Shown here: piece after piece, positions 1 through 64,000 of the stretch
Position numbering within the stretch: position 1 is the first letter of the stretch
Layout: every line of letters begins with the position of its first letter
From: Mesorhizobium sp. 65-26
GTDB taxonomy: Bacteria; Pseudomonadota; Alphaproteobacteria; Rhizobiales; Rhizobiaceae
DNA length: 64,000 bases
Assembly: GCF_001899205.1 (NCBI RefSeq)
Contig: NZ_MKVL01000010.1
Coordinates: 117,166 to 181,165 of the forward strand
Direction of reading: 5' to 3'
Made by a program: the position numbers and the translations under genes
The notes under the pieces: model-generated
Seen by the model: the letters and a program-made list of their open reading frames with translations, nothing else
Told to the model about the DNA's origin: nothing
Database searches by the model: none

Positions 1-908
1 ACGGCGATGCCGAGATTGACCTCTCGCGACAGCACCAGCGCGCCGCCGTCGAGGCGGGCGTTGACCTGCGGAAAGTCGCGCAGCGCTATGCAGGTGGCGC
101 GGGCGATGAAGGGCAGGTAGGTCAGCGACAGGCCATTGTCCTGCCTGAAGCGCTCCTTGCGCTCGGCGCGCACCCGCTCGACGGCCGTGAAATCGACTTC
201 GATCGCCTGGAAGACATGCGGGATGGTGCGCCAGTTCTCGGCCAGCCTCTCACCGGTCCGCCTGCGGATGGCATTCAGCGTCACCACCTCGCCGGTGGCG
301 GGCGCGGCGGAAACCGGCGCCGGCGCCTGCATGGCCGGCTCGGCGGCGGGCTCCGGCGCGCGTGAAATCCGTTCCGCCGGGGCCGCCGAGGCCAGGGCGG
401 CCCGTACGTCCTTTTCTCCGATCCTGCTGGTGCCCGAAGCGAGCGCGGCGCGCGCCAGCACGTCGGCGTCGAGACCGTTCTGGGCGATCAGCCGCCGCGC
501 CAGCGGCGTGATGCGGACACCGCCGGTCCTGGCCGGACCGAAGGCATCGAGCGGCGTCGACACTTCCTCGAACGGGGAGCGCGCCTCGGGGCGAGGGGCG
601 GGTTGCGGCGTTGGCGCCGTGCTGGCGGGCGCGGAGGCTACCGCGGCGGCCTTTGCGGCGGACAAACCCGCCGCGCCGCCGATGACGGCGACGACGGCGC
701 CGACCTTGGCCACTTCGCCGGACTTGACCCTGATCTCGCTGAGCGCGCCGGCGACGGTCGCCTGGACCTCCATCGTCACCTTGTCGGTCTCGATTTCGAA
801 GAGGTTGTCGCCTTCGTTGACCGCGTCGCCCTCCTGCTTGAACCAGGAGAGGATCCGGCCCTCGGCGACGGTCTCGCCGAGCTGCGGCATCAGGACGTCG
901 GCGCTCAT
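1..908 (-). CDS. Dihydrolipoamide acyltransferase (E2) of a 2-oxoacid/acetoin dehydrogenase complex, 3' end outside window
   Basis: Not in ORF track (runs off the edge). Read manually from ATG 908: MSADVLMPQLGETVAEGRILSWFKQEGDAV...FEIETDKVTMEV (lipoyl domain, lipoyl-Lys in ETDK), Ala/Pro linker, E3-binding motif (RITPLARRL). ATGA overlap with E1 beta stop. Confidence 0.93.
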   Translation of the reverse strand, partial: MSADVLMPQLGETVAEGRILSWFKQEGDAVNEGDNLFEIETDKVTMEVQATVAGALSEIRVKSGEVAKVGAVVAVIGGAAGLSAAKAAAVASAPASTAPTPQPAPRPEARSPFEEVSTPLDAFGPARTGGVRITPLARRLIAQNGLDADVLARAALASGTSRIGEKDVRAALASAAPAERISRAPEPAAEPAMQAPAPVSAAPATGEVVTLNAIRRRTGERLAENWRTIPHVFQAIEVDFTAVERVRAERKERFRQDNGLSLTYLPFIARATCIALRDFPQVNARLDGGALVLSREVNLGIA

Positions 909-1894
909 CTCTTCGACCCGTTCATGACCCGCGAGATCTTCTCGACGATGCGCGGCGCGTTCGGCAGCGCGAGATCCTCGAGGTGGTCGGCGGCCGGCAG
1001 CGGTATGTGCGGCGTGGTGATGCGCACGATCGGGCCGTCGAGGTCCCAGAACGCCTCGTCGGCGACGATGGAGGCGATCTCGGCGCCCCAGCCGCACAGG
1101 CGCGGATTCTCCTCGACGGTAAACAGCCGGCCGGTCTTCGCCACGGAAGCCAGGATGGTGGCCGTGTCGAGCGGCACCAGCGAGCGCACGTCGATGACCT
1201 CGCAGTCGATGCCGTGCTCCGCCGCCAGCGTCTCGGCGGCGGCCAGCGCGCGCGGAACCATCAGCGCCAGCGCCAGTATGGTGGCGTCCTTGCCCGGCCG
1301 CAGGATTTTCGCGGTGCCCAGGGTGTCGATGATCTCGCCGTCGGGAACCTCGCCCTTCACCGCGTAGAGCGATTTGTGCTCGTGGAAGATCACCGGATTG
1401 TCGTCGCGCACCGCCGCCGCCATTAGGCCGATGACATCGACCGGCGAGGAGGGGGCCACGACCTTGAGGCCGGGGATCATCATCGTCCAGTTCTCGATCG
1501 ACTGCGAATGCTGCGCGCCGAAGCGGGCGCCGCCGCCATTGCCGGTGCGCACCACCAGCGGGCAGCCGAGCTGGCCGTTGGTCATGTAGCGCAGCTTGGG
1601 GAATTCGTTGGCGATGTAGTCGAAGCAGACGGCGACGAAATCGGCGAACATGATCTCGGCGATCGGCCTCAGCCCCGTCATCGCCGCGCCCATGGCGGCG
1701 CCGAGGATGGCCTGTTCGGAGATCGGCGTGTCGCGCACCCGGCGCGGGCCGAATTTCTCGTAGAGACCGACGGTCGACTTGAACACGCCGCCGGCCTTGG
1801 CCACGTCCTCGCCCAGGAAGACGACGTTCTCGTCGCGCTCCATCTCCTGCGCGATGGCGCGGGCGACCGCGTCGCGATAGGTCAGTTCCGCCAT
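905..1894 (-). CDS. ThDP-dependent dehydrogenase E1 beta subunit (acetoin dehydrogenase AcoB/PdhB-like)
   Basis: MAELTYRDAVARAIAQEMERDENVVFLGEDV...RVRDTPISEQAILGAAMGAA...GAQHSQS; start trimmed to ATG 1894, overlapping E1 alpha stop. Confidence 0.95.
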   Translation of the reverse strand: MAELTYRDAVARAIAQEMERDENVVFLGEDVAKAGGVFKSTVGLYEKFGPRRVRDTPISEQAILGAAMGAAMTGLRPIAEIMFADFVAVCFDYIANEFPKLRYMTNGQLGCPLVVRTGNGGGARFGAQHSQSIENWTMMIPGLKVVAPSSPVDVIGLMAAAVRDDNPVIFHEHKSLYAVKGEVPDGEIIDTLGTAKILRPGKDATILALALMVPRALAAAETLAAEHGIDCEVIDVRSLVPLDTATILASVAKTGRLFTVEENPRLCGWGAEIASIVADEAFWDLDGPIVRITTPHIPLPAADHLEDLALPNAPRIVEKISRVMNGSKR

Positions 1895-2910
1895 GACCAT
1901 CCCCCGTCGGCGTAGACATCCGTGGTAAGCAATTCGGCCGGTGCCGGTGGCGAGGCCTTGCACAGTTCGGTGGCGGCCTCGACCTTGCGCTTGCTCTCGG
2001 CGTCGATGGCCGTGATCTCGGCCTCCGAGATGCCGAATTCCCTCAGCCGCTCGCGGTAGATCTTGACCGGGTCGCGCTCCAGCCATTTCTCCAGCTCGCC
2101 CTCGGGACGGTATTTCGCCGGATCGGCGCGCGAGTGGCCGGAATGCCGGTAGGTCATGCATTCGATGAGCGAGGGACCGCCGCCGTCGCGCGCTTTGACG
2201 AAGGCGGCCTGCGCGGTGCGGTAGACGACGTCGGCGTCGTTGCCGTCGACGACGATGCGCTCCAGCCCGTAGGCGGAGGCGCGGTCGGCGGCGGGATGCT
2301 CGACCGCCGTCACGTCGCCGATCGGCGTGTATTCCATGTAGAGGTTGTTCTCGCAGATGAAGACCACCGGCAGCTTCCAGATGGCGGCGAAGTTCAGCGC
2401 TTCGTGGAAGGCGCCGATGTTGGTGGTGCCGTCGCCGAAGAAGCAGACCGAGACGTCCTTCTGGCCGAGATATTGCGCCCGCCAGGCCGAGCCGCAGGCG
2501 ATCGGCAGGTGCGCGCCGATGATGGCGTAGGAGCCCATCACGCCGTGCTCCACCGAGGTCAGGTGCATCGAGCCGCCCTTGCCGCGCATGAGGCCGACGT
2601 CGCGCAGCATCAGTTCGCCCAGCACCTGCTCCATCGGCACGCCGCGCGCCAGAGTGTGGGCGTGGCCGCGATAGGTGCAGAACGACTTATCACCCGGCTG
2701 CATGGCCATGGCGACGCCGGCGGCGATCGCCTCCTGGCCGAGCGACAGGTGGCTGGTGCCCTTGATGAGGTTCTGGAAGAACAGATCGTTGGCGCGCTTC
2801 TCGCAGTCGCGGATCTCGACCTGGAGCCGGTAGAGCTCGAGCCGGGTTTCCGGGCCAATATCGTCGTTCGACAGGCCCGCCTTGCGGGACCCGGTGTGTT
2901 TTCCTGACAT
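1882..2910 (-). CDS. ThDP-dependent dehydrogenase E1 alpha subunit (acetoin dehydrogenase AcoA/PdhA-like)
   Basis: HLSLGQEA, YRGHAH, GKGGSMH, ThDP motif GDG...ENN, YRHSGHSRADPAKYR. C-terminal part of track ORF 1882..3915; start trimmed to ATG 2910. Confidence 0.95.
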   Translation of the reverse strand: MSGKHTGSRKAGLSNDDIGPETRLELYRLQVEIRDCEKRANDLFFQNLIKGTSHLSLGQEAIAAGVAMAMQPGDKSFCTYRGHAHTLARGVPMEQVLGELMLRDVGLMRGKGGSMHLTSVEHGVMGSYAIIGAHLPIACGSAWRAQYLGQKDVSVCFFGDGTTNIGAFHEALNFAAIWKLPVVFICENNLYMEYTPIGDVTAVEHPAADRASAYGLERIVVDGNDADVVYRTAQAAFVKARDGGGPSLIECMTYRHSGHSRADPAKYRPEGELEKWLERDPVKIYRERLREFGISEAEITAIDAESKRKVEAATELCKASPPAPAELLTTDVYADGGWSWRN

Positions 2911-2974
2911 GTTCTGGTTCCACCCTAGATGGGCAAACCATGCCAAAACTGTCCATGCCGGACATGGGTCATGA

Positions 2975-2989
2975 TTCTCATATTGAACA
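2975..2989. promoter_or_regulatory. Candidate operator, copy 1 (TTCTCA-TAT-TGAACA)
   Basis: Imperfect version of the palindrome at 3066-3080; lies 65 bp upstream of the E1 alpha start. Confidence 0.5.
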
Positions 2990-3065
2990 ATCTTTTCCTT
3001 ACGCGCCGCGTCGATGCATGGCAGCGCTGTCATGCGTCCGGGCGATGCCAGCGCGATTGCAAAGA

Positions 3066-3080
3066 TTCTCATTTTGAGAA
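3066..3080. promoter_or_regulatory. Candidate operator, copy 2 (TTCTCA-TTT-TGAGAA, perfect 6-3-6 palindrome)
   Basis: AT-rich palindrome in the divergent intergenic region between the aco-like operon and the regulator. Confidence 0.6.
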
Positions 3081-3381
3081 AATGTCGGGAGGCGGCCCCG
3101 GCCGTCGATGCTAGCATCCAGGATGGGAGGAGCTGTGCCCGCGCCCAGGAGGACCGACCCCGCAGGGGCGGCGGCGCCATTGCTCCATGTGGATGATGCC
3201 GGAACCGGCGGGACGCGATGCGCCCGGCGGCGCGACGTGCCGGGCCGGGATCGTGGCCCGGCTCGGGTCGCGGCCGACGAAAGGGGAGAATTGAGCGCGA
3301 AGGCGCGAGGCAGGCACAGGTCCGAGGGCAGCGCGCGGAGCCGATACCGGCGCGAGGCCTTGCTGAAGGGAGGAGGATCCG

Positions 3382-5133
3382 ATGCTCGGTTTTGTGGAAC
3401 AGGAAGCCGACCGGTCGCAGGCCGACCGGATGACAGATTACGAACTGCTTCGCATCATCAATTTCCTGGAGCGCATCCGCGTTCCCTATGACGAGAAACT
3501 GCAGGCGGCATCGCCCGATCCGGTCTGGAACATCGTGCTCTTCCTGATGAAGAGCCACCTGCGCGGCGACACCGTCACCATGTCGTCGCTGGCCTCGGTG
3601 TCGCAGATACCGTTCCCCAGCGCCATGCGCCGCATCCACAAGCTGATCGACGACGGCGACATCGAGCAGATGAACCGCAGCGCGACCGGCAAGTCGTTCT
3701 TCCTGGTGCCCAGTTCGCGGCTGAAATCCAGCTTCGTCGCCTATGCGATCCGGGTGAAGGCATTGCTGGCCGAGACCTTCGGGCTGGGCGGCGGTAGCGC
3801 CAACGCGGAGGAGTATTATTTCGGCGGTTCCTACCTCGCCGACCAGATCATCCCGCCGCTCAGGCTGATGGAGAGCCGCCAGGCGCCGAGCCAGGACCTG
3901 CGCTTCCTGCTGCATGACGACAACTACTTCTCGTCGATGCGCAACATGTGGTCAGACTTCCGCTCCAAGCTGTCGTCACGGCGCAATTTCCGGCTGCTGG
4001 GGCTGCCAGACCTGCACAAGGAACTGTTCCGCAATGCCCGCCGCCCGGCCAGCGAATACGACGTCATGGCGGTCAACATCCCTTGGCTCGGCGAGGCGGT
4101 GAAGCAGGGCTTGGTGCAGCCGCTCAACAGCTTCCTGGTCGACAGCGGCATCAACTCGCTGGACTTCCACCCCAACATCTGGGCGACCGGCAGCTGGGAC
4201 TCCGTGCAGTACGGCGTGCCGATCTACTGCACCATCGAGACGCTGGCCGCGCGCAAGGACCTTTTCGAGGCTCATGACCTGCACATGCCGACCAGCTTCG
4301 AGAAGGTGCTCGACGCGGCGCGGCAGCTGCACAATCCCAAGCGCGGCATGCACGGCATCGTCTGGAACGCCGCGCGCGGCATGCCGATCGCTCACTCCTT
4401 CATGTTCTTCATGGGCGCCTGCGGGCAGCCGGTCATCAACGTGCCGATGGCGCGCGTGGCCTTCGACTACAGCCACATGGCGGGCGAGATGTACCGTCCG
4501 CGCGTGCAGAGCGAGGCGGGCCTGCGCACGCTCGACTACATGCGCCGGCTGCTCGCCGTCTCGCCGGCCGACATCCTCGTCATGGACTGGAATCGGGCGC
4601 TCGACTGCTTCATGCTCGGCCAGTCGGCGATGATCTACTGCTGGACGATGCGCGCCTCGCGCTTCGAATACGACATCCGCTCGGTGGTGAAACGCAAGGT
4701 CGAGTACCTGCCGCATCCGCATGGGCCGGGCGGCGCCGTCGTCGGGCCCGTCGGAGGCTTCCTGCTGACCATCCCGGCCGGCCTGTCGCCGGAACGCGCC
4801 AAGCTCGCCTTCGAGGCGATATCCTGGATGGCCTCGCCGGCGGCGATGAAGGAGCACGTCAAGAATGGCATACCGGTGGCGCCGCGCTTCAGCGTCACCG
4901 CGGACCCGGAGGCCGCCGCCACCACGCCCATCGTGCGGATGGTCGACAGGCTCGCCAAGCAGAACAAGCTGCATGGCTGGCACCGTCCGCCGATCCCCGA
5001 ATACACGCTGGTCGAAAAGATCATCGGCGAGGAGATCTTCGCCGCGCTCAACGGCGAGCTCACCGACCGGGAGGCGCTGGAGCGCTGCCAGAACGGCATC
5101 GACAAGGTGATGCGCGCGGCTGGCCACTACTGA
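3382..5133 (+). CDS. Winged-helix DNA-binding domain fused to a family-1 (CUT1) solute-binding domain; probable cytoplasmic ligand-sensing regulator
   Basis: RBS GGAGGAGG before ATG. N-terminal ~130 aa MarR-like wHTH (VTMSSLASVSQIPFPSAMRRIHKLIDDGDIE...GKSFFLVPS), no signal peptide. C-terminal ~400 aa resembles sugar SBP (YDVMAVNIPWLGE, YGVPIY, RKDLFE, GGFLLTIP). Confidence 0.8.
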   Translation: MLGFVEQEADRSQADRMTDYELLRIINFLERIRVPYDEKLQAASPDPVWNIVLFLMKSHLRGDTVTMSSLASVSQIPFPSAMRRIHKLIDDGDIEQMNRSATGKSFFLVPSSRLKSSFVAYAIRVKALLAETFGLGGGSANAEEYYFGGSYLADQIIPPLRLMESRQAPSQDLRFLLHDDNYFSSMRNMWSDFRSKLSSRRNFRLLGLPDLHKELFRNARRPASEYDVMAVNIPWLGEAVKQGLVQPLNSFLVDSGINSLDFHPNIWATGSWDSVQYGVPIYCTIETLAARKDLFEAHDLHMPTSFEKVLDAARQLHNPKRGMHGIVWNAARGMPIAHSFMFFMGACGQPVINVPMARVAFDYSHMAGEMYRPRVQSEAGLRTLDYMRRLLAVSPADILVMDWNRALDCFMLGQSAMIYCWTMRASRFEYDIRSVVKRKVEYLPHPHGPGGAVVGPVGGFLLTIPAGLSPERAKLAFEAISWMASPAAMKEHVKNGIPVAPRFSVTADPEAAATTPIVRMVDRLAKQNKLHGWHRPPIPEYTLVEKIIGEEIFAALNGELTDREALERCQNGIDKVMRAAGHY

Positions 5134-5162
5134 CCGGCGGCGGCCTGCAGCGCGCCCGCCTG

Positions 5163-5177
5163 CTCTCAAAATGATAA
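5163..5177. promoter_or_regulatory. Candidate operator, copy 3 (CTCTCA-AAA-TGATAA)
   Basis: 13/15 match to the reverse complement of 3066-3080; upstream of the ABC importer operon. Confidence 0.55.
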
Positions 5178-5357
5178 ATTTTGCGGTTTGATCGCGCCCC
5201 TGGAACTGCAACTCTTTCCACCAGGCGCCAGGGAGGGCGCCTCCAGTCACATAGACCGGACCGAGCAACAGGACGCCCCGGAACCATGCGCCGGGCGTGA
5301 CGGGGACGGCTGCGCCGCAGCCAGGACTCCGGCTGAAACGCAGGTGGAGGAACTTAC

Positions 5358-6512
5358 ATGAGCAACATCTCAAGACGCCTTGCCATGCTTCTGGTGGGCG
5401 CCGCCGGACTGGCCGCGCTCGCCGCGCCTGTCCTGGCGCAGGACGCCAAGTTCTACAACGGCGCGCCGCGGACCTATCTCTACAATCCCAACACCGATGT
5501 CTGCTTCAAGGACACCACGCAATACAAGAAGGAAGGTCCCTACACGATCGGCTTCTCCAACGCAGGCCTCGGCGACTCCTGGCGCGTCGTCATGCTGCAT
5601 TCGTTGGAGGCTTCGGCCGCCAAGCACAAGGACCAGATCAAGAAGCTGATCATCACCGATGCGGGCCATGACGACGCCAAGCAGGTGGCCGACATCCAGG
5701 ACCTCATCTCGCGCGGCGTCGATCTCCTGATCGTCAGCGCCAACACCCAGCAGGCGCTCGATCCGGCCGTGTCGCAGGCCATGGCCGCGGGCATCCCGGT
5801 GGTGATGGTCGACCGCCGTGTCGCCTCCGACAATTTCGTCACCTTCGTCACCGCCTCCGACGCCATGATGGGCCGCCTGTTCGCGCAGTGGATCGTCGAG
5901 AAACTGCACGGCAAGGGCAACGTCGTCATGCTGGCCGGGCAAGCCGGTTCGAGCCCGTCCGAGAACCGCGAGAAGCCGGCCCGCGAGGTGTTTGCGCAGT
6001 ATCCGGGCATCAAGGTGCTGGAGACGGTCTATTCCGACTGGTCGCCGGTCAAGGGCAAGCAGGTGATGCAGGCCATGATCGCCAAGTACGGCAAGCAGAT
6101 CGACGCCGTGTGGTCGGCGCACGGGCTGCAGACGCCGGGCTCGATAGAGGCTTTCATCGAGGCCGGATACAAGGATGGCGAGATCCCGCCGCACACCACC
6201 TCCGACGTCAACGGGCCGCTGCAGATGGCGATCCAGCACAAGGTGCCGATGCTCGAGGTCGGCTATCCGCCGGCGATGGGCGGCGTCTCGGTCGATGTCG
6301 CGCTGCAGGTGCTGGCCGGCGCGCCGGTGCCCTGCATCTACACGATCAACTCGCAGATCGCCGTCAGCGAGGGCGACAACACGCCTTCGATCGAAACGCC
6401 GCTGCGGCTGACCGACATGGTGGTGCCCAAGGGCGCGCCGGACATGCTGATCACCGGCGGCATGGGGCCGGACTACGACCCGAAGACCTTCAAGGTCGAC
6501 TTCCCGCAATAA
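5358..6512 (+). CDS. Sugar ABC transporter periplasmic binding protein (RbsB-like, CUT2)
   Basis: RBS GGAGG; signal peptide (..AAPVLA-QD); YTIGFSN, GVDLLIVS, IPVVMVDR motifs. Confidence 0.93.
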   Translation: MSNISRRLAMLLVGAAGLAALAAPVLAQDAKFYNGAPRTYLYNPNTDVCFKDTTQYKKEGPYTIGFSNAGLGDSWRVVMLHSLEASAAKHKDQIKKLIITDAGHDDAKQVADIQDLISRGVDLLIVSANTQQALDPAVSQAMAAGIPVVMVDRRVASDNFVTFVTASDAMMGRLFAQWIVEKLHGKGNVVMLAGQAGSSPSENREKPAREVFAQYPGIKVLETVYSDWSPVKGKQVMQAMIAKYGKQIDAVWSAHGLQTPGSIEAFIEAGYKDGEIPPHTTSDVNGPLQMAIQHKVPMLEVGYPPAMGGVSVDVALQVLAGAPVPCIYTINSQIAVSEGDNTPSIETPLRLTDMVVPKGAPDMLITGGMGPDYDPKTFKVDFPQ

Positions 6513-6526
6513 GCCTCGGTTTCGCC

Positions 6527-6559
6527 GGCGGGGGCCGCGGCAGCGCCGCGGTTCCCGCC
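6527..6559 (+). terminator. GC-rich stem-loop after SBP gene (mRNA-stabilising/attenuating hairpin)
   Basis: GGCGGG-GG-CCGCGG-cagcg-CCGCGG-TT-CCCGCC; no poly-U tail. Confidence 0.5.
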
Positions 6560-6578
6560 GCAGAATTGGACAGGGCGA

Positions 6579-8099
6579 ATGCTTACCCTTTCAGGTATCT
6601 CGAAGAGCTTCATCGGCGTCAAAGCGCTGTCGGGCATCGACCTCGACGTACGCGCGGGCGAAATCCACGCGCTGGTCGGCGAGAACGGCGCCGGCAAATC
6701 GACGACGATCAAGATCGCGGCCGGCGTCTACCGGCCCGACGCCGGCCAGATCGTGTTCGAGGGCAAGCCGGTGCAGTGGACGAGGCCGGCCGAGGCGAAG
6801 AACGCCGGCATCCACGTCATCTACCAGGAGTTCGTGCTGTTCCCGCACCTGACGGTGGCCGAGAACATCTATCTCGGGCACGAGCGGCGCAACCGCTTCG
6901 GCTTCGTCGACCATGCGCGCACCCGCCGCGACGCGGCCGAACTGCTGCGCAAGCTCGGTGTCGAGATCGATCCGCGCATGCCGGTGTCGGAACTCACGGT
7001 GGCCGACCAGCAGATGGTGGAGATCTCCAAGGCGCTCGTCCACAAGGTGAAGCTTCTCATCCTCGACGAGCCGACGGCCGTCATCTCCGGCCGCGAGGCC
7101 GAGCTGCTGTTCGCCCGCCTGGCGGCGCTGAAGGCCGAGGGCGTGGCCATCCTCTATGTATCGCACCGGCTGGAGGAGATCTTCCAGATCGCCGATCGCG
7201 TCACCGTCTTCAAGGACGGCGCCCATGTCGCCACCAAGGCCATCGGCGAGGTGACGCGCGACAGGCTGATCTCGATGATGGTCGGGCGTGACCTGAAGGA
7301 CATCTTCCCGCCCAAGAAGCCGGCCGGCGCGCCGGGCAAGGTGGTGCTCAAGGCTCAGGATATTTCCGTCGCGGGCCGTGTCCGCAACGCCGGCATCGAG
7401 GCGAGGGCAGGCGAGATCACCGCGCTGGCGGGGCTGGTCGGCGCCGGCCGCACCGAGCTTGCCATGGGCATTTTCGGCGGCCTGCCGACGACATCCGGCG
7501 ACGTCTGGATCGATAGCGAGAAGGTCGAGGCGATGACGCCGGCAATCGCCATCCGCAAGGGCGTCGGCTTCGTGACCGAGGACCGCAAGGGCCAGGGACT
7601 GGCGATGCTGCTCGATGTCGCCGCCAACGTCACCGCCGCGAACCTGTCGGCGGTGACGCGCAACGGCCTCATCGACAGGCGTCGCGAGAACGAGATCGCG
7701 CGACAGGAGATCGAGAACTACAGGATCGTCTGCCGTGGCCCGGCCACGGCCGTCGCCACCATGTCGGGGGGCAACCAGCAGAAGGTGATCGTGGCGCGCT
7801 GGGCGCGCACCAGCCGCAAGGTGCTGATCCTGGACGAGCCGACGCGCGGCGTCGATGTCGGCGCCAAGACGGAGATCTACCGCATCATGCGCGGCCTGGC
7901 GGAGCAGGGCATCGCGGTCCTGATGATCAGCTCGGAGCTGCCAGAGGTGGTCGGCATGGCTGACCGCGTCGTGGTGATGCGCGAAGGCGTCGTCAGTGGC
8001 GAGCTCGCCGGGGCCGACATCAGCGAGGAGGCGATCATGAGCCTTGCCACCCAGCATCCGGGCGCCCAGGCGCCAGCCATGGAGGGCCTGCCGCAATGA
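6579..8099 (+). CDS. Sugar ABC transporter ATP-binding protein (two ABC domains, RbsA-like)
   Basis: Walker A GENGAGKS, ILDEPT twice, MSGGNQQK signature. Confidence 0.96.
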   Translation: MLTLSGISKSFIGVKALSGIDLDVRAGEIHALVGENGAGKSTTIKIAAGVYRPDAGQIVFEGKPVQWTRPAEAKNAGIHVIYQEFVLFPHLTVAENIYLGHERRNRFGFVDHARTRRDAAELLRKLGVEIDPRMPVSELTVADQQMVEISKALVHKVKLLILDEPTAVISGREAELLFARLAALKAEGVAILYVSHRLEEIFQIADRVTVFKDGAHVATKAIGEVTRDRLISMMVGRDLKDIFPPKKPAGAPGKVVLKAQDISVAGRVRNAGIEARAGEITALAGLVGAGRTELAMGIFGGLPTTSGDVWIDSEKVEAMTPAIAIRKGVGFVTEDRKGQGLAMLLDVAANVTAANLSAVTRNGLIDRRRENEIARQEIENYRIVCRGPATAVATMSGGNQQKVIVARWARTSRKVLILDEPTRGVDVGAKTEIYRIMRGLAEQGIAVLMISSELPEVVGMADRVVVMREGVVSGELAGADISEEAIMSLATQHPGAQAPAMEGLPQ

Positions 8100-9058
8100 G
8101 CGCGATCGCTCCCGCCCAGCGGCCGACGAGGCTGCGCAACAACCAGGGCATCCTCGTCGTCGCGGCGCTGCTGGTGGCGCTGCTGATCTTCGGCGCTTTC
8201 ATCTCCGACCGCTTCCGCACCCTCTCCAACATCCTCAACATACTGGAGCAGTCGACGGGCCTCGCCCTGGTCAGCCTCGGCCAGACGCTGACCATCCTGA
8301 CCGGCGGCATCGACCTGTCCGTCGGCTCGTTGATCAGCCTGCTGTCGACGCTGACTTCCGGCCTGATCGCCGGCAAGGCGTCGATGGTGCTGCCGGTCGC
8401 GATCGGCGTGCTGCTGCTCGGCCTGCTGGTCGGCATCGCCAACGGGCTGCTGATCATCTGGCTGCGCGTCCATCCGCTCATCGTCACGCTGGGCATGGGG
8501 GCTGTGCTGCAGGGCATCGTGCTGCTCTATTCGCTGGGCCCGGCGGGTGCGGTGCCGCCAGGCTTCAACTACCTCGCCTACGGCCGGCTGCTCGGCGTGC
8601 CGGTCGGCGCCATCGTCATCGTCGTGCTGTTCCTGCTGGTCGGGCTCTTCCTGCGCTACGCCAGGCTCGGCCGCTACATCTACGCGGTCGGCGACGACGA
8701 GGCCGGCGCGCGGCTGATGGGCCTGCCACGCGCGCGGGTGCTGCTTACCGTCTACGGCTTCTCCGGCTTTTGCTGCGGGCTGGCCGCCATCTACCTCACC
8801 AGCCGATTCAGCGTCGGCCAGCCCTATACGGGGCTCAACTACACGCTCGCCTCGATCACGCCCGTCTTGGTCGGCGGCACGCTGCTCAGCGGCGGCAAGG
8901 GCGGTGTGCTGGGCACGCTGCTCGGCGTCTACCTCATCTCGCTGATCAACAACGTCCTCAATTTCATGGACGTGTCGACGCACTACCAGCTCATCGCCCA
9001 GGGCCTGATCGTCATCGCGGCGGTGTCGATCTATGTCGAGAAGAAGAAGAGGGTCTGA
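8096..9058 (+). CDS. Sugar ABC transporter permease (RbsC-like)
   Basis: Hydrophobic; TGGIDLSVGS, GRYIYAVG, LVGGTLLSGGKG. Confidence 0.95.
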   Translation: MSAIAPAQRPTRLRNNQGILVVAALLVALLIFGAFISDRFRTLSNILNILEQSTGLALVSLGQTLTILTGGIDLSVGSLISLLSTLTSGLIAGKASMVLPVAIGVLLLGLLVGIANGLLIIWLRVHPLIVTLGMGAVLQGIVLLYSLGPAGAVPPGFNYLAYGRLLGVPVGAIVIVVLFLLVGLFLRYARLGRYIYAVGDDEAGARLMGLPRARVLLTVYGFSGFCCGLAAIYLTSRFSVGQPYTGLNYTLASITPVLVGGTLLSGGKGGVLGTLLGVYLISLINNVLNFMDVSTHYQLIAQGLIVIAAVSIYVEKKKRV

Positions 9059-10032
9059 TGGTCGACGTCTCGCAAGGCACGGCCCCGGAAATCGGCGCCC
9101 CCACCGCTTCCGCCAGGAGCCGCCTGTCCGCTTACGCCCTGCCGATCTTCCTCGTCGCGCTGATCGCCGTCTCCGGCATCGTGTCGCCGGCGTTCTTGTC
9201 CGGCTCCAACATCTCCAACATGCTGCTGCAGGTGGCGCCGCTCGGCATCGTGGTGATCGGCCAGGCCTTCGTCATCATCCTGCGCGGCCTCGACCTGTCG
9301 GTGGCCTCGGTCATGGCGACGGCGGCGGTGATCGCCACCGGCTTCTCCGGCCAGAACTCCGACGTGCTGCCGATCGTGCTGATCGCCGTCGGCATCGGCG
9401 TCGCCACCGGCCTCGTCAACGGGCTGCTGGTCACCAAGCGCAGCGTCTCGCCCTTCCTGGCGACGCTCGCCACCATGATTGTGCTGCAGGGCTTCCGCTT
9501 CGCCTATACGCAAGGCGCGCCGTCGGGCAACGTGCCGCCGTTGTTCCGTCAGATCGGCTCGGCCACCTGGCACGGGCTGCCCTACAACATGATGCTGATG
9601 CTGGTGCTCGCCGTCGTCTTCGGCGTGCTGCTGTCTAGGTCGCGTTTCGGCCGCGAAGTCTACATCACCGGCGGCAATCCGACGACGGCGCGGCTGCTGG
9701 GCATCAATGCCGACCGCGTGACGGTAATCGGCTACATCATCTCGGGCGCGCTGGCGGCCGTCGCCGGCCTGGTGCTGAGCGGCTATGTCGGCATCGTCGA
9801 CAACTGGGTCGGACGCGGCTTCGAGCTGGACTCGATCGTGGCGGCGGTGATGGGCGGCATCTCGCTGTCGGGCGGCCGCGGAGGCATTGCCGGCGGCCTT
9901 TTCGGCGCGGCCATTCTGGTGGTCGTCTTCAACGCGGTGCTGCTGTTCGGGCTGCCTGTCCAGCTCCAGATCATCATCAAGGGCATCGTCATCGTGCTGG
10001 CCGCAGCTTTCTACGTGCGCCGGCGCGTGTGA
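9058..10032 (+). CDS. Second sugar ABC transporter permease (RbsC-like)
   Basis: TGATG overlap with previous stop; RGLDLSVAS, FGREVYITGGN, VMGGISLSGGRG. C-terminal part of track ORF 8044..10032. Confidence 0.94.
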   Translation: MVDVSQGTAPEIGAPTASARSRLSAYALPIFLVALIAVSGIVSPAFLSGSNISNMLLQVAPLGIVVIGQAFVIILRGLDLSVASVMATAAVIATGFSGQNSDVLPIVLIAVGIGVATGLVNGLLVTKRSVSPFLATLATMIVLQGFRFAYTQGAPSGNVPPLFRQIGSATWHGLPYNMMLMLVLAVVFGVLLSRSRFGREVYITGGNPTTARLLGINADRVTVIGYIISGALAAVAGLVLSGYVGIVDNWVGRGFELDSIVAAVMGGISLSGGRGGIAGGLFGAAILVVVFNAVLLFGLPVQLQIIIKGIVIVLAAAFYVRRRV

Positions 10033-10082
10033 CGCGCCGCGCCGGCCGGCTGGCCGGGCGGAAGAATTCGAGGAGGAAACAC

Positions 10083-10850
10083 ATGGGCAGACTTCAGGAC
10101 AAGATCGCCGTCGTCACCGGCGGCTCGCGGGGCATCGGCGGCGCTACCGTGCGCCGCTTCGCCGAGGAGGGCGCCAAGGTCGCGATCTTCGACGTGCTCG
10201 CCGAGGATGGCGAGGCGCTGGCGGCCGAGCTTTCGCGCGACGGCGGCGACGTGATCTTCGTCAAGGTCGACATCACCGACGAGAAACAGGTCGAGGCGGC
10301 GGTCTCGCGGGTGACCGGAAAATGGGGCCGGCTGGACATACTGGTCAACAACGCCGCCATCACCGGCGCCAACAAGTTCGCGCATGAGGTGACGGTGGAG
10401 GAGTGGGACCGCGTCTTCGACGTCAACGTCAAGGGCACGTTCCTGTGCACCAAATACGCGGTGCGGCCGATGATGGCGCAGAAATCCGGCTCCATCGTCA
10501 ATTTCTCGTCGATCTATGGACTGATCGGCAATGACGACATCCCGCCCTATCACGCCACGAAGGGCGCCACGCTGATGATGAGCAAGACCGACGCCATCTG
10601 CTACGCGCCCTACGGCATAAGGGTGAACGCCGTGCATCCCGGCTCGACCATGACCGAGATTTTCATGAAGTGCGCCGACACCTATCCGAAGGGCAAGCAG
10701 GCCTATCTCGACATGATGAAGGAAAAGCACCCGCTGCGCCTCGGCGAGCCGGTGGATGTCGCGAACTGCGTTCTTTTCCTCGCGTCGGAGGAGGCGCGCT
10801 TCGTCACCGGCGCCAGCCTCGTCGTCGACGGCGGCTACACCACGCAGTGA
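10083..10850 (+). CDS. Short-chain dehydrogenase/reductase (SDR)
   Basis: RBS GAGGAGG; TGGSRGIG, NNAA, YHATK (YxxxK), VDGGY. Confidence 0.95.
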   Translation: MGRLQDKIAVVTGGSRGIGGATVRRFAEEGAKVAIFDVLAEDGEALAAELSRDGGDVIFVKVDITDEKQVEAAVSRVTGKWGRLDILVNNAAITGANKFAHEVTVEEWDRVFDVNVKGTFLCTKYAVRPMMAQKSGSIVNFSSIYGLIGNDDIPPYHATKGATLMMSKTDAICYAPYGIRVNAVHPGSTMTEIFMKCADTYPKGKQAYLDMMKEKHPLRLGEPVDVANCVLFLASEEARFVTGASLVVDGGYTTQ

Positions 10851-10968
10851 AAGCGGAGGGCGCATCAGAAATGGCGCTCAACCCATTGTTTTCGCGGCAT
10901 TCCCTGGGGGAAGTCGTCTCATCTTTATCCTGGACTTGTTCCAGGCAGCATATCGCGGAGAGCAGCGC

Positions 10969-12036
10969 ATGAAGGCCGTCAGATTCCACGGAGCCAGGGA
11001 CATCAGGGTCGAGGACGTCGCCGAGCCGACGGCCAGGCTCGGCGCGCATGACGTGCTGATCAAGCCGATCACCACGGGCATATGCGGCACGGACCTGCAC
11101 GAATACATCGCCGGGCCGATCGTCACGCCGTCGACGCCGCATGTCTATACCGGCGCGACCAACCCGCAGATACTCGGCCATGAGTTCAGCGCGGTGGTGG
11201 CCGACACCGGCTCGGCGGTGACCAATGTGAAGGCTGGCGACCGCGTCTCCATCCAGCCGCTGATTTCGCCGCGCGACGACTATTTCGGCCGCCGCGGCCT
11301 CTACCATCTCAGCCCGCAAATGGCTTGCGTCGGGTTGAGCTGGGCCTGGGGCGGCATGGGGGAGCTCGCCATCGTCAACGACTACAACGTCGTGCCGGTG
11401 CCGAAAGGGGTGAGCGACGTGCAGGCGGCGATGATCGAGCCGGCTGCGGTCGCCATCTACGGCACCGACCGGGGCGGCGTGCAGTCGGGCTCGACGGTGC
11501 TGGTCTCGGGCGCCGGCCCGATCGGCGCGCTGACCCTGCTGGCGGCGAAGGCGGCGGGCGCGGCGCGCATCTTCGTCTCGGAGCCGAATCCCAACCGCCT
11601 CGCCAAGGCGAAGGAACTGATCCCGGACTGCATCGCCATCGACCCGACCAGGGACAATCTCGACGAGATCATCGCCGACCATACCGAGGAGGGGGTAGGC
11701 GTGGATGTCGCGCTGGAATGCGTCGGGCTGGAGGCCAGCCTCAACGCCTGCGCCAGGGCGGTGCGCCGCCAGGGCAAGGTTGTGCAGACCGGTCTGCATA
11801 TGAAGCCGGCCAGCATCGACGCCATGCTGTGGGCGCTCAAGGACATCACGGTCGAGGCGACCTGGTGCTACCCGGTGCAGATCTGGCCGCGTGTCATTCG
11901 CATGGTGGAGGCCGGCATCCTGCCGCTGGAGAAGGTGGTGACCGCCAACATCAGCGCCGAGGACGTGGTCGAGAAAGGCTTCGAGGCGCTGCTCGACAAG
12001 GCGGGAAAGCACCTGAAGATCCTGGTGAACATCTGA
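10969..12036 (+). CDS. Zn-dependent medium-chain dehydrogenase, 2,3-butanediol dehydrogenase-like
   Basis: GICGTDLHEY, LGHEF, GAGPIG, HLKILV; start trimmed to ATG 10969. Confidence 0.9.
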   Translation: MKAVRFHGARDIRVEDVAEPTARLGAHDVLIKPITTGICGTDLHEYIAGPIVTPSTPHVYTGATNPQILGHEFSAVVADTGSAVTNVKAGDRVSIQPLISPRDDYFGRRGLYHLSPQMACVGLSWAWGGMGELAIVNDYNVVPVPKGVSDVQAAMIEPAAVAIYGTDRGGVQSGSTVLVSGAGPIGALTLLAAKAAGAARIFVSEPNPNRLAKAKELIPDCIAIDPTRDNLDEIIADHTEEGVGVDVALECVGLEASLNACARAVRRQGKVVQTGLHMKPASIDAMLWALKDITVEATWCYPVQIWPRVIRMVEAGILPLEKVVTANISAEDVVEKGFEALLDKAGKHLKILVNI

Positions 12037-12099
12037 ATGGGCGGGGGCGCGCCGCGCCCCTTCCGCCGCACCACCGGACATCAACATCGGAGGAGAGAC

Positions 12100-12879
12100 A
12101 TGGCAGGCAATGCATTCGCGAACTATTCGCTGGAGGGCCGCACCGCGCTGGTCACCGGCGCGGCCGGCGGCATCGGCGGCGCCATCACCGAGCGGCTGGC
12201 AAGCCTTGGCGCGAGGGTGGTTCTGGCCGACGTCACCGACCGCGTGGTCGAGGTCGCCAAGGGCTGGGCGGACAAGGGCTACAAGACCAAGGGCGTCAAG
12301 GTCGATGTCACCAACAGCGCCGAGGTCGAGCGGGCGGCGGCAAGCCTCAACGAGGAGTTCGGCGCGGTCGACATACTGGTCGCCAATGCCGGCATTTCCT
12401 ATGAGAGCGACACGGCCGGGCATTCCGACGAGGACTGGCGCCGCTGCATGGCGATCAACCTCGACGGCATCTTCTACTGCGTGCGCTCCTTCGGCAAACG
12501 CATGGTGGAGCGCAAGCGCGGCAGCATCGTCTGCATTTCCTCGATCGCCGGCGTCAAGGCGGTGCGGCCGGAGCTGCACGCCGGCTATGACGTCTCCAAG
12601 GCCGGCGTGGCGCATCTGTGCCGGGTGGTCGGCGTCGAATGGGCGCCGCATAATGTCCGCGTCAATGCCGTCGGGCCGGGCTACACCGAAACCGAGATGC
12701 TGAAGAAGGTGGGCGCCGCGCAGCCCGCGGTCATGGCCACCTGGATCGGCGACACGCCGATGAAGCGCCTCTTGCAGCCGGCCGAGATCGCGGCCTCGGT
12801 GGCATTCCTGGCCTCCGACGCCGCCAGCGGCATCACAGGCCATGTGTTGATGACCGACGCCGGCTATTCGGTGGCGTGA
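12100..12879 (+). CDS. Short-chain dehydrogenase/reductase (SDR)
   Basis: RBS GGAGG; TGAAGGIG, ANAG, YDVSK, RVNAVGPG. Confidence 0.94.
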   Translation: MAGNAFANYSLEGRTALVTGAAGGIGGAITERLASLGARVVLADVTDRVVEVAKGWADKGYKTKGVKVDVTNSAEVERAAASLNEEFGAVDILVANAGISYESDTAGHSDEDWRRCMAINLDGIFYCVRSFGKRMVERKRGSIVCISSIAGVKAVRPELHAGYDVSKAGVAHLCRVVGVEWAPHNVRVNAVGPGYTETEMLKKVGAAQPAVMATWIGDTPMKRLLQPAEIAASVAFLASDAASGITGHVLMTDAGYSVA

Positions 12880-13916
12880 ACATGGCGGCGGAACGGGACA
12901 TGACCGCGACATCCGATGGGCCCGTCAGGATCGCCATGGTCGGCCTCGGCTGGTGGGGCCGCAAGATGGTGGCGGTGCTCGGCGGCGCCAAGGCGCATAT
13001 CGAGGTGGCGCGGGCGGTCGAGCCGGCGCCGGGCGCGGAAGAATTCTGCGCCGCCAACGGGCTTGCGCTGAGCACCGACTATGCCGAGGCGCTCGCCGAT
13101 CCAGGCGTCGAGGCGGTGATCCTGGCGACGCCGCATTCGCTGCACGAGGAGCAGATCGAGCGCGCCGTGGCTGCGGGCAAGCATGTATTCTGCGAAAAGC
13201 CGCTGGCCATGACCAGGACTGGGGCGGAGAGGGCCGTGGCGCTGTGCCGCGATGCCGGGCTGGTGCTCGGCATGGGCCACGAGCGGCGTTTCGAGCCGCC
13301 GATCGCCATGATCCTCGAGGCCGCCGCCGATGGTCGCCTCGGCCGCGTGCTGCAGGTCGAGGCCAATTTCAGCCACGACAAGTTCCTCGGGCTCGATCCG
13401 TCGAACTGGCGGCTCAACGCCAGCCAGGCGCCGGCCGCCGGCATGACGGCGACCGGCATCCACCTCACCGACCTGTCGACGCGGCTGCTCGGCCCGGCGC
13501 GCGACGTGCGCGTCGCCTGCGAGAACCTCGCCTCGGAAATTCCCCAGGGCGATACGCTGAGCGCGCATATCCGCTTCCATGGCGGCGGCACAGCCTACGT
13601 GTCGGCGACGCTGGCGACGCCCTTCGTGTCGCGCTTCGCCGTGTTCGGCACCAAGGGCTGGATCGAGGTGCGCGACAAGGCGCATGTCGAGGCGCCAGCC
13701 GGCTGGGTGGTGACCAGCGCATGGACTGGCACGCCGATCGAGGTGCGGGAGGTGGCACCCGCCGAGCCGGTTCGCGACAACCTCGTCGCCTTCGCCGAGG
13801 CGGTGCGCGGCAGGCGCGCCTACCCGATCACCGGCGAGGAGATGATCAACAACATCGCCATCCTCGAGAGCATCATCCGATCGGCCGGCACCGGCATGGT
13901 CGAGCTCGTGGCCTGA
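12876..13916 (+). CDS. Gfo/Idh/MocA family oxidoreductase
   Basis: VGLGWWG, ILATPHSLH, FCEKPLA, GIHLTD; exact start (12876/12882/12900) uncertain. Confidence 0.92.
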   Translation: MNMAAERDMTATSDGPVRIAMVGLGWWGRKMVAVLGGAKAHIEVARAVEPAPGAEEFCAANGLALSTDYAEALADPGVEAVILATPHSLHEEQIERAVAAGKHVFCEKPLAMTRTGAERAVALCRDAGLVLGMGHERRFEPPIAMILEAAADGRLGRVLQVEANFSHDKFLGLDPSNWRLNASQAPAAGMTATGIHLTDLSTRLLGPARDVRVACENLASEIPQGDTLSAHIRFHGGGTAYVSATLATPFVSRFAVFGTKGWIEVRDKAHVEAPAGWVVTSAWTGTPIEVREVAPAEPVRDNLVAFAEAVRGRRAYPITGEEMINNIAILESIIRSAGTGMVELVA

Positions 13917-13940
13917 ACGACAGCAAGCGGAGAGACGAAC

Positions 13941-14921
13941 ATGCGAGCGCTGGTCTTTGAATCCCCCGACAAGCCTGTAGTCATCGACAAGCCGATGCCC
14001 GGCATCGCTCCCGGCGAGGTGTTGGTCAGGACCCGAACCGTCGGCATCTGCCATTCCGACTACGAGCTGCTGGCGGGCCGCTACATCATCCCGATTTCCT
14101 ATCCGGTGACGCCCGGCCATGAATGGTGCGGCGAGATCATCGAGGTCGGGCGCGCGGTGAAGGGCTGGCGCGTCGGCGACAGGGTGGTGGGCGAATGCGT
14201 GGTGCGCACGCCCGAGCGGCTGCATCATTTCGGCTTCTCTATGGACGGCGCCGACCAGGAATATTTCGCCGTCAATCCCGACTGGCTGCACAAGCTGCCC
14301 GACGGCATCGACGACAGGCGCGCCTCGCTGATCGAGCCGTTCACCTGCGGTTTCTACGCGGTGCTGCGCTCGGGCGGCACCAATGCCAGCGAGACGGTGG
14401 TGGTGTCGGGCGGCGGCACCATCGGCCTCGTCTCGGCCGCGGCCGCCATCGGCATGGGCGCGCGCGTCATCGTCGTTGATCCGCTCGCCTCGCGCCGCGA
14501 AGTGGCAAGCAGGCTCGGCGCCGACGCCGTGGTCGATGCGACAAGGGATCCGGTCGCCGAAGTCATGGAACTGACCGGCGGCAAGGGCGCCGATCTCGTG
14601 GTCGAAGCCTCCGGCCACGACGCCTCGCTTGCCAACACCTTCGAATTTGCCCGCGAGGAGGGGCGCGTCTCGATGGTCGGCATCAACATCGGCCGCAAGA
14701 TCGCGGTCGAGCTCGGCAAGATCCAGATCCGCAACCTGGCTGTGCGCGGCTGCATCGGCTCGCCCGGCGTGTGGCCGGCGGCCATCCGCTTCCTGGAACG
14801 CACCGGCATCGACCTTTCGCCCATCCAGACGCACAGCTTCGCGCTGGAGGACGCGGTCGCGGCCTTCGATCTCGGCAAGGATGCCGGCAAATGCATCAAG
14901 GTCACGCTGACCGCCAACTGA
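13941..14921 (+). CDS. Zn-dependent alcohol/polyol dehydrogenase (MDR)
   Basis: GICHSD, PGHEW, SGGGTIG, VVEASG; RBS GGAGA. Confidence 0.92.
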   Translation: MRALVFESPDKPVVIDKPMPGIAPGEVLVRTRTVGICHSDYELLAGRYIIPISYPVTPGHEWCGEIIEVGRAVKGWRVGDRVVGECVVRTPERLHHFGFSMDGADQEYFAVNPDWLHKLPDGIDDRRASLIEPFTCGFYAVLRSGGTNASETVVVSGGGTIGLVSAAAAIGMGARVIVVDPLASRREVASRLGADAVVDATRDPVAEVMELTGGKGADLVVEASGHDASLANTFEFAREEGRVSMVGINIGRKIAVELGKIQIRNLAVRGCIGSPGVWPAAIRFLERTGIDLSPIQTHSFALEDAVAAFDLGKDAGKCIKVTLTAN

Positions 14922-14933
14922 AGGGAGCAAGCA

Positions 14934-15233
14934 ATGTCCAGGCAATTGACCGTGGTTGCGCATCTGGTCGCGAGGCCGGCCAAGATCGAGGAGACGCGAA
15001 AGTTCCTGCTGTCGCTGATCGAGCCGACGCGGGCCGAGCCCGGTTGCATCGACTATGACCTGCACCAGGATGACGAGCGGCCGGCCGAGTTCACCTTCTA
15101 CGAGAACTGGAAGGACCGCGCGGCCTGGGACGCGCATATGCTGACGCCCAACCTGCACGAGTTCGCGCGGCGCGCCGACGAGTTGTTCGCCGTGCCGCCG
15201 CACATCCGGCTGATGACGATGATCAGCGCGTAG
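14934..15233 (+). CDS. Antibiotic-biosynthesis-monooxygenase (ABM)/putative quinol monooxygenase
   Basis: TRAEPGCIDYDLHQD...FTFYENWKDRAAWDAHM; RBS GGGAG. Confidence 0.88.
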   Translation: MSRQLTVVAHLVARPAKIEETRKFLLSLIEPTRAEPGCIDYDLHQDDERPAEFTFYENWKDRAAWDAHMLTPNLHEFARRADELFAVPPHIRLMTMISA

Positions 15234-15357
15234 GCATCCCGTGGCATCCGGCGGCATTCTCATTCTGGATATCTTTCGCGCCCGCGCCAGCGGCACCCGC
15301 GACTAGACTTTCACCATCCGGTGCTGGAGGGCGCCGGCGGCGATCAGGGAGGCGACG

Positions 15358-16077
15358 ATGGGCAGGCTCGACGGCAAGGTGGCACTGGTCAGCGGTGCCG
15401 CGCAAGGCATAGGGCGCGCGGTGGCCGAGCTGTTCGCCGAGGAGGGCGCCGTCGTCCATGCCGGCGACGTCAAGCCTGTCGCGCCGGCCCGCAATATCGA
15501 GCCGCTGACACTCGACGTCACCCGGCCCGAGGACTGGGCGAAGGCCGTCGATACGATCCTCGCCCGCCATGGCAGGCTCGACATCCTCGTCAACAATGCC
15601 GGCATCGTGCGCGCCTACGAGCAGATGCTGGAGACCGACCTGGAGGCGTGGAACGCGGTCGTCGCGGTCAACCTCACCGGTAGTTTCCTCGGCATCAAGG
15701 CGGTGCTGCCGGCCATGCGCGCGGCGGGCAGGGGCTCAATCGTCAACTTCTCGTCGATCTGGGGCAGCGTCGGCGTCGCCGGCGCGGCCGCCTACAACGC
15801 CGCCAAGGGCGGCGTGCGCAACATGACCAAGAACGCGGCCGTCACCTATGCCGGCGAGAACATCCGGGTCAATTCCGTGCATCCCGGATTGATCCGCACG
15901 CCGCTGGTGGTGGCGCAGTCGGACGAGATGAATGCCGGCATCATCGCCAAGACGTCGATGGGCCGTATGGGCACGCCTCTGGAAGTGGCCAGGGGCTGCC
16001 TGTTCCTGGCGAGCGACGAGGCTTCCTTCATCACCGGGGCCGAGCTGGTGATCGATGGCGGCTATCTCGCGCAATGA
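15358..16077 (+). CDS. Short-chain dehydrogenase/reductase (cyclic/secondary alcohol dehydrogenase-like)
   Basis: RBS GGAGG; SGAAQGIG, NNAG, YNAAK, RVNSVHPG, IDGGY. Confidence 0.94.
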   Translation: MGRLDGKVALVSGAAQGIGRAVAELFAEEGAVVHAGDVKPVAPARNIEPLTLDVTRPEDWAKAVDTILARHGRLDILVNNAGIVRAYEQMLETDLEAWNAVVAVNLTGSFLGIKAVLPAMRAAGRGSIVNFSSIWGSVGVAGAAAYNAAKGGVRNMTKNAAVTYAGENIRVNSVHPGLIRTPLVVAQSDEMNAGIIAKTSMGRMGTPLEVARGCLFLASDEASFITGAELVIDGGYLAQ

Positions 16078-16096
16078 ACGGGACCGGAGGACGGAT

Positions 16097-16492
16097 ATGA
16101 ACGTGACCAATGCGCGGATCGAGCCGACTATCGAGCATGGCGGCACCTGCCGCACCTATTTCATGGTGCCGAAGGAGGCGATGCGCGCCGAGACCGAGGG
16201 CTCCTACCTTGAATATGTCTCGGAGTTCGAGATAGCGGCCGGTTCTCATCTGGAGCCGCACCGCCACGACACGCACGAGTTCTACTACGTGCTCAAGGGC
16301 CGCGCGCTGATGCAGATCGGCGCCGAGAAGCGCGAGGTGGAGCCGGGCGACCTGATCCACATCCCGCCCAACGCCGTTCACAGCATCGCGCCGCTGGGCG
16401 AGGCGCCGGTGCGCGCGCTTGCCTTCGCGGCAAGCTTCCTGCCGCCGGGCGGCGCGGGCACCGAGGCCGAGAAGGCAGACCTGCCGGCGTGA
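16097..16492 (+). CDS. Cupin domain protein
   Basis: RBS GGAGGA; HRHDTHEFYYVLKG and PGDLIHIPPNAVH cupin motifs. Confidence 0.9.
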   Translation: MNVTNARIEPTIEHGGTCRTYFMVPKEAMRAETEGSYLEYVSEFEIAAGSHLEPHRHDTHEFYYVLKGRALMQIGAEKREVEPGDLIHIPPNAVHSIAPLGEAPVRALAFAASFLPPGGAGTEAEKADLPA

Positions 16493-16582
16493 CGGCAGGC
16501 TGAGAAAACGCATCCTCCCACGACTGAGCGGGATCGTCCGGGCAGACCGGCGTCCCGCTCTCTTTTTGCCGTGCCTGAAGCC

Positions 16583-16627
16583 TGATGTCCGAAGAATGTG
16601 AGGCGGCTTTCGGACGGCATCATGCTC
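16583..16627. repeat. Degenerate rhizobial REP/RIME-like palindromic element
   Basis: TGATGTCCGAA-gaatgtgaggcggct-TTCGGACGGCATCATGCTC: imperfect inverted repeat in an intergenic region, resembling from memory the short interspersed palindromes of Rhizobiales. Confidence 0.45.
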
Positions 16628-16718
16628 CCATCTCTTTGATTTGGAGCGGCGCGAATACGGGTTCCGATTTTGCCGGTCATGGGTTAGGACCGGCGCATTC
16701 AGTTTGGAAGGAACGAGC

Positions 16719-17828
16719 GTGCAGGCAGTCGATTGCGTAGTCGCCGGGGCTGGTGTCGTCGGTCTCGCTGTCGCCAGGGCGCTGGCGCTCGCCGGACGCG
16801 AGGTGCTGGTGATCGAGCAGGCCGACGCCATCGGCACCGAGACCAGCTCGCGCAATTCGGAAGTCATCCATGCCGGCCTTTACTACGAGCCGGGCAGCCT
16901 GAAGGCGCGGCTTTGCGTCGAAGGGCGCGAGCGGCTCTACGCCTATTGCGGCGAGCGCGGCATCGCCCATGCGCGCACCGGCAAGCTGGTGGTGGCGGCC
17001 GAGGAAGCGCAGTTCGACAAGCTGCGCGCGATCCGCGCCAATGCCGAGCAGAGCGGCGTCACCGATCTTCAACTGCTGAGCCGCGCCGAGGCGGAGCATC
17101 TGGAGCCGGCGCTGCGCTGCGCCGGCGCTCTGCTGTCGCCATCGACCGGCATCGTCGACAGCCATGCACTGATGTTGTCGCTGCGCGGCGATGCCGAGGC
17201 GGCCGGCGCCATGTTCGCCTTCCTGACCAGCGTCAGCTCGGTCGAGGCTGGGCAGAACGGCGTCGAGGTGCGGACGCTGGACGAGAACAGCGAAGGTTTC
17301 GCGCTGACCGCCGGCGCCTTCGTCAACGCCGCCGGGCTGGGCGCGCCGGCGCTGGCGGCGCGCATCCGTCACTTCCCGCAGGACCGCATTCCCCGCCAGT
17401 GGCTGGCGCGCGGCAACTATTTCTCGCTGACCGGCAAGTCGCCCTTTTCCCGGCTGATCTATCCGGTGCCGGTCGATGGCGGCCTGGGCGTCCACCTCAC
17501 CCTCGACCTCGGCGGGCGGGCGCGTTTCGGTCCGGACGTCGAATGGGTCGACCGCATCGATTACGCGGTCGACCCGCGTCGCGGCGACGTCTTCTACGAG
17601 GCGATCCGGCATTATTGGCCGGGCCTCGCCGACGGCGCGCTGCTGCCTTCCTATTCCGGGGTTCGGCCGAAGCTTTCCGGTCCCGGCCAGCCGGCGGCGG
17701 ACTTCATCATCCAGGGACCGGCCGACCATGGCGCTGGGCCGATCGTGAACCTGTTCGGCATCGAAAGCCCGGGGCTCACTGCAAGCCTGGCCATCGCCGA
17801 GCGCGTCGCCGGGCTGCTTGCCGCCTGA
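16719..17828 (+). CDS. FAD-dependent oxidoreductase, L-2-hydroxyglutarate oxidase (LhgO)-like
   Basis: GTG start after GGAAGGA; [37 protein letters not shown]. Confidence 0.9.
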
Positions 17829-18044
17829 ATCTGCGATCCAGCTGATGAACAGATTCCAGGGGCTCTCCCAAGCCATTGTTCGCGCGCACCTTTCCGGGTG
17901 CGCCGTCGCATAGGCGCGAACATCCAGATTGAGAATCATCGCGCATGCCCGTGCGCCGCGCCTCTGGCATGGTCGCCTCCTGGCATGCCGCCCCCGCGCG
18001 GTGGCGTGTCCGCCGCCAGCATGCGCGGGGAGGATTTTCGTGGA

Positions 18045-19163
18045 ATGACCAGCGCGCTGTTTTCGCCAATCTCGCTTCGCGGCCTGACCCTGCCGAACCG
18101 CATCGTCGTGTCGCCGATGTGTCAGTACAATTCGGTCGATGGCTCCGCCACCGACTGGCACATATTGCAGCTCGGCCAGTTCTCGCTCGGCGGCTCTGGC
18201 GGGCTGGTGATGACGGAAGCCACCAATGTCAGCATGGCCGGACGCATCACGCCGAAATGCGCCACGCTCTGCAATGACGACAACGAGCGGGCGCTGAAGC
18301 GCGTCATCGACTTCTGCCGCCAGTACGGCGTCGCGGCGCATGGCATCCAGCTCGGCCATGCCGGGCGCAAGGGGTCGACCCTGCCGCCGGCGCTCGGCGG
18401 CAAGCCGCTGACGGCGGAGCAGGGCGCCTGGGAGACGCTGGCGCCCTCGGCGCTCGCCTTCGACGAAGGCTGGCACGTGCCGCGGGCCATGAGCACGGCC
18501 GACATCGCCACCTTCAAGAACGATTTCGTCGCCTCGGTACGGCGTGCCGAGCGTATCGGCTACGACCTCGTCGAACTGCATGCCGGCCACGGCTATCTCA
18601 TGCACCAGTTCCTGTCGCCGCTGTCGAACCGGCGCACCGATGCCTATGGCGGCAGCCTGGAAAACCGCATGCGCCTGGTGCTGGAGACCTTCGAGGCGGC
18701 GCGCGCCGCGTGGCCGGCGGAAAAGCCCATGGGCGTGCGCGTGTCGGCCACCGACTGGGTGGAGGGCGGCTGGACGCTGCAGGACACGATCGAGCTTGCC
18801 AGGGCGCTGAAAGCGCTGGGCTGCGACTATGTCGACGCTTCGAGCGGCGCCCTCGACCCGCGCCAGAAGATCGAGCTCGGCGCGGGCTATCAGGTTCCCT
18901 TCGCCGAGGCGGTGCGCCGCGAAGCCGGTATTCCCACCATGGCCATCGGCCTGATTACCGGCGTGCGACAGGCCGAGGACATCATCGCCGGCGGCAAGGC
19001 CGACTTCATCTGCATGGCGCGCGGCGCCATGTGGGATCCTCGCTGGGCCTGGCACGCGGCCGAGGAACTGGGCGCCGAGGCGCCCTATGCGCCGCGCGCC
19101 ATGCCGGCCCACCCCAGCATGCGGCCGTTCGTGTTTCCCAACCGCAGGAAGTCGGCGGCCTGA
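18045..19163 (+). CDS. NADH:flavin oxidoreductase (old yellow enzyme family)
   Basis: LPNRIVVSPMCQY, IQLGHAGRK, ELHAGHGYLMHQFLSPLSNRRTDAYGGSLENR. Confidence 0.95.
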   Translation: MTSALFSPISLRGLTLPNRIVVSPMCQYNSVDGSATDWHILQLGQFSLGGSGGLVMTEATNVSMAGRITPKCATLCNDDNERALKRVIDFCRQYGVAAHGIQLGHAGRKGSTLPPALGGKPLTAEQGAWETLAPSALAFDEGWHVPRAMSTADIATFKNDFVASVRRAERIGYDLVELHAGHGYLMHQFLSPLSNRRTDAYGGSLENRMRLVLETFEAARAAWPAEKPMGVRVSATDWVEGGWTLQDTIELARALKALGCDYVDASSGALDPRQKIELGAGYQVPFAEAVRREAGIPTMAIGLITGVRQAEDIIAGGKADFICMARGAMWDPRWAWHAAEELGAEAPYAPRAMPAHPSMRPFVFPNRRKSAA

Positions 19164-19204
19164 ACGGGCGGGTCGTGGAACAAGACAAGCTCAGACGCGG
19201 TGCC

Positions 19205-20731
19205 TCACCGGACGGGAAGGGCGTAAAGGTCCTTGTAGGTTTCGCGCAGCACGTTCTTCTGCACCTTGCCCATCGTGTTGCGCGGCAGCTCGTCGACGAA
19301 GATCACGCGCTTCGGGTGCTTGTACCTGGCCATGCGCGGCGCAATCGCCGCCAGTATGTCCTCGGCGGTGATCGAGGCGCCCGGCGAGCGGACCACGACC
19401 GCGGTGACGCCCTCGCCGAAATCGGGATGGGCGACGCCGATGATCGCGCTTTCGAAGACGCCGGGCAGCGCGTCGATCTCGCTTTCCAGCTCCTTCGGAT
19501 AGATGTTGTAGCCGCCCGAAATGATCAGGTCCTTGCCGCGCCCGACGATGTGGACGTAGCCGTCGGGATCGACCAGGCCGAGGTCGCCGGTGATGAAGAA
19601 GCCGTCGTCGCGGAACTCCGCCTTGGTCTTCTCCGGCATGCGCCAGTAGCCGGCGAAGACGTTGGGGCCCTTGACCTCGATCATGCCGACCTCGCCCGCC
19701 GGCAGCACACCGCCGCCGCCTTCGGGATCGGCTATGCGCAGCGCGACGCCGGGAAGCGGGAAGCCCACCGTGCCGGCGCGGCGCTCGCCGTCGTAGGGAT
19801 TGGACGTGTTCATGTTGGTCTCGGTCATGCCGTAGCGCTCGAGGATGGCGTGGCCGGTGCGCTCGCGCCATGCCCGGTGCGTCTCGGCAAGCAGCGGCGC
19901 CGAACCGGAGACGAACAGGCGGATGTTGCGCGCCGCCTCGCGGTCGAGCCCGGACTGCTGCAGCAGTCTGACGTAGAAGGTCGGCACGCCCATCAGCGAG
20001 GTGGCCTGCGGAAGCAGGGAGACGATGCGGGCGGGATCGAATTTCGTCTCGAACAGCATGGAGGCGCCCGCCATCAGGATGACGTTGGTGGCGACGAAGA
20101 GGCCGTGCGTGTGGAAGATCGGCAGCGCGTGGATCAGCACGTCCCCGGCGCTGAAGCGCCATTCGTCGACCAGGACCCTGGCGTTGGAGGCCAGGTTCTC
20201 GTGGGTCAGCATGGCGCCCTTGGAGCGACCCGTCGTGCCGGAGGTGTAGAGGATCGCGGCGAGGTCGTCCGGACGGCGCGCGATGGTGTCGAAATCCCCG
20301 GGTTGGCCCGAGGCAAGCTCCATCAAGGACCCTTCTCCGGCGCGCCCGAGCGTCGCGGTGTCGGCGCCCGACTTTGCAGCCAGGGTTGCGATGTCGACGG
20401 CGCGCGCGGGATCGCACACGACGAGGCGCGGCTCGGCGTCGCCGAAGAAATAGCCGAGCTCGGCCAGCGTGTAGGCCGTGTTGAGCGGCAGGAAGACGGC
20501 TCCGGCGCGCACGCAGGCGAGGTAGAGCATGAGCGCTTCCGGGCTTTTCTCGACCTGCACCGCGACGCGGTCACCCGGCCGAACGTTGAGCCGCGTCAGC
20601 GCGTGCGCCAGTTGCGCCGAACGCGTCAGCATGTCGCCATAGCTCAGCGCGCGGCCATCGTCGGTGCGCATCAGCGGCCGCTCCGGAGCCGGCATGCGGG
20701 CGCGGAAGGCATCGAACAGATGATTGGTCAT
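19205..20731 (-). CDS. matB: Malonyl-CoA synthetase
   Basis: AMP-binding YTSGTTGRSKG, ERYGMTET, NTMGKVQKN; MTNHLFDA N-terminus typical of rhizobial MatB; adjacent to malonyl-CoA decarboxylase. Confidence 0.92.
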   Translation of the reverse strand: MTNHLFDAFRARMPAPERPLMRTDDGRALSYGDMLTRSAQLAHALTRLNVRPGDRVAVQVEKSPEALMLYLACVRAGAVFLPLNTAYTLAELGYFFGDAEPRLVVCDPARAVDIATLAAKSGADTATLGRAGEGSLMELASGQPGDFDTIARRPDDLAAILYTSGTTGRSKGAMLTHENLASNARVLVDEWRFSAGDVLIHALPIFHTHGLFVATNVILMAGASMLFETKFDPARIVSLLPQATSLMGVPTFYVRLLQQSGLDREAARNIRLFVSGSAPLLAETHRAWRERTGHAILERYGMTETNMNTSNPYDGERRAGTVGFPLPGVALRIADPEGGGGVLPAGEVGMIEVKGPNVFAGYWRMPEKTKAEFRDDGFFITGDLGLVDPDGYVHIVGRGKDLIISGGYNIYPKELESEIDALPGVFESAIIGVAHPDFGEGVTAVVVRSPGASITAEDILAAIAPRMARYKHPKRVIFVDELPRNTMGKVQKNVLRETYKDLYALPVR

Positions 20732-20752
20732 GGTGTCGTCCCGGTCAGTATG

Positions 20753-22090
20753 TCAGGCGGAGCGCGCTGGCGCTGCTCGCGATGCGCGCGCCAGCCGGGT
20801 GACGGCGGGCGCCGCGGCCACGGCGTTGCCGGCGGCGAACAATTCGTGGTTCTTCTCGATGTCGTCAAGCAGGTAGCGGTAGTTGACCATAAGGCCATGC
20901 GCCTGGCGCAGCGCGCGCGGCGAGAGGTCGCCGAGCGCGTTGATGCGCTCGAGCCGCGCGCCGTTGCCGAGGTGGAAGCGGGCGACGGGGTCGATCACCG
21001 CGCCCGAAGCCGTGCGGGCCTCGACCAGGTAGCGCGCGGCGAGCGGAGGCAGCAGGCGGGTGGCCTGGCGGCGCGTCGTCTCGTCCTCCTGCCAGCTATC
21101 GCCGGCGACGAGCCGCAGCGCCTCGTCGGCCGCCGGGTCGCCCTGCTGCCCGGCCAGCCAGCGCGCGAAGCCCGGGAGTGGCGAGAGGGTGACGAAATCG
21201 GTGAGGCCGGGAAGGTCGCGGCGCAGGTCCTCGACCACCTGCTTGATCAGGAAGTTGCCGAAGGAGATGCCGCGCAGGCCCTCCTGGCAGTTCGAGATGG
21301 AATAGAACACGGCCGTCGTCGCCTCGCGCGGGTCGAGCAGCGGCCGTCCATCGGCGAGCAACTCGCCGATCGTCGCCGGCATGGCGCGGGTGAGGGCGAT
21401 CTCGACGAAGATCAGTGGCTCGTCTTCCAGCCTCGGATGGAAGAAGGCGTAGCAGAGCCGATCGCGCGGCTCGAGCCTGCGGCGCAGGTCATCCCAGCCG
21501 TTTATGGCGTGCACGGCCTCGTAGCGAATGATCTTCTCCAGGATGCTGGCCGGTGTCGACCAGTCGATGCGGCGCAGCAACAGGAAGCCCCGGTTGAACC
21601 AGGACGACAGGAGATGTCTGAGGTCGGTGTCGACAACGCCGAGGTCCGGCACGTCGGCAAGATGGCCGAGCAGTTCCTCGCGCATGCGCACCAGCGTCGC
21701 CATGCCGCCGGGCGCGAGGTTCAAACGGCGCAGGAGCTCCTGCCGGGCGGGCTCCGCCGCCGCGTGCAGTGTAAGTGCTGCGCCTTCCCCGGGCTGGGCG
21801 CGGTAAGCCTCGACGGCCACCGCCAGCCGCGCGTGGTCGACGCCGAAGCTGTCGCGCAGCATATGCAGGAACCCCAGTCGAGCGCTGGCATCCAGTCCTT
21901 CCCAACGCTCCAGGATCTCGCGGGCGCGGGCAACACCCGATGCCTCGCCCTTGCCGCTCAACAGGCTGGCGCAGAGCCGCCGCATCGCCTCTGGCGAAAT
22001 GGGGCCGGCAGGGCGGGGCAGGCCTATCGCCTGGCGGCCGCGATCGGCGATCGCGCCCAGCAGCTCGGAAAGGAAAAGACCGCGGTTCAT
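20753..22090 (-). CDS. matA: Malonyl-CoA decarboxylase
   Basis: SWFNRGFL, EKIIRYEAVH, FYSISNCQEGLRGISFGNFLIKQVV, DPVARFHLGNGA, GLMVNYRY. Confidence 0.95.
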   Translation of the reverse strand: MNRGLFLSELLGAIADRGRQAIGLPRPAGPISPEAMRRLCASLLSGKGEASGVARAREILERWEGLDASARLGFLHMLRDSFGVDHARLAVAVEAYRAQPGEGAALTLHAAAEPARQELLRRLNLAPGGMATLVRMREELLGHLADVPDLGVVDTDLRHLLSSWFNRGFLLLRRIDWSTPASILEKIIRYEAVHAINGWDDLRRRLEPRDRLCYAFFHPRLEDEPLIFVEIALTRAMPATIGELLADGRPLLDPREATTAVFYSISNCQEGLRGISFGNFLIKQVVEDLRRDLPGLTDFVTLSPLPGFARWLAGQQGDPAADEALRLVAGDSWQEDETTRRQATRLLPPLAARYLVEARTASGAVIDPVARFHLGNGARLERINALGDLSPRALRQAHGLMVNYRYLLDDIEKNHELFAAGNAVAAAPAVTRLARASRAAPARSA

Positions 22091-22169
22091 GGATGCTGGC
22101 CCGAGGGTTGCGTGTGCCGGAGGGTATCGCTTCGAGGCGCGTCCGGAAAGGCATTTGCCATGCATCAAA

Positions 22170-22181
22170 AATATCGATATT
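22170..22181. promoter_or_regulatory. Perfect 12-bp palindrome AATATCGATATT in AT-rich divergent promoter region (matA / SDR)
   Basis: Seen directly in a markedly AT-rich 22155-22236 segment. Confidence 0.55.
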
Positions 22182-22236
22182 AAATTACAATATCAAATAA
22201 AATCGCTAAAATAGGTACACCGAAGGAACACGATCG

Positions 22237-23010
22237 ATGGACGTTGCAGGACAATTCTCGCTGACCGGCAAGACCGCCTTCATCACCGGTGGTGGCGGCG
22301 GGCTGGGCCGCGCCGTCGCCGAAGCCTATCTCGCCTCTGGGGCCTCGGTCGCGATCTGCGACGTCGACGCCGGCAAGGTCGAAGCGGCGGTGAGGGACCT
22401 CGCGGTGGGCGGCCAAGTCGTAGGCGCGCCTTGCGATGTCACCAGCGCGGCTGGTGTCGCCGATGCCGTCGGCAAGGCGGAAGCGGCGCTGGGTGGCGGG
22501 ATCGACATACTGGTCACGGCCGCCGGCTTTGCCAGGCGCACCGCGGCTGTCGACCTCGATCCGGAGGAGTTCGACCGGATCATGGCGATCAACGTCAAGG
22601 GCACGTTCCTGCCGGCGCAGGCGGTGGCGCGCGGCATGATCGCGCGCGGGCAGGGCGGCAAGATCATCACCATCGGCTCGGTGCGCGGCCTTGTCGGCCA
22701 TCCGCTGGGCTATGTCAGCTACGGCACCAGCAAGGGCGCCGTGCATCTCTTGACCCGGCAACTGGCGACGGAATGGGCGCCGCACCGCATCAATGTCAAC
22801 TGCATCGCGCCCTCGGTGATCAAGACACCGCTCGCCGATTTCATCCTCAAGACGCCCGAGGTGCGCGACCTTTTCATGTCGCGCATCCCGTTCAACCGCG
22901 CGGCCGAGCCGGAGGAATTCGTCGGCGCCGCCGTCTTCCTGGCGGCCAGGGCGTCCGATTTCGTGACCGGCCAGGTGCTGTTCGTCGACGGGGGCAGCAC
23001 CGCCGGCTGA
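22237..23010 (+). CDS. Short-chain dehydrogenase/reductase (gluconate-5-dehydrogenase-like)
   Basis: TGGGGGLG, YGTSK, NVNCIAP, FVDGG. Confidence 0.93.
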   Translation: MDVAGQFSLTGKTAFITGGGGGLGRAVAEAYLASGASVAICDVDAGKVEAAVRDLAVGGQVVGAPCDVTSAAGVADAVGKAEAALGGGIDILVTAAGFARRTAAVDLDPEEFDRIMAINVKGTFLPAQAVARGMIARGQGGKIITIGSVRGLVGHPLGYVSYGTSKGAVHLLTRQLATEWAPHRINVNCIAPSVIKTPLADFILKTPEVRDLFMSRIPFNRAAEPEEFVGAAVFLAARASDFVTGQVLFVDGGSTAG

Positions 23011-23034
23011 AAGACGCTCCGCCGTAAGGCAGGA

Positions 23035-23781
23035 TCAGCCGCGCCTGCGGGTTCCCTTCGCCTGCGCCGTCCCGGCAGTACCATCCTCGCCGAAACGGGC
23101 CATGCACAGCGACGTCGTCAGGCGATAGTGGTCGAGCAAAGCCGCGACGGCGCCATCGGCGTCGCCATTCATCGCGCGCTCGGCGATCAGCCGGTGTTCG
23201 GCAAGCTCGTCGCGCCTGGCGCCCTTGTTGCCGCGCGCGAACTGGCGGTAGCGATAAGCCTGGTCGGCAAGCTGGTCGCAGAAACCGATCAGCCAGCGCG
23301 ACCGGCAGGCCGAGATCAGCGCGCGATGGAAAGCGCGGTGGAGCTTCTCCCAGTCGGGATTGGTGGCCGAGGGATCCTGCGGCAGGCGGCGCGGCGCGCG
23401 CGACAGGCGATGCAGCGCCAGCACGAGCTGTTCCTCCCAGTCCGCAGTGCGGTGGGCGATGGATTCGCGCAGCGCCCGTTCTTCCAGCCAGCACCGCGTG
23501 CGGGTCAATTCCTCCAGTTCGGCGGCGCTGAGTGGCATGATGAAGAAGCCGCGCTGGTCGTGCCGGCCGAGAAGGCCTTCCGAGGCGAGCCGGTTCAGTG
23601 CCTCGCGCACAGGTGACGCGCCGGCGCCGTAGCGGGCGACCGCCCATTCCACCTTCACCTTGCTCTCGGCTTCCAGCACGCCGTGCAGCAGGTCATCGCG
23701 AAGCTGCTGGTAGACAGTGCTGGCGAGCGTGCTCTTGGGCGCCGCGCCGTCGTCATTGAGATCGCCCGTGGTATAGGTCAA
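23035..23781 (-). CDS. GntR-family regulator with FCD domain
   Basis: TTG start after GGAG; STVYQQLRDDLLHG...SPVREALNRLASEGL, FHRALISAC, EHRLI. Confidence 0.92.
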   Translation of the reverse strand: MTYTTGDLNDDGAAPKSTLASTVYQQLRDDLLHGVLEAESKVKVEWAVARYGAGASPVREALNRLASEGLLGRHDQRGFFIMPLSAAELEELTRTRCWLEERALRESIAHRTADWEEQLVLALHRLSRAPRRLPQDPSATNPDWEKLHRAFHRALISACRSRWLIGFCDQLADQAYRYRQFARGNKGARRDELAEHRLIAERAMNGDADGAVAALLDHYRLTTSLCMARFGEDGTAGTAQAKGTRRRG

Positions 23782-23951
23782 AGCGGCTCCTGCTGCCTGC
23801 GGGGCATTGGCTTCAGGTCCGTTGCCGGTCCCGGCACCGCCGCTTGCTCCCTGCCTATCCGGCCCCGCGCGAATGCGGCGCGGCTGGCCGGAACCCACGC
23901 GCACCATACAGCGTCGGCCTTCCGACCCTCAAGAGGGCAAAGGCGAAGGCG

Positions 23952-24950
23952 TCAAAGCGGAATGGTCGCTCCGTTCTGTCCGGCCGAGGCAACAATGGCC
24001 TCGAACAGCCTGATGTTGTCGAGAAGCTGGGCGTTGGTGAAGCGATAGGGCCGTTCACCGGCGACGGCCGCCGCCCAGGCCTCGAAGTTGGCGGTAACGG
24101 TGTCGGTGGGGTGGTGGGTGGTCACCGTGCGTGGCGCGTTGGTGCCGGTGCAGACTGTGACCAGCGTCGGCTTTCCCTGGTCGACATTGCCCTCGCTGGC
24201 AACCTCGACCCAGCCCTTGTCGCCGAACAGCGTGACGCGTCCGTAGTAGGGCGTGCAGGACAGGAGCGTGATGGTGCCGCGCGCGCCGGAGCCGAAGCGC
24301 AGCGACACAGTGACGAAATCGGTGGCCGGCGGCTCGAAGATCAGGCTCGACGTCTGCGCCCGCACCTCCACCGGCGTGCCGAGGAAGGCAACGCAAAGGT
24401 CCGTCTGGTGGATGCCGGTGGCGGTCATCATGCCGGCCGGCGCGTGCCTTGGATCGAGACGCCAGTTGGAGCGGTCGATGCCACGGAACAGGTCGTGGCT
24501 GATGTTGGCCTCGAACAGCAGTGGCCTGCCTAGCGTGCCGTCCTCCAGCAGCTTGCGGACCTGTTCGAAACCCGGCTCGTAGCGGCGCTCGTGGCCGATG
24601 CCCAGCACCTTGCCGGCCTGCTGGCAGGCAGCGATGATGCGTGCCGCGCCAGCCGCATCCATGGCGAGCGGCTTCTCGCAGAACAGTTCCTTGCCGGCCC
24701 CCAGCACCGACAGGCACTGCGCCTCGTGCAGTCGATGCGGCGTGGCGAGGATGACGCCCTCCACCGCCTCGTCGGCGAGGACGGCATCGAGGTCGGCGAC
24801 ATAGGCGACGCCAAGTCCGGAGAGGAAATCCAGCGCGCCCTCCAGCGGCGAGGGGTCGACCCCGTGCAGCACCTCGAAGCGGGGGCTTTTCACGAGGCAG
24901 GAAATGATCTGCTTGCCCCACCAGCCAAGGCCGGCCACCGCGACGCGCAT
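23952..24950 (-). CDS. Gfo/Idh/MocA family oxidoreductase
   Basis: AGLGWWG, ILATPHRLH, FCEKPLA, GIHQTD. Confidence 0.92.
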   Translation of the reverse strand: MRVAVAGLGWWGKQIISCLVKSPRFEVLHGVDPSPLEGALDFLSGLGVAYVADLDAVLADEAVEGVILATPHRLHEAQCLSVLGAGKELFCEKPLAMDAAGAARIIAACQQAGKVLGIGHERRYEPGFEQVRKLLEDGTLGRPLLFEANISHDLFRGIDRSNWRLDPRHAPAGMMTATGIHQTDLCVAFLGTPVEVRAQTSSLIFEPPATDFVTVSLRFGSGARGTITLLSCTPYYGRVTLFGDKGWVEVASEGNVDQGKPTLVTVCTGTNAPRTVTTHHPTDTVTANFEAWAAAVAGERPYRFTNAQLLDNIRLFEAIVASAGQNGATIPL

Positions 24951-24952
24951 TC

Positions 24953-25240
24953 TCAACCCTGCCGCTTCTGGAAGGCGGTGATGGCGATCGACCCCCAGAC
25001 GCCGCCCGTGAGGTAGGGGTCAGCGCCGGTGAAGGCCTCGACCGCCGACCGGCCCTCGGCCTCGACGATCAGCAGGCTGCCCTTCATCGTCGTGCCGTCG
25101 TCCTCGACCAGCGGCCCAGCGGTAACGATGCGCACGCCATAATCCGCCGCCGTCGCCAGATGCGCGGTGTGGGCGGGCTGGTTCAGGCGCCGCCGTTCCG
25201 GACCGTCGGTCCCGTCGAGGGCATGGATGGCAAAGAGCAT
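24953..25240 (-). CDS. YciI family protein
   Basis: MLFAIHALD...AHTAHL...TAGPLVEDDGTTMKGSLLIVEA...DPYLTGGVW. Confidence 0.9.
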   Translation of the reverse strand: MLFAIHALDGTDGPERRRLNQPAHTAHLATAADYGVRIVTAGPLVEDDGTTMKGSLLIVEAEGRSAVEAFTGADPYLTGGVWGSIAITAFQKRQG

Positions 25241-25346
25241 CTGCGTTCCTCCGCTGCCGCGCGTCGAGCGGCCGGCCCGAAGCATAGGCGGGTCCATGCT
25301 TCCGGCCGGCTCCATCTTTCTCATTCCGGGAATCTCTGGTCTCTAT

Positions 25347-25391
25347 GAAAATCGATAATTTATTGACATGCCGTAAATCAACGATTTTAAC
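25347..25391. promoter_or_regulatory. AT-rich divergent promoter (YciI / FAH) with TTGACA -35 and AAATC-N3-GATTT inverted repeat
   Basis: TTGACA 25363-25368; AAATC 25375-25379 / GATTT 25383-25387; ATCGATA at 25351. Confidence 0.5.
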
Positions 25392-25418
25392 AAAAGCGTT
25401 GCCGGCAGGAGGATTTGC

Positions 25419-26306
25419 ATGCGCTTCGCGGTCTGCATGGAAGAAGGCGAGCGGCGTCTGGGCGTGGTGCGTGGCGATCGGGTCGCGACGCTCGGCTCGC
25501 CGAGCCCGGATCTGCTGGAAGTCATCGGCTGGGGCAGGGACGGGCTGGAGGCCATCTCCAAGCAGGCGGACGTGCTGCCGGCCGGCGCCTGGCGGCCGCT
25601 TTCCACAGTTCGGCTGGCGTTGCCCTTCCAACCTGCCGGGAAAGTCATCTGCCTCGGCCTGAACTATCGCGCGCATGCCAGGGAAGGCGGCTATGAAGTG
25701 CCGGACTATCCCGCGCTGTTCCTGCGCGTGGCGACGTCGCTGCTGCCGGCCGGCGAGGCGATCGTGGCGCCGCTCGTCTCGGAGAAGCTCGACTTCGAGG
25801 CCGAGTTGATGGTGATCATCGGGCGTGGCGGCCGGCACATTCCGGAGGCTCAGGCGCTCGACCATGTCTTCGGCTATACCTGCTTCAACGATGCCTCCAT
25901 CCGCGACTTCCAGCGCAAGACGCACCAATGGACGCCGGGGAAGAACTTCGATCGGACCGGCGCCATCGGGCCGGTTGTGGTTACGGCGGACGAACTGCCG
26001 GCGGGCGCCGCGGGCCTGCGCATCGCCTGCCGGCTCAACGGCGCGACCGTACAGGACGCCAGCACCGCCGACATGCTGGTGCCGGTGGCGATGGCGGTGT
26101 CGCTGGTCTCCGAATTCATGACGCTGGAACCCGGCGACATGATCGCCATGGGCACGCCGCAAGGGGTGGGGCATGCGCGAACGCCGCCACTGTGGATGCG
26201 CCCTGGTGATACGGTGGAAGTCGAGATCGAAGGCATCGGCATATTGCGCAATGGCGTGGTGGCCGAAGGCGAGGAAGCCCCGCTTCAGGGCGCCGCGGGG
26301 AAATAA
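25419..26306 (+). CDS. Fumarylacetoacetate hydrolase (FAH) family protein
   Basis: KVICLGLNY, LDFEAEL, NDASIRD, WTPGKNFD, PGDMIAMGTP. Confidence 0.95.
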   Translation: MRFAVCMEEGERRLGVVRGDRVATLGSPSPDLLEVIGWGRDGLEAISKQADVLPAGAWRPLSTVRLALPFQPAGKVICLGLNYRAHAREGGYEVPDYPALFLRVATSLLPAGEAIVAPLVSEKLDFEAELMVIIGRGGRHIPEAQALDHVFGYTCFNDASIRDFQRKTHQWTPGKNFDRTGAIGPVVVTADELPAGAAGLRIACRLNGATVQDASTADMLVPVAMAVSLVSEFMTLEPGDMIAMGTPQGVGHARTPPLWMRPGDTVEVEIEGIGILRNGVVAEGEEAPLQGAAGK

Positions 26307-26400
26307 CGTGTAGTCTTCCCGCATCGGAACTTCTGAGCGGAAAGGACCTGGTCGCCCGATTGCCTCAATGCGCTGAGCCAGGCCGGAAAGGACAAGCGGC

Positions 26401-27255
26401 ATGCGTGACATCACCGCCGATACCATCACACAGGCTGTCGAGCGCGCCTGGGGCAAGGCGCCTGATCCGCGCCTGCGGCACCTGCTGCAGCGGCTTACCC
26501 ACCACGTCCACGCCTTTGCGCGCGAGGTCGGGCTGACGCATGAGGAGTGGCTGGCGACCATCGAATTCCTCTGGCGGGCGGGGCGCATCAGCGACGACAA
26601 GCGCAATGAGTTCGCGCTGTTGTCCGACGTGATGGGCATCACCTCGCTGGTCGATCTTCTCAACGCCGCGCCGGGCGCCACCATCGGCAGCGTGCTAGGC
26701 CCGTTCTATTCCGACGACAGCCCAACGGTGCCGTTCGGCGCCGACCTTGCCGGTGACAATCCCGGCACGGTGGTGCTGGTGACCGGCGTGGTGCGCGACA
26801 CCGCCGGCAAGCCGCTGCCCGGCGCCGTCGTCGATATGTGGCAGACCGACGCCAAGGGCGCCTATGCAACGCAAGACGCCGCCCAGGACGACGACAATCT
26901 GCGCTGCAAGCAGGTCTGCGACGGGCAGGGGCGCTACGCATTCACCACGGTCGAGCCGGCACCCTACACAATTCCGATGGACGGACCGGTCGGCGCGCTG
27001 ATCAACACGGTCGGTCGCACGCCGTGGCGGCCGTCACATTTCCACTTCATCGTGCGGGCGCAGCATCACCGGCCGATCGTGACCGAGATCTTCTTCGAGC
27101 ACGACCATCATGTGGACAGCGATGCCGTCTTCGGCGTGCGGGAGGCGCTGGTGCGGCGGCTGGAGCAGGCGGAGGCCGTCGCGCCGCCCGGCGTCGCGCG
27201 ACGGCCGGAGCGGCGGCTCGATTTCGATTTCACGCTGGTTCCGCTGCCGGACTGA
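26401..27255 (+). CDS. Intradiol ring-cleavage dioxygenase (hydroxyquinol/catechol 1,2-dioxygenase-like)
   Basis: RNEFALLSDVMG, GSVLGPFY, WQTDAKGAY (Tyr), PAPYTIPMDGPVG (Tyr), RPSHFHF (His-x-His), DSDAVFGV. Confidence 0.93.
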   Translation: MRDITADTITQAVERAWGKAPDPRLRHLLQRLTHHVHAFAREVGLTHEEWLATIEFLWRAGRISDDKRNEFALLSDVMGITSLVDLLNAAPGATIGSVLGPFYSDDSPTVPFGADLAGDNPGTVVLVTGVVRDTAGKPLPGAVVDMWQTDAKGAYATQDAAQDDDNLRCKQVCDGQGRYAFTTVEPAPYTIPMDGPVGALINTVGRTPWRPSHFHFIVRAQHHRPIVTEIFFEHDHHVDSDAVFGVREALVRRLEQAEAVAPPGVARRPERRLDFDFTLVPLPD

Positions 27256-27299
27256 GCAGCACCTCGACCGACAGCACAACAATCGCGCAGGACTTTGCC

Positions 27300-28682
27300 A
27301 TGACCGATACGCCCAGCATCCTGATCCGCAACGCGATCGTGCTGTCGATGGACGACGCCGTGGGCGATTTCCTCGATGGCGACGTGCTGGTGAGCGGCGA
27401 CAGGATTGCCGCCGTCGGCCACGGATTGCCGGCCGGCGAGGCTGAGGTGATCGACGGGCGCGGGCGCATCGTCATCCCCGGCATCGTCAACGCGCATATG
27501 CACACATGGCAGACGGGCCTGCGCGGGCTGACCGCCAACATGACGCTGCTGGAATATTTCCGCTGGGTGCATCGCGGGCTGGCCACGGCCTTCCGACCCG
27601 CCGACATCCACATCGCCACGCTTGCCGGCGCGCTCGGCCAGATCAATGCGGGCGCCACGACGCTCGGCGACTGGTGCCATAACAATCCGACGCCGGACCA
27701 TACGGACGCCGCCGTCGACGCGCTGTTCGAAAGCGGCATCCGCGCCGTGTTCCTGCACGGCTCGCCAAAGCCCGATCCGAAACCGGGCCAGCCGCATTTC
27801 TCCGAAGTGCCGCATCCGCGCCACGAGGTCGAAAGGCTGATGCGCGGCCGTTTTGCCAGCCGCGATCAACTGGCGACGCTGGGGCTGGCGATCCTGGGGC
27901 CGCATTATTCGACTATGGAGGTGGCGCGCGCCGACTTCCGGCTGGCGCGCGAATTCGGCCTGGTCGCCTCGATGCACCAGGGCGGCGGCGAGGCGAAGAC
28001 GCCGGGCGGCTGGGAAAGGCTGGAGGCGGAAGGGCTGGTCGGCACCGGCATCAACATCGTGCATGGCAACAATCTCAGCGACGAGCAGATCCGCCGCTTC
28101 GTCGGCGCGGGCGTATCGTTCACGGTGACGCCGGAAAATGAGATGACACAGGGCCACGGCTTTCCCATCACCGGCCGGGTGCTGTCGGCCGGCGGCCAGC
28201 CATCGTTCGGCGTCGACATCGAGTCGCTCGTCTCCAGCGACATGTTCACGGTGGCGCGCATGGCGCTCGCCTGCCAGCGCGCGCTGGACAACGACCTGTC
28301 GCGCAGGCAGACCGGCGCTATTCCCGAGACTTGCTCGGTCAGCACGCGCGACGCGCTGCGCTGGATCACGTTGGAAGGCGCGCGCATGTTGGGACTGGCC
28401 GACCGGATTGGTTCGCTGACGCCCGGCAAGCAGGCCGACATCGTCATGCTGCGCGCCGATGACTGGAACATGTGGCCGGTGCATGATCCCTGTTCCACCG
28501 TCATCATGCAGGCCAGCACAGGCAATGTCGAAGCGGTGATGATCGCGGGGCGGTTCCGCAAGCGCGATGGCCGGCTGGACTGGCCCGACGCCGAGCACGT
28601 CAAGCGCGAACTGGCGCAGTCGGGCCGGCGCATCGTCGCCGAGCTCGGCATTCCGACGCAACTGCGGACAGCGGCGGCCTGA
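27300..28682 (+). CDS. Metal-dependent amidohydrolase (AtzA/TRZ-ATZ-like)
   Basis: PGIVNAHMHTWQ (HxH), SMH, VHG, FGVD, GSLTPGKQADIV. Confidence 0.9.
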   Translation: MTDTPSILIRNAIVLSMDDAVGDFLDGDVLVSGDRIAAVGHGLPAGEAEVIDGRGRIVIPGIVNAHMHTWQTGLRGLTANMTLLEYFRWVHRGLATAFRPADIHIATLAGALGQINAGATTLGDWCHNNPTPDHTDAAVDALFESGIRAVFLHGSPKPDPKPGQPHFSEVPHPRHEVERLMRGRFASRDQLATLGLAILGPHYSTMEVARADFRLAREFGLVASMHQGGGEAKTPGGWERLEAEGLVGTGINIVHGNNLSDEQIRRFVGAGVSFTVTPENEMTQGHGFPITGRVLSAGGQPSFGVDIESLVSSDMFTVARMALACQRALDNDLSRRQTGAIPETCSVSTRDALRWITLEGARMLGLADRIGSLTPGKQADIVMLRADDWNMWPVHDPCSTVIMQASTGNVEAVMIAGRFRKRDGRLDWPDAEHVKRELAQSGRRIVAELGIPTQLRTAAA

Positions 28683-28798
28683 CACCGGGCATGCCGGGGC
28701 AACCGCCTGTCCCCCCTCAGGCCATCAAGCCTTCATCAGCCTTTCGGGACAAAGGATTGTTTTGGGCTGACTTTCCCGGGTCAAGGCCAGACGTTGGG

Positions 28799-29014
28799 CT
28801 AGTTGTGCAGCGTTTCTCCGGGAGGCGCCAGCGTCTGCAGCGCCTCAGCCGAGAGCACCATCAGCGCGTAGGCGATCTCCTTCGGCGCCCAGCCGGCTTC
28901 CGCCGCCTTGGACGTCAGGCCGAGGAAGGACGGCTCCAGGGCGAACCGGCATTCGGCCTGGTAGGTGGCTTCTGTGATGTCGGGTCTCGGCCGGTTGATC
29001 AGCGCTTTCATCAT
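28799..29014 (-). CDS. Small hypothetical protein (71 aa)
   Basis: ECRFALEPSF..L...AAEAGWAPKEIAYAL resembles a recurrent small Rhizobiales hypothetical family (from memory); codon style looks coding. Confidence 0.6.
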   Translation of the reverse strand: MMKALINRPRPDITEATYQAECRFALEPSFLGLTSKAAEAGWAPKEIAYALMVLSAEALQTLAPPGETLHN

Positions 29015-29303
29015 GGGGCTCTTCTCGACTGAAGCGCCACGCGCCCAAACGGGACGCGCGAAGGCGCTCCAAACACTCCGCCGCGTGATGTCCGAGGAAT
29101 CATCCCCATCCCCCGGGCAACCCGCGTATTGCCCCTTCCCCAGGTTCAGATGTTGCGCATCGCGGCGTCCGCGTCAATGGAGCGGGAAGGCCTGGAATCA
29201 AGCACGCTTGCGTGAACGGGCGACTTTGGAGCGCGCGCCCTCTTTCCGTCGGATTGCCGGCGCTCCATCCTGGGCAGCTCATTGCGCAAAAGGGATTGTC
29301 CAG

Positions 29304-29879
29304 ATGAAACGTCTCGTCCTCGCCGCCGCCTGGCTCGCGATTGGCGTGCTGGCCGGTCAGGTCGCCGTCGCGAAGGAAAGGACCGGACTTGCCGACGCCA
29401 CCGTGGTGATCGTGCGCCATGGCGAAAAGCCTGACGAGGGCGCCGGCCTCTCGCCGGCGGGCGAGGCGCGCGCCAAGGCCTATGTCGGCTATTTCGAGCA
29501 TCTTTCGCTCGACGGCACGCCGTTCAGGCCCGATACGCTGGTGGCAAGCGCCGACTCCAAGAACAGCGCCCGCGAAAGGCTGACGCTGGAGCCGTTGGCG
29601 CAGGCGCTCGGCCTGCCGATCGACCAGCGTTTCGCCGACAAGGAGGTGAAACAGCTTGCGCACGCGCTTGCCGGCGAAAGTCATGGCAAGTCGGTGCTGA
29701 TCGCCTGGCACCATGGCGAACTCGCCAAGCTCATCGATGCACTCGGCGCCAACCCGGCCACGCTTCTGCCCGACGGACGCTGGCCGGATGACGTGTTCAA
29801 CTGGGTGGTCGTGCTACGCTATGACCACCAGGGCAAGCTCATTCCCGGCTCGCCTCGCCTGCTGCACGAGCCGTTCTGA
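29304..29879 (+). CDS. Secreted histidine-phosphatase-superfamily protein
   Basis: Signal peptide MKRLVLAAAWLAIGVLAGQVAVA; IVRHGEKP catalytic motif, R..LTLEPLA, IAWHH. Confidence 0.8.
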   Translation: MKRLVLAAAWLAIGVLAGQVAVAKERTGLADATVVIVRHGEKPDEGAGLSPAGEARAKAYVGYFEHLSLDGTPFRPDTLVASADSKNSARERLTLEPLAQALGLPIDQRFADKEVKQLAHALAGESHGKSVLIAWHHGELAKLIDALGANPATLLPDGRWPDDVFNWVVVLRYDHQGKLIPGSPRLLHEPF

Positions 29880-29926
29880 CACCATCCGTTTGCGAATCGT
29901 TAATCCGCTTCCGCTAATGGAAGGGG

Positions 29927-30070
29927 ATGACCAAGGATCTGGGCAACAGGCGCTACGCGCCGGCACAGCAGAACCGGGACACTTTCTTCTCCCGGATCGC
30001 CCCGGCATTGTTCCCGCTCGCGGCGGCGGTGCTGGGCTATTTCGTCGGGCGTCACTTCTTCGGTTTCTGA
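29927..30070 (+). CDS. Unannotated 47-aa small membrane protein
   Basis: Below track cutoff. GGAAGGGG RBS then ATG; MTKDLGNRRYAPAQQNRDTFFSRIAPALFPLAAAVLGYFVGRHFFGF*, with GC3-biased codons and a C-terminal hydrophobic helix. Confidence 0.6.
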   Translation: MTKDLGNRRYAPAQQNRDTFFSRIAPALFPLAAAVLGYFVGRHFFGF

Positions 30071-30121
30071 GGCGCTCCTCGCGCCGACCATGGTCATCAG
30101 CCAGCCCACCGCCTCGGTCCT

Positions 30122-32431
30122 TCAGCCGGTCTCGTCGTCGGGAACCTCGCCGTTGCGCGGCGCGCGTTCGCTGGCCAGGAGCACGACCGGGCCGGTGCTG
30201 CCTGCCAGCACGGCGGCCGCGGTGTCGCCGAAGAACAGGTCGTCGCCGGGCCTTTGGGTCACGCCCATGACGACCATCGCGGCGCCCTTGGTCATTTCCC
30301 GGACAATCGCCCTGTCCGGCGTGGCGCGGGCACGGATCGCGGTGTCCACCGCCACGCCGTAGCGGTCGGCGAGATTGGCGATGTCCTTCAGCACCGCTTC
30401 CTCGCGGCGGTGCGAGACGGAGTCCGTGCGGCCGCCGCCGCGCGCCGCCTGCGACACGTACAGCACCTTGACGCGGGCCCGGTGCGGGCGCGCCAGCGCC
30501 AGCGCGAAATCGGCGGCGCGGCGCGATACTTCCGTGCCGTTGATCGGTACCAGTATGGTGGTTCCGGTGCGCAGCACCGGCATCCGCGTTGCCGGCTTGG
30601 CGCCGTTCAGCACCAGGCACAACGGACCGTCGAAGCCTTCGGCGATCTCGCTGAGCGCATCGCCGAAGGCGCCCCCTTCGAGCATCGCATTGTCCAGGCC
30701 GGCGAGCAGCATGCCGTAACCCTTGCGCGCTTCCTGGGCGATAGAGGCGCCGGTGGCTTCGGCCTCGCTGCGCGCCGTCAGATGCACCTTGCCCACCACG
30801 GTGTCCTCGGCCTTGCTGACGGCTTCGGCGCTCTTGCGGGCGCCTTTCCTGACCTCCTTCACGGCGCGTTCAGGACCTTTTTCGCCGGCGATGCGGCCAT
30901 CTTTCAGGTGCAGCACCGTGGTGGGCATGCCGCTGCCGCCACCGACCAGACCCGCCAGATAGGCGGCGAACTTGCCTATGCGGCTGTCGTCGACCACCAC
31001 CAGCAGCCGCTCCAGCTTCGAGACGAAGCCGCGTTCGTCCAGCGCCTCGCGCTCGACACGCAGCTTCTCCTCCTCGCCGACCGGAAGTCGGCCGAGCGCC
31101 CAGCGCAGCATCGGCGGCATGGCCAGCGTGGTGACGACGGCCATGGTGACGATCATGGTGAAGAGGTTGTGCGACAGGATGTTCATCGACAGGCCGATGG
31201 AGGCGACGATCACCTCCGTTGAGCCCCGAGCGTTCATCGCGCTGCCGACGGCGACGGCCTCTTTCATCGACATGCCCGACAACCTGCCGCCGATGAAGGC
31301 GCCGCCGAACTTGCCGATACTGGCGATCAACACCAGTGCCGCCGTCAGCATCGCCAGCGTCGGGTCGACGAGCACGGTAAGGTCCGCCGACAAGCCGGCC
31401 GTGCCGAAGAAGATCGGCATGAAGAGCGCGGTGATGACGCCGCGCAACTGTCCCTCGATGTGGTCGGAAAGGATCGGTGATTCCCCTACCAATATGCCGG
31501 CGACGAAGGCGCCGAGCACGGTGTGGACGCCGATCATGTTGGTGATCAGCGCCATGACGCCCATGATGATCAGGATCACGGTGATGACGGCGTATTCGCT
31601 GCGGAAGGTATCGTTGGTCCAGCGGATCAGGGTGAAGACGAGGCGGCGGCCGAGCGTGAAGGAGAGGCCCATGAACAGGCCTACCTCGACCACGGTGAGC
31701 AGCAGCGGTCCGAGCCTGAGGCTGCCATTGGTGGCGATGCCGAAGGTGATGGCGATGATCAGCCAGCCGATCGTATCCTCGATGATGGCCGAGGAGATGA
31801 TGATCTGGCCGAGCGTTCTGCGCATGAAGTTCATCTCGCGCACCACCATGGCGACGATCTTGACCGATGAGATCGAAAGCGCGGTGCCGAGGAACAGTCC
31901 GACGACGGTGCGCTGCGTCGGTTCCGGCAGCAGCGAGGCCGGCAGCGCCTGCGCCAGCGCGAAGCCGCATAGGAACGGCACCACGATGCCGGTGAAGGAG
32001 ATCGAGAAGCAGGCTGCGCCGACGCGGCGCACCAGCCTGAGATCGGTTTCCATGCCGGTGAGCAGCAAAAGCAGTAGGATGCCGAGCTGGGAAACCGCGT
32101 CGATCATGCCCTTCTGAGCGGGATCGGTGGGGAAGATCGTATGCTGGGCCGACGGCCACAGCCAGCCGAACAGGGAAGGCCCGAGCAGGATGCCGCCGAC
32201 CAGCTGGCCCATGATGCCCGGCTGGCCGAAGCGCTGGAAAAGTTCGCCAAGGCCACGGCCGACCACCAGCAACAGCACGATCTCGGCTATGAAGATACCT
32301 TCGCCGGAGCCTCCCATGCCCGAGGCCGGGCCGGCCGCGCGGGCCGTGTCGACAGACTGCAGGAAGGCGAGCAGGGCGACAGTGCATGCCGCCCAGATGG
32401 TCCACTCCGGCGTTGCCCATGGCCGCTTCAT
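30122..32431 (-). CDS. Cation:proton antiporter (CPA2) fused to C-terminal universal-stress-protein domain(s)
   Basis: QPGIMGQLVGGILLGPS, LLTGMETD, TIGWLIIA, FMPIFFG, MNARGSTEVI; C-terminal ILVPINGTEVSRRAADFA...MVVMG (USP). Confidence 0.93.
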   Translation of the reverse strand: MKRPWATPEWTIWAACTVALLAFLQSVDTARAAGPASGMGGSGEGIFIAEIVLLLVVGRGLGELFQRFGQPGIMGQLVGGILLGPSLFGWLWPSAQHTIFPTDPAQKGMIDAVSQLGILLLLLLTGMETDLRLVRRVGAACFSISFTGIVVPFLCGFALAQALPASLLPEPTQRTVVGLFLGTALSISSVKIVAMVVREMNFMRRTLGQIIISSAIIEDTIGWLIIAITFGIATNGSLRLGPLLLTVVEVGLFMGLSFTLGRRLVFTLIRWTNDTFRSEYAVITVILIIMGVMALITNMIGVHTVLGAFVAGILVGESPILSDHIEGQLRGVITALFMPIFFGTAGLSADLTVLVDPTLAMLTAALVLIASIGKFGGAFIGGRLSGMSMKEAVAVGSAMNARGSTEVIVASIGLSMNILSHNLFTMIVTMAVVTTLAMPPMLRWALGRLPVGEEEKLRVEREALDERGFVSKLERLLVVVDDSRIGKFAAYLAGLVGGGSGMPTTVLHLKDGRIAGEKGPERAVKEVRKGARKSAEAVSKAEDTVVGKVHLTARSEAEATGASIAQEARKGYGMLLAGLDNAMLEGGAFGDALSEIAEGFDGPLCLVLNGAKPATRMPVLRTGTTILVPINGTEVSRRAADFALALARPHRARVKVLYVSQAARGGGRTDSVSHRREEAVLKDIANLADRYGVAVDTAIRARATPDRAIVREMTKGAAMVVMGVTQRPGDDLFFGDTAAAVLAGSTGPVVLLASERAPRNGEVPDDETG

Positions 32432-32534
32432 AGGTCCCCTCAAAAACGTCCGGCTGCTTTGCCATAACAACGCGCGAACGCGGCTTGCGTTGCAGCGTCA
32501 CCAGGCAACTGTTGGGCGGGGCGGAGCGGATCTG

Positions 32535-33233
32535 TCAGACGTGCACGTCGCCGAAGGTGAGCTCGCCGCGGTCGCCGACGGCGACGAAGGCGGCGGCGAA
32601 GAGGGCGATGTAGAAAGCCGCTATGAATGCCACGATGACCGTGCCGGGGATCGGCCCGAGCGCGGCATTGTCGATGACCTCGCGCAGCGAGCCGACGAGG
32701 CCGGGCCGCGCGCCAACCGCCTGGAGGCTGGGCGTCGATATCTTCAGCACCCAGGCGAGCAGCAGCACGAGGAACAGGTAGGCGTAGTTGCGGCGCAGCC
32801 GCCGGGCGAGCGCCACGCGCTGCGACAGCAGGAATTTCGGCGCGCGCAAGCCTTCCCCGACGATCAGCAGCCAGTCGGAGGCGAAGTCCTCGCGCGGCGC
32901 GAAGATCTGCGCAAAATAGTGCCGCTCCAACTGGCGCACGCGCGCCCTGTAGAAATCGAAGAAGCGATAGCGGCGCGCCTCGATCCACAGCAGCAACAGG
33001 ACCAGGAGCATGGCGAAGAGGAGCACGCCGTGATGGGCGCTGGCCGTCGATAGCGACACGGACAGCATCGCCGCCACCACAGTGATCGCCCAGTTGGTGG
33101 TGCGGTCCAGCCGGTCACGCCAGCCGGCCATACGCGCGATCTCGGCGCGGTGGAAATGCGCTATCGTGGTGACGAGCTCGGCCGACGAAAGCGACCGCCC
33201 GATCGGGTTCGGTGCCGCTGACGCATCGTTCAT
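32535..33233 (-). CDS. DUF2270-like integral membrane protein
   Basis: AHFHRAEIARMAGWRDRLDRTTNWA, IEARRYRFFD, RRLRRNY. Confidence 0.82.
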   Translation of the reverse strand: MNDASAAPNPIGRSLSSAELVTTIAHFHRAEIARMAGWRDRLDRTTNWAITVVAAMLSVSLSTASAHHGVLLFAMLLVLLLLWIEARRYRFFDFYRARVRQLERHYFAQIFAPREDFASDWLLIVGEGLRAPKFLLSQRVALARRLRRNYAYLFLVLLLAWVLKISTPSLQAVGARPGLVGSLREVIDNAALGPIPGTVIVAFIAAFYIALFAAAFVAVGDRGELTFGDVHV

Positions 33234-33546
33234 GATTTCCTCCCGCCAGCCCTGTATAACGATCCCCGCCGCCGAAAGTTCCGCGATGAGGCTGGTGCGG
33301 GCCGGGCGATTCGCCGGTGGCTGCGACGAGCGTCCTGGCCTCCCAGAGAAAAGGTCGATCCCATGTCGCCTGCCATCCGGGCAGGCTTACCGCCGCCTTC
33401 TGTCCCGAATTGTCCGCATCTGTCCCTATGTGCCGGTATCGGCGGGGAGTCGCCCTCTCTAGCCTTCGAACCGCGTCGCCATCAGGCACGCCGTGGGATC
33501 GGGTGTGGGCCGCAAGGCGGCCCGCCGGACAGGGGGCAGGAAGCGG

Positions 33547-36500
33547 ATGGCATCGCAGACGCGTGCGCAACGGCGTGCATTGCAGGGGATTGCGGCCGGG
33601 TTCTCCGGAGGCATTCGAAGCGTGGGCCTGCGGAGCGCTGGGCTGGCGGCGCTTTTCCTGTCGAGCTCCTCGCTGGCGCTCGGCGCGTCGCTGACGTGGA
33701 ATGGCGCGACATCGGGCAACTGGTTCACCGTGGGCAACTGGACGCCGTCGGGGGTGCCGACGTCGAGCGACGATCTCGTCATCAACAGCGCAGGCGTCAA
33801 CACGGCCACTATCGGCTCCGCCGGCGCCTTGGCGAAGACGCTCACCATCGGCAGCACCGCGGGCACCAACGGCGCGCTGGTCATCGACGGCGCGGGTACG
33901 CTCGGTGTGTCCAGCAACTACCTTGTGGTCGGCGACTATGGCACCGGCACGCTGACCATTTCGGGCGGCGGCAAGCTGACCAGCGCCGGCGGCGTGGTCG
34001 CCAACAATCCGTCCTCCAGCGGCACGATGACGATCACCGGCGCCGGCTCGCAATGGACCAACAGCTTCCTGTCGATCTCGGCCGACACCGGCGCGGTGGG
34101 GCGCGTCAAGGTCGAGGCCGGTGGCAAGCTGCAGTCGAGCGGCAACGTCATGATCGGTGAAAGCTCGGTCAATGCCGACGGCCAGTTGACCGTCACCGGC
34201 TCCGGCTCGGACTTCACCATGACCAGCGCCGGCATCGCCCAGTTCAGGGTCGGCGCCGTCGGCAAGGGCGATTTCCAACTGTTGGACAACGCCACCGCCT
34301 CGACCAAATACACCTATCTCGGCGGCAGCGTCGGCAGCCTCGGCACGGCCACGGTTTCGGGCGGCGCGTCATGGACGACGGGCTCGTTTACGGTCGGTCC
34401 ACAGGGGCAGGGCGAATTGACCGTCTCCAGCGGTGGCAAGGTCATCACCACCGGCAGCGGCGCCACGGCCCGGATCGGCAATGGCAAGGTGACGGTCACC
34501 GGCGCCGGCTCGCAATGGACGATCGATGGCAACAACTACCTGCCGCTGCTGATTGGCTCGACCAGCCAGACCGCCGAGCTCAAGATCCTGAACGGTAGCG
34601 CGGTGGCCATCGATGCCAACGCGACCAATTTCCTTTCCGCCGACCTGAGGCTGGCCAACGGCGCCAACGAGAAAGCGTCGATCACCATCGACGGCGCCGG
34701 CTCCAGCTTCACCACGCCCTACCGGGTCTATATGGGCAACGGCACCAATTCGACCGTCGACACCACCGTCTCGGGCGGCGGCAAGCTCAACACCGGCTAT
34801 ACCAGCATCGCCAGCGCCAGCGACGCCACCACGGCGACCGCCGACACGGTGACCGTCACGGGTTCCGGTTCGGTCTGGGCGATCAGCAATACGCTGGGAT
34901 CCGGCCCGTCCGACCTGCAAGGCCTTACCATAGGCGGCGCCGGCAAGGGCGTGCTGACCATTGCCGATGGCGGCGTGGTGCGGGTCAATGGCGGCACCGG
35001 CGGCGTCGGCATCGGCGGCCTCGCCGGCTCCTCGGGCACGCTCAACATCGGTGCGGCCGCCGGCAGCGCCGCGGTGGCGCCTGGCACGCTCGAGGCATCG
35101 ACCGCGATATTCGTGAGTTCCGCCGCCGCGCCGCAGGCAGTCAACTTCAACCATACGTCCAGCAACTACATTTTCGCGCCAAAACTCGACGGCAACGGTC
35201 CCGGCGCCGTCAACGTCATCGCCGGCACCACCATCTTCACCGCCGACAACACCTACACGCCGCTGACCACCATCTATGCGGGCGCCACACTGCAACTCGG
35301 CAATGGCGGCACGACGGGCGGCATCACCGGCAATGTCGCCAACAACGGCACGCTGATCATCGACCGCTCCAACGATTTCGGACTTGGCTATGCCGGCGTC
35401 ATTTCCGGCACGGGCAATGTGGTCAAGAACGGCACCGGCACCTCGACGCTGACGGGCGCCAACACCTATACGGGCGGCACCACGATCAACAGTGGCCAGC
35501 TCAACGTCGGCAATTTCACCGGCGACGGCACGCTGACCGGCGATTATGTCAATCACAGCAAGCTGCTCTCCTACTCCAACGGCACACCCACCTATTCCGG
35601 CGTCATTTCGGGCGAAGGCAGCTTCGAGAAGTCCGGCAACGGAACGCTGACCTTCAACAGCGTCCAGACCTATACGGGCGGCACGAAGCTGACCTTTGGC
35701 AGCCTCATCCTGGGCGGCAACGACCGGCTGGTGACGACAGGCGCGCTGATCGGCAATGGCGGCGTCTTCGACCTCAACGGCTTCAACCAGACCGTCGGCG
35801 ATCTTTCCGGCTACGGCCGCCTCGAGATCAGGACGGGCACCCTCACGGCTGGCGGTTCCGCCGACACGCTGTATCAGGGCCAGATAAACGGCACCGGCGC
35901 CTTCACCAAGCAGGGCTCGGGCACGCTGACCATCACCGGCACCAAGAACTTCAGCGGCACGACGACGGTCAATGCCGGCACGCTCAAGGTCGACGGCACC
36001 ATGGCGTCGAGTACCTTCCAGGTGAATTCCGGCGGCACGCTGACCGGCGGCGGCGCGGTCGGGGCCACGACCGTCGCCAATGGCGGCACGCTTGCCGGCA
36101 AGGCGGGCCAGACCCTGACGCTCGCCTCGCTGACGCTCAACGACGGCTCCAACGTCAGCGCCGCGCTGGGCGCGGCCAACACCACGCCGCTGTTCGACGT
36201 GACCGGCAATCTGACGCTCGACGGCAAGCTGTCGGTGAGCGATGCCGGCGGTTTCGGCAACGGCACCTATCGCATCGCCAACTATGGCGGCACGCTGACC
36301 AACAACGGGCTGGTGATCGGCACCGTGCCGGTGGGCTACAACCCCGGCGACTGGTCGATCCAATCCGGAAGCGGCGTCGTCAACCTTCTGGTCGCCACCG
36401 GAGCCGGCGAGCAATACTGGGACGGCGCCAACACGAACCCGGGCGGCGTCGCCGACGGGCGTGGCGGCAACGGCACCTGGGACGCTTCCTCGACCAACTG

Positions 36501-38952
36501 GACGAACAGCGCCGGCAATATCAATGCAGCCTGGGCCGGTCAGAAGGCGGTGTTCGCGGGCACGCCGGGCACGGTCAGCGTCGTCGGCTCACAGACCTTC
36601 ACCGGCCTGCGCTTCGTCTCGCATCCGAGCAACTGGACCTACACGCTTGCTGCCGGCGCCGGTGGCGGGCTGGTGACCAATTCGGCCGGCACCGAGATCA
36701 TCGTCGCCGCCGATCCGGGCGCGAGCGTGAACAAGGCGGTGATCAATGTCGGCATCTCCGGCACCGGCAGCATCGTCAAGCTCGGCGACGGCACGCTGGA
36801 TCTTGGGACGGCCAACAGTTACCAGGGCGGCACCACGGTCAAGGAAGGCGAACTGGTGGCGGCGGCCAATGGCGCGCTGGGCAGCGGCGCGGTCTCCGTC
36901 TCCGGCGCACCGGCGGCGACCTTGAAGCCCAGCCTGCGCTTCGCCGGTCCGGTCAATGCCAACGGCCTGACGATCACGACACAGAACGGCTCGGTCGTGT
37001 TCGACAGCCAGTCGAGCGCGGGCACCGCCGGCATCACCAACCAGGGCGACGGCGGAACCGTGTTCCTGGCCGGCTCCAGCGCCGGGACGGCCACCATCAC
37101 CAACGAGAGCGGCGGCACCACGGCTTTCCGTGGCGACGTCGCCTCGACCGGAGCCAGGATCGTCAACAAGAGCGGCGGCAAGGTCGACCTGTCGACCTTC
37201 GACGCGGCGGGCGCCTGCAATTGCGTCGTGCTCGGTTCCGTTGCCGGCGCTGGCGACATTGCGCTCGGCGCGCACAGGCTCGAGACCGGCGCGCTCAATC
37301 TCGACGAGACGATATCGGGTGTCATCTCCGATGGCGGAGCCTCCGCCAAGGGCAGCTTCACCAAGGCGGGCTCCGGAACGCTGGTGCTGTCGGGCGCAAA
37401 CACTTATCTCGGCACCACCACCGTCAATGGCGGCCTGCTCAGGATAGACGGCTCGCTGGGCTCGGCCGACCTCACGGTGGCAAGCGGCGCGACGCTTGGC
37501 GGCACCGGCACCATCGGCACGCTGGCGGGCGGCACGGTGACGATTCAGGCCGGCGGCCATCATGCGCCCGGCGCCTCGATCGGCACGCAGACCATCAACG
37601 GCAACTACCGGCTTGCCGGAACGCTCGACGTCGAGATCGACCCGACCAGCGCCGACAAGGTGGTGGTTTCAGGCAATGTCGACGTCACCGGCGGCACGCT
37701 CGCGCTGCACGAACTGACCGGCACCGGCTGGCAGCCAAGCCAGACCTACACGATCATCGACAACCAGGGCGCCAATGCGGTGACCGGCCAGTTCGCCTCG
37801 ATCACCCATGTCTACGCCTTCCTGACGCCGGATGTGGTCTACAATGGCGGCGACGGCAACAATGTCGTGCTGACGCTCAACCGCAACCAGGTCGACTTCG
37901 CCTCCGTCGCGCATACGCCAAACCAGAAGGCGGCGGCAGGCGGCATCCAGTCACTCGGCATCGGAAATACCGTCTACAACGCCATCGCGCCGCTGACGGA
38001 AGACGAAGCCCGCTATGCCTTCGACCAGCTCTCGGGCGAGGTGCACGCGGCCGCCGCCGGCATGCTGCTCGATGAGAGCCGGCTGCTGCGTGAGGCGGCG
38101 CTGGCGCGTGCCGGCGCCACGATCGGCGAGGGCGCGGCGAGGGGCTTCTGGATGCAGGGCGCCGGCCTTGCCCGCTCGCTCGACAGCGACGGCAACGCCG
38201 CCGACGCCAGCGCCAGCACCGGCGCCTTCTTCGCCGGCTTCGACACCGGCGCGGGCGACTGGACGATGGGCTTCCTCGGCGGTGTCAGCGTCACCTCGGT
38301 CGATGTCAACGACCGCAACTCCTCGGCCGACATCACCAGCGTGCATCTCGGCGCCTATGCCGGCGGCGCGATCGATGCCTTCCGGCTGAAGTTCGGCGCT
38401 GGCTACAGCCACCACGACATCGACACGGCGCGCGAACCGCAATTCGCCGGTTTCGGCGAGCGGCTGAAGTCCAGCTATGGCGCGAGTACGCTGCAGGTGT
38501 TCGGGGAGGCTTCGCGGCCGTTCGATCTCGGCGCGCTGACGGTCGAGCCGTTCGCCGGCCTTGCCTATGCGCGTCTGTCGACCGACGGATTCGACGAGAC
38601 TGGCGGGGCAGCCGCGCTGGGCTCCGGCGGCTACGCCAACGACGCCACCTTCACCACGCTCGGCGCACGCGTCTCGCGGCAATTCACGACCGGTGGCACG
38701 GCGTTCGACCTGCACGCCTCGCTCGGTTGGCGCCACGCCTTCGCCGACGCGCCGGCGGCGCGACTGTCCTTTGCCGGTGGCGATGCGTTCACCGTCTACG
38801 GCCTGCCGATCGCCCGCGATGCGCTGGCGTTGCAGGCGGGCTTCGACGTCAAGCTCGGCGCTGCCAGCCGGCTCGGTTTCAGCTATGACGGCCAGTTCGC
38901 GTCCGGTGCCATGGAGAACGCCTTCAAGGCGAGCTTCTCGACGCGGTTCTGA
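33547..38952 (+). CDS. Type Va autotransporter (~1800 aa) with repeat-rich beta-helical passenger
   Basis: Signal-like segment (AALFLSSSSLALGA), Gly/Thr-rich repeats (VTGAGSQW; GTGTSTLTGANTYTGGTTINSG), DQLSGEVHA linker, beta-barrel ending ..FSTRF. Start uncertain (33493/33547). Confidence 0.95.
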   Translation: MASQTRAQRRALQGIAAGFSGGIRSVGLRSAGLAALFLSSSSLALGASLTWNGATSGNWFTVGNWTPSGVPTSSDDLVINSAGVNTATIGSAGALAKTLTIGSTAGTNGALVIDGAGTLGVSSNYLVVGDYGTGTLTISGGGKLTSAGGVVANNPSSSGTMTITGAGSQWTNSFLSISADTGAVGRVKVEAGGKLQSSGNVMIGESSVNADGQLTVTGSGSDFTMTSAGIAQFRVGAVGKGDFQLLDNATASTKYTYLGGSVGSLGTATVSGGASWTTGSFTVGPQGQGELTVSSGGKVITTGSGATARIGNGKVTVTGAGSQWTIDGNNYLPLLIGSTSQTAELKILNGSAVAIDANATNFLSADLRLANGANEKASITIDGAGSSFTTPYRVYMGNGTNSTVDTTVSGGGKLNTGYTSIASASDATTATADTVTVTGSGSVWAISNTLGSGPSDLQGLTIGGAGKGVLTIADGGVVRVNGGTGGVGIGGLAGSSGTLNIGAAAGSAAVAPGTLEASTAIFVSSAAAPQAVNFNHTSSNYIFAPKLDGNGPGAVNVIAGTTIFTADNTYTPLTTIYAGATLQLGNGGTTGGITGNVANNGTLIIDRSNDFGLGYAGVISGTGNVVKNGTGTSTLTGANTYTGGTTINSGQLNVGNFTGDGTLTGDYVNHSKLLSYSNGTPTYSGVISGEGSFEKSGNGTLTFNSVQTYTGGTKLTFGSLILGGNDRLVTTGALIGNGGVFDLNGFNQTVGDLSGYGRLEIRTGTLTAGGSADTLYQGQINGTGAFTKQGSGTLTITGTKNFSGTTTVNAGTLKVDGTMASSTFQVNSGGTLTGGGAVGATTVANGGTLAGKAGQTLTLASLTLNDGSNVSAALGAANTTPLFDVTGNLTLDGKLSVSDAGGFGNGTYRIANYGGTLTNNGLVIGTVPVGYNPGDWSIQSGSGVVNLLVATGAGEQYWDGANTNPGGVADGRGGNGTWDASSTNWTNSAGNINAAWAGQKAVFAGTPGTVSVVGSQTFTGLRFVSHPSNWTYTLAAGAGGGLVTNSAGTEIIVAADPGASVNKAVINVGISGTGSIVKLGDGTLDLGTANSYQGGTTVKEGELVAAANGALGSGAVSVSGAPAATLKPSLRFAGPVNANGLTITTQNGSVVFDSQSSAGTAGITNQGDGGTVFLAGSSAGTATITNESGGTTAFRGDVASTGARIVNKSGGKVDLSTFDAAGACNCVVLGSVAGAGDIALGAHRLETGALNLDETISGVISDGGASAKGSFTKAGSGTLVLSGANTYLGTTTVNGGLLRIDGSLGSADLTVASGATLGGTGTIGTLAGGTVTIQAGGHHAPGASIGTQTINGNYRLAGTLDVEIDPTSADKVVVSGNVDVTGGTLALHELTGTGWQPSQTYTIIDNQGANAVTGQFASITHVYAFLTPDVVYNGGDGNNVVLTLNRNQVDFASVAHTPNQKAAAGGIQSLGIGNTVYNAIAPLTEDEARYAFDQLSGEVHAAAAGMLLDESRLLREAALARAGATIGEGAARGFWMQGAGLARSLDSDGNAADASASTGAFFAGFDTGAGDWTMGFLGGVSVTSVDVNDRNSSADITSVHLGAYAGGAIDAFRLKFGAGYSHHDIDTAREPQFAGFGERLKSSYGASTLQVFGEASRPFDLGALTVEPFAGLAYARLSTDGFDETGGAAALGSGGYANDATFTTLGARVSRQFTTGGTAFDLHASLGWRHAFADAPAARLSFAGGDAFTVYGLPIARDALALQAGFDVKLGAASRLGFSYDGQFASGAMENAFKASFSTRF
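34034..34520 (+). repeat. Exact 25-bp direct repeat inside the autotransporter (34034-34058 and 34496-34520)
   Basis: TCACCGGCGCCGGCTCGCAATGGAC twice, encoding TGAGSQWT. Confidence 0.9.
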
Positions 38953-38957
38953 TATCC

Positions 38958-38987
38958 GTCGCCCGAAGTGCTTCGCGCTTGGGCGAC
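38958..38987 (+). terminator. Stem-loop downstream of autotransporter
   Basis: GTCGCCC...GGGCGAC 7-bp inverted repeat just after the stop; weak U tract. Confidence 0.4.
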
Positions 38988-39123
38988 GCCCCCAGCCTTT
39001 GATCGAATCCCACCAGCCTGTTGGCCGCTTCGCCTCAGATTGCGATTCAGCCATGTCCGATGTCCGGCAGCGCCGTAAGCGCCGGAGCGGAGTACCGCGC
39101 CTGACGCTCATTGCCGAATGGCC

Positions 39124-39176
39124 TTGACTTATGCATATCCCGTTGGTTATACGTCGATCAATAGCCAATGGGTTAT
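39124..39176 (+). promoter_or_regulatory. Promoter (TTGACT -35) with two tandem ArsR-type boxes ATAnCC-N4-GGTTAT
   Basis: ATATCC-CGTT-GGTTAT 39135-39150 and ATAGCC-AATG-GGTTAT 39161-39176, directly upstream of the ArsR gene. Confidence 0.7.
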
Positions 39177-39185
39177 CGATTTCGA

Positions 39186-39509
39186 ATGGCAAACGCCCAC
39201 GACATGCTTTTCAGGACGCTCGCCGATCCGACGCGCCGCGCCATCTTCGAGCGATTGTGCCGCGAAGGTGAACAGACGGTCGGGGCGTTGACCGCTCAGG
39301 CCGGCGTCTCGCAACCGGCGGTCTCCAAGCATCTCGGCCTGCTCAAGGAGGCGGGGCTGGTCCGCGACCGTCACGAAGGCCGCCAGACCCACTACAGTCC
39401 GCGGCTGGAGGCGCTTGCGCCGCTGATGGACTGGACGCGCGATATGGCCGGCTTCTGGGAGAGCCGGTTCGACGACTTGGAAGATCTGCTCAAGAGGATG
39501 GACCAGTGA
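39186..39509 (+). CDS. ArsR/SmtB-family HTH repressor
   Basis: FRTLADPTRRAIFERL, VSQPAVSKHLGLLKEAGLV, GRQTHY. Confidence 0.95.
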   Translation: MANAHDMLFRTLADPTRRAIFERLCREGEQTVGALTAQAGVSQPAVSKHLGLLKEAGLVRDRHEGRQTHYSPRLEALAPLMDWTRDMAGFWESRFDDLEDLLKRMDQ

Positions 39510-39934
39510 ACGGCGCCGTCGAGACGCGGACCGTCGTCGTCGAGCGTGAGATCGCGCATGCGCCGGAAAAGCTCTGGCGCGCGCTGACGCAACCGCACCT
39601 GATCGAGGAGTGGCTCATGAAGAACGATTTCAGTCCGGTCGTCGGGCATCGCTTCAACATCAGCGCCGACTGGGGCGGCGTCCTGGACTGCGAGGTGCTT
39701 GCCGTCGAACCGAACAGGACATTGTCCTACACCTGGAACCTCGCGCATCAAGATCCGGCCTTCAACCTGCAAAGCGTGGTGACCTTCACGCTGACGCCGA
39801 CGGCCAAGGGTACGCATCTGCGCATGGAGCAATCCGGTTTCCGCCCCGAGCAGAGGCGGGCCTATGGCGGCGCCAGGGCCGGATGGCCGCAGTTCCTTGA
39901 GAAGCTGGAACTGCTTCTGGAGCGAACCGACTGA
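39506..39934 (+). CDS. SRPBCC/AHSA1 (START-like) domain protein
   Basis: VVEREIAHAPEKLWRALT...EEWLM...VTFTLTPTAKGTHLRMEQSGF...GW. Confidence 0.92.
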   Translation: MNGAVETRTVVVEREIAHAPEKLWRALTQPHLIEEWLMKNDFSPVVGHRFNISADWGGVLDCEVLAVEPNRTLSYTWNLAHQDPAFNLQSVVTFTLTPTAKGTHLRMEQSGFRPEQRRAYGGARAGWPQFLEKLELLLERTD

Positions 39935-40027
39935 CTTTCCCGGCCCGCGCCGTCAATCCCGGCCCGTGTCGTCACAAGCCGCGCCCTCGCCATGAAGCGG
40001 GCGCACCCTGGACCATGGAGGATACCC

Positions 40028-40420
40028 ATGAAGATCAAGCTGACCACCATCCACGTCGACAACCAGGAGAAGGCGCTCGCCTTCTACACGGGCGCGCTCG
40101 GCCTGACCAAGAAAGCCGATTTCAGCAATGGCCCGTTCCGCTGGCTGACGGTGGCTTCGCCCGATGAGCCCGAGGGGACCGAATTGCAACTGGCGCTCAA
40201 CGACAGCCCGGCCGCCAAGGCCTATCAGCAGGCGATGTTCGGCCAAGGCCAGCCGGCGCTGATGCTGTTCAGCGACGACATCGAGGGCGACTGCGAGCGC
40301 ATCAGGGCACGGGGCGGCGTCTTCGCCATGGAGCCGACGGAGGTTACCGGCTCGACCATCGCCCGTTTGAACGATGGCTGCGGCAACCTCGTCCAGATCA
40401 CCCAACTGGCGCGCTGGTGA
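40028..40420 (+). CDS. VOC/glyoxalase/bleomycin-resistance family protein
   Basis: IHVDNQEKALAFYT..LG, RWLTV, DGCGNLVQI. Confidence 0.92.
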   Translation: MKIKLTTIHVDNQEKALAFYTGALGLTKKADFSNGPFRWLTVASPDEPEGTELQLALNDSPAAKAYQQAMFGQGQPALMLFSDDIEGDCERIRARGGVFAMEPTEVTGSTIARLNDGCGNLVQITQLARW

Positions 40421-40462
40421 GGCGCGGTGCAGCTCTTTTCAACCATCTCGCGGGAGGTACCC

Positions 40463-40684
40463 TTGGACTGGAGCAAGTGGATAAGGCAGGCCCATCGCTG
40501 GCTGTCGATCATCTTCACCGCGACCGTGATCGCCAATTTCGCCACCATGGCCCTCGGCACGCCGCCGGCCTGGGTGGTGTATTCGCCGTTGCCGCCGCTC
40601 TTCCTGCTTCTGTTCTCCGGCCTCTACATGTTCGTGCTGCCCTATCTGGCCGGCGGCCGGGCCGCGCAGCGTGTCGGCGGGTAG
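40463..40684 (+). CDS. Small two-helix membrane protein
   Basis: TTG start after GGAGG; WIRQAHRWLSIIFT...LLFSGLYMFVLPY (PepSY-TM-like HRW motif). Confidence 0.8.
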   Translation: MDWSKWIRQAHRWLSIIFTATVIANFATMALGTPPAWVVYSPLPPLFLLLFSGLYMFVLPYLAGGRAAQRVGG

Positions 40685-40688
40685 GCCG

Positions 40689-41132
40689 GTGAAGAAGCCA
40701 CGATCACCCAAGGCGGGCTCCGGCGAAACCGGGCCCGTGCTGCTTTCGGGCGGCAACCCGCAGATCGCCAAGGGCGAAGGCGACGCGCCAGTGCAGGCTT
40801 ACATCGCGGCGATGCCGGGCTGGAAAAGCGAGGTGGGGCGGCGGCTCGATGACGTCGTCACGCGCACCGTTCCCGGCGTGCGCAAGGCGGTCAAATGGAA
40901 TTCGCCGCTCTACGGCGTCGAGGGGCAGGGCTGGTTTCTTGGCATCCATTGCTTCGCGAAGTACGTCAAGGTGGCGTTCTTCCGTGGGACCATGCTCGAC
41001 CCGGTGCCGCCGATCGCCTCCAGGAGCGGCGACACGCGCTACCTGCATATCGGCGAAGACGGCGCATTCGACGAGGCACGGTTCGCCGCCTGGGTAAGGC
41101 AGGCCAGCCGCTTGCCCGGCGAGCGCATGTAA
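40689..41132 (+). CDS. DUF1801 (YdhG-like) protein
   Basis: LLSGGNPQIAKG.GDAPVQAYIAAMPGWK, VRKAVKWNSP.YG; start 40671/40689 uncertain. Confidence 0.85.
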   Translation: MKKPRSPKAGSGETGPVLLSGGNPQIAKGEGDAPVQAYIAAMPGWKSEVGRRLDDVVTRTVPGVRKAVKWNSPLYGVEGQGWFLGIHCFAKYVKVAFFRGTMLDPVPPIASRSGDTRYLHIGEDGAFDEARFAAWVRQASRLPGERM

Positions 41133-41237
41133 GGGCCGGCGGACGGCGCTGAGGGCTTGCCGGACCGGCACACGCGCCTATGTCGATTACGGTTCGGGAC
41201 GGCCGCTAGGCCTACGTCATCGAGGAGAGAGACGGGC

Positions 41238-41636
41238 ATGACCAAGAGCGGATCGACGGAAGCGAAAACGCCTTCCCAGCAGATAGATGCCAGGATCGAG
41301 GAGCTGGGTGGCTGGCGCGGCGAGACGCTCGGCCGGCTTCGCACCCTCATCCGGCAGGCCGATCCCGAGGTGGTCGAGGAGTGGAAGTGGCGCGGCGTGC
41401 CGGTGTGGGAGCACGCGGGCATCATCTGCACCGGCGAAACCTACAAGGCCGTGGTCAAGATGACCTTCGCCCGGGGCGCGTCGCTGGAGGACCCGAAGGG
41501 CCTGTTCAATTCCAGCCTTGAGGGCAACACCAGGCGCGCCATCGACATCCGCGAGGGCGAGACGATCGACGAGGAAGCGCTGATGGCGCTGGTGCGCGCG
41601 GCCGTGGCGCTCAATACCTCCAAGGTAAAGCGCTGA
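41238..41636 (+). CDS. DUF1801 (YdhG-like) protein
   Basis: SQQIDARIEELGGWRGETL, VEEWKWRGVPVW, LFNSSLEGNTRRAID. Confidence 0.88.
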   Translation: MTKSGSTEAKTPSQQIDARIEELGGWRGETLGRLRTLIRQADPEVVEEWKWRGVPVWEHAGIICTGETYKAVVKMTFARGASLEDPKGLFNSSLEGNTRRAIDIREGETIDEEALMALVRAAVALNTSKVKR

Positions 41637-41684
41637 CCCGTCGAGCCGAAGATTTGCCCGATGTCGCCCTGAATAAGATACCGC

Positions 41685-41716
41685 GCAAGACCAGGGCCGT
41701 TTCCGCCCGGTCTTGC
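41685..41716 (+). terminator. Stem-loop after DUF1801 operon
   Basis: GCAAGACC...GGTCTTGC 8-bp inverted repeat. Confidence 0.45.
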
Positions 41717-42018
41717 AAGTAAAGTGATCAGTTTCACTGTCTTTTGACTTGCCAAGTCCAGCCGTCGCGCGCCTAATCAAGGTGCTCGCAATCGGGGGAT
41801 CGCGTGCGCGTCGCATCATACGCCGTCCGGGAATTTTCAAAGATGACCGCCACGCCGGTCGTGGCCCGCTTCGGCATGGCCCCAGCGGACATGTCGGCCC
41901 ATCGGCGCGGACAGGCAAGGGAAACCGCGACGTTCTGATTTCGCGCGTTGGTCGATCGGAGGCCCTGGGAAACAAGGCCGGCCCGATCGTCGGAAGCCAC
42001 GCGCCGGGGGAGGGGATC

Positions 42019-44595
42019 GTGGCAAGGAACATCGTTCTTCTGGCGGACGGCACCGGCAACAGCGCCGCGAAGGCCTTCAAGACCAATGTGTGGCGTCTCT
42101 ACCAGGCGCTGGACCTGACCGGCGGCGACCAGATCGCCGTCTTCAGCGACGGCGTCGGCACATCCTCGTTCAAGCCTTTCGAGATCATCGGGCTGGCGCT
42201 GGGCTTCGGCGTCAAGCGCCGGGTGCTGGCGCTCTACAAATTCCTCTGCCTCAACTACCAGAAGGGCGACCGAATCTTCGCCTTCGGCTTCAGCCGCGGC
42301 GCCTTTACCACCCGCGTCCTGGTCGGGCTGGTGGCGCGCGAGGGGCTGGTCGATTTCAAGTCGGAGGAGGAACTGGACCGCAACGCGCGCGCCGCCTACC
42401 GCGCCTATGGGGCCAAGGCTTTTCCCTCGAAACTGCCCTGGGTGGTGTTCGCGCGCTTTATCGCCCGGCGTTATTTCAATCTCTGGAACGAGATCACCGG
42501 CAGCCGCACCTACGAGCAGGTCCGGCCGGCGGGGGACGACGACCGCTCCGCGAAGCGGATGCGGATCGCCTTCGTCGGCGTCTGGGACACGGTCGCCGCC
42601 TACGGGCTGCCGATCGACGAATTAACCCGCGCCGTTGCCCAATGGGTATGGCCGATCATGTTCGGCAGCACCGGGCTGCTAGACAATGTCGAGCGCGCCC
42701 GGCAGGCCTTCAGCATCGACGACGAGCGGCGCACCTTCTTCCCGATCCGCTGGGACGAGGAGCCGTCGAAGCTCGGCCCCGGCGCCATCGACGCACGGTT
42801 GCTGCAGGTCTGGTTCGCCGGCTGCCATGCCAATGTCGGCGGCGGCTATCCGGACGACAGGCTCGCCCACATCCCGCTATGCTGGATGATCGGCGAGGCG
42901 GCCGAAAGCGGGCTGCGCTTCAAGACGGACGTCGTCGCCGACTACTGGGACTATGCCTCCGAGGCCGGGCGCATCTACGATTCACGCTCGGGCCTGGGCG
43001 TCTTCTACCGCTATCATCCGCGCCCCATCAAATGGCTGGTGGGCAGGGGCGTGACGCCGCTGGTCGATGCCAGCGTCGTCACCCGCATGGCGCGCGGCTG
43101 CGACGACTATGCACCCGTGGCGCTGCCGGAGCATATCGACGTGCTGACGCCGTTCGGCGAGCGCATCGCCTTCAACGGCATGCCCGGCATCGCGTTGACG
43201 CCACCCGACAGGCTGCCCCTGCCGGCCGGACGCGAACGCGATCTGCCGGCGATCGAGCGCAGCTTCCAGGTCTCGCTGACCAAGCTGCAGCAACAGAATG
43301 GCGGCGGTCGCCGCGAACGCCTTGCGCTGATGAACGATACTGTGTGGTGGCGGCGCGGGCTCTATTACGTGCTTCTCGCCATCGCCATGCTGTTCCTGGC
43401 CTTTCCGCTGGTCGCCGGCTACATGACGCTCGACATCGTCGGCCAGCTCGAACAATCGTCGAACGGGATCATCAGCCCGATCATCGGTTTCATCGGCGGT
43501 TTCCTGCCGAGCTTCGCGTCGCCATGGCTGGATGCGATGGCCCGCAATTCCATCCCGGCGGCGATCCTGGTCGCGTTGTTCTTCATCCTGCTCGCGGTCA
43601 ACAACGTGCTGCGCACCCGCATTGCCGACCGCGCGCGGGCCGCCTGGAACGATGCCGCCGGTCGCAACGCCGCCACGCTGCATTCGGGCCAGAGCGACGC
43701 GCATCGGCGAGCCGCGCTGATAACGGCCACGGCATCTGGCGTCGGCGCCGCCGCGCTGGCTGTCTCCGGCAATTACGCATGGCCATTCCTGGCCGTGGTG
43801 TGCATCGCAAGCCTGGCCGCCTTCGGCGCGCTGTCCAAGGGCTATCCGCAACACGGCGCCGGCAAAGTGCCACTGTCGTTGCGCATTGCCCGCGCCATCC
43901 GCGAGGACCGGCGCGCCAACCGGCTCTATCAAACGCTCCGCAAATGCGTGCTGCCCGGAGTCTTCCTGGCGCTGTCGATCGGCCTCATACTGCTGGGTCT
44001 CAACAAGGCGGTCTATGTGGTTGCCGATTCTGGCGGAGAGTTCTGCCCTGAACCGGCGAACCAGCCGGATCCACTCACCAAGCGCTATCCCGTCGAAAAG
44101 CTGCTCGCGGCGGATGCCGAGTTCAAGACCATCGATATGTGCACCGATACGGGTAGCTGGCTGCAGGAGGGCGTCCGCTATGAGGTCAGCATAAAGATCG
44201 ACAGCCAATGGCAGGACGGGGATCTGTGCGCCGATACACTCGGCGTCTACAAGCACAGCATCAAGCACAATCTCGCAACACCGCTCAAGCGCTGGTGGAG
44301 CCAACCCTATTTCAAACCCATCGCGCGGATCGGTCCCTATGGCAGTCACGAATACGTGCTCGAGCCCGTCGATCCGATATTTACCGGCACCTGCCTGAAC
44401 GGGGTGCTGAACGCCGAACTGACGCCGAAGGAGTCAGGCGAGCTCTATGTCTATGTCAACGACGCGGTGCTGATGCTGCCGGGCTGGACCCATTTCTTCT
44501 ACACGCACAACAGTGGCCGCAATGCCGGTTCCGCCAAGCTGCGCGTCAGGAGGGTGACGGTGTTCCCCGAAGGCGGACCGCCGAGGAGCCAGTAG
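42019..44595 (+). CDS. DUF2235 (Tle1-like alpha/beta hydrolase) with internal transmembrane segments and a C-terminal soluble domain
   Basis: GTG after GGGGAGGGG; NIVLLADGTGN, TNVWRLY, FGFSRGAF (GxSxG), GVWDTV, QVWFAGCHANVGGG; hydrophobic segments from about aa 445. Confidence 0.88.
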   Translation: MARNIVLLADGTGNSAAKAFKTNVWRLYQALDLTGGDQIAVFSDGVGTSSFKPFEIIGLALGFGVKRRVLALYKFLCLNYQKGDRIFAFGFSRGAFTTRVLVGLVAREGLVDFKSEEELDRNARAAYRAYGAKAFPSKLPWVVFARFIARRYFNLWNEITGSRTYEQVRPAGDDDRSAKRMRIAFVGVWDTVAAYGLPIDELTRAVAQWVWPIMFGSTGLLDNVERARQAFSIDDERRTFFPIRWDEEPSKLGPGAIDARLLQVWFAGCHANVGGGYPDDRLAHIPLCWMIGEAAESGLRFKTDVVADYWDYASEAGRIYDSRSGLGVFYRYHPRPIKWLVGRGVTPLVDASVVTRMARGCDDYAPVALPEHIDVLTPFGERIAFNGMPGIALTPPDRLPLPAGRERDLPAIERSFQVSLTKLQQQNGGGRRERLALMNDTVWWRRGLYYVLLAIAMLFLAFPLVAGYMTLDIVGQLEQSSNGIISPIIGFIGGFLPSFASPWLDAMARNSIPAAILVALFFILLAVNNVLRTRIADRARAAWNDAAGRNAATLHSGQSDAHRRAALITATASGVGAAALAVSGNYAWPFLAVVCIASLAAFGALSKGYPQHGAGKVPLSLRIARAIREDRRANRLYQTLRKCVLPGVFLALSIGLILLGLNKAVYVVADSGGEFCPEPANQPDPLTKRYPVEKLLAADAEFKTIDMCTDTGSWLQEGVRYEVSIKIDSQWQDGDLCADTLGVYKHSIKHNLATPLKRWWSQPYFKPIARIGPYGSHEYVLEPVDPIFTGTCLNGVLNAELTPKESGELYVYVNDAVLMLPGWTHFFYTHNSGRNAGSAKLRVRRVTVFPEGGPPRSQ

Positions 44596-44698
44596 CTCCC
44601 GGCATGCCGCAGGAAGGGCGAATTCCTTCTCGGTGGTTTTCCTGAATCCCATCAGGCGCTTGGACGATCCTGATCAAGTGCCGATTCAAGCGGGGCCG

Positions 44699-45643
44699 TC
44701 AGACGGTGATCGCCTCCGGCCCGGCGCCGCAGACGATGGCGCAGACGCGCTCGCCCTGCTTCAGCCGCACGCGCCGGTTGGCGAGCGCGGCGATTGCGGC
44801 GGCGCCGCTGAGGTCGGCGGCGAGCCCCATCTCGAACCACAGGCTTTTCGCCGCGGCCAGCATCTCGGCATCGCTGACCAGCACGATCTCGTCGACATGG
44901 TCGCGAACCATCTCGAAGATGCGGTCGTCGGTCCTGGCGCAGGCCATGGTCGCGACGCTGGTGGTCACCTTGTCGAGGCCGACATTGTGGCCGGCTTCCA
45001 GCGCCTTGAGCAGCACGGGGCAGCCTTCGGCCTCAATGCCGACGACGCGTACCCGGGGCGCCAGCGCCTTGATCGCGGTGGCGACACCGCTGACCAGGCC
45101 GCCGCCGCCCATGGCGACGAGAATGGTGGTGACGTCGGGCATCTGGCCGAGGATCTCCAGGCCGACCGTGCCCTGTCCGGACACCACGTCCGGATCGGCG
45201 AAGGGGTGGAAATAAGCGGCTCCGGTCTTGCGCACGAAGTCTTGCGCGGCCGCATTCGCCTCATGCCAGACGGAGCCGACGATGTGGGTGTCCGCGCCCC
45301 ATGCCCGGAGCTTCTCGATCTTTGCTGGCGAGGCGTTGGAAGGCAGGAAGATGGTGGCCTTGACGCCGGCCATGTGGCCGGCGCGGGCCGTAGCGATGCC
45401 GTGGTTGCCGCCCGAGGCGGTGACGATGCCATGGCTGAGGGCGGCGGGGTCCATCGACAGCAGCCGATTGGTTGCGCCGCGCGCCTTGAACGAGCCGGTG
45501 ACCTGCAGCAACTCCAGCTTCAGCATCACCTCGGCGTCGCCGGGCAGCGGCGTCTTGAAGGCGCTGGCGGCGATCATCGGCGTGCGCCGCACCTGGCCCT
45601 CGATGCGCCGGGCGGCGGCGTGGATGTCGTCGAGGCCGATCAT
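44699..45643 (-). CDS. PLP-dependent threonine/serine dehydratase (EutB-like)
   Basis: KLELLQVTGSFKARGA, TASGGNHG, GQGTVGLE, MGGGGL. Confidence 0.93.
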   Translation of the reverse strand: MIGLDDIHAAARRIEGQVRRTPMIAASAFKTPLPGDAEVMLKLELLQVTGSFKARGATNRLLSMDPAALSHGIVTASGGNHGIATARAGHMAGVKATIFLPSNASPAKIEKLRAWGADTHIVGSVWHEANAAAQDFVRKTGAAYFHPFADPDVVSGQGTVGLEILGQMPDVTTILVAMGGGGLVSGVATAIKALAPRVRVVGIEAEGCPVLLKALEAGHNVGLDKVTTSVATMACARTDDRIFEMVRDHVDEIVLVSDAEMLAAAKSLWFEMGLAADLSGAAAIAALANRRVRLKQGERVCAIVCGAGPEAITV

Positions 45644-46647
45644 GCGAGCTCTCCCTCGTAGCGGCGCGCGACGGTGACGCAGCAATTGCCGATCACGACG
45701 CGGCCGGGCTGCCGGCGGCCATAGACGATGCCGTCGGAGAGGTAGAACACGGTTTCCGGCTCGCGCGCCGGGTTGGCGAGATTGTGGATGCGCCCGGCTG
45801 CCTGGCCGGCATGCACGGTTGCACCAAGCGCGTGGAACGGCTCGAACACGCCGTCGGTGGTGGCCAGCACGTAGCCGTCGTGGCCGGGAATGCGCAGGAT
45901 GTTTTCCGGCCGCGCCTCGGGCGTCTCGCCGGTGGGCGGTAGCACGCCGAAATGCCCGAGCACGTTGCGCACGCCGCGCCGGCAGATGGCGAGCGCGTCG
46001 AGCGAGACGGTGCCGGCGCCCGCCATCTCGGTGCCGACGGTGGTCAGGCCCGCCCGCACCGAGGTGGCGGTCGAGGTGCGCGGCTCGCCGAGATTGTCGA
46101 TGACCACGGTGAGCGGGGCGTCGAACGCCAGCACCGCGTCTATGTTGCGCTTGCGGTGCACGGGGTCGGGCGCTGGCTCGATGATGGCGCTGGGCAGGAT
46201 GTTGAGCGAGGAGCCGCCTGAATGGAGGTCGACATAGGCCTGGGCGAGCGGCATCACGACATCGCTGACATAGGCCGAGATCTGCTGCGTGATGGTACCG
46301 GCGGGGTCGCCGGGGAAGGTGCGGTTGAGGTTCAGCCCGTCGACCGGCGAGGTGCGCCGTCCGGCGAGCACTGCCGGCACGTTTATGGCCGGCAGGAAGA
46401 TGATGCGGCCGCTGACCATGCCGGGGTCGAGTTCGCGGATCAACTCGCCGAGCGTGATCGGCCCCTCGTACTCGTCGCCATGGTTGCCGGCCTGCAGGAT
46501 GACGGTGGGGCCCCTTCCATTGGCGATCACGGCGATCGGAATTCGGGTCGCGCCCCAGGCGTCCTCATGCGGCGAATGCGGTATGTCGACGAAGCCGACC
46601 TGTTTGCCGGTGCGGTCGAAGTCGATGGTGGTGCGGGCGGTGGACAT
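45640..46647 (-). CDS. Succinylglutamate desuccinylase/aspartoacylase-family deacylase (EutE/DoeB-like)
   Basis: GNHGDEYEGP, NLNRTFPGD, DLHSGG, TEMAG. Confidence 0.9.
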   Translation of the reverse strand: MSTARTTIDFDRTGKQVGFVDIPHSPHEDAWGATRIPIAVIANGRGPTVILQAGNHGDEYEGPITLGELIRELDPGMVSGRIIFLPAINVPAVLAGRRTSPVDGLNLNRTFPGDPAGTITQQISAYVSDVVMPLAQAYVDLHSGGSSLNILPSAIIEPAPDPVHRKRNIDAVLAFDAPLTVVIDNLGEPRTSTATSVRAGLTTVGTEMAGAGTVSLDALAICRRGVRNVLGHFGVLPPTGETPEARPENILRIPGHDGYVLATTDGVFEPFHALGATVHAGQAAGRIHNLANPAREPETVFYLSDGIVYGRRQPGRVVIGNCCVTVARRYEGELA

Positions 46648-46737
46648 GCTGGCCGTGTTTCCGTTGGCGAGGGAAGCCCGGCGGAGCCGGGATTGCGGGG
46701 AGGTCGCGGCGGCGGAGCCCAATGCTCCCCCGCCTTT

Positions 46738-46773
46738 GCGCATGACCCCGACGATCGCGACGGGATCATGCGC
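46738..46773. repeat. REP-like hairpin between SBP gene and deacylase
   Basis: GCGCATGACCCCG-N10-CGGGATCATGCGC (12/13 inverted match). Confidence 0.55.
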
Positions 46774-46790
46774 GAAATCAAGGTGCCGGG

Positions 46791-47579
46791 TCAGATCGGC
46801 GGCAGGCTCGGCAGGGTGGTGCCGATCCATTTCTGCGACAGCGCCGACAGCGAACCGTCCAGCATGCCGAGATGGATATAGGTATCGAGCCAGCGCAGCA
46901 ACTCAGGGCTGCCCTGCTGGATGCCTATGTAGCAGGGCGAGAACTGGAGGATGAACTTGGGCTTGAGCTGGACCTTGGGATCCTTGTCCATCAGGTCCTT
47001 GGCAACGACGTCGGCGGTGGCGAGCAACTGCGCCTGGCCCGAGGTGAAGGCGGCGGCGGCGGTCGCGTCATCGTCGAAGCGGACGATCTTGGCGTTGGGC
47101 GCGGCCTTGGTCAGTTCCAGGTCCTGCGTGGTGCCGCGCGCCACCGCGATGGTCTCGTCCTTGAGGTCGGTGGGGCTCTTCACCGCGATGCTGTCAGGAC
47201 CGAAGACGCCGATCGACAAGGCGGCATAGGGCGAGGTGAAGGCGATCTGCAGCGCACGCTCGGGCGTCGCGCCCATGGCGGCGATGACGATGTCGAGCCG
47301 GTCGGTGACCAGATAGGGCACGCGGTTGGCGCCGGTGATCTGCTGCAATTCGAGCTTCACGCCGAGCGCCTCGGCGATCTTTTTGGCCATGTCGACATCG
47401 AGGCCGACCGGCTCGTTCTTGGCGTCGACCGAGCCGAAGGGCGGCACGTCGATCGGCACGCCGATACGCACGGTGCCGCTGGAGAGGATTTTCTGCAGGT
47501 CGGCCGCGCGGGCCGGCAGGGCGGCGACCGCGCCGCAGAGCAGCACGGCCGCGAGGATCCTGGTGAGATGCTTTAACAT
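46791..47579 (-). CDS. Polar amino-acid ABC transporter substrate-binding protein (family 3)
   Basis: Signal peptide; GTVRIGV..DVPPFG, GLDVDMAK, ERALQIAFTSPY. Confidence 0.94.
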   Translation of the reverse strand: MLKHLTRILAAVLLCGAVAALPARAADLQKILSSGTVRIGVPIDVPPFGSVDAKNEPVGLDVDMAKKIAEALGVKLELQQITGANRVPYLVTDRLDIVIAAMGATPERALQIAFTSPYAALSIGVFGPDSIAVKSPTDLKDETIAVARGTTQDLELTKAAPNAKIVRFDDDATAAAAFTSGQAQLLATADVVAKDLMDKDPKVQLKPKFILQFSPCYIGIQQGSPELLRWLDTYIHLGMLDGSLSALSQKWIGTTLPSLPPI

Positions 47580-47608
47580 GGCAATTCCCCTGTGCTGGTT
47601 GATTTTTC

Positions 47609-48340
47609 TTAGTGGAGGACGGCGCTCAGGAAGCTCCTGAGTTCGGCCGTACGAGGCTCGACCAGGGTCTTACGCGCGGGCCCATCCTCATGGATGCGGC
47701 CCTGGTGCATGAAGATCACCCGGTCGGCTACGTTCTTGGCAAAGTTCATTTCGTGGGTGACGAGCATCATCGTCATGCCCTCGCTGGCGACACCTTCGAG
47801 CACGCGCAGCACCTCGCCGACCAGTTCCGGGTCGAGCGCCGAGGTAATCTCGTCGAAGAGCATCAGCGCCGGCTGCATGGCGAGCGAGCGGGCGATCGCC
47901 ACGCGCTGCTGCTGGCCGCCCGAGAGTTGGTCGGGATAGGCATCGAACTTGTCGGCGAGCCCCACCTTGGCGACCACCTCGCGGGCGACCTCGCGGGCGG
48001 CGGCCTTGTCCATCTTGCGCACCAGGCGCAGAGCCAGCGTCACGTTGCGCTCGACATTGAGGTGCGGGAAGAGGTTGTAGCTCTGGAAGACCATGCCGGC
48101 CCGCTGGCGCAGCAGGTTGAGATCCGCGCCCGGCGCGGTGACGTCGATGCCGTCGACGATGATGCGCCCGGCCTGGACCTTCTCCAGCCCGTTGATGCAG
48201 CGAAGCATGGTCGACTTGCCGGAGCCGGAGCGACCGATGATGGCGACGATCTCGCCCTTCTCGACGGTGAGCGAGATGCCTTTCAGCACCTCGACGGCGC
48301 CGTAGCGCTTGCGGATGTCGGCGAGCTCAACGAGCGACAT
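47609..48340 (-). CDS. Polar amino-acid ABC transporter ATP-binding protein
   Basis: GRSGSGKS, LSGGQQQRVAIAR, FDEITSALDPE. Confidence 0.96.
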   Translation of the reverse strand: MSLVELADIRKRYGAVEVLKGISLTVEKGEIVAIIGRSGSGKSTMLRCINGLEKVQAGRIIVDGIDVTAPGADLNLLRQRAGMVFQSYNLFPHLNVERNVTLALRLVRKMDKAAAREVAREVVAKVGLADKFDAYPDQLSGGQQQRVAIARSLAMQPALMLFDEITSALDPELVGEVLRVLEGVASEGMTMMLVTHEMNFAKNVADRVIFMHQGRIHEDGPARKTLVEPRTAELRSFLSAVLH

Positions 48341-48977
48341 GGAGTCTCCTTTCCAGCGCGCGGGCGAGCTGTGAGAGCGAGAAGCAGATGACGAAATAGA
48401 TCGCGGCGGCGGCGAGATAGACGGGCAGTGGCGCGAAGGTGGCGCCGCTGATGATCTGGCTGGCGCGGGTCAGTTCGACGAAGCCGATGAGCGCGGTGAG
48501 CGAGGTGTTCTTCACCAATTGCACCAGGAAGCCGACGGTGGGGGCGACGCTGATCAGCACGGCCTGCGGCAGCACCACATGGGTCAGCCGCTGCACGTAG
48601 GTGAGGCCGAGCGCCGCGCCCGCCTCCCACTGGCGGTCGGACACCGACTGCAGGCTGCCGCGCCAGATCTCGCCGAAGAAGGCCGAGGCATAGATCGACA
48701 GCGACAGCGCGGCCGCGGTCCAGGGCTGCACGGAGAGGCCGAACAGCGGCAGGCCGAAGAAGAAGACGAAGAGCTGGCCGAGCAGCGGCGTGCCCTGGAT
48801 CAAATTGATGTAGCCGACGGCCAGCCAGTTGAACGGCTTCAGCGGCACCACGCGCAGCACCGCCACGACGATGCCGAGCAGGCCACCGCCGACCATGGCG
48901 GCAAGTGCCAGCAGCAGCGTCCAGCGCGCGGCTTCGATGAGGTAGACGATGTCGGCGGCGCTGAATTCGCGGATCAT
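48327..48977 (-). CDS. Polar amino-acid ABC transporter permease
   Basis: MIREFS..., IQGTPLLGQL, EIWRG, QWEAG, VKNTSL. Confidence 0.94.
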   Translation of the reverse strand: MIREFSAADIVYLIEAARWTLLLALAAMVGGGLLGIVVAVLRVVPLKPFNWLAVGYINLIQGTPLLGQLFVFFFGLPLFGLSVQPWTAAALSLSIYASAFFGEIWRGSLQSVSDRQWEAGAALGLTYVQRLTHVVLPQAVLISVAPTVGFLVQLVKNTSLTALIGFVELTRASQIISGATFAPLPVYLAAAAIYFVICFSLSQLARALERRLHVAR

Positions 48978-49645
48978 CGGGCAGGCCTCCGCACGAAGAC
49001 AAGCCAGTACATGGCCGCGAAAAAGGCGCGGAAGCCGAGCGTCAGCACCAGGTAGGAGACGGTGATCAGCGCATAGGTCTCGAAGGAGCGGTAGGTGCGC
49101 GAGTCGATGAAGGCGGCCTGGTGGAACAGTTCGGTGGCGCCGATCGAGGAGACGACACTGGTGGCCAGCATGACCAGCACGAACTGGCTGGCGAGCGCCG
49201 GGTAAATGGCCTTCAGTGCCTGGAACAGCACGACATGACGGAAAGTCTGGCCCGCTGTAAGGCCAAGCGAGCGGCCGGCTTCGACCTGGCCCTGGCGCAC
49301 CGATTCGAAGCCGGCGCGCAGGATCTCGGCGCCATAGGCGCCCATGTTGACCGACAGCGCGATGAGGGCCGCCGTGTTGGCCGACAGCCTGATGCCGATC
49401 GAAGGCAGGCCGAAGAAGACGATGAACAACTGGACCAGCAGCGGTGTGTTGCGCAGAACCTCGACATAGACGCGGGCTGCGGCGCGTACCGGCGCCAGCG
49501 GGCTGACGGCCGCGATCGCCACGGCCAAGCCGATCGCCAGGCCGCACACCATGGTGACCAGCGAGAACTGCAGGGTCAGCAGGACGCCCTGCATGATCTC
49601 GCCGGTGTAGCGAAGCAGGACGTCAAATTTGAAATTGTAGCTCAT
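48974..49645 (-). CDS. Polar amino-acid ABC transporter permease
   Basis: LRNTPLLVQLF, AYGAEILRAG, GQVEAGRSLG. Confidence 0.94.
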   Translation of the reverse strand: MSYNFKFDVLLRYTGEIMQGVLLTLQFSLVTMVCGLAIGLAVAIAAVSPLAPVRAAARVYVEVLRNTPLLVQLFIVFFGLPSIGIRLSANTAALIALSVNMGAYGAEILRAGFESVRQGQVEAGRSLGLTAGQTFRHVVLFQALKAIYPALASQFVLVMLATSVVSSIGATELFHQAAFIDSRTYRSFETYALITVSYLVLTLGFRAFFAAMYWLVFVRRPAR

Positions 49646-49722
49646 GGATGCAGAGCGTCCTTTATGCAGCCACACCGATACAGCTATGTTCCGCACGGTA
49701 TTTGCTGGACATCAACGCTAAC

Positions 49723-49763
49723 GTCGCTTCATATGTGACGTCAAGCGTCACATATGAAGCGAC
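49723..49763. promoter_or_regulatory. Perfect 18-bp inverted repeat with 5-nt spacer, probable IclR operator
   Basis: GTCGCTTCATATGTGACG-TCAAG-CGTCACATATGAAGCGAC between divergent ABC permease and IclR; minus-strand TTGACG at 49739-49744. Confidence 0.8.
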
Positions 49764-49772
49764 AGAGCAATT

Positions 49773-50534
49773 ATGAACGACGAGAAGATGAACTACAGCG
49801 CGCCGGCCCTGGAAAAGGGGCTCGACATCCTCGAATTGCTGGCCAATGCCGGCCAGGCGATGGGCACGCGGCAGATCGCCGAGGAGCTCGGCCGCTCCAA
49901 GAACGAGATCTTCCGCATGGTTCATGTGCTGCTCGCGCGCGGCTACCTGCAGCGCGACGAGGGCGGCGAGGGGCTGATGCTGTCGAACAAGCTGTTCGGC
50001 CTCGGCATGCAGACGGCGCGCGCCCGCGACCTGGTCAGCACGGCGGCGCCCATCGTCGAGCGCTTTGCCGAGGAGGTGCACCAGGCGGCGCATCTCGTGG
50101 TGGCGCATCGCGGCGAGACGGTCATCATCGCCGCCGCTTCCGGCGGCGCCGACATGAACTTCTCGCTGAAGCTCGGCTATCGCCGGCCGCTTGCGGACGC
50201 CCATTCGGGGCTGGTGCTGATGGCTTTCCAGCCCAAGGCGGTGCGCGAGCGCATGGTCGCAGAATGCCTGGCGCTGATGCGCGAGCCGCCCGACCCGACG
50301 ACGCTTGCCGCCGAGCTCGACACGGTGCGGGCGCAAGGGGCGATCATCCATGAGAGCCGCGACATCATCGGCGTCACCGACCTCGTCTGCCCGATCCTTA
50401 CAAGCGACGGTCGCGCCGTGGCCTGCGTGACGGTCGCCGCCGTCAGCCGGCGCAGCGCCGCGCCCAATTTCGAGGCGATGCTGGAGCGGCTGAAGCTCGC
50501 CTGCGCCGACATCGCGCACGAACTCGCGGGGTAG
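49773..50534 (+). CDS. IclR-family transcriptional regulator
   Basis: YSAPALEKGLDILELLA, SKNEIFRMVHVLLARGYL, CPIL..DGRAVACVTV. Confidence 0.94.
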   Translation: MNDEKMNYSAPALEKGLDILELLANAGQAMGTRQIAEELGRSKNEIFRMVHVLLARGYLQRDEGGEGLMLSNKLFGLGMQTARARDLVSTAAPIVERFAEEVHQAAHLVVAHRGETVIIAAASGGADMNFSLKLGYRRPLADAHSGLVLMAFQPKAVRERMVAECLALMREPPDPTTLAAELDTVRAQGAIIHESRDIIGVTDLVCPILTSDGRAVACVTVAAVSRRSAAPNFEAMLERLKLACADIAHELAG

Positions 50535-50592
50535 GGGGCGCCAGGCCTGCAAGGCACGGACCAAGGCGGCGCTTGCGGCAACGGCCATCGCA

Positions 50593-51750
50593 TCACTCCA
50601 CCACGATGAGGTCTCGCTGGGTTCGGCCGAGCAGTTCGGCGCCCTCGTCGGTGACCAGCACATTGTCGATGATGCGGGCGCCGAGCCCTTCCGGGCCGAC
50701 GAAGACCGGGGGCTCCACCGTCAGCACCATGCCGGCCTTCAGCAGATACGGGCTGTCGCCGATCATGTGCAGCGGTTCGGCCCAGCTCGGCGGAAAGCCC
50801 GGTCCCAGCGAATAGCCCGACGTATGGACGCGGTAGGGCTCGAGGCCGGCGTTGCCGATGATCGCGCGCGCCGCCTGGTGCGGCACCGTTGCCGGCACGC
50901 CGTCGCGGATGGCGGCGATCATGGCGTCGGCGGCGCGCCGCACCACATCGTGGAGCTCGACCATGCGCGCGGTCGGGCGGCCGAGCGCGAACTGGCGCCC
51001 GAGTGTGGCCGTATAACGGTTGAAGGCAGCGCCGAGCTCGATGCTGCCGAAATCGCCGGGCGCGAGCCTGCGTGCCGTCGGCGCGCCGTGGCTGTAGGCC
51101 GAGCGCGGGCCAGAAACGAGGTTGATCGGACTGGCGGCGATGCCACTGCCATTGGCGAGCAGGGTCTCGTAGACGCCGCCGGCGAGCGCAAGCTCGGTGC
51201 GGCCGGCGGCAAGATCGCCGGCGAAGCGCGCCATGCCGAGATCGGCCAGCGCGGCGGCTTGCCTGACGAAGCCGATCTCGGCCGGCGACTTCACCAGCTT
51301 CAGCCCGGCGATCAGCTCGCTGGCATCGGCGGCAAGGGCAGCGCCAAGCACCTCGCGCAGCGCGAGATAGTGATGGGGATGGAGGTAGTAGGCCGGAACC
51401 TCCACGCCGACGCGGCCGCCGAGCAGGCCATGGCGCCGGGCCAGCCTCGCGAAGGCGGCGACCGGATCCTCGTTTTCGCCGCCGCCGAAGCCGTGCACCT
51501 CGTCGGCGAGGGAATCAGTCTCGAATTCATGCACCTCGCCCTGCCTGGCAAGCATCACCAGCGGCGCCCCCTCGGGGCCGACCAGCAGGCACTGGAATTC
51601 CTGGTAGCTCTTGGCGTCGGAGCCGGTCAGCCAATGGATCGAAGCGGGATGGATGGCGACCAGCCAATCCAGGTCGCGCGCGGCCATCTCATTGCGGACG
51701 CGAGCGAGGCGTTCAGCGAATTCGGTGGCGGTGAAATCGTGCCTCGACAT
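50593..51750 (-). CDS. M24-fold hydrolase, creatinase/ectoine hydrolase (EutD/DoeA)-like
   Basis: EFAERLARVR..M, LKLVKSPAEI, HTSGYSLGPGFPPSWAE (similar to EutD GYxIGxxYPPxWxE), TVEPPVF; several canonical M24 metal ligands replaced. Confidence 0.85.
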   Translation of the reverse strand: MSRHDFTATEFAERLARVRNEMAARDLDWLVAIHPASIHWLTGSDAKSYQEFQCLLVGPEGAPLVMLARQGEVHEFETDSLADEVHGFGGGENEDPVAAFARLARRHGLLGGRVGVEVPAYYLHPHHYLALREVLGAALAADASELIAGLKLVKSPAEIGFVRQAAALADLGMARFAGDLAAGRTELALAGGVYETLLANGSGIAASPINLVSGPRSAYSHGAPTARRLAPGDFGSIELGAAFNRYTATLGRQFALGRPTARMVELHDVVRRAADAMIAAIRDGVPATVPHQAARAIIGNAGLEPYRVHTSGYSLGPGFPPSWAEPLHMIGDSPYLLKAGMVLTVEPPVFVGPEGLGARIIDNVLVTDEGAELLGRTQRDLIVVE

Positions 51751-51763
51751 GGATCCGCCGCCT

Positions 51764-52972
51764 TCAATCCCGCGTGACCGCCATGGCTTCGATCTCGATG
51801 AGCAGGTTCTCAAAGGCGAAGCCGGCAACGCGGATGGCCGTCACCGCTGGGCCTGCCCCGGGGTAGAATTCGCGCTGGACGCGCTCGATCACCGCCCGCG
51901 TCGCCTCGATCCGTGGCCAGTCACCCTCGGCGTGGTAGTAGATGTAGAGCTTGGCGACGTCGCTTTCGTCGAGGCCGCCCTCGGCCAGCGTGCGGCGGAT
52001 GAAGTTGAAGACGTTGCGGGTCTGCGTCTCCATGTCGTCGCCGACGGCGCGGGCCTTGTCGTCGGCGGAAATCTGGCCGCCGATGAAGGCGAGCCTGCCG
52101 ATCTTCCAGCCTTGCGTGAACTGGGTGTTGGGAATGCTCCAGTCCCAATGGTTGGCGGGCTGCAGCCGCTGCTTGTCCTCGCCCAGCACGCCGATGCCCT
52201 CGACCTGGATCAGCTCGTCGGCGTCGCCCATGCCCTGGATGCGCAGGCCGGCGCCGGCCGCCGAAGGCACGGCCATGTAGCGGCGGCGCACATTGGTCAT
52301 CTTCTCCCAATAGTCGGTGACCTCGCGACCCTGGCCGAAGAAGCGGAAATAGGTGTTCTGCCGCATCAGGCTGTGGCGGTCGCCGCCGCCGGCGCGCAGC
52401 ATGGTGTCGAGGTTGCGGAAGGCCTCGTCGGTCTGCACCTCGATGTCGCCGAGGCCCAGCACCTTGCCATGGCTGTCGAGCGAACGCTGGCCGCCGATGA
52501 ACAGCATGTCGCCAACCTTCCAGCCCTGGACGAAGGGCAGGGCGCGCTGCCAGCGCCAGTGGCCGGGTGGGTCGAGAAGCTCGCGCGGGGTGTCGTCCGT
52601 CACCACCCAGGCGTCGATCATCAGCAGCGCGCCGGGCTTGTCGAGCCCGCAGCGTATTTCCGTCGTGGTCGGTCCGGGAGCGCTGAAGATGCCGGCGCGA
52701 ACCGCGTCCAGTTCTTCCAGGAAGGCGCCGACGGCGTCGGTCTCGCAGGTGAAGTAGACATTGTGTTTGACGATGTCGGCCATGCTCGCGCCGGCCTGCC
52801 GGAGCAATCTTGCGAGATTTTCGAAGATCAGCCGGGCCTGCCCGGCGACGCCGGTCGCGGCGATGTCGCCCTTGTCGTCCGTCGCCATCAGGCCGCCGAC
52901 GAAGAGGAGGCCGCCGGCCGCCACTGCCTGGGGCGCGCTGTCCTTGACGATGCTGAAACTCCGCATGCGCAC
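51764..52972 (-). CDS. Triple-domain Rid (YjgF/YER057c/UK114) protein
   Basis: Three consecutive Rid units: LFVGG..QARLIFENL..DIVKHNVY..LLMIDA; LFIGGQ..QTDEAFRNL..LIQVEG; AFIGGQ..QTRNVFNFI..DVAKLYIY..LIEIEA. RBS GGGGAGG before GTG. Confidence 0.9.
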   Translation of the reverse strand: MRMRSFSIVKDSAPQAVAAGGLLFVGGLMATDDKGDIAATGVAGQARLIFENLARLLRQAGASMADIVKHNVYFTCETDAVGAFLEELDAVRAGIFSAPGPTTTEIRCGLDKPGALLMIDAWVVTDDTPRELLDPPGHWRWQRALPFVQGWKVGDMLFIGGQRSLDSHGKVLGLGDIEVQTDEAFRNLDTMLRAGGGDRHSLMRQNTYFRFFGQGREVTDYWEKMTNVRRRYMAVPSAAGAGLRIQGMGDADELIQVEGIGVLGEDKQRLQPANHWDWSIPNTQFTQGWKIGRLAFIGGQISADDKARAVGDDMETQTRNVFNFIRRTLAEGGLDESDVAKLYIYYHAEGDWPRIEATRAVIERVQREFYPGAGPAVTAIRVAGFAFENLLIEIEAMAVTRD

Positions 52973-52994
52973 GTTGGCATCCTCCCCTTTTTGT

Positions 52995-53016
52995 ACTTAC
53001 TTACATGCAAGTAAGT
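52995..53016. promoter_or_regulatory. TetR-type operator palindrome ACTTACTT-ACATGC-AAGTAAGT
   Basis: 8-bp inverted repeat 23 bp upstream of the Rid start, overlapping a minus-strand TTGACG (53021-53026) promoter spacing; divergent TetR gene follows. Confidence 0.75.
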
Positions 53017-53120
53017 CGTGCGTCAATCGAGCGAGAAGATGGGTGGAGGTCGGCGCATGGGCATCGTCGAGCGGCTGTCTTTCTTTCTGGAAGCGCGCTG
53101 TTCGCCTGCGGCGCCCACGG

Positions 53121-53783
53121 ATGGAAAACCGCTCCGCGGTTTTCCGGGAATCGCTCTATGCTCCAGGCATGGAAGAGATCGATACGCGTCAGGCAATCAA
53201 GGACACGGCGCTGGAGCTGCTGGTGCGGCGCGGCTATCGCGGCACCAGCTTTGGCGATATTTCGACGGCGCTCAGCACCACGCGCGCCAACATCCACTAC
53301 CATTTCGGCAACAAGCAGGCCCTGGTGGAGGAGGTTCTGGACGATTACATGCGCGCGACACTCGGCGCGCTGCGCTCGGTGTGGGATGCCGAAGGTATCG
53401 ATCTCGCCGGCCAGATCGCGGCGATGATCGGCTACAGCCGCGCCCGCTTCATGCATTTCAACCCGACCGGCCAGGAGGGGCAGGCCTGGAGCCTGATCTC
53501 GCGGCTGAGGCAGGACGCGGACCTGCTCGGCCCGCGCGGCCGCGCCATGCTCGACCATTTCGGCGCGGAGCTTTCAGCATTGTTCTCGGAGGCGCTGTCG
53601 GCTGCGGCGAAGCGGGGCGAGCTTCGCGCCGACATCGTCCCGGCCGACGCGGCGCTGCTGTTTGCGGCGATCGCCGACAACGCCGCGCCGATCACGCTCG
53701 CCGAAGGTGGCTTCGAGCGGCTGGAGCGCGCCTATGACGCGCTGGGCCGCATGATCGGCGCGGGACGGGCCGACCGGAACTAG
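53121..53783 (+). CDS. TetR/AcrR-family transcriptional regulator
   Basis: IKDTALELLVRRGYRGTSFGDIS..LSTTRANIHYHFGNKQAL; start 53121 or 53169. Confidence 0.93.
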   Translation: MENRSAVFRESLYAPGMEEIDTRQAIKDTALELLVRRGYRGTSFGDISTALSTTRANIHYHFGNKQALVEEVLDDYMRATLGALRSVWDAEGIDLAGQIAAMIGYSRARFMHFNPTGQEGQAWSLISRLRQDADLLGPRGRAMLDHFGAELSALFSEALSAAAKRGELRADIVPADAALLFAAIADNAAPITLAEGGFERLERAYDALGRMIGAGRADRN

Positions 53784-53808
53784 GCGGTCCGGCCGGGATT
53801 CCGAAGTC

Positions 53809-54333
53809 TCAAATGGCGCCGTAGATCGCGGTCGCCAGCGCCGTCGGTCCACCCGAATAGGTCGGCAGCGACTGCGCGAGGGCGGGGTTGGTGGCTTCGA
53901 GCTTGGCGTTCACCGCCTCGATGATCGCTGGCGTCAGCGGCTTGTTGGCCGCCGCCGAGAGTGCGGAGGCCAATTGCGCCAGTGTTGGGGGCGTGGTGCC
54001 GGTGGCCGGCGCGAGATAGTTCTGCAGCAGGCCGGCATAGACCACCGCCACCTTGCCGATCTCTGACTTCGGCGACGCATTGGCGAGCGCCTTGGGCGAG
54101 GCATGAATGAAGCCGTTGAGGGCGCCGAGAGCGCTGGCGGAATTGCCGTTCGACGTTGTTCCCGCGTCCTGCGTCGCATCGGCCGACTTGCCGTAGGCAT
54201 GACCATTGCCGTTGCCGCCGGCATTGCCACTGCCGCCGCTCTTGGCCAGGGCCGGCGACGCGGCCAGCGCCGCGCCGAGCAGGACAGCGGCGACCGATCT
54301 CGAGGAGAAGCGAATCGTGAAAGTGGGCAGCAT
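53809..54333 (-). CDS. Secreted Gly/Asn-rich hypothetical protein
   Basis: RBS AGGAGG; signal peptide (..AASPALA-K), GGSGNAGGNGNGHAYGK, LGALNGFIHASPKALANASPKSEIG. C-terminal part of track ORF 53809..55335. Confidence 0.8.
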   Translation of the reverse strand: MLPTFTIRFSSRSVAAVLLGAALAASPALAKSGGSGNAGGNGNGHAYGKSADATQDAGTTSNGNSASALGALNGFIHASPKALANASPKSEIGKVAVVYAGLLQNYLAPATGTTPPTLAQLASALSAAANKPLTPAIIEAVNAKLEATNPALAQSLPTYSGGPTALATAIYGAI

Positions 54334-54489
54334 GGGGGTCCTCCTTGTCTGGAGCCTCCTTCCTTCCGGCGGTTGTTGGTGGAAATGTGGTCGCCAGCTT
54401 ACCGATCCGTAAGGAACGCTCTCCGTCGCATGGCTGCTTGAGAATCGTGATGCCATCGGCAAGATGGGCGCGATATCGAGGCATGGATC

Positions 54490-55212
54490 ATGAACAGGAC
54501 GACTTCCGGCAAGCCTTCCAGCCGATCCGCCGGACGCGGCGGGGGCATGACGCTGAGCGAGGCGCACGTGGCGCGCACGCTGCGCGAGGTGGCCGATGCC
54601 GGGCCGACGCCCGGTATGGTTCACATGGTCGACGCCGACTATGTCCGCATCCGCGACGAGATACTGGCCGCGGCGCCGCCCGGCCCGCTGAAGCTGTTCG
54701 CCTATGGTTCGCTGCTGTGGAAACCGGCGGCGGAGGTGAGGGGCGGCGAGCGCGTGGTGGCGGCCGGCTGGCACCGCGCCTTCTGCTTCAGTGTCCTGCG
54801 CTATCGCGGCACGGTGGAGCGGCCGGGCCTGATGATGGCGCTCGACCGGGGCGGCCAGTGCCAGGGCATGGTGTTCGAGATCGCCGAGCCGGTGGCGGCC
54901 AATCTCGAGGCGCTGCTGCGGCGCGAGATGACGATCCTGCCGCCGGTCAACGTGCCGCGCTGGCTGCATGTGCGCGGCGCCGGCGGCGCCATGCGGGCGC
55001 TGGGCTTCGTCGTCGATCCGGCCAATCCGCGTTATGTCGGCAAGCTCCCGAAGCGCGCGGTGGCGGCGACGCTCGCCACCGCCGTGGGCCACTGGGGATC
55101 TGGCGCGCAGTATCTCTATGAGACCATCCGGCACCTCGACGCCTGCGGCATCCGCGACCGCAACCTGTGGGAATTGCAGGCGATGGTGGCCGAAGCGATC
55201 GAGGCCGGTTGA
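54490..55212 (+). CDS. chaC: Gamma-glutamylcyclotransferase, ChaC family
   Basis: LFAYGSLLWKP, GWHRAFC, RYRGTVERPGLMMALDRGG.C.G, LLRREM, G..AQYLYET. Confidence 0.9.
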   Translation: MNRTTSGKPSSRSAGRGGGMTLSEAHVARTLREVADAGPTPGMVHMVDADYVRIRDEILAAAPPGPLKLFAYGSLLWKPAAEVRGGERVVAAGWHRAFCFSVLRYRGTVERPGLMMALDRGGQCQGMVFEIAEPVAANLEALLRREMTILPPVNVPRWLHVRGAGGAMRALGFVVDPANPRYVGKLPKRAVAATLATAVGHWGSGAQYLYETIRHLDACGIRDRNLWELQAMVAEAIEAG

Positions 55213-55228
55213 GACGGGGGGTAGCCGC

Positions 55229-57238
55229 ATGACCGATTTCCACCTCGTCGAGGCATCCATCGCGGCGACGCGGCAGGCTCTGGAGGAAGGTGTCGTCACC
55301 AGTGTCGAACTGGTGGCCGCGTGCCTGAGGCGCATCGGCTTCTACGACCGTCAAGGCATTGCGCTCAATGCCGTTCCCGTGCTGAACCCCGCCATGTTCG
55401 AGGAGGCGCTGGCCTCGGACCTGCGGCGCCGCGAGGGCAGGGCGCTGGGACCTCTCGACGGCATCCCCTACACGGCCAAGGATAGCTACAAGGCGAAGGG
55501 CCTTACCGTCGCCGCCGGTTCGCCGGCCTTCGAGCATCTGGTCGCTGGCGGTGATGCCTTCACCATCGCCCGGCTGCGGGCGGCCGGCGCGGTGCTGATC
55601 GGGCTCACCAACATGTCGCCCATGGCCAATGGCGGCATGCAGCGCGGCGTCTACGGCCGCGCCGAAAGTCCCTACAACGGCGACTGGCTGACCGCCGCCT
55701 TCGGCTCCGGCTCGTCGAACGGTTCGGGCACGGCGACGGCCGCGTCCTTCGCCGTCTTCGGGCTGGGCGAGGAGACATGGTCGTCCGGCCGGGCACCGGC
55801 CTCCAACAACGCGCTGGTCGCCTACACGCCGTCGCGCGGCGTGATCTCGGTGCGTGGCAACTGGCCCCTCGTGCCGACCATGGATGTGGTCGTGCCGCAC
55901 ACACGCAGCGTCGCCGATATGCTGGAACTGCTCGATGTCATCGTCGCCGACGATCCGGACACGCGCGGCGACTTCTGGCGGAGCCAGCCCTGGGTGCCAA
56001 TCCCCAAGGCCTCCTCGTTGCGGCCGTCGAGCTACGCTGAGCTGGAACTGGACGGCGCGCTTGCCGGCAAGCGGCTTGGCGTGCCGAAGATGTATATCGG
56101 GCGCGACGCCGGCTCGGCGCGGCCGATCGAAACCCGTGCTTCGGTGCTGGCGCTGTGGCGGCAGGCTGCGCGCGATCTGGAAGCGCTCGGCGCCGAGGTC
56201 GTCGAGGTCGATTTTCCCGTGGTCTCGAATTACGAGCGCGACCGGCCGGGCACGCGCTCGATGGTCGATCGGGGGCTGGTGCCGGCCGAATTCGCGGAGC
56301 GCGAACTCTGGGATCTGTCGATCTGGGCCTGGGACGATTTCCTGCGCGCCAACGGCGATCCGGCGATCCCCGATCTCGCCTCGGTCGACGGCGTGAAGAT
56401 CTTCCCGCCGCCGCCAGGCGCCCTGCCGGACCGCTACGGCGCCGACGATCTCGACCTCGCCGACTATGTGGCGCGCGCCAGGCAAGGCGTCGTGCCGCTG
56501 GAGCGGATCCCGGCGATCGAGGACGGCATCAGGGGGCTGGAGGCGACGCGGCGCATCGATTTCGAGGAATGGCTCGAGGCAAGCGGGCTCGACGCGGTGG
56601 TGCTGCCGGCCGTCGCCGATGTCGGCCCGGCCGACGCCGACGTCAACGAGGCCTCGGCCGATCTTGCCTGGCGCAACGGCACATGGGTGGCCAACGGCAA
56701 TCTGGTCTGGCGCCATCTCGGCATCCCGACCGTGACGGTGCCGATGGGCACGATGGCCGATATCGGCATGCCGGTCGGCCTCACCTTCGCCGGCAAGGCC
56801 CATGATGATACGGCGCTGCTGCGCATGGCGGGCCACTACGAGCGGCACACTGGGCGACGCACCCAGCCGCCGCGCACGCCCGAACTGCCTGGCGATGTCT
56901 TTGCCGCGAGGGCCGGGACATCGCAGGCCCAAGAGGGTGACGTGCCCGACGTCCGGCTGAGCGCCGGAACGACGCACCGGGGCGGCGAGGACGAAATCCT
57001 GGTCATACTCCAAGTCAAGCCTGCGGGCGGGCAGGTGGCCGTGCATGTCAACGGCATCCCGTTGGCGGTGCATGACGCGGGCGGACGCCTCGAAGGGCGG
57101 ATTTCGGTCCCGGCTTCGACCCATCAAGGTGTTCACAGCACCTGGCGAGGCGCCTACGGCTCGATCGTCACCGCGGTGGCGCGGCTGCCGGGTGGGCTGG
57201 CAGCTGGAGCTTACGTCGTTACCGGAGGGATCGGATGA
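55229..57238 (+). CDS. Amidase signature family protein with ~110-aa C-terminal extension
   Basis: LDGIPYTAKD (Lys), GSGSSNGSG (cis-Ser), LGEETWSSGRAPAS (nucleophile Ser), PVGLTFAG. Confidence 0.92.
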   Translation: MTDFHLVEASIAATRQALEEGVVTSVELVAACLRRIGFYDRQGIALNAVPVLNPAMFEEALASDLRRREGRALGPLDGIPYTAKDSYKAKGLTVAAGSPAFEHLVAGGDAFTIARLRAAGAVLIGLTNMSPMANGGMQRGVYGRAESPYNGDWLTAAFGSGSSNGSGTATAASFAVFGLGEETWSSGRAPASNNALVAYTPSRGVISVRGNWPLVPTMDVVVPHTRSVADMLELLDVIVADDPDTRGDFWRSQPWVPIPKASSLRPSSYAELELDGALAGKRLGVPKMYIGRDAGSARPIETRASVLALWRQAARDLEALGAEVVEVDFPVVSNYERDRPGTRSMVDRGLVPAEFAERELWDLSIWAWDDFLRANGDPAIPDLASVDGVKIFPPPPGALPDRYGADDLDLADYVARARQGVVPLERIPAIEDGIRGLEATRRIDFEEWLEASGLDAVVLPAVADVGPADADVNEASADLAWRNGTWVANGNLVWRHLGIPTVTVPMGTMADIGMPVGLTFAGKAHDDTALLRMAGHYERHTGRRTQPPRTPELPGDVFAARAGTSQAQEGDVPDVRLSAGTTHRGGEDEILVILQVKPAGGQVAVHVNGIPLAVHDAGGRLEGRISVPASTHQGVHSTWRGAYGSIVTAVARLPGGLAAGAYVVTGGIG

Positions 57239-57325
57239 GGGCGCCGCCGTCACCTTGCCCTTCGCTTTCTGAATCGACGGATGGCCGCAAGCGCCTGCCT
57301 TCAAAGGCTTTCCCGCCTCGGTCGC

Positions 57326-58396
57326 TCAGAGTGCCGTGCCGCGCTCGCTGTCGAAGATGTGCAGTGCCTCGGGTGGGAAGGAGAGCCGCAGCCGGTCGCC
57401 ATCACGGGCGGCGAAGTCGGCCTTGACGATGGCGAGCAGGTCGCTTCCGGCCGCCTCCACCACCAGATGTGTCTGCGGGCCGGTGGGCTCGGCGACCTTC
57501 AGCGTTCCCGCCAGCGTGCCGCTCTCGCGCTCCACCACGATGCTCTCCGGGCGCACGCCGAGCGTCACCTTGCCCGTCTTCGAAGCGAGGGGCCGGGCGG
57601 GCAGCGCGATCTCGGTGCCGTCGGACAGTTCGGCCTTCTGGCCCGAACCGGTGTCCTTCAACCTGGCCTCGATGAAGTTCATCGAGGGCGAGCCGATGAA
57701 GCCGGCGACGAACAGGTTCGCGGGCCTGTTGTAGAGTTCCAGCGGCGAGCCCACCTGCTCGATCGTGCCGCGGTTGAGCACGACGATGCGGTCGGCCAGC
57801 GTCATCGCCTCGATCTGGTCGTGCGTGACGTAGACGGCGGTGGTCTTGACGCGGTGGTGCAGCAGCTTGATCTCGCCGCGCATCTGCACACGCAGCTTGG
57901 CGTCGAGATTGCTGAGTGGTTCATCGAACAGGAAGACCGAGGGATTGCGCACGATGGCGCGGCCCATGGCGACGCGCTGGCGCTGGCCGCCGGAAAGCTG
58001 GCCCGGCCGACGTTCCAGCAGATCGACCAGGTCGAGCATGCGCGCGGCTTCCTCGACGCGCCTGGCGATCTCCTGCTTGTCCTTGCCGGAGAGCTTCAGG
58101 TTGAAAGCCATGTTCTGCGCCACCGTCATGTGCGGGTACAGCGCATAGCTCTGGAAGACCATGGCGACGTTGCGGTCGCGCGGGCTGTCGTCGTTGACGA
58201 CCTTGCCGTCGAGCAGGATGTCGCCGCGCGTCGCGTTCTCCAGCCCCGAGATGATGCGCAGCAGCGTCGACTTTCCGCAGCCTGAGGGGCCGACCAGGGC
58301 GACGAACTCGCCATCGGCGATGTCGAGGTCGATACCCTTGATGATGTTCGCCGCGCCGAAGGACTTCTCGACGCCACGCAACTGTATGGATGCCAT
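57326..58396 (-). CDS. CUT1 ABC transporter ATP-binding protein (MalK/UgpC-like)
   Basis: [46 protein letters not shown]. Confidence 0.97.
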
Positions 58397-58416
58397 GCTC
58401 AGCCTCCTGTCATATC

Positions 58417-58434
58417 CGGATCGCCGGCGATCCG
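58417..58434. promoter_or_regulatory. Perfect 18-bp palindrome CGGATCGCCGGCGATCCG
   Basis: Seen directly, ~20 bp upstream of the MalK-like start inside the operon spacer. Confidence 0.5.
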
Positions 58435-58553
58435 ATGCCGTGCGCTGTGCTCCGAAACAGATTCAGGCACCGTGCGTTCGGCCTTGTTTTCGTGTTGTTT
58501 TCCCCTCGCGCACGCCCCCGGAGCGGATCCCGGGGGCGGCCCGCGGCAATGCC

Positions 58554-59390
58554 TCAGCCGCGCAGCGCGCGCACCGTGTCCATCAGCGCCTTGACCTTGC
58601 CGAGTACGACCTTGTCGCCATGCATCTTGCCATTGCCCTTGACGTAGCTGCCGACGATGGCGCCGTCGGCGACCGACAGGAGCTCGGCGGCGTTCTCGCT
58701 GCTGAAGCCGCTGCCGACCAGGATCGGCCCGACCGAGCCGGCGCGGATCTGCTTGACCTCGGAGGGGGCGGTGGCGTGGCCCGTGCGGGTGCCGGTGGCG
58801 ATCAGCACTTCGGCGCCGAAGAACTCGACGTCGCGCGCCTGGTCCTCGATGTCGCGGTCGCCGACGATGGCGTGGCTGCCATGCTTCACGTGGACGTCGG
58901 CCAGCACCACGATGTCCTCGCCGTCGAGCGCGCGGCGATAGCGCATGGCCTGCGAGGCCGCGCCTTCGACGATGCCCTCATTGGCGACATAGGCGTTGGC
59001 CCACTGGTTGACGCGCACGAACTGCGCGCCCGAGCTCTTGGCGCAGGCGAGCGAGGCCTTGGCGGCGTTGGCGACGATGTTGAAGCCGAGCGGCAGCTTC
59101 GTGGCCCGGCGCACGCGGTCGCCGATCACCGACATGCCGCCGATGGTCTCGAAGCCGATGTCGTCGGGCTTGAGGAAGGGAATGTCGCCGGCGTTCTCCA
59201 GAAGGATGCCGTCGACGCCGCCTTCCTCGAGGATCAGCGCTTCCTCCACCGCCTGCTCGTAGACCTGCGCGAGCGAGCCGTTGCGGTAATAGGGCGAGCC
59301 GGGCAGGGGCAGCACATGCACCATGCCGATGATCGGCTTGCTCGTACCGAACAGACGCTCCAGCACGGGCTTACTCTCGCGGGTAGTCAT
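58554..59390 (-). CDS. BtpA/SgcQ family protein (TIM barrel)
   Basis: KPIIGMVHVLPLPGSP, DGILLENAGDIPF, ADVHVKHGSHA, LIATGTRTG, DGAIVGS. Confidence 0.92.
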   Translation of the reverse strand: MTTRESKPVLERLFGTSKPIIGMVHVLPLPGSPYYRNGSLAQVYEQAVEEALILEEGGVDGILLENAGDIPFLKPDDIGFETIGGMSVIGDRVRRATKLPLGFNIVANAAKASLACAKSSGAQFVRVNQWANAYVANEGIVEGAASQAMRYRRALDGEDIVVLADVHVKHGSHAIVGDRDIEDQARDVEFFGAEVLIATGTRTGHATAPSEVKQIRAGSVGPILVGSGFSSENAAELLSVADGAIVGSYVKGNGKMHGDKVVLGKVKALMDTVRALRG

Positions 59391-59414
59391 TATGATCTCC
59401 TTGTTTTTCTTAGC

Positions 59415-60200
59415 TTATTGATCGATGCGCCAGATGCGGGCGGCGTTCTTCCAGAAGACCTTCTCGAGGTCCTCGTCGCTGAGCCCGATGACGCGCAGCT
59501 TTTCCTGCTCGACGCGCGGCGATTGGTAGGGGACGTCGGAGCCGTATTGCAGCCGGTCAACCGAGACGTTCTTGACGAAGGTCATGATGTCGAAGGGGTA
59601 GGCCTGCGACATGTCGACGTTGATGTTGGGATATTCCTGGCAGGCGAGGATCGCCTCCCAGAGGAAGGCGTGCATGCCGATATGGGCGAGCACGAAGGTG
59701 ACGTTCGGATAGGCCTTGGCGGCCTGCGCCTGAAGGTAGGGCAGGTCGCGCGGGGCATCGCCCGAATGCATCAGCACGGTGAGGTTGTGCTCCTCGGCCT
59801 TGTCGAGCAGTGGACCCATGACGCGCATGTCGTTGGGGCGGTAGAAGTCGTAGCCGGCGACCAGCTTGAGGCCGCGGCAGTTCCATTCGCCGACATAGCG
59901 GTCGATGAGCTGCTGGGTGTGCTCGGCGCCGAAGGTCGGGTCGATGCGGGCGACGCCGACGATACGGTCGGGATATTTCATGGCGGCGATGCCGACGTCG
60001 CCATTGGCCTCGTTGTAGTCGGCGTCCCAGGGGGGCGTCTGACGCCGGTCGTGCGGGAACAGGACGCCATGCGAGGCGCCCTGCTCGTCGAGCAGGCGGA
60101 TCACGCTGTCGGGCTCGCCCCGCACGAGGTAGGGAACGCAGGTGTTGGCGGCGACGTTCTTGTCGGTGCCGTAGTGCATGTGGGCGTCGATTATTCTCAC
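59415..60200 (-). CDS. Amidohydrolase_2 family metal-dependent hydrolase
   Basis: GTG start; IIDAHMHYG, GLKL, VLMHSG, VLAHIG, LQYGSDVP. Confidence 0.9.
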   Translation of the reverse strand: MRIIDAHMHYGTDKNVAANTCVPYLVRGEPDSVIRLLDEQGASHGVLFPHDRRQTPPWDADYNEANGDVGIAAMKYPDRIVGVARIDPTFGAEHTQQLIDRYVGEWNCRGLKLVAGYDFYRPNDMRVMGPLLDKAEEHNLTVLMHSGDAPRDLPYLQAQAAKAYPNVTFVLAHIGMHAFLWEAILACQEYPNINVDMSQAYPFDIMTFVKNVSVDRLQYGSDVPYQSPRVEQEKLRVIGLSDEDLEKVFWKNAARIWRIDQ

Positions 60201-61141
60201 AGCGAAAGCTTCCTTCCAAAATTGGCCTCGAACCGCTCCGCTACCTGGGCGAGGCTCGGCAGGTTGGTCTGGCAACCCCATTTCTCGATCACGAAACTGG
60301 CGACGGTGGCGCCGATGCGGGCGGCGGTCTCGTTGGACTGGCCGGCGATCAGGCCTTTCAGCGTGCCGGCGACGAAGGAGTCGCCCGCGCCGGTGGAATC
60401 GACGAAGGTGGCCGGCTTGACCGACGGCATGTCCTGGCGGCCGTCGTTGCTGTACCAGGCGCTGCCCTCGCCGCCGCGCGTCACCACCACCAGGCGCGGC
60501 CCGTGCGGCAGGATGTCGGCGGGAGAGGCGGCGCCGAGCGAGCGCATCAACTCGTCCGCCTCGCCGCGGCTGAGGAACAGGATGTCGGTGGCGGCGAGGA
60601 AGCGCGGTGCCAGCGCGCCAGCGGTCGCGACCATGCCGTTGATGGCGGTGAGCGCGCCGGTGCGGCGACCGTGCTCGATGGCATCGAGCGTATAGGGGCT
60701 GAAGGCCTCGCTGATGACGACGGCGCCGGAGCGCTCGATCTCCTCAAGCGGCGCGCGCCAGTCGTCCTGCTTCTCGGCGATGCCCAGATGCGAGACGCAG
60801 AAGCCGCCATTGGCGGCGTCGAAGAAGTTGAAGCTGTGGCCGGAGCGTTCGCCAGCCACCACCTCGACGCCGCCGAGATCGACGCCGTTGCGGATCATGT
60901 GATCGGCATAACCGGAACTGCGGAAGTCGTCGCCGACCACCATGCCGAGGCCGACCTTCATGCCGAGGGCGCCGGCGACGGCGGCGATGTTGGCGCTGCA
61001 GTCGCCGAAGTGAATGGCCTCCACCTCTTCCATGGGCATGTCCAGCGGCACGGTCTCGCCGTCGCGGGGCAGGCGCTTCATGCGCAGCAGGTGGTCGAAG
61101 ATGGTCCACGACCCGATGGAGAAAAGCTCGAGCGTCTTCAT
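60197..61141 (-). CDS. PfkB-family carbohydrate kinase
   Basis: GDCSANIA, VVVTRGGEGS, VDSTGAGDSF. Confidence 0.92.
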   Translation of the reverse strand: MKTLELFSIGSWTIFDHLLRMKRLPRDGETVPLDMPMEEVEAIHFGDCSANIAAVAGALGMKVGLGMVVGDDFRSSGYADHMIRNGVDLGGVEVVAGERSGHSFNFFDAANGGFCVSHLGIAEKQDDWRAPLEEIERSGAVVISEAFSPYTLDAIEHGRRTGALTAINGMVATAGALAPRFLAATDILFLSRGEADELMRSLGAASPADILPHGPRLVVVTRGGEGSAWYSNDGRQDMPSVKPATFVDSTGAGDSFVAGTLKGLIAGQSNETAARIGATVASFVIEKWGCQTNLPSLAQVAERFEANFGRKLSL

Positions 61142-62001
61142 TTGACGGCTCCCATGGTCAGGCCGCGGGTGATCTGTTTCTGGAAGAGGACGGCGGCCAC
61201 CATGCCGGGGAAGGCCGACACCATCGCCGAGGCCGCCATCACGCCCCACTTGATCTGGTCGAAGGTCATCGCCTGCAGGATGCCCATGGTGACCGGGCGC
61301 GTGCTGCCGCCGGCGAGCACGAGGCCGAAGATCATGTTGTTCCAGCTGAAGATGAAGGCGATCATCATCGCGCTAGCGATGCCGGGGCGGGCGATCGGCA
61401 CGACGATCGAGGTGAGAATGGTCCAGATGCCGGCGCCGTCGATGCGCGCGGCCTCCTCGATCTCGATCGGCATGTCGCGGAAGAAGGACGCCAGGATCAG
61501 GATGATCAGCGGCAGCGTGATCAGCTGGTGCACCAGGATCATGCCGGCATAGGTGTCGTAGAGGCCGATGCGGGTGTAGATCACATAGAGCGGCAGGATG
61601 ATGACCAGCTCCGGCGCGAAGCGGAACGACAGGAAGGTGAAGCGCAGCTTGTCGGACGTCTTGTCGCGACGCCTTGCCAGCGCGTAGGCGGCGGGGATGC
61701 CGATCAGCGCCGAAAGGAGTACCGCGCCACCGGAGATGATGACCGAGTTCATCAGGAACTTGATAAGGTCGGGCAGCTGGCCGCTCGCCCGTTCAGCCTC
61801 GCTGCCGAACAGCACTTCGGCATAGTTGGAGAGCGTCGGCGTGAACAGGAAACGCGGCGGATAGGCGATGATGTCGCCGAAGTTCTTGATCGACATCATG
61901 AAGATCCAGACCAGCGGGAACAGCACGAAGCCGGCGAAGGCGACATAGCAGAGGAAAAGCCCGAGCCTGCCGGGCAGGGCGCGAAGGGTCTTAGAGGCCA
62001 C
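61138..62001 (-). CDS. CUT1 ABC transporter permease
   Basis: NSVIIS, IPAAYAL, EIEEAARIDGA, FIFSWN. Confidence 0.95.
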   Translation of the reverse strand: MASKTLRALPGRLGLFLCYVAFAGFVLFPLVWIFMMSIKNFGDIIAYPPRFLFTPTLSNYAEVLFGSEAERASGQLPDLIKFLMNSVIISGGAVLLSALIGIPAAYALARRRDKTSDKLRFTFLSFRFAPELVIILPLYVIYTRIGLYDTYAGMILVHQLITLPLIILILASFFRDMPIEIEEAARIDGAGIWTILTSIVVPIARPGIASAMMIAFIFSWNNMIFGLVLAGGSTRPVTMGILQAMTFDQIKWGVMAASAMVSAFPGMVAAVLFQKQITRGLTMGAVK

Positions 62002-62896
62002 GGGTCTTGACCTCCTGCTTCTGCCAGAAGGACAGCAGCGCGCCGCTGATAGCGTAGCAGACCAGCCACAGTACGAAGACGATGGTCATCGCCTTGCCGA
62101 GGCTCGACCAGCGATAGGCTTCCTCATAGGCCATGACGTGCAGCGTGCGGGTGGCGTCCAGCGGCCCGCCCTTGGTGGTGGAATAGATGATCTCCAGCGA
62201 CTTCAGCGAGTCCGAGACGCGGAAAAGCGCCACCAGCAAAAGGTAGGGCGCCAGCAGCGGCAGCTTGACGTGGCGGATAATCTGCCAGGAATTGGCGCCA
62301 TCGATGCGCGCCGCCTCGACGATCTCGCCCGATACCGACTGCAGGCCGGCGAGCAGGATGATGGTGGCGAGCGGCGTGAACAGCCAGGTGTCGATGAGGA
62401 TGATGGAGGCCATGGCCGTGTGCGGGCTGGTGAGCCATGACAGCGGCTCGATGCCGACCTGCGCGAGCAGCCAGTTCAGCACGCCGCTCTGCGGGTGCAT
62501 CATCGTCTTCCAGATGAGGCCGGCGACGACCGGCGGTACCAGCAGCGGCAGCACCACGGCGGAGCGGAAGAAGGACTGCAGCCGGCCCGGCACGTCGAGC
62601 AGGATGGCGAAGGCGAGCCCCAGCGGAAGCTGGATGAAGAGAGCGGCGGCCGCGTAGGTCAGCGTGTTGGCGAGCCCGGTCCAGAACAGCGGCGTCTCGA
62701 ACAGCGTGATGTAGTTGCCGAGGCCGACGAACTTCGTGGCCGGCATGTAGAGCTTCTGGTTGGTCAGGCTGGTGTAGATGCCGCTGAGGAACGGATAGGT
62801 CGTCGACAGAAGCAGGGCGAGGGCGGGACCGAGCATGGCGTAGAACGCCGCTCTGGTCATCCAGCTCTTGTCCGGTTGCGCTGCTTGGCGGGCCAT
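61991..62896 (-). CDS. CUT1 ABC transporter permease
   Basis: FVGLGNY, LLAGLQSV..EIVEAARIDGA, TKGGP. Confidence 0.95.
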   Translation of the reverse strand: MARQAAQPDKSWMTRAAFYAMLGPALALLLSTTYPFLSGIYTSLTNQKLYMPATKFVGLGNYITLFETPLFWTGLANTLTYAAAALFIQLPLGLAFAILLDVPGRLQSFFRSAVVLPLLVPPVVAGLIWKTMMHPQSGVLNWLLAQVGIEPLSWLTSPHTAMASIILIDTWLFTPLATIILLAGLQSVSGEIVEAARIDGANSWQIIRHVKLPLLAPYLLLVALFRVSDSLKSLEIIYSTTKGGPLDATRTLHVMAYEEAYRWSSLGKAMTIVFVLWLVCYAISGALLSFWQKQEVKTRGL

Positions 62897-63022
62897 ATGA
62901 GGGTGTTTCTTGGCTTAGGGATCTGATGTCGGGCCGGTCGGTGATGGCGTTCCAGCGGAGGTGGGAGCCGGCCCTGGCGGTTCGATCTCGCCGCATTCGC
63001 GCGGCCGCAAAGGATCAGGCGG

Positions 63023-63055
63023 GCCGGGGCGGGGCGCGATTGCCCGCGCCCCGGC
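63023..63055 (-). terminator. GC-rich stem-loop after SBP gene
   Basis: GCCGGGGC.GGG...CCC.CGCCCCGGC imperfect inverted repeat immediately after the SBP stop. Confidence 0.5.
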
Positions 63056-63061
63056 TTGCCG

Positions 63062-64000
63062 TCATTCGTCCAGCATGCGCTGGATGTCGTCCTGTGCTTC
63101 GCACAGATTGGTCTTCACGTCGCCCTGACCGAAATAGGACTTCTGGATCGCCTCGGCCCAGCGGTCGAGCATGCGGGTCAGTTCGGGATGCGGCGGGAAG
63201 CGGATGGTGGCAACCTCCGCCTCGGTCTTGGCGGCTTCGATGTACTGGCCGGGCTTCTCGCCCCAGCTGTGCATCAGCTTGACCACGTCGGGCGAATCCC
63301 AGGCCGACTGGCGCACAGGGTTCATGTTGCCGGCGAGGTGCGTCTTGATCATCGTGTCCTTCGACGTCACCCACTGCATGAACAGCCAGGCGGCGTCCTT
63401 GTGCTTGGAAGCCGAGTTCATCGACAGCGACCAGATCCAGGCGGCCGCGGCGCGCTTGCCATCGGGACCGAGCGGGGTCGGCGCGTAGCCGACATCGCCG
63501 GCGATCGCCGACTGCTTGGGATCCTCATAGGTCGGCGCGAACAGGTTCGCCTCGTTGAGCGAGAAGACATACTGGCCCGACGCGAAACCCTGCATGGCCT
63601 CGTACCAGGTGAAGGCGCCGGCGCCTTCGGGCGAGGCCTTCTTGATCAGGGTGATGAAGTCGGTGGTGGCGGCGATGCTCTTGTCGGAGCAGATCTGCAG
63701 CTTGCCGTCCTTGTCGAGCATCTCGGCGCCGTAGGATTCCAGCATCGTGCCAAAGGTCAGGTAGGGCAGGTCCCAATAGCGGTCGAAGCGGGTGATGATG
63801 CCGTGCGTCTTGCCGTTGGGGCCGTCGAGCTTCAGCTTGTCGGCCATGGCCAGCAGGTCGGCATAGGTCTTTGGTACTTCGAGGCCGAGCTTCTTCAGCA
63901 TGCTTGGCCGATAGGCGAGCTGATAGGATTCGAAGTTGATCGGCAGCGTCCAGAGCGAACCCTCGCCGATACCCTTGAGCGGGGTGAGGTCCCAGCGGCC
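63062..64000 (-). CDS. CUT1 ABC transporter substrate-binding protein, 5' end outside window
   Basis: LWTLPINFESYQLAYRPSMLKKLGLEVPKTYADL, WIWSLSMN, AAWLFMQW; frame open to the window edge. Confidence 0.92.
   Translation of the reverse strand, partial: GRWDLTPLKGIGEGSLWTLPINFESYQLAYRPSMLKKLGLEVPKTYADLLAMADKLKLDGPNGKTHGIITRFDRYWDLPYLTFGTMLESYGAEMLDKDGKLQICSDKSIAATTDFITLIKKASPEGAGAFTWYEAMQGFASGQYVFSLNEANLFAPTYEDPKQSAIAGDVGYAPTPLGPDGKRAAAAWIWSLSMNSASKHKDAAWLFMQWVTSKDTMIKTHLAGNMNPVRQSAWDSPDVVKLMHSWGEKPGQYIEAAKTEAEVATIRFPPHPELTRMLDRWAEAIQKSYFGQGDVKTNLCEAQDDIQRMLDE

Follow-up and report, generated by a model that had tools for sequence, protein, structure and literature searches.

The malonyl-CoA synthetase and malonyl-CoA decarboxylase genes, matB and matA, of Mesorhizobium sp. 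65-26 are tied to ring-cleavage genes beyond what chance would give. Comparative genomics of the window (the whole stretch of DNA that was analysed, 64 kb) and its relatives strongly backs a functional link between matAB and ring cleavage, with malonate predicted to be made internally and not imported. We favour the reading that matA-matB are a working, co-regulated part of the ring-cleavage pathway rather than a stand-alone malonate-uptake operon. We hold with like confidence that malonate is made intracellularly, probably by the FAH-superfamily enzyme, and then converted by MatB and MatA to acetyl-CoA, a chemistry predicted from the gene set. No paper describing this pathway was found in the literature, and the cluster suggests an undescribed finish to aromatic breakdown without maleylacetate reductase.

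Nine genes fill positions 19205-28682 (Table 1), and searches of Pfam and NCBIfam together with public gene calls placed each of them where an earlier reading of the letters alone (the sequence-only reading) had listed it. The matB product contains AMP-binding domains (Pfam), matches the NCBIfam malonyl-CoA synthase model NF005702 with 858 bits (cut-off 558) and shares 72% identity with the MatB encoded by the Sinorhizobium meliloti matPQMAB operon, while MatA consists of MCD_N and MCD domains (Pfam) and is 60% identical to its S. meliloti counterpart. The closest NCBIfam models of the SDR are sugar-acid dehydrogenases, and its ortholog in Acidisoma (66%) adjoins FAH and dioxygenase genes there; it is a possible 4-dehydrogenase forming a 2,4-diketo acid. 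The sole regulator of the cluster, of the GntR/FCD family, shares 44% identity with the regulator of related marine clusters and just 25% with the malonate regulator GtrA. The Gfo/Idh/MocA product has a weak IolG-like match (104 bits, cut-off 355; NCBIfam), and its gene is missing from the related species L005. Solved relatives of the YciI-family protein are limited to two weak matches, HI0828 and TftG, a dehydrochlorinase of the hydroxyquinol pathway. The amidohydrolase gene is the last of the FAH-dioxygenase unit. Any roles of the YciI, SDR, Gfo and amidohydrolase proteins in the pathway are putative.

Table 1. Genes and promoter regions of the matAB and ring-cleavage cluster (positions within the window)
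Feature	Position	Strand	Remarks
matB, malonyl-CoA synthetase, 508 aa	19205..20731	-	second gene of the matA-matB unit
matA, malonyl-CoA decarboxylase	20753..22168 (ORF); public call from 22090, 445 aa	-	PF17408 + PF05292
Divergent promoter region, matA / SDR	22091..22236	.	palindrome AATATCGATATT 22172-22183; motif AAAATCGCTAA 22199-22209
SDR-family oxidoreductase, 257 aa	22237..23010	+	adh_short_C2 domain (Pfam); divergent from matA
GntR/FCD-family regulator, 248 aa (public call)	23035..23781; ORF to 23907	-	PF00392 + PF07729
Gfo/Idh/MocA oxidoreductase, 332 aa	23952..24950	-	Pfam
YciI-family small protein, 95 aa (public call)	24953..25240	-	PF03795
Divergent promoter region, YciI / FAH	25241..25418	.	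AAAATCGATAA 25348-25358 (+); AAAATCGTTGA 25378-25388 (-)
FAH-superfamily enzyme, 295 aa	25419..26306	+	PF01557; small HpcE / FAHD1 / diketo-acid-hydrolase type
Intradiol dioxygenase, hydroxyquinol 1,2-dioxygenase subgroup, 284 aa	26401..27255	+	Dioxygenase_N + Dioxygenase_C
Amidohydrolase, TRZ/ATZ, cytosine-deaminase-like group, 460 aa	27300..28682	+	PRK08204, 594 bits (NCBIfam)

The dioxygenase scores 215 bits against the hydroxyquinol dioxygenase 1TMX and at most 124 bits against catechol dioxygenases, and two Tyr and two His residues are invariant across 14 orthologs. The FAH enzyme, which shares 64% identity with its counterpart in the marine clusters, scores under every NCBIfam equivalog cut-off, the closest model being 2,4-didehydro-3-deoxy-L-rhamnonate hydrolase (181 bits, cut-off 500). 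We propose that it is a C-C hydrolase which frees malonate. Its alignments with PDB neighbours show E-x-E, D and K to be conserved. Since the nearest solved relatives there include both hydrolases and decarboxylases, homology would fit a decarboxylase/isomerase as well as a hydrolase. Cleavage of hydroxyquinol gives maleylacetate, which is itself no 2,4-diketo acid, so the proposed route calls for additional steps or for a substrate with more hydroxyl groups.

The genome is 100% complete by marker genes. Whole-genome searches found no MatC_N domain, no orthologs of MatP or GtrA (tblastn), no match to MadL or MadM and no ortholog of a GtrA/MatR regulator, and the earlier observation that neither matC nor a TRAP carrier is adjacent was borne out, as no transporter gene adjoins the matAB cluster. 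The genome also lacks an ortholog of maleylacetate reductase (best matches 29-32% identical), so the ring-fission product would be barred from the usual route to 3-oxoadipate. A second matAB pair is located on a different contig.

The 11-base motif AAAATCGNTNA occurs three times in the 64 kb (0.15 expected), always within two divergent promoters, one of which drives matAB, and sits at the same three positions in four related islands. The matA/SDR promoter has conserved blocks across four related species, with diverged flanks, and promoter-like hexamers on both strands, and in the YciI/FAH promoter AAAATCGATAA and AAAATCGTTGA flank a TTGACA hexamer. The matAB and ring-cleavage genes seem to be switched together, and the GntR/FCD protein, as the candidate binding protein, probably controls both divergent promoter pairs via common AAAATCG-type sites.

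A dioxygenase ortholog was found in just 4 of 150 other Mesorhizobium species, all four with matB and matA at the same island position, and both genes are thus retained in 5 of the 5 island-bearing species. This matA ortholog also occurs outside the island: 11 further Mesorhizobium species, none of which has the ring-cleavage island, carry it (about 96% identical) flanked by GlcNAc genes and rpe; matA is therefore not confined to the ring-cleavage pathway. At these 11 loci the promoter motif is not present, and in 7 of the 11 species matB is not beside matA.

The pairing of matAB with a ring-cleavage cluster is found in many marine and soil bacteria. Type-1 clusters, present in other orders (the Roseobacter group, Devosia, Roseibium and others), have the layout YciI / FAH, RutE-like reductase, OsmC, DctPQM (TRAP), dioxygenase / GntR. 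A YciI-family gene, too divergent for a blastp match, is present in both type-1 clusters and those of a sister type (type 2), and in type 2 a 33% identical relative of the amidohydrolase adjoins the dioxygenase. The matA gene lies within 17 of 35 type-1 loci, in at least four different arrangements, versus none of 17 type-2 loci (Fisher p = 3e-4, p-values here being too strong since related genomes are not independent). Malonyl-CoA decarboxylase is encoded by 30 of the 35 type-1 genomes, by 7 of the 17 type-2 genomes and by 51 of 150 in a family sample (86% versus 34% for type 1 and the family). Proteins linked to the dioxygenase occupy at least two, and probably at least three, clades of the MatA tree, interleaved with MatPQM-linked proteins; six label changes are required, of which well-supported branches enforce at least two. 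As the linked MatA proteins are spread over several clades, the linkage arose or was retained repeatedly. The binding protein of the TRAP system in the marine clusters is unrelated to the malonate carrier MatP (no blastp match at E<1e-5). Acidisoma, whose SDR, YciI, FAH, dioxygenase and GntR set resembles that of the window, is a complementary case for the role of matAB in the cluster: it has neither MatA nor MatB, and carries a maleylacetate reductase 9 kb from the set and a malonate decarboxylase, MdcA, elsewhere.

In the pathway that we propose, the intradiol dioxygenase would open a hydroxyquinol-type polyphenol, probably derived here from the upstream sugar- or cyclitol-like island and, in the marine relatives, from an acid imported by the TRAP system. 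The ring-fission product would be converted, perhaps with the help of YciI and the SDR, to a 2,4-diketo dicarboxylate, which the FAH-family enzyme would hydrolyse to pyruvate and malonate. MatB would then form malonyl-CoA and MatA acetyl-CoA, which would also clear an inhibitor of succinate dehydrogenase, with GntR/FCD acting on both promoter pairs. The sequence-only reading, which is supported in part, had derived malonate internally from a ring-cleaved aromatic or N-heterocycle. Its tie of matAB to ring cleavage and its internal malonate are favoured by recurrent adjacency, co-occurrence in genomes, the motif and the lack of a known carrier and of a maleylacetate reductase, and FAH is the presumed source of the malonate; nothing was found in favour of the N-heterocycle.

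It is possible, if unlikely, that the ring product instead gives pyruvate and malonic semialdehyde, with MatB and MatA mopping up malonate from semialdehyde oxidation or malonyl-CoA formed otherwise. By arithmetic, pyruvate and malonic semialdehyde together match maleylacetate and water in atom and redox balance, and some type-1 loci have an HMGL-like lyase/aldolase-family gene in place of FAH. The type-1 RutE-like protein matches the equivalog model for malonic semialdehyde reductase well over its cut-off (266 bits, cut-off 152), in agreement with its PGAP name, which hints at the semialdehyde, not malonate, as the C3 product; this enzyme would be the main outlet in the marine relatives, to 3-hydroxypropionate, and the window SDR could act like YdfG of Escherichia coli. 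However, the window has no RutE, no cluster has an aldehyde dehydrogenase for oxidizing the semialdehyde to malonate, MatB requires free malonate, and the strong association at the genome level is with malonyl-CoA decarboxylase. Action of MatB and MatA on another dicarboxylate (the ring-fission acid or 3-oxoadipate), with decarboxylation of its CoA ester and no involvement of malonate, is very improbable. MatB enzymes accept substituted malonates and the cluster has no CoA-transferase or thiolase for a C6 acid, but the matB score and its identity to a bona fide MatB, the matA ortholog serving outside the island and the absence of any sign of divergence in these copies argue against it.

It is also quite unlikely that matAB serve the ordinary utilization or detoxification of external plant malonate through an unrecognized carrier and merely lie near an aromatic cluster on a mobile island. 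Malonate is abundant in legume roots (PMC5237526), and the S. meliloti enzymes to which MatB and MatA are so similar serve growth on malonate (Chen et al. 2010, as cited in PMC5237526); the matA ortholog outside the island points the same way. Against this, marine bacteria other than rhizobia also show the linkage, with different MatA lineages, the genome has neither a known malonate carrier nor a GtrA/MatR ortholog, the motif shared with the FAH-dioxygenase operon is absent from matA outside the island, and malonyl-CoA decarboxylase is enriched in type-1 genomes.

The same two enzymes are found in matRABC of Rhizobium leguminosarum and gtrA-matPQMAB of S. meliloti, the latter also having matA followed by matB, and GtrA / MatPQM-MatA-MatB is the usual context in the family sample (11 of 20 loci). 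These operons carry MatC or MatPQM, which the window genome lacks along with GtrA/MatR, whereas the window matAB are embedded in a ring-cleavage cluster and share promoter motifs with it. In the hydroxyquinol pathway (Nocardioides simplex, 1TMX; Pseudarthrobacter chlorophenolicus cph; Burkholderia tft), a dioxygenase and maleylacetate reductase lead to 3-oxoadipate. The window dioxygenase belongs to the hydroxyquinol subgroup and is accompanied by a YciI-family protein, as by TftG in the 2,4,5-T pathway, but FAH, MatB and MatA stand in place of the reductase and the 3-oxoadipate enzymes. The non-phosphorylative L-rhamnose/L-fucose pathways use an SDR 4-dehydrogenase and an FAH-family 2,4-diketo-3-deoxy-acid hydrolase, and the window likewise has an SDR gene beside FAH. 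These hydrolases and the fumarylpyruvate/acylpyruvate hydrolases (NagK, FAHD1) belong to the same FAH subfamily (PDB 8GSR, 6J57), and the window enzyme is proposed to catalyse the same type of reaction, R-CO-CH2-CO-COOH to R-COOH and pyruvate. It differs in scoring far below the L-rhamnonate hydrolase cut-off, in its aromatic ring-cleavage context and in its acid product, which would be malonate rather than lactate or fumarate.

Decarboxylation of 2,4-dioxoadipate is expected to give acetopyruvate. This compound occurs near the end of the fungal 1,2,3,5-tetrahydroxybenzene pathway, consistent with a 2,4-dioxoadipate intermediate, and builds up on deletion of the FAH-like gene. A ring-cleavage enzyme, a small protein and an FAH-like enzyme, encoded in one cluster, are all required for this pathway (Martins et al. 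2023, PMC10832562), a set which, compared by description, resembles that of the window. In the fungus the ring is cleaved by a DUF3500 protein, where the window encodes an intradiol dioxygenase, and malonate and MatAB are unmentioned in that paper. Phloroglucinol catabolism in Rhodococcus BPG-8 (Armstrong and Patel 1993, as cited in PMC10832562) is grouped with the fungal pathway as the closest known. Among the marine type-1 operons, that of plasmid pDY25-C of Pacificitalea manganoxidans (NZ_CP021407.1) is an example. The window lacks the TRAP, RutE-like reductase and OsmC genes of type 1, having instead the SDR, Gfo/Idh/MocA and amidohydrolase genes, and its MatA falls in a different clade of the tree. 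The orthologs are 45-52% (dioxygenase), 64% (FAH) and 44% (GntR) identical, and in the type-1 operon, too, matA-matB adjoin the YciI gene.

The window, with a G+C content of 67%, is part of contig C10 of a 6.84-Mb Mesorhizobium genome whose completeness, estimated from marker genes, is 100%. The region 19205–28682 consists of four transcription units arranged as two divergent pairs, with matA located directly upstream of matB and separated from it by 21 bases. Domain, NCBIfam and public gene-call evidence agreed with every item of the gene inventory in the sequence-only reading. An ABC binding protein is encoded upstream of the cluster (5358–6512). Nearer to it, a gene for an FAD-dependent oxidoreductase of the DAO family (16641–17828) lies between a cupin gene and an OYE gene; in three of the four related Mesorhizobium islands (L004, L006 and L007) it is missing from this position and OYE directly follows the cupin gene, and the remaining island (L005) has neither the OYE nor the Gfo gene. 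Downstream, about 1.4 kb past the amidohydrolase gene (28683–30121) contain only small ORFs without a family match (71, 191 and 47 aa in the public calls), followed by a gene for an Na+/H+ exchanger-Usp fusion.

Genes of the dioxygenase-matAB cluster, with positions in the window
Gene	Position	Strand	Remarks
matB	19205-20731	-	NF005702, 858 bits (cut-off 558)
matA	20753-22090/22168	-	MCD_N and MCD domains; precedes matB
SDR gene	22237-23010	+	faces matA-matB
GntR/FCD regulator	23035-23781	-	end of the YciI unit
Gfo/Idh/MocA oxidoreductase	23952-24950	-	between YciI and GntR/FCD
YciI	24953-25240	-	first of the minus-strand unit, followed by Gfo/Idh/MocA and GntR/FCD
FAH	25419-26306	+	faces the YciI unit
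Intradiol dioxygenase	26401-27255	+	between FAH and amidohydrolase
Amidohydrolase	27300-28682	+	follows the dioxygenase

The deduced dioxygenase scored 215, 209, 201, 198 and 196 bits against five hydroxyquinol-type structures versus at most 124 bits against catechol and chlorocatechol enzymes, and fell under every NCBIfam catechol dioxygenase cut-off; judged from its sequence, it is a member of the hydroxyquinol 1,2-dioxygenase subgroup. Residues Y155, Y189, H213 and H215, unchanged across 14 orthologs, are taken by us to match the iron ligands (two Tyr and two His) of the Nocardioides simplex hydroxyquinol dioxygenase (1TMX). When two annotated maleylacetate reductases of P. chlorophenolicus (pACHL02) were used as tblastn queries, the genome gave only relatives among the iron-alcohol dehydrogenases (29–32% identity), all of them outside the window, while the same queries found orthologs with 40–50% identity in six other loci. 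Since the genome has no reductase ortholog, the dioxygenase is without the enzyme that normally handles its product. A protein identical to this dioxygenase is recorded in 71 blocks of public assemblies, indicating that the species has been sequenced many times.

MatB passed the malonyl-CoA synthase model and shares 72% identity with MatB of Sinorhizobium meliloti, and MatA shares 60% identity with that encoded in the S. meliloti matPQMAB operon. The usual matAB context in the family is GtrA / MatP-MatQ-MatM-MatA-MatB (11 of 20 loci). It had been noted from the sequence that no malonate carrier adjoins matAB. This was borne out for MatC and MatPQM in the window and could be extended to the genome, in which there was no match to MatC_N (PF07158), MadL or MadM, and no ortholog of MatP or GtrA by tblastn with the S. 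meliloti proteins; the MatM-like matches are generic TRAP permeases with 27–33% identity on other contigs (tblastn). The GntR protein of the cluster is 25% identical to GtrA, and its gene is located beyond the SDR gene and is not divergent from matAB. Two matAB pairs are present in the genome, neither with a known malonate carrier. The second (contig C25, locus L003, 8535–14123), outside the window, is in a row with an AllG-like gene (PF06545) and divergent from genes for a nitronate-monooxygenase-like protein, an NMT1-type binding protein and an ABC permease, an arrangement that recurs in another genus (L118); it may be linked to nitronate or malonic semialdehyde metabolism.

Orthologs of the dioxygenase were found in 4 of 150 other sampled Mesorhizobium species (81–83% identity), one being M. 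metallidurans STM 2683, whose island is 82% identical; in all four, matB and matA occupy an unchanged position within the same island. The matA genes of these islands are about 96% identical to matA in 11 Mesorhizobium species that lack the island (L128–L138), where the gene lies between N-acetylglucosamine genes (NagA, SIS, GntR/UTRA and a BadF-type kinase) and rpe. The same matA ortholog therefore also occurs away from the island, an argument against its having an exclusive role there. At 7 of these 11 off-island loci matB is missing, whereas both genes are kept in all five island carriers, suggesting that the pair decays when outside the island.

Both divergent intergenic regions of the cluster are A+T-rich islands within a genome of 67% G+C and contain related sites. 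The pattern AAAATCGNTNA, which overlaps promoter-like hexamers, occurs three times in the 64-kb window (22199, 25348 and 25378), each time inside one of these two regions, compared with 0.15 occurrences expected; three were reached in none of 100 shuffles. In the four related islands the motif blocks are conserved with diverged flanks, and the pattern stands at the same three places; the motif is absent from the off-island matA loci of the 11 other Mesorhizobium species. These comparisons show that an intact, motif-bearing matAB pair accompanies the island. The regulator binding the motif is presumably the GntR/FCD protein, since it is the only regulator encoded in the cluster.

A search across orders, with an alignment of dioxygenase orthologs as query and one genome per species, yielded 80 loci, for which neighbouring genes were mapped by tblastn and representatives were annotated. 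Type 1 comprises 35 loci from the Roseobacter group, Hoeflea, Devosia, Roseibium, Thalassospira and Pseudomonas marincola; SAR116-related and Opitutales metagenome-assembled genomes have it in partial or looser form. Its gene order is YciI / FAH, RutE-like nitroreductase, often OsmC, DctP, DctQ, DctM, dioxygenase / GntR. The window shares with it the dioxygenase (45–52% identity), FAH (64%) and GntR (44%) beside a YciI-family gene, the YciI proteins resembling each other by Pfam family only, with no blastp match. In 17 of the 35 loci matA is included, in at least four arrangements: it may adjoin YciI, lie on the far side of GntR, stand between the dioxygenase and GntR, or diverge from an HMGL-like gene. 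In many clusters of type 1 (L037, L041, L064, L074, L076, L077, L082, L084, L090, L013 and L015), several of them without FAH, this last gene (homocitrate-synthase-like, 406 aa) is a neighbour of GntR or matA; it may represent an alternative C–C cleaving or condensing step. Type 2 (17 loci, including L027, L028, L032, L043, L048, L061 and L072) combines an orthologous hydroxyquinol-type dioxygenase with IclR, a citryl-CoA-lyase-like protein (NF004868), a family III CoA-transferase, YciI, a TRAP transporter, a PRK08204-like amidohydrolase and a MetE-like protein; matA is present in none, and this looks like another undescribed downstream route. Maleylacetate reductase was found in neither cluster type.

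Of the genomes themselves, 30 of 35 with type 1, 7 of 17 with type 2 and 51 of 150 in the family-wide sample encode malonyl-CoA decarboxylase (PF05292). The Fisher p values for type 1 (0.002 compared with type 2, 2e-8 compared with the family sample) ignore kinship between genomes and overstate the association. The five type-1 genomes without a match, in which MdcA was not found either, are all metagenome-assembled, three of them being just 2.2–2.4 Mb. When 55 MatA proteins were placed in a tree, those linked to the dioxygenase formed several clades, with MatPQM-linked proteins in between, and the MatA of the Mesorhizobium islands is closer to the S. meliloti/Bosea type than to that of the marine type-1 clusters. 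Six label changes are needed, at least two of them forced by well-supported branches; the linkage of matA to the dioxygenase has arisen or been retained repeatedly.

A cluster of this kind could be an ordinary malonate operon with passenger genes, the TRAP transporters of types 1 and 2 being MatPQM. This was rejected: with S. meliloti MatP, blastp matched the binding proteins of neither type, MatM reached no more than 27–29% identity, and GtrA is 25–33% identical to the cluster regulators. With a binding protein unlike MatP and regulators unlike GtrA, the type-1 clusters are concluded to import something other than malonate and still keep matAB. Solved structures match the type-1 binding protein only distantly (at most 52 bits) and gave no lead to its ligand. 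Acidisoma cellulosilyticum (L059) was considered as a counter-example. It has a window-like set (SDR 66%, GntR 69–70%, FAH 52%, dioxygenase 53% and YciI 48% identical) and neither MatB nor the malonyl-CoA decarboxylase MatA. It was set aside because a maleylacetate reductase gene lies 9 kb from the dioxygenase gene and the malonate decarboxylase gene mdcA is on the same contig. With the reductase present and MatAB absent, the two look like alternative onward routes. The Acidisoma set lies between two ABC systems of the sugar type and has homologs of the upstream dehydrogenases of the window (ADHzn1 67%, SDR_a 58%) beside it, which supports a link between the upstream island of the window (10756–19163), apparently sugar- or cyclitol-like, and the ring-cleavage genes.

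The FAH protein (PF01557, 229 bits) keeps the E-x-E, N-D and G-K positions in alignments with five solved relatives and is of the small HpcE/FAHD1/diketo-acid-hydrolase type. It is below the cut-off for every NCBIfam equivalog, and its sequence would suit a hydrolase as well as a decarboxylase or isomerase, since solved neighbours with similar scores include both decarboxylases (HpcE, YisK and OPET decarboxylase) and hydrolases (6J57 and 8GSR). Established members of this FAH subfamily, namely FAHD1, NagK and the rhamnonate/fuconate hydrolases, convert 2,4-diketo acids (R-CO-CH2-CO-COOH) to R-COOH and pyruvate. Malonate would be released by such a reaction if R were CH2-COOH, i.e. if the substrate were 2,4-dioxohexanedioate. 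On chemical grounds, this compound could be formed in two ways: i) by intradiol cleavage of 1,2,3,5-tetrahydroxybenzene, the product of which should have this structure in its keto form, or ii) from maleylacetate by hydration and oxidation, with the SDR as candidate oxidising enzyme. MatB and MatA would then convert malonate to acetyl-CoA, clearing an inhibitor of succinate dehydrogenase. The fungal pathway for 1,2,3,5-tetrahydroxybenzene depends on a ring-cleavage enzyme together with a small protein and an enzyme resembling FAH, and deletion of the FAH-like gene leads to accumulation of acetopyruvate (PMC10832562). Acetopyruvate is the decarboxylation product to be expected of 2,4-dioxohexanedioate, and by analogy the fungal pathway fits the proposed chemistry; malonate is not mentioned in that paper (PMC10832562).

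The main rival explanation is that the ring product is split to pyruvate and malonic semialdehyde instead, as suggested by the RutE equivalog in type-1 clusters; the RutE-like reductase, TRAP transporter and OsmC of the type-1 operon are absent from the window and the four related islands. The sequence-only reading had also allowed for an N-heterocycle as the malonate source, but neither such a source nor a barbiturate-type one found support: the amidohydrolase is TRZ/ATZ-like, and no pyrimidine-oxidation genes were detected. Its central proposal, internally produced malonate channelled through matAB, stands as far as the functional linkage is concerned, which is well supported by comparative genomics, while the chemistry is what we infer. 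On balance, we favour malonate production from ring cleavage by FAH, followed by MatB and MatA, as the probable function of the cluster. More tentatively, with the chances somewhat against it, the clusters may represent a lower pathway, widespread but so far undescribed, for ring cleavage of the hydroxyquinol or tetrahydroxybenzene type without maleylacetate reductase or 3-oxoadipate enzymes, in which an FAH-family hydrolase, aided by YciI, splits the dioxygenase product to pyruvate and malonate, and MatB and MatA perform the committed last steps.

No paper tying hydroxyquinol-type dioxygenases to malonate, MatAB or FAH in bacteria was found in the literature covered, which leaves out most subscription journals. 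A 2026 preprint on SAR116 bacteria described hydroxyquinol dioxygenase genes without maleylacetate reductase and read them as serving detoxification, not carbon gain (10.64898/2026.07.17.739263). Among marine and soil Alphaproteobacteria lacking this reductase, hydroxyquinol-type dioxygenases are common. If the route through FAH and MatB/MatA is real, these bacteria could fully assimilate polyphenols of this kind as pyruvate and acetyl-CoA, and the "orphan" hydroxyquinol dioxygenases of the Roseobacter group and SAR116 would be explained. The catabolic role of malonyl-CoA decarboxylase would extend beyond malonate taken up from outside, an internal bacterial source of malonate would be named, and the carrier-less matAB pairs of many genomes would be accounted for. 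Genome-based views of how polyphenols are turned over in the rhizosphere and in marine dissolved organic matter would also change.

Compared with known systems, the cluster has the dioxygenase subgroup of the classical hydroxyquinol pathway but lacks, like the genome as a whole, its maleylacetate reductase. With the matABC and matPQMAB operons it shares MatB and a MatA encoded directly upstream of it, but neither the dedicated carrier (MatC or MatPQM) nor the divergent regulator (MatR or GtrA). With the acylpyruvate and 2,4-diketo-acid hydrolases of the FAH superfamily, its FAH protein has the fold, metal-binding acidic residues and lysine in common. Each of the parts belongs to an enzyme family already known, and the novelty lies in combining them into a proposed lower pathway that dispenses with the reductase.

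Follow-up and report, generated by a model that had tools for sequence, protein, structure and literature searches.

Ten genes lie at positions 44699-53783 of the window, the whole 64-kb stretch of DNA that was analyzed. Their reading frames are all uninterrupted, GC content varies over the codon positions as in real genes, and their families were assigned with Pfam and NCBIfam models. The minus-strand genes form two operons, each with a divergent regulator gene on the plus strand. In one operon, the gene for a triple Rid protein (rid3; 51764-52972; 402 aa; three YjgF/L-PSP domains in one chain, Pfam Ribonuc_L-PSP x3) is found 13 nt upstream of the start of a gene for a putatively DoeA-like "pita-bread" hydrolase with Creatinase_N and M24 domains (50593-51750; 385 aa). 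The divergent gene codes for a TetR-family regulator (53169-53783; 204 aa; Pfam TetR_N), for which the second ATG was selected as start codon to fit the ortholog lengths (199-207 aa). The other operon opens with permease 1 of an ABC importer (48974-49645; 223 aa), which has a 4-nt overlap with permease 2 (48327-48977; 216 aa; both Pfam BPD_transp_1). The ATPase (47609-48340; Pfam ABC_tran) and a periplasmic substrate-binding protein (SBP) of family 3 follow (46791-47579; 262 aa including the signal peptide; SBP_bac_3, polar amino-acid type). After a gap of 143 nt, the operon continues with a DoeB/EutE-like zinc deacylase of the AstE/AspA family (45640-46647; 335 aa) and a threonine/serine dehydratase-like, EutB-like PLP dehydratase of fold-type II (44699-45643; 314 aa), whose ATG overlaps the stop codon of the deacylase (ATGA). 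The deacylase gene is 4 kb away from the M24 gene and in the other operon. The divergent regulator of this operon is of the IclR family (49773-50534; Pfam HTH_IclR and IclR_C). The flanking genes code for a Tle1-like DUF2235 protein, DUF1801 proteins, ChaC, an amidase, sugar ABC systems, BtpA and PfkB. The genes and motifs on which the original prediction was built are all present, SGYSLGPGFPPSWAEP in the M24 protein and NHGDEYEGP in the deacylase, and the regulators belong to the two families it had named. We found no paper in the literature that describes this cluster.

The M24 protein is named "Xaa-Pro dipeptidase" by PGAP and JGI, and prolidases score highest among its PDB relatives in phmmer (prolidase 112 bits, DoeA 105 bits, creatinase 1CHM 29 bits). 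The active site was aligned with DoeA (6TWK) beside prolidases. The five metal-ligand positions (alignment with 1PV9 and 5GIU) are occupied by E238, T249, Y313, E346 and I361 instead of D, D, H, E and E, which argues against an M24B prolidase or aminopeptidase P. With three of the five ligands gone and Glu in place of Asp at a fourth, the binuclear metal site cannot form. The protein shares with 6TWK a DoeA-type signature: Glu at metal site D1, acids missing from D2 and E2, GY for GH, a 4-residue PPxWxE insertion and a conserved His. The GY and the insertion are common only to this protein and DoeA and are absent from the prolidases aligned alongside. The signature residues are invariant in 10 orthologs, and the only difference from the active site of DoeA is E346, where DoeA has Met. 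Identity to 6TWK is 29.7%, and the NCBIfam scores are 137 bits for DoeA_2 (NF038259; cut-off 575) and 129 bits for DoeA (TIGR02993; cut-off 613). When the AF2 model was compared by Foldseek, the top PDB matches were the DoeA structures 6YO9/6TWK (E 7e-31, TMq 0.72), with a marginal lead; creatinases are clear structural matches (TM 0.68). The motifs, together with this marginal lead, suggest a metal-free, DoeA-like type. As a candidate by sequence, creatinase was rejected (29 bits to 1CHM; 18-20% identity in Foldseek).

The locus might also serve the ordinary scavenging of peptides or N-acyl amino acids, with the M24 protein as prolidase, the AstE-like enzyme as aminoacylase, and the dehydratase and Rid protein degrading the freed Ser/Thr. 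The database names and the phmmer ranking agree with this, and a threonine dehydratase is a classical partner of Rid (PMC4433059). The altered metal ligands speak against it, as does the lack of Arg105 in all three Rid domains (see below). In addition, orthologs of the M24 protein with at least 60% identity were found in four phyla, a degree of conservation unusually high for a generic peptidase. We therefore regard scavenging as very unlikely.

The deacylase is a predicted member of the AstE/AspA zinc deacylase superfamily (Pfam AstE_AspA_cat, 122 bits). Its sole NCBIfam match is DoeB (TIGR02994), with 280 bits (cut-off 402.7). In phmmer against the PDB, the uncharacterised 3CDX (268 bits, 41.8% identity) scores higher than EutE (6TWL, 223 bits, 39.6%). 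H56, E59, H142, E207 and R109 have identical counterparts in the EutE alignment, and the HxxE...H zinc ligands and the catalytic Glu (the first four of these) are also the same in 3CDX. The PLP enzyme is assigned to the fold-type II PLP dehydratases by its match to Pfam PALP (PF00291, 265 bits), and its predicted Schiff-base lysine is K53 in SFKARG. The best NCBIfam model is the generic PRK08246 (305 bits, cut-off 331), EutB being second (NF005680, 250 bits; TIGR02991, 230 bits; cut-off 413). In the PDB, threonine dehydratases and serine racemases score best against the protein (about 170 bits). The enzyme could also be a racemase or act on a non-hydroxylated substrate.

The importer scores below the equivalog cut-offs of EhuABCD throughout. 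The SBP reaches 116 bits with the LAO model, 94 with cystine and 47 with EhuB (cut-off 191); by these scores it is not EhuB, as had been predicted. It also resembles cystine and cysteine binders. The carboxylate-binding Arg (R77 in HisJ) and T120/T121 are kept, and the ammonium-binding Asp (D161) is not clearly kept, being A-D in this SBP and N-S in other classes. For the ATPase, all scores are below the cut-offs (GlnQ 313 bits, TcyN 283, EhuA 274; EhuA cut-off 345). Cystine permease is the best model for permease 2 (170 bits; EhuC 142, cut-off 197), and permease 1 reaches 162 bits with it (EhuD 142, cut-off 205).

The ectoine hydrolase DoeA/EutD yields N-alpha-acetyl-DABA from ectoine, and DoeB/EutE takes the acetyl group off. 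The hydrolase gene of such loci has eutE beside it, with EhuABCD or UehABC as ectoine-specific transporter and EnuR and AsnC as regulators. Ectoine and 5-hydroxyectoine are broken down via EhuABCD-EutABCDE/DoeABCD (Schwibbert 2011, PMC3187862). EutD and EutE are a hydrolase-deacetylase pair, according to Mais 2020 as cited in PMC8739950. A divergent but genuine cluster of this type would open hydroxyectoine by the M24 protein, yield 3-hydroxy-2,4-diaminobutyrate by the deacylase, and dehydrate this by the EutB-like enzyme. That DoeA is the best structural match of the M24 protein, DoeB the only NCBIfam match of the deacylase and EutB the second-best model for the PLP enzyme is compatible with such a pathway, and 3-hydroxy-2,4-diaminobutyrate would chemically suit an enzyme of the threonine dehydratase type. 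Furthermore, an Aminobacter plasmid codes for an M24 protein (44.5% identical) 6 kb from genes that PGAP names ehuBCDA. However, four equivalog cut-offs are missed widely (137/575, 280/403, 250/413, and 47/191 for EhuB), so that we see relatives of DoeA/EutD, DoeB/EutE and EutB and not their orthologs, in line with the original prediction. Its claim that EutA, EutC, aminotransferase, semialdehyde dehydrogenase and MocR/AsnC genes are absent could be extended to the whole 64-kb window, where EnuR, Atf/DoeD and Ssd/DoeC are not encoded either. Also, E346 is Met in DoeA, and orthologs are common in Planctomycetota and Comamonadaceae from freshwater, groundwater and wastewater, often without the deacylase. 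A true ectoine or hydroxyectoine cluster is thus considered improbable.

Gene neighborhoods were compared around 80 M24 orthologs from Alpha- and Betaproteobacteria, Planctomycetota and Verrucomicrobiota; 41 loci have full flanks. Among the 80, the partner genes are SBP (51), AstE (34), IclR (33), PLP (25) and Rid3 (24), which bears out the predicted co-conservation. The genes for transporter, deacylase and PLP enzyme come back in different arrangements, with no fewer than three (classes A, B and C) in Alpha- and Betaproteobacteria. In the full-flank loci, every PLP gene is accompanied by AstE (20/20), and in 23 of 25 loci the PLP gene follows immediately downstream of that for the deacylase. 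Many loci, e.g. in Bosea and Planctomycetota, have the M24 protein and a transporter alone. This pair is the invariant core, and the deacylase and PLP steps are thus either not obligatory or encoded elsewhere. Some loci carry replacements. In the Chthoniobacter locus L043, the order is M24-SDR-single RidA-M20 (ArgE/DapE-type)-oxidoreductase-class V PLP enzyme, and in L018 and L075 a class-V enzyme takes the place of the dehydratase. Locus L061 has two M24 copies with an SsuA-like SBP, an FMN reductase, a luciferase-like monooxygenase and an M20 deacylase. The recurrence across phyla in several gene orders shows that the grouping is beyond chance, and the non-orthologous replacements (M20 deacylase, class-V PLP enzyme, single RidA) together with the at least three gene orders indicate that the functional link is real. 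Chance neighbors without any pathway, as might be suspected from the opposite-strand iclR gene that splits the locus, the 143-nt gap and the unrelated immediate flanks, are extremely unlikely: this is contradicted by the varied gene orders across classes and phyla, the strict AstE-PLP and TetR-Rid3-M24 linkage, the start/stop overlaps and the replacements. The cluster is real, widely co-conserved and organized in two operons, and it is not the ectoine pathway itself. Of the two outcomes that had been named as overturning the original prediction, neither applies.

The class-V enzymes of L018, L075 and L043 are cysteine-desulfurase-like. They may point to a sulfur amino-acid derivative (thiazoline/thiazolidine carboxylate or N-acyl-S-substituted cysteine), the pathway ending with C-S/beta-elimination to pyruvate. 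The gene set of L061 would fit, and so would the cystine permeases as best-named relatives of both permeases and the similarity of the SBP to cystine and cysteine binders. These similarities are, however, weak and below cut-offs, and resemblance is general among polar amino-acid ABC systems; L061 is one locus, and nothing in the window is sulfur-specific. We consider a sulfur compound quite improbable.

In 11 loci (betaproteobacterial versions), a creatininase-family gene (PF02633) is located between a second SBP gene and the deacylase gene. Its product scores 93 bits (cut-off 235) and is closer to MftE. The pathway might accordingly be guanidino or creatine/creatinine-like, with the M24 protein as a urea-releasing amidinohydrolase and the betaproteobacterial enzyme opening a cyclized substrate. 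Creatinase works with a pair of Glu and a single His. The M24 protein has Creatinase_N, is predicted to be metal-free, and has two active-site Glu (E238, E346) that could bind guanidinium; the structural similarity to creatinases also fits. Such a pathway is nevertheless unlikely, since creatinase 1CHM reaches only 29 bits, the creatininase homolog falls short of its cut-off, and neither urease nor sarcosine oxidase genes are nearby. The window has no creatininase gene, and the deacylase and dehydratase are left unexplained. The creatininase-family gene and the second SBP are not accounted for by the scheme proposed below. They were missed in the original prediction, as were the M24-transporter core and the two regulatory modules.

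Imine hydrolysis by RidA needs Arg105, which binds the substrate carboxylate (Niehaus 2015, PMC4433059). In the triple Rid protein, this column is T103, G240 and V377 (alignment with E. coli RidA). Each domain has an Arg four residues after this position, and Glu120 is retained in domain 3 only. In the same alignment, the single Rid of L043 keeps Arg105. The uncharacterised Rid4-7 groups are likewise without Arg105, and 3x-RidA proteins such as EF_0115, with three tandem domains, are presumed to be covalent trimers (Niehaus 2015, PMC4433059). The AF2 model (pLDDT 89, pTM 0.90) confirms the Rid fold. Over the full length, chorismatases match it best in the PDB (TM 0.55-0.68, 14-15% identity), and the protein matches no chorismatase family model in Pfam or NCBIfam. 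RutC is the best single-domain match (NCBIfam 75 bits, below cut-off; Foldseek TMt ~0.9). The protein thus models as a chorismatase-like single-chain pseudo-trimer. The rid3 gene is directly upstream of M24 in 23 of 24 loci and co-occurs with TetR in all 14 full-flank loci that have it. Among the 41 full-flank loci, 10 have both Rid and PLP genes, 4 Rid only, 10 PLP only and 17 neither. In Planctomycetota, rid3 is often away from M24. The Rid gene follows M24 and TetR and not the PLP enzyme. The Rid had been predicted to resolve the enamine/imine in place of EutC; with Arg105 absent from all three domains and this genomic association, the fused protein probably does not do that job.

Each regulator gene is accompanied by a candidate operator. 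A perfect 18-nt inverted repeat (GTCGCTTCATATGTGACG, 5 nt, CGTCACATATGAAGCGAC; 49723-49763) is located between permease 1 and iclR, and candidate half-sites with at most four mismatches occur at the same intergenic position in Mesorhizobium/Devosia-type loci. The iclR gene adjoins the ABC genes in 25 of the 41 full-flank loci. Between rid3 and tetR, there is a palindrome with the halves ACTTACTTACA and TGCAAGTAAGT (52995-53016). All 19 loci with a TetR-Rid3 pair have it in the corresponding place, with at most five mismatches, and no other locus does. The candidate operators thus appear to be conserved along with their regulators.

With a probability of roughly 0.5, the locus is for substrate-inducible uptake and catabolism of a carboxylate-bearing N-substituted amino-acid derivative by DoeA-, DoeB- and EutB-like enzymes that do not constitute the ectoine pathway. 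A cyclic amidine, imino acid or guanidine is the probable substrate, which on opening would give an N-acyl amino acid that carries a leaving group in beta position. The compounds named in the original prediction, an ectoine analogue, a cyclic amidine or an N-acyl-2,3-diaminopropionate, are guesswork. The most likely order of steps is import, hydrolytic C-N opening, deacylation and beta-elimination. Judged by their families, the SBP and ABC importer would bring the compound in. The M24 protein would then hydrolyze a non-peptide C-N bond via the conserved His221 and E238/Y313/W323/E325/E346, as its active-site signature suggests. The zinc deacylase, with its catalytic residues conserved, would take off the acyl group, and the threonine dehydratase-like PLP enzyme may split off ammonia and the beta-substituent, leaving a 2-oxo acid. 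This order of ring opening, deacylation and beta-elimination had been predicted originally; it fits the DoeA-type signature, the EutE zinc site, the PLP lysine and the replacements of deacylase and PLP enzyme elsewhere. TetR and the conserved palindrome may control rid3-M24, and IclR with the 18-nt inverted repeat the importer-deacylase-dehydratase operon. The triple Rid would act with the M24 protein and not as a classical 2-aminoacrylate deaminase. By analogy to chorismatases and RutC, our best guess is that it hydrolyzes or tautomerises an enamine, enol or imine group of the substrate or of the compound that M24 produces.

We put forward, only tentatively and as a rather doubtful extension, that M24 and the Arg105-less triple Rid are an undescribed two-enzyme unit that degrades a widespread cyclic amidine or imino-acid metabolite, with a new reaction of the Rid family. 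In that reaction, an enamine, enol or imine would be hydrolyzed in chorismatase-like fashion, with no anchoring via an alpha-carboxylate. If true, the metabolite would be present in soil, freshwater and wastewater and be used by Rhizobiales, Comamonadaceae, Planctomycetota and Verrucomicrobiota. It would be a new compatible-solute-like compound, and the Arg-less Rid clade would obtain its first function.

The ectoine system likewise has, in a single locus, an ABC importer of the polar-amino-acid type, an M24 protein with the metal-free signature of DoeA, a zinc deacylase of the AstE family (here about 40% identical to EutE) and a fold-II PLP enzyme that is EutB-like. In contrast, every component of the present locus is below its equivalog cut-off, IclR and TetR are found instead of EnuR and AsnC, and EutA, EutC, Atf/DoeD and Ssd/DoeC are lacking. 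The M24 gene is not beside the deacylase gene, a triple Rid is added, and the range includes Planctomycetota, Comamonadaceae and wastewater. With the creatinase/creatininase system (1CHM; PF02633), the locus shares the Creatinase_N plus M24 architecture without a metal site and, in 11 related loci, a creatininase-family gene. It differs by the 29 bits to 1CHM, by a sub-cut-off creatininase homolog that is absent from the window, and by the lack of sarcosine/urea genes. Chorismatases are hydrolases that free pyruvate from an enol ether. FkbO/Hyg5 (PDB 4BPS, 5A3K, 5AG3) are, as predicted for Rid3, single-chain pseudo-trimers of three YjgF-like domains, but identity is 14-15% (TM 0.55-0.68), no family model is shared, and chorismate-related genes are not nearby. 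Unlike RidA, the triple Rid lacks Arg105 and is tied to M24 and TetR and not to a PLP or FAD enzyme, whereas with the 3x-RidA fusions (PMC4433059) it shares three tandem domains in one chain. The Rut pyrimidine pathway differs in that RutA, RutF and RutG have no counterpart here, its hydrolase is isochorismatase-type and not M24, and scores are below cut-offs; with RutR, RutC and RutB, however, it likewise has a TetR regulator divergent from an operon in which a Rid protein and a C-N hydrolase are encoded together.

The region at 44699-53783 contains ten intact genes, and both Pfam and NCBIfam confirm every gene family that the original prediction had placed there. Gene starts were refined from ortholog length and from start/stop overlaps, and in this G+C-rich window (67%) codon-position GC was used to tell real genes from antisense ORFs. 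One operon on the minus strand consists of the gene for a protein with three tandem Rid domains (triple Rid, rid3, 51764-52972) and the gene for a DoeA/EutD-like M24 hydrolase (M24, 50593-51750), which starts 13 nt past the rid3 stop. The other minus-strand operon codes for an ABC importer, namely permease 1 (48974-49645), permease 2 (48327-48977), an ATPase (47609-48340) and a solute-binding protein (SBP, 46791-47579), followed by an AstE/AspA-family deacylase (45640-46647) and a EutB-like PLP enzyme (44699-45643), which has an ATGA overlap with the deacylase stop. Regulators of the IclR (49773-50534) and TetR (53169-53783) families are encoded on the plus strand. The current labels ("Xaa-Pro dipeptidase", "RidA family protein" and [quoted passage not shown]) are all generic, and the first two are likely misleading.

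Outside the cluster, the window codes for a Tle1-like protein, DUF1801 proteins, ChaC, an amidase, sugar ABC systems, malonate genes, a catechol dioxygenase and an autotransporter; the remainder of the 64-kb window has no ectoine-related genes. The Tle1-like protein (948 aa, 41749-44595) has a T6SS phospholipase (DUF2235) catalytic domain and its gene directly adjoins the cluster; as far as the window was annotated, it showed no T6SS genes. On the other side, the ORF for a ChaC-like gamma-glutamylcyclotransferase (54490-55212) overlaps that for a 756-aa amidase-domain protein (54968-57238) by about 245 nt at the mechanical amidase start, so that the true start is probably further downstream than 54968. 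A malonate utilization set (19205-23928) comprises an AMP-binding (malonyl-CoA synthetase-like) protein, malonyl-CoA decarboxylase, an SDR and a GntR/FCD regulator.

None of the cluster components reaches a curated ectoine-family cut-off in NCBIfam. M24 scores 137 and 129 bits against the DoeA_2 and DoeA models (cut-offs 575 and 613), the deacylase 280 bits against DoeB (402.7), which is its only NCBIfam match, the PLP enzyme 250 bits against EutB (413) and the SBP 47 bits against EhuB (191). The top model for the PLP enzyme, in which K53 is the Schiff-base lysine, is the generic PRK08246 (305 bits, cut-off 331). The deacylase is 39.6% identical to EutE from R. pomeroyi and 41.8% to the uncharacterized 3CDX, and it retains the HxxE...H zinc site and the catalytic Glu. 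Among solved structures, M24 matches prolidases with 112 bits, DoeA (29.7% identity) with 105 and creatinase with 29. In a residue alignment, the five metal-ligand positions of prolidases are occupied by E238, T249, Y313, E346 and I361. M24 and DoeA share several features that set them apart from prolidases: the first metal site has a Glu, GY replaces GH, there is a four-residue PPxWxE insertion and the last Glu is lost. H221, the general-base His, is retained, and the active-site residues, including this one, are invariant across ten orthologs. M24 clearly departs from DoeA only at E346, which is Met in that enzyme. The four best PDB matches to the AlphaFold model of M24 (pLDDT 81) are DoeA from H. 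elongata, with a narrow lead over prolidases. Judged by these similarities, the system is predicted to work like DoeA/DoeB/EutB, yet to lie outside those equivalog families. The original prediction of DoeA/DoeB/EutB-like catabolism of a different substrate is right in outline.

Relatives of the cluster were sought with an alignment of M24 orthologs, using one genome per species. This returned 215 relatives, and the best 80 of these (60-83% identical) were analyzed. Their hosts are Rhizobiales, Rhodospirillales, Comamonadaceae and other Betaproteobacteria, many Planctomycetota and one Chthoniobacter, M24 identity being at least 60% across four phyla. Neighbors within 10 kb of M24 were counted by tblastn with the proteins of the window. 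The SBP was found in 51 of the 80 loci, the ATPase in 44, the permeases in 41, the deacylase in 34, IclR in 33, the PLP enzyme in 25, the triple Rid in 24 and TetR in 19. ChaC, the amidase and Tle1 were found in none, and ChaC and the downstream amidase were rejected as pathway parts on this ground. Where M24 was flanked by at least 6.5 kb on either side (41 loci), the PLP enzyme never occurred without the deacylase (20/20), nor the Rid without TetR (14/14). The invariant core is M24 plus transporter.

Several gene orders can be distinguished (< marks divergent regulators). Class A, which includes the window, is found in Mesorhizobium and Devosia (TetR< Rid3 M24 IclR< perm perm ATPase SBP AstE PLP), and class A' has this order without AstE and PLP. 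Class B (IclR< perm perm ATPase (SBP) M24 SBP creatininase-family AstE PLP) occurs in Rhodoferax, Comamonadaceae and some Alphaproteobacteria, class C (SBP AstE PLP IclR< perm perm ATPase SBP M24) in Tagaea and others, class D (IclR< SBP M24) in Bosea and class E (MFS-M24 or Rid3-M24) in Planctomycetota. Downstream of M24, the Chthoniobacter locus (L043) has genes for an SDR, a Rid with one domain that retains Arg105, an M20 deacylase of the ArgE/DapE type, an oxidoreductase and a class-V PLP enzyme; a class-V enzyme also takes the place of the dehydratase in two other loci (L018 and L075). The recurrence in different orders, along with the non-orthologous replacements, shows a functional link between M24, a deacylase and a PLP enzyme. 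In betaproteobacterial and some alphaproteobacterial cluster versions, the deacylase gene is preceded by a gene of the creatininase family (PF02633) and by one for a second, related SBP (loci L025, L033, L035, L036, L044, L053, L064, L069, L070, L075 (12005-12832) and L078); these versions lack the triple Rid and TetR.

The Rid had been proposed to resolve the dehydratase enamine/imine in place of EutC. Its three domains were aligned with the single Rid from L043 and with E. coli RidA; in this alignment, the Arg105 column holds T103, G240 and V377. Each domain has an Arg four residues past this column, a hint that the substrate anchor may be shifted. Glu120 is retained only in domain 3. Imine hydrolysis requires Arg105, and Rid4-7, which lack it, are inactive in this respect; "3x-RidA" fusions were reported, and the activities of Arg105-less Rid proteins were called completely unknown in 2015 (Niehaus et al., PMC4433059). 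The rid3 gene is immediately 5' of M24 in 23 of 24 loci and shows no coupling to the PLP enzyme. The EutC-like role is thus unsupported, as Arg105 is missing from all three domains and the genomic tie is to M24, not to the PLP enzyme. Most likely, the triple Rid acts together with M24, and its residues indicate that it is no classical deaminase. The family is small (483 matches) and at least 68% identical from Mesorhizobium to Schlesneria, with conservation within the protein peaking in domains 2 and 3. In Planctomycetota, rid3 often stands alone, so that its context is uninformative there. AlphaFold models the triple Rid with confidence (pLDDT 89, pTM 0.90). Over the full length, the model is matched best in the PDB by the chorismatases FkbO/Hyg5 (TM 0.55-0.68), which are single-chain pseudo-trimers of YjgF-like domains, an arrangement also modeled for the triple Rid; the best single-domain match is RutC.

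The permease 1 gene and iclR are separated by a region with a perfect 18-nt inverted repeat (49723-49763), which is kept in class A loci. Between rid3 and tetR there is a 22-nt palindrome (52995-53016); each of the 19 loci that have a TetR-Rid3 pair contains it at this position, and it is absent from all other loci. Since each repeat tracks its own regulator, the locus appears to consist of two modules with separate repressors. This suggests two effectors, which might be the substrate and an intermediate. The original prediction is therefore corrected in three respects: the Rid belongs with M24 and is apparently no classical deaminase, the core is M24 plus transporter, and there are two regulated modules. 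A scan for sigma-70 promoters and terminators gave nothing beyond shuffled expectation. The G+C-rich gap that separates the stop of the SBP gene from the start of the deacylase gene (46648-46790, 143 nt) is unusually long for an otherwise tightly packed operon and could hold an internal promoter or regulatory element. A perfect 10-nt inverted repeat (GGAAAACCGC / GCGGTTTTCC, 53123-53145), separate from the conserved TetR-box palindrome, is found just 5' of the preferred tetR start codon.

Some clues bear on the substrate. The SBP clearly keeps the HisJ-type carboxylate-binding Arg but not clearly the ammonium-binding Asp, near which the alignment is ambiguous by one position. This pattern would be consistent with an N-substituted amino acid and does not single out one ligand. 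The extra Glu346 in M24 suggests an additional cationic group or guanidinium on the substrate, and class B, with its creatininase-family genes and second SBP, suggests that two related forms are imported. Weak hints at sulfur come from the cystine-like scores of the transporter, from replacement enzymes that resemble cysteine desulfurase and from the context of one locus (L061). Neighbors in other loci (creatininase, SDR, M20, class-V PLP, FMN reductase/LLM, MFS) provide hints, but no answer. In L061 (8601-18569), two M24 copies (62% identity class) lie on either side of genes for an FMN reductase, a LysR regulator, a luciferase-like monooxygenase and a true acetylornithine deacetylase of the ArgE type, which scores 510 bits against a cut-off of 412; the set adjoins an SsuA-like SBP and its layout resembles a sulfur-scavenging cluster.

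Distant M24 paralogs on Agrobacterium, Shinella and Aminobacter plasmids sit in other clusters; they show that the pairing of M24 with a deacylase recurs, but do not pinpoint the substrate of this cluster. An island on Aminobacter niigataensis plasmid p1 (L086/L088, NZ_CP132959.1, ~138-153 kb) contains three M24 paralogs, one being 44.5% identical to that of the window, of the metal-free type and near genes named ehuBCDA by PGAP, a context that counts among the substrate clues. It also codes for two acyl-CoA-dehydrogenase-like/flavin-reductase pairs, an amidohydrolase and a polysaccharide deacetylase; no DoeA/DoeB equivalog was called in the island, which may represent another ectoine-like pathway variant. 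On Shinella sp. HZN7 pShin-02 (L090, 103762-106021), an M24 gene (30% identity) directly precedes one for a class II histone-deacetylase-type (acetylpolyamine amidohydrolase-like) protein, another pairing of M24 with an N-deacetylase; genes for an aldehyde dehydrogenase and an FAD oxidoreductase are also present, with a polyamine-type ABC system in front.

Full-text searches found no description of the cluster in the literature. The sequence of the window is present in bioreactor, wastewater and biofilm metagenomes, all runs containing it being DNA only. Once established, the identity of the substrate would correct hundreds of annotations and would also assign a function to an Arg105-less Rid protein. 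With two conserved operators and cultured carriers of the cluster, the question is directly testable. Such carriers include Mesorhizobium sp. B2-1-8 and B2-1-1, which have the cluster on a plasmid, as well as M. qingshengii, Mesorhizobium sp. NZP2298, Taklimakanibacter albus and Bosea sp. WAO. The finding is moderately interesting at present, and would be much more so if the substrate or the Rid3 reaction proved to be new. To our knowledge, ectoines are so far the only substrate class of the DoeA/DoeB pair. The cluster is a distinct, tightly conserved sister system to DoeA/DoeB, with a transporter, regulators and operators of its own. Hence there is probably a second natural compound on which this chemistry acts, one that is probably consumed in soils, lakes and wastewater plants.

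Follow-up and report, generated by a model that had tools for sequence, protein, structure and literature searches.

Several described sugar catabolic systems resemble, in part, a seven-gene locus found at the end of a 64,000-nt stretch of the Mesorhizobium sp. 65-26 genome (hereafter the window). The frl operons (frlBONMD in B. subtilis, frlABCD in E. coli) share with it a CUT1 ABC importer and a PfkB kinase in one operon and, as proposed for the cassette, the later splitting of a phosphorylated sugar conjugate; in other phyla, both are frequently controlled by a GntR-type regulator. The SIS-domain deglycase FrlB is, however, absent here, and an Amidohydro_2 hydrolase and a BtpA/SgcQ protein stand in its place; no SIS deglycase of the kind that marks frl, fra and gfr systems (FrlB, FraB, GfrE/F) was found in the Mesorhizobium cassette or in 44 related loci. 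The NagK/NagA/NagB and NanK/NanE/NagA routes share the three-step logic, in which a kinase and an amidohydrolase-superfamily hydrolase are followed by an isomerase or epimerase that works on a sugar phosphate. However, NagK, NagA and NagB have no family-level homology to the three enzymes of the cassette, and NanE, although a fold neighbour of the BtpA protein, is no more similar to it than a dozen other barrels. In the ula pathway for L-ascorbate, a metal hydrolase opens a phosphorylated lactone and a phosphate-binding TIM barrel acts next, as would be the case here if the substrate were a lactone. The enzymes differ, UlaG being a metallo-beta-lactamase and UlaD a member of the OMPDC group; the cassette has neither family and also lacks the downstream epimerases.

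Two systems without an assigned function also share parts of the cassette. The Salmonella rikA-stm3548-stm3549-stm3550 locus likewise encodes a PfkB kinase and a two-metal amidohydrolase-superfamily hydrolase, which serve a carbon source that was still unassigned in 2026 (PMC13432705). Rhizobial and Pantoea plasmid versions of this locus add a BtpA protein that is 48% identical to the one in the window and carries the same motifs. Unlike the cassette, rikA-type systems contain a PTE-related hydrolase (Rsp3690, Pmi1525 or PTER type) rather than Amidohydro_2, a GATase1_like protein, a CUT2 or DMT transporter and kinases only distantly related to the PfkB of the window. Neither a PTE-related hydrolase nor GATase1_like was found in the window, whereas both occurred in paralogous BtpA clusters on rhizobial plasmids. 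The E. coli sgcRAQCXBE operon shares a BtpA/SgcQ barrel (SgcQ) within a sugar uptake operon, but has a PTS, an RPE-like epimerase (SgcE) and an M42 hydrolase (SgcX), and contains neither PfkB nor Amidohydro_2. It was likewise without an assignment in 2026, and a deletion showed no phenotype when 190 carbon sources were tried (PMC13343008).

The Mesorhizobium genes all run in one direction on the minus strand (Table 1). The seven families listed in a preliminary description of this DNA were all matched in Pfam and NCBIfam: a CUT1 solute-binding protein (SBP), two permeases, PfkB, Amidohydro_2, BtpA/SgcQ and an ATPase of the UgpC/MalK type. No internal stops were present in any of the seven frames and GC3 was 0.89–0.93 in all genes, compared with an overall GC of 63–68%, which identifies them as real coding frames. 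Since the SBP gene extends 432 nt beyond the window end, the window carries only its C-terminal part (312 of 456 aa). Tightly spaced stops and starts had been described for the whole set. This held from permease 1 to BtpA, with permease 2 overlapping permease 1 by 11 nt, PfkB overlapping the permease 2 stop by 4 nt (ATGA), the hydrolase start overlapping the PfkB stop by 4 nt and BtpA beginning 24 nt past the hydrolase, but not for the SBP/permease and BtpA/ATPase junctions, with gaps of 165 and 157 nt, respectively. Each gap opened with a GC-rich hairpin. The hairpin after the SBP gene (−37 kcal/mol, z −4.2, with none of 200 shuffles equally stable) probably stabilises or attenuates the mRNA within the operon. 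The hairpin after BtpA (−35 kcal/mol) was marginal because its z was only −1.9. The seven genes are a real operon, predicted to import a sugar-like compound and to process it by means of its kinase, two-metal hydrolase and BtpA barrel enzyme.

Table 1. Features of the Mesorhizobium locus, in window positions.
Feature	Position	Strand	Basis and remarks
SBP	63062–64432 (63062–64000 within the window)	−	Start and ribosome-binding site examined
GC-rich stem-loop, directly 3' of SBP stop codon	63031–63052	−	Folding
Permease 1	61991–62896	−	PF00528
Permease 2	61138–62001	−	PF00528
PfkB kinase	60197–61141	−	PF00294; begins with the ATG at 61141 and not with the start of the longest ORF
Amidohydro_2 hydrolase	59415–60200	−	PF04909; start is the GTG at 60200
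BtpA/SgcQ	58554–59390	−	PF03437, TIGR00259
GC-rich stem-loop, 3' of BtpA stop, within the gap to the ATPase gene	58514–58537	−	Folding
ABC ATPase	57326–58396	−	PF00005, PF17912, PF08402

The transporter was identified as a CUT1 carbohydrate ABC importer: its binding protein is of the SBP_bac_1 type, both permeases are BPD_transp_1 proteins, and the MalK/UgpC-type ATPase contains a TOBE domain. The periplasmic SBP matched PF01547 and PF13416 and had a signal-peptide-like N-terminus; its nearest solved relatives were 4rya (a sorbitol-type SBP, 2e-29), 5iai and MalE3. Permease 1 (301 aa) was MalF/UgpA-like, with NCBIfam matches under the equivalog cut-offs, and permease 2 (287 aa) was MalG/UgpE-like. 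The ATPase (356 aa) contained OB_MalK and TOBE_2 regulatory domains and passed the UgpC subfamily model NF008653 (494 vs. a cut-off of 432). It did not reach the cut-off of the MalK equivalog (438 vs. 568). The ATPase gene was loosely attached, being missing from the cassette in many other phyla. A divergent SorC-type regulator gene was located directly outside the window, and an operator motif, TTGCA(A/C)-N4-GTGCAA, was present in 12 of 13 SorC-type loci and in the Mesorhizobium locus.

The kinase (314 aa) belonged to the PfkB family (PF00294, 132 bits) and retained both the TGAGD motif of the catalytic site and, near the N-terminus, the Asp with which ribokinases bind the sugar diol. It scored below all NCBIfam equivalog cut-offs, including those for ribokinase (TIGR02152, 91 vs. 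300), fructoselysine 6-kinase (NF007321, 59 vs. 247) and KDG kinase (NF052444, 35 vs. 400). The best solved relative, in a full-length alignment, was the nucleoside kinase MJ0406 (2c49, 1.5e-24), followed by ribokinases. Identity to the rhizobial PfkB of rikA-type clusters (PTE-related/GATase1_like/PfkB) was approximately 28% over half its length. The hints at the sugar conflicted, with the SBP nearest to polyol and disaccharide binders and the kinase nearest to ribose and nucleoside kinases. The kinase gene adjoined an Amidohydro_2 orthologue in all 57 loci fetched from other genomes, an arrangement thus far from chance.

With its GTG start, the hydrolase was 261 aa long, like all orthologues, and matched PF04909 with 106 bits. 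It carried the full two-metal motif HxH/K/H/H/D (H7, H9, K112, H145, H173 and D222). These six residues were invariant in an alignment of 26 hydrolase sequences with identities down to 28%, and the motif was also invariant in relatives of 24–33% identity. In a structure model (pLDDT 94.7), the motif residues were placed at the ends of strands 1, 4, 5, 6 and 8; the nearest fold was 3cjp, an uncharacterised protein. The predicted site is that of a two-metal (subtype I) member of the amidohydrolase superfamily, in which strand 1 carries HxH, strand 4 Lys, strands 5 and 6 one His each and strand 8 Asp; as suggested by this motif, K112 is putatively carboxylated and the site putatively holds metal. 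ACMSD, LigW and LigI represent single-metal or metal-free Amidohydro_2 sites without a strand-4 lysine. The invariant K112 and H145 depart from such a site, and assignment as a decarboxylase, hydratase or LigI-type lactonase was rejected. The two-metal carboxylated-lysine motif favours hydrolysis of a lactone, lactam, ester or amide and disfavours a deaminase or decarboxylase. Of the two activities proposed earlier for this enzyme, a lactonase fits the motif, and the motif speaks against a deaminase.

The BtpA protein (278 aa) matched the BtpA/SgcQ family over its full length (PF03437, 224 bits vs. a cut-off of 30; TIGR00259, 216 vs. 153), was encoded by the sole BtpA gene in the Mesorhizobium genome and contained the subfamily motifs RVNQWANAYVANEG and ADVHVKHGSH. 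Its AlphaFold model (pLDDT 86) consisted of eight strand/helix units, forming a (beta/alpha)8 barrel. BtpA had no solved relative, and its profile similarity to solved proteins was limited to the phosphate-binding strands 6–8 (TrpA, CutC, HisF, HPS and GGGPS). The fold neighbours were all sugar-phosphate barrels (Z 16–20), including TrpF, HisF, NanE, KDPGal aldolase, HPS and KGPDC (Z 16.5 for KGPDC). Polar residues at the barrel strand ends were invariant. BtpA has the standard motif for phosphate binding on strands 6–8 and is predicted to bind a phosphate.

Genes for the SBP, two permeases, PfkB, Amidohydro_2 and BtpA occurred together at 44 loci, which were distributed over Alphaproteobacteria (Hyphomicrobiales, Rhodobacterales), Chloroflexi, Actinomycetota and Bacillota, with permuted gene order and regulators of four families (SorC, AraC, GntR and DeoR). 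In its content, the unit was counted nearly unaltered in five bacterial phyla. No dehydrogenase, aldolase or other enzyme travelled with the cassette across the compared loci. The hydrolase was 65–76% identical between Proteobacteria and Bacillota or Chloroflexi, and the cassette was detected in only 5 of 121 Mesorhizobium species genomes. The cassette behaves as a self-contained, mobile, horizontally spread module.

Natural swaps were observed in other loci. A BtpA of 34% identity was encoded with two Amidohydro_2 hydrolases, a mannose-family PTS and RpiR, without a kinase, which indicates that the Amidohydro_2/BtpA pair acts on a phosphosugar. On plasmids of Rhizobium, Agrobacterium, Pantoea and Shinella, the 48%-identical BtpA was accompanied by PfkB and a CUT2 ABC system, and the place of Amidohydro_2 was taken by a two-metal hydrolase of PTER-like type. 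In Chloroflexi, the hydrolase and PfkB were also found with an NMT1-type ABC system, and no BtpA turned up in five genomes of this kind; with an identity of only 46–51%, the hydrolase there may have another substrate. The replacement of the ABC system and kinase by a PTS, and of Amidohydro_2 by a PTER-like hydrolase, supports a route of import, phosphorylation, hydrolysis and conversion by BtpA. The placement of the hydrolase before BtpA is suggested by the presence/absence patterns of these genes.

We favour, with some confidence, a self-contained, horizontally spread catabolic cassette for a neutral sugar derivative, with BtpA as the last step. The compound would be imported by the CUT1 system, as expected from its family membership, and PfkB would phosphorylate a furanose- or ketose-like moiety at one of its primary hydroxyls. 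The carboxylated-lysine-bridged two-metal centre of Amidohydro_2 would then cleave an ester or amide bond in the phosphorylated intermediate, be it in a lactone or lactam ring, an O- or N-acyl group or another N-linked group. BtpA, with a His/Glu/Asp/Lys-rich and possibly metal-binding site, would isomerise or epimerise the non-standard sugar phosphate formed in this way, or cleave a C-C bond in it, to give a central metabolite. BtpA would be the final, funnelling step; the kinase/hydrolase pair also exists without it. The phosphorylated intermediate probably releases the SorC-type repressor from its operator. Central metabolism may be out of reach for the three enzymes without host enzymes. 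The sequence of events in the preliminary description agrees in outline with the conserved unit, the PTS swap and the phosphate motif of BtpA, and no paper in the literature consulted assigns the pathway or the BtpA family, in line with its claim of an undescribed pathway. Its suggestion of a sugar or nucleoside phosphate fits in the first part; a nucleoside is at best a weak candidate, since the transporter is of the CUT1 sugar/polyol type.

Several more specific substrates were considered. An N-substituted sugar (an amino-sugar derivative, a glycosylamide or an Amadori/Heyns-type compound) is possible, if doubtful: the kinase would esterify it, the hydrolase would remove or open the N-linked group as NagA and FraE do, and BtpA would yield a common sugar phosphate by an Amadori-type isomerisation or deamination (TrpF/HisA chemistry). 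The layout mirrors B. subtilis frlBONMD (CUT1 ABC, PfkB and GntR) and Salmonella gfr (mannose-family PTS), two uptake modes for glycated amines, and both CUT1 ABC and mannose-family PTS systems occur with Amidohydro_2/BtpA. TrpF and HisF were among the fold neighbours of BtpA; however, the fold list was flat, with both no closer than the aldolases. BtpA paralogue clusters were rich in amide hydrolases (GATase1_like, M20, isochorismatase-type, GGT and TenA), and the branch of the PTER-like replacement includes an N-acetyl amide hydrolase (PMC11374699). In contrast, the cassette itself contained no nitrogen-handling gene and no homologue of a SIS deglycase, NagA or NagB in Pfam and NCBIfam, and the fructoselysine kinase score given above was low. 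A phosphorylated sugar lactone of the gamma or delta type, such as a hexono- or pentono-lactone or an enediol lactone resembling ascorbate, appears unlikely. Here the ribokinase-like PfkB would phosphorylate the lactone, the two-metal hydrolase would open the ring and BtpA would decarboxylate, epimerise or cleave the phospho-acid, like UlaG and then UlaD. KDPGal aldolase, HPS and KGPDC were among the BtpA fold neighbours, but BtpA lacked a D-x-K-x-x-D type motif, which characterises the OMPDC/KGPDC group. A gamma-lactone resembles ribofuranose, in keeping with a kinase closest to ribose and nucleoside kinases; on the other hand, free lactones are unstable and unusual as CUT1 ligands, and the cassette contained neither a lactone-making dehydrogenase nor a dehydratase or epimerase to complete a sugar-acid route. 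Phospho-lactonase activity does exist among two-metal amidohydrolase-superfamily enzymes, as there are members without an established physiological role that hydrolyse pentono-1,4-lactone-5-phosphates (Korczynska 2014, as related in PMC10971088), and Rsp3690, a near match in family to the replacement hydrolase of the rhizobia, acts in vitro as a carboxylate esterase (PMC5341072).

We regard as improbable a ribosyl or nucleoside-like substrate that is phosphorylated at O5', opened or freed of its base or aglycone by the hydrolase and rearranged by BtpA as a ribose-5-phosphate derivative. The similarity of the kinase to MJ0406 and ribokinases would fit, but the nearest relatives of the SBP bind polyols and disaccharides, and CUT1 transporters and mannose-family PTS are not known to import nucleosides. 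Nucleoside hydrolase genes flanked BtpA clusters in Kaistia and Palleronia, although in these two lineages only, and a tandem BtpA pair adjoined a PNP_UDP_1 phosphorylase. RikA of the paralogous PTER/GATase/PfkB module in Salmonella has weak ribose kinase activity, considered off-target by its authors (PMC13432705); the low, half-length identity of the window PfkB to its rhizobial counterparts speaks against this reading. It is very unlikely that BtpA is not an enzyme and instead helps to assemble the transporter, in the sense of its legacy database name ('membrane complex biogenesis protein, BtpA family'). The cyanobacterial founder BtpA is reportedly a photosystem I biogenesis factor, but the corresponding equivalog model (NF045918) scored 191.8 bits against a cut-off of 400, and the host is a heterotrophic Mesorhizobium. 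The conserved phosphate-binding motif and the invariant polar residues also argue against a non-enzymatic role, as does the company of BtpA, which accompanies kinases under CUT1, CUT2, PTS or no transporter and keeps its position when the transporter is swapped. Its recurrence across phyla makes the cassette one of the cleanest ways now at hand to learn what the BtpA/SgcQ family does.

All families named in the preliminary description were recovered in a single minus-strand chain, comprising SBP_bac_1, two copies of BPD_transp_1, PfkB, Amidohydro_2, BtpA and an ABC_tran ATPase with OB_MalK and TOBE_2 domains. Gene starts were set from an alignment of orthologues and from ribosome-binding sites. 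The overlapping or nearly overlapping junctions described for the whole chain were found for part of it: three junctions overlapped (−11, −4 and −4 nt) and one was spaced by 24 nt, but two contained gaps of 165 and 157 nt. A GC-rich hairpin opened each of the two large gaps. The hairpin after the SBP gene was clearly non-random in folding (−37 kcal/mol, z −4.2), and a scan for promoter and terminator consensus sequences gave no signal above background. The G+C content of the region was 63–68%, with many spurious ORFs, and GC3 was 0.89–0.93 in 7/7 cassette genes. The cassette BtpA shared 94% identity with a protein of M. loti. Its gene was the only BtpA gene in this genome.

Features of the cassette and its upstream region (window coordinates; L002 is the stretch of the home genome that holds the whole SBP gene)
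Feature	Position	Strand	Remarks
SBP	63062-64432	-	crosses the window end; full gene taken from the genome (L002:8228-9598)
permease 1	61991-62896	-	
permease 2	61138-62001	-	
PfkB	60197-61141	-	
Amidohydro_2	59415-60200	-	GTG start, 261 aa
BtpA	58554-59390	-	
ATPase	57326-58396	-	
operator-like motif	L002:9660-9687 (window-equivalent ~64494-64521)		just beyond the window, in the 99-nt SorC/SBP gap

A SorC-type regulator gene (PF04198) was located divergently upstream of the SBP gene, just beyond the window. The motif TGTGCA-N6-TTGCA(A/C)-N3-4-GTGCAA was common to the SorC/SBP intergenic regions of this locus and of 12 of 13 SorC-type loci that span several genera, including Mesorhizobium, Kaistia and Taklimakanibacter, and some SorC-type loci contained the perfect palindrome TTGCAC-AAAA-GTGCAA. 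The motif is a candidate operator. A functional tie of the cassette to the neighbouring amidase or to an ectoine-like cluster was rejected, since these neighbours were not conserved in other loci. The convergent amidase gene (window 54968-57238, plus strand) matched NF005127 with 920 bits. Its longest ORF encoded 756 aa, of which only residues 90–640 matched the profile, so the true start is probably later; a C-terminal extension of approximately 115 aa lies beyond the profile match.

The same gene set accompanied BtpA relatives of 58–72% identity in an alphaproteobacterium, in Paenibacillus and on uncultured Bacillota-like contigs. Species-representative genomes were scanned with the hydrolase alignment, yielding 57 orthologous loci, of which the ORFs were clustered and the clusters labelled by Pfam. 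An SBP, two permeases, PfkB, Amidohydro_2 and BtpA occurred together in 44 of the 57 loci, with the ATPase present or absent; a few loci are cut short by contig ends, so that the set is only partly visible there. The carriers were Mesorhizobium, Kaistia, Bosea, Bauldia, Taklimakanibacter, many Paracoccaceae, Anaerolineae, Actinomycetota, Paenibacillus and rumen or gut Clostridia. Regulator type varied with lineage (SorC in Hyphomicrobiales, AraC in Rhodobacterales, GntR in Chloroflexi, Actinomycetota and some Bacillota, DeoR in Paenibacillus), as did the positions of the BtpA and SBP genes. No further enzyme travelled with the cassette among the loci compared. Identity of the hydrolase across phyla was 65–76%, followed by a sharp fall to approximately 33% for the next relatives, a pattern that marks a single isofunctional group. 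Only 5 of 121 Mesorhizobium species genomes carried the cassette, which is therefore accessory in this genus. The cassette is thus a conserved, mobile unit; the PLSDB plasmid collection contained no orthologue of the hydrolase. Cultured carriers were Mesorhizobium, Bauldia litoralis, Taklimakanibacter albus and Paenibacillus lentus. On Kaistia-type contigs, a GH172 glycosidase gene (L003:767-1897) was the last gene of a distinct ABC operon immediately upstream of the cassette's SorC regulator, and the cassette was followed by an NMT1-type ABC system and by a nucleoside hydrolase gene; these surroundings may reflect chance or a functional neighbourhood.

In alignments reaching down to 28% identity (A2 and A3), residues D5, H7, H9, K112, H145, H173 and D222 of the hydrolase were invariant. 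They were placed at the ends of strands 1, 4, 5, 6 and 8 in the structural model (pLDDT 94.7), and the predicted active site is of the canonical two-metal type, bridged by a carboxylated lysine. Such a site is common to phosphotriesterase (PTE), dihydroorotase, hydantoinases and PTE-like lactonases, and is not known from the characterised Amidohydro_2 decarboxylases and hydratases, from LigI lactonases or from single-metal deaminases. A decarboxylase or hydratase of the Amidohydro_2 type was rejected in view of the invariant strand-4 lysine and strand-5 histidine, and the deaminase put forward as one option in the preliminary description was also rejected, because it would need another type of metal site. 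The nearest fold was that of 3cjp, an uncharacterised protein. Sequence searches of solved structures matched 3nur and 3cjp only, both weakly, and a search of the ESM Atlas with the hydrolase returned generic names only. Given the two-metal motif, we read the hydrolase as cutting an ester or amide bond, either cyclic or acyl. Distant Amidohydro_2 relatives were often encoded as tandem pairs (L094:826-2336, on a metagenome contig, and many of loci L069–L091). In the one pair that was aligned, from L094, the metal motif was kept in one copy and lost in the other, which suggests a heteromer of a catalytic and a non-catalytic subunit.

PF03437 (BtpA/SgcQ) is a large family of bacteria, archaea and cyanobacteria, still annotated after a photosystem phenotype from the 1990s; to our knowledge, neither a structure nor a reaction has been determined for any member. 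Sequence searches likewise yielded no solved BtpA structure, and the match of the family profile to solved proteins was limited to the phosphate-binding strands 6–8 (a TrpA-type segment). The model of the cassette BtpA (pLDDT 86) was a barrel of eight strands, in which a mobile hairpin follows strand 4. Its fold neighbours (Foldseek, VIA-align) were a flat list of sugar-phosphate barrels with Z of 16–20, headed by KDPGal aldolase (20.0), MfnF (19.6) and HPS (19.3) and also including ThiE, TenI, CutC, HisF, GGGPS, NanE, KGPDC and TrpF. Since none stood out, fold did not select a mechanism; the modelled fold indicates binding of a phosphate ester and nothing beyond that. In the closer sample of relatives (alignment A4), H25, E65-N66, D69, R126, D165, K169 and the glycine-rich phosphate loops were invariant or nearly so. 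In the divergent set (A5), N66, D69, R126 and glycine and proline positions alone were invariant, and H25 nearly so. A subfamily including the cassette protein had the additional RVNQWANAYVANEG, R150-Y-R152 and ADVHVKHGSH, and its histidine-rich residues could bind a metal. A role of BtpA as a transporter chaperone was considered and rejected. Longer BtpA proteins contained no informative fused domain, except for a single fusion with LMWPc and a single case that is probably a mis-join of PfkB and BtpA. On a short metagenome contig, a tandem BtpA pair with a 4-nt overlap (L093:20-1587) adjoined a PNP_UDP_1 nucleoside phosphorylase gene.

Clusters in which single components were replaced or missing bear on the order of the pathway. 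A gene for a BtpA of 34% identity was located, on metagenome contigs L094 and L095, downstream of two Amidohydro_2 genes, one with the full and one with a degenerate metal motif, upstream of a complete mannose-family PTS and beside an RpiR gene; these clusters contained no kinase. A PTS hands over its sugar already phosphorylated, and the hydrolase/BtpA pair would therefore act on a phosphosugar. In 13 Chloroflexi loci (L056–L068), genes for an ATPase, a permease, an NMT1-type SBP, Amidohydro_2 (46–51% identical) and PfkB occurred with no BtpA gene near the hydrolase and PfkB genes, and five of these genomes yielded none at all. We therefore read the kinase/hydrolase pair as the core and BtpA as a downstream addition. 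The Chloroflexi variant operon was often located beside DAO, M19 dipeptidase, SDR and Opp-type transporter genes. In Thermus and on a Brucella plasmid, a more divergent BtpA was encoded with an FGGY kinase, an SDR and a CUT1 ABC system, and no hydrolase. This type was without E65, D165 and K169 and probably has a different activity.

BtpA proteins of 47–51% identity with the same subfamily motifs were encoded on plasmids of Rhizobium leguminosarum, Agrobacterium vitis, Pantoea and Shinella (the plasmid clusters read were L096, L097, L098, L102 and L103, from Rhizobium, Pantoea, Agrobacterium vitis, Shinella and Palleronia). In the first four of these genera the order was LacI, CUT2 ABC system, PTE-related hydrolase, GATase1_like, PfkB and BtpA, after which came TenA or an M20 enzyme. 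The Palleronia cluster had the same set, with PfkB neither annotated nor detected in the stretch read. The hydrolase of these clusters matched Rsp3690 (3k2g, 7e-178), mammalian PTER (2.5e-68) and Pmi1525 (1.7e-65). PTER is an N-acetyltaurine amidohydrolase (PMC11374699), and Rsp3690 and Pmi1525 have esterase activity in vitro (PMC5341072). The place of Amidohydro_2 next to PfkB and BtpA is thus taken by a second, non-homologous two-metal hydrolase. The trio of PfkB, GATase1_like and PTE corresponds to the Salmonella rikA-stm3548-stm3550 locus, to which the plasmid clusters add BtpA and an ABC importer. [quoted passage not shown]

The clues to the substrate are in conflict. The nearest relatives of the SBP were a sorbitol-type binder, 5iai and MalE3. 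PfkB aligned over its full length with the MJ0406 nucleoside kinase and with ribokinases, and scored below the cut-off of every equivalog model. Some BtpA clusters were flanked by nucleoside hydrolase or phosphorylase genes, and amide-cutting enzymes were frequent in paralogous BtpA clusters. Among the candidate substrates, we slightly prefer an N-linked or acylated sugar over a phosphorylated lactone and place a riboside third.

The arrangement described initially was confirmed, and its interpretation as import, phosphorylation, hydrolysis and a BtpA step is supported in outline. The components of the cassette are of ordinary kinds (ABC importer, PfkB kinase, metal hydrolase and TIM barrel), and, as a catabolic operon for a sugar derivative, it is not categorically new. 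It corresponds to none of the pathways described, and two of its enzyme groups are orphans. Searches of the available literature for BtpA/SgcQ by name and by Pfam, TIGR and COG number, and with kinase or TIM-barrel, returned no functional assignment, as did a search for papers naming PF04909 together with PF00294. For the sgc operon of E. coli, a 2026 study stated that substrate and biochemistry 'remain to be established' and found no phenotype of sgc deletions on 190 carbon sources (PMC13343008). We tentatively propose, as a possibility we would not yet favour, that the RVNQWANAY/HVKHGSH subfamily of BtpA is a new, possibly metal-dependent, sugar-phosphate enzyme closing a hitherto undescribed catabolic route of three steps for a widespread, unrecognised sugar conjugate, with Amidohydro_2 and the non-homologous PTER-like hydrolases, and CUT1, CUT2 and PTS uptake, all feeding the same BtpA substrate. 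If true, this would be the first reaction for PF03437, the family of E. coli SgcQ and cyanobacterial BtpA, and the orphan rikA locus of Salmonella would be explained as well.

The value of the cassette is that it offers a tractable route to the BtpA question. It is a clean experimental handle because it combines a single transporter with a screenable SBP, three enzymes, one BtpA gene in this genome, a regulator with a recognisable candidate operator and cultured carriers. The identity of the ligand would define a new catabolic pathway and assign the divergent two-metal branch of Amidohydro_2. It would probably also clarify the orphan PTER-like/RikA locus of enterobacteria, and would supply a starting hypothesis for E. 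coli sgc.
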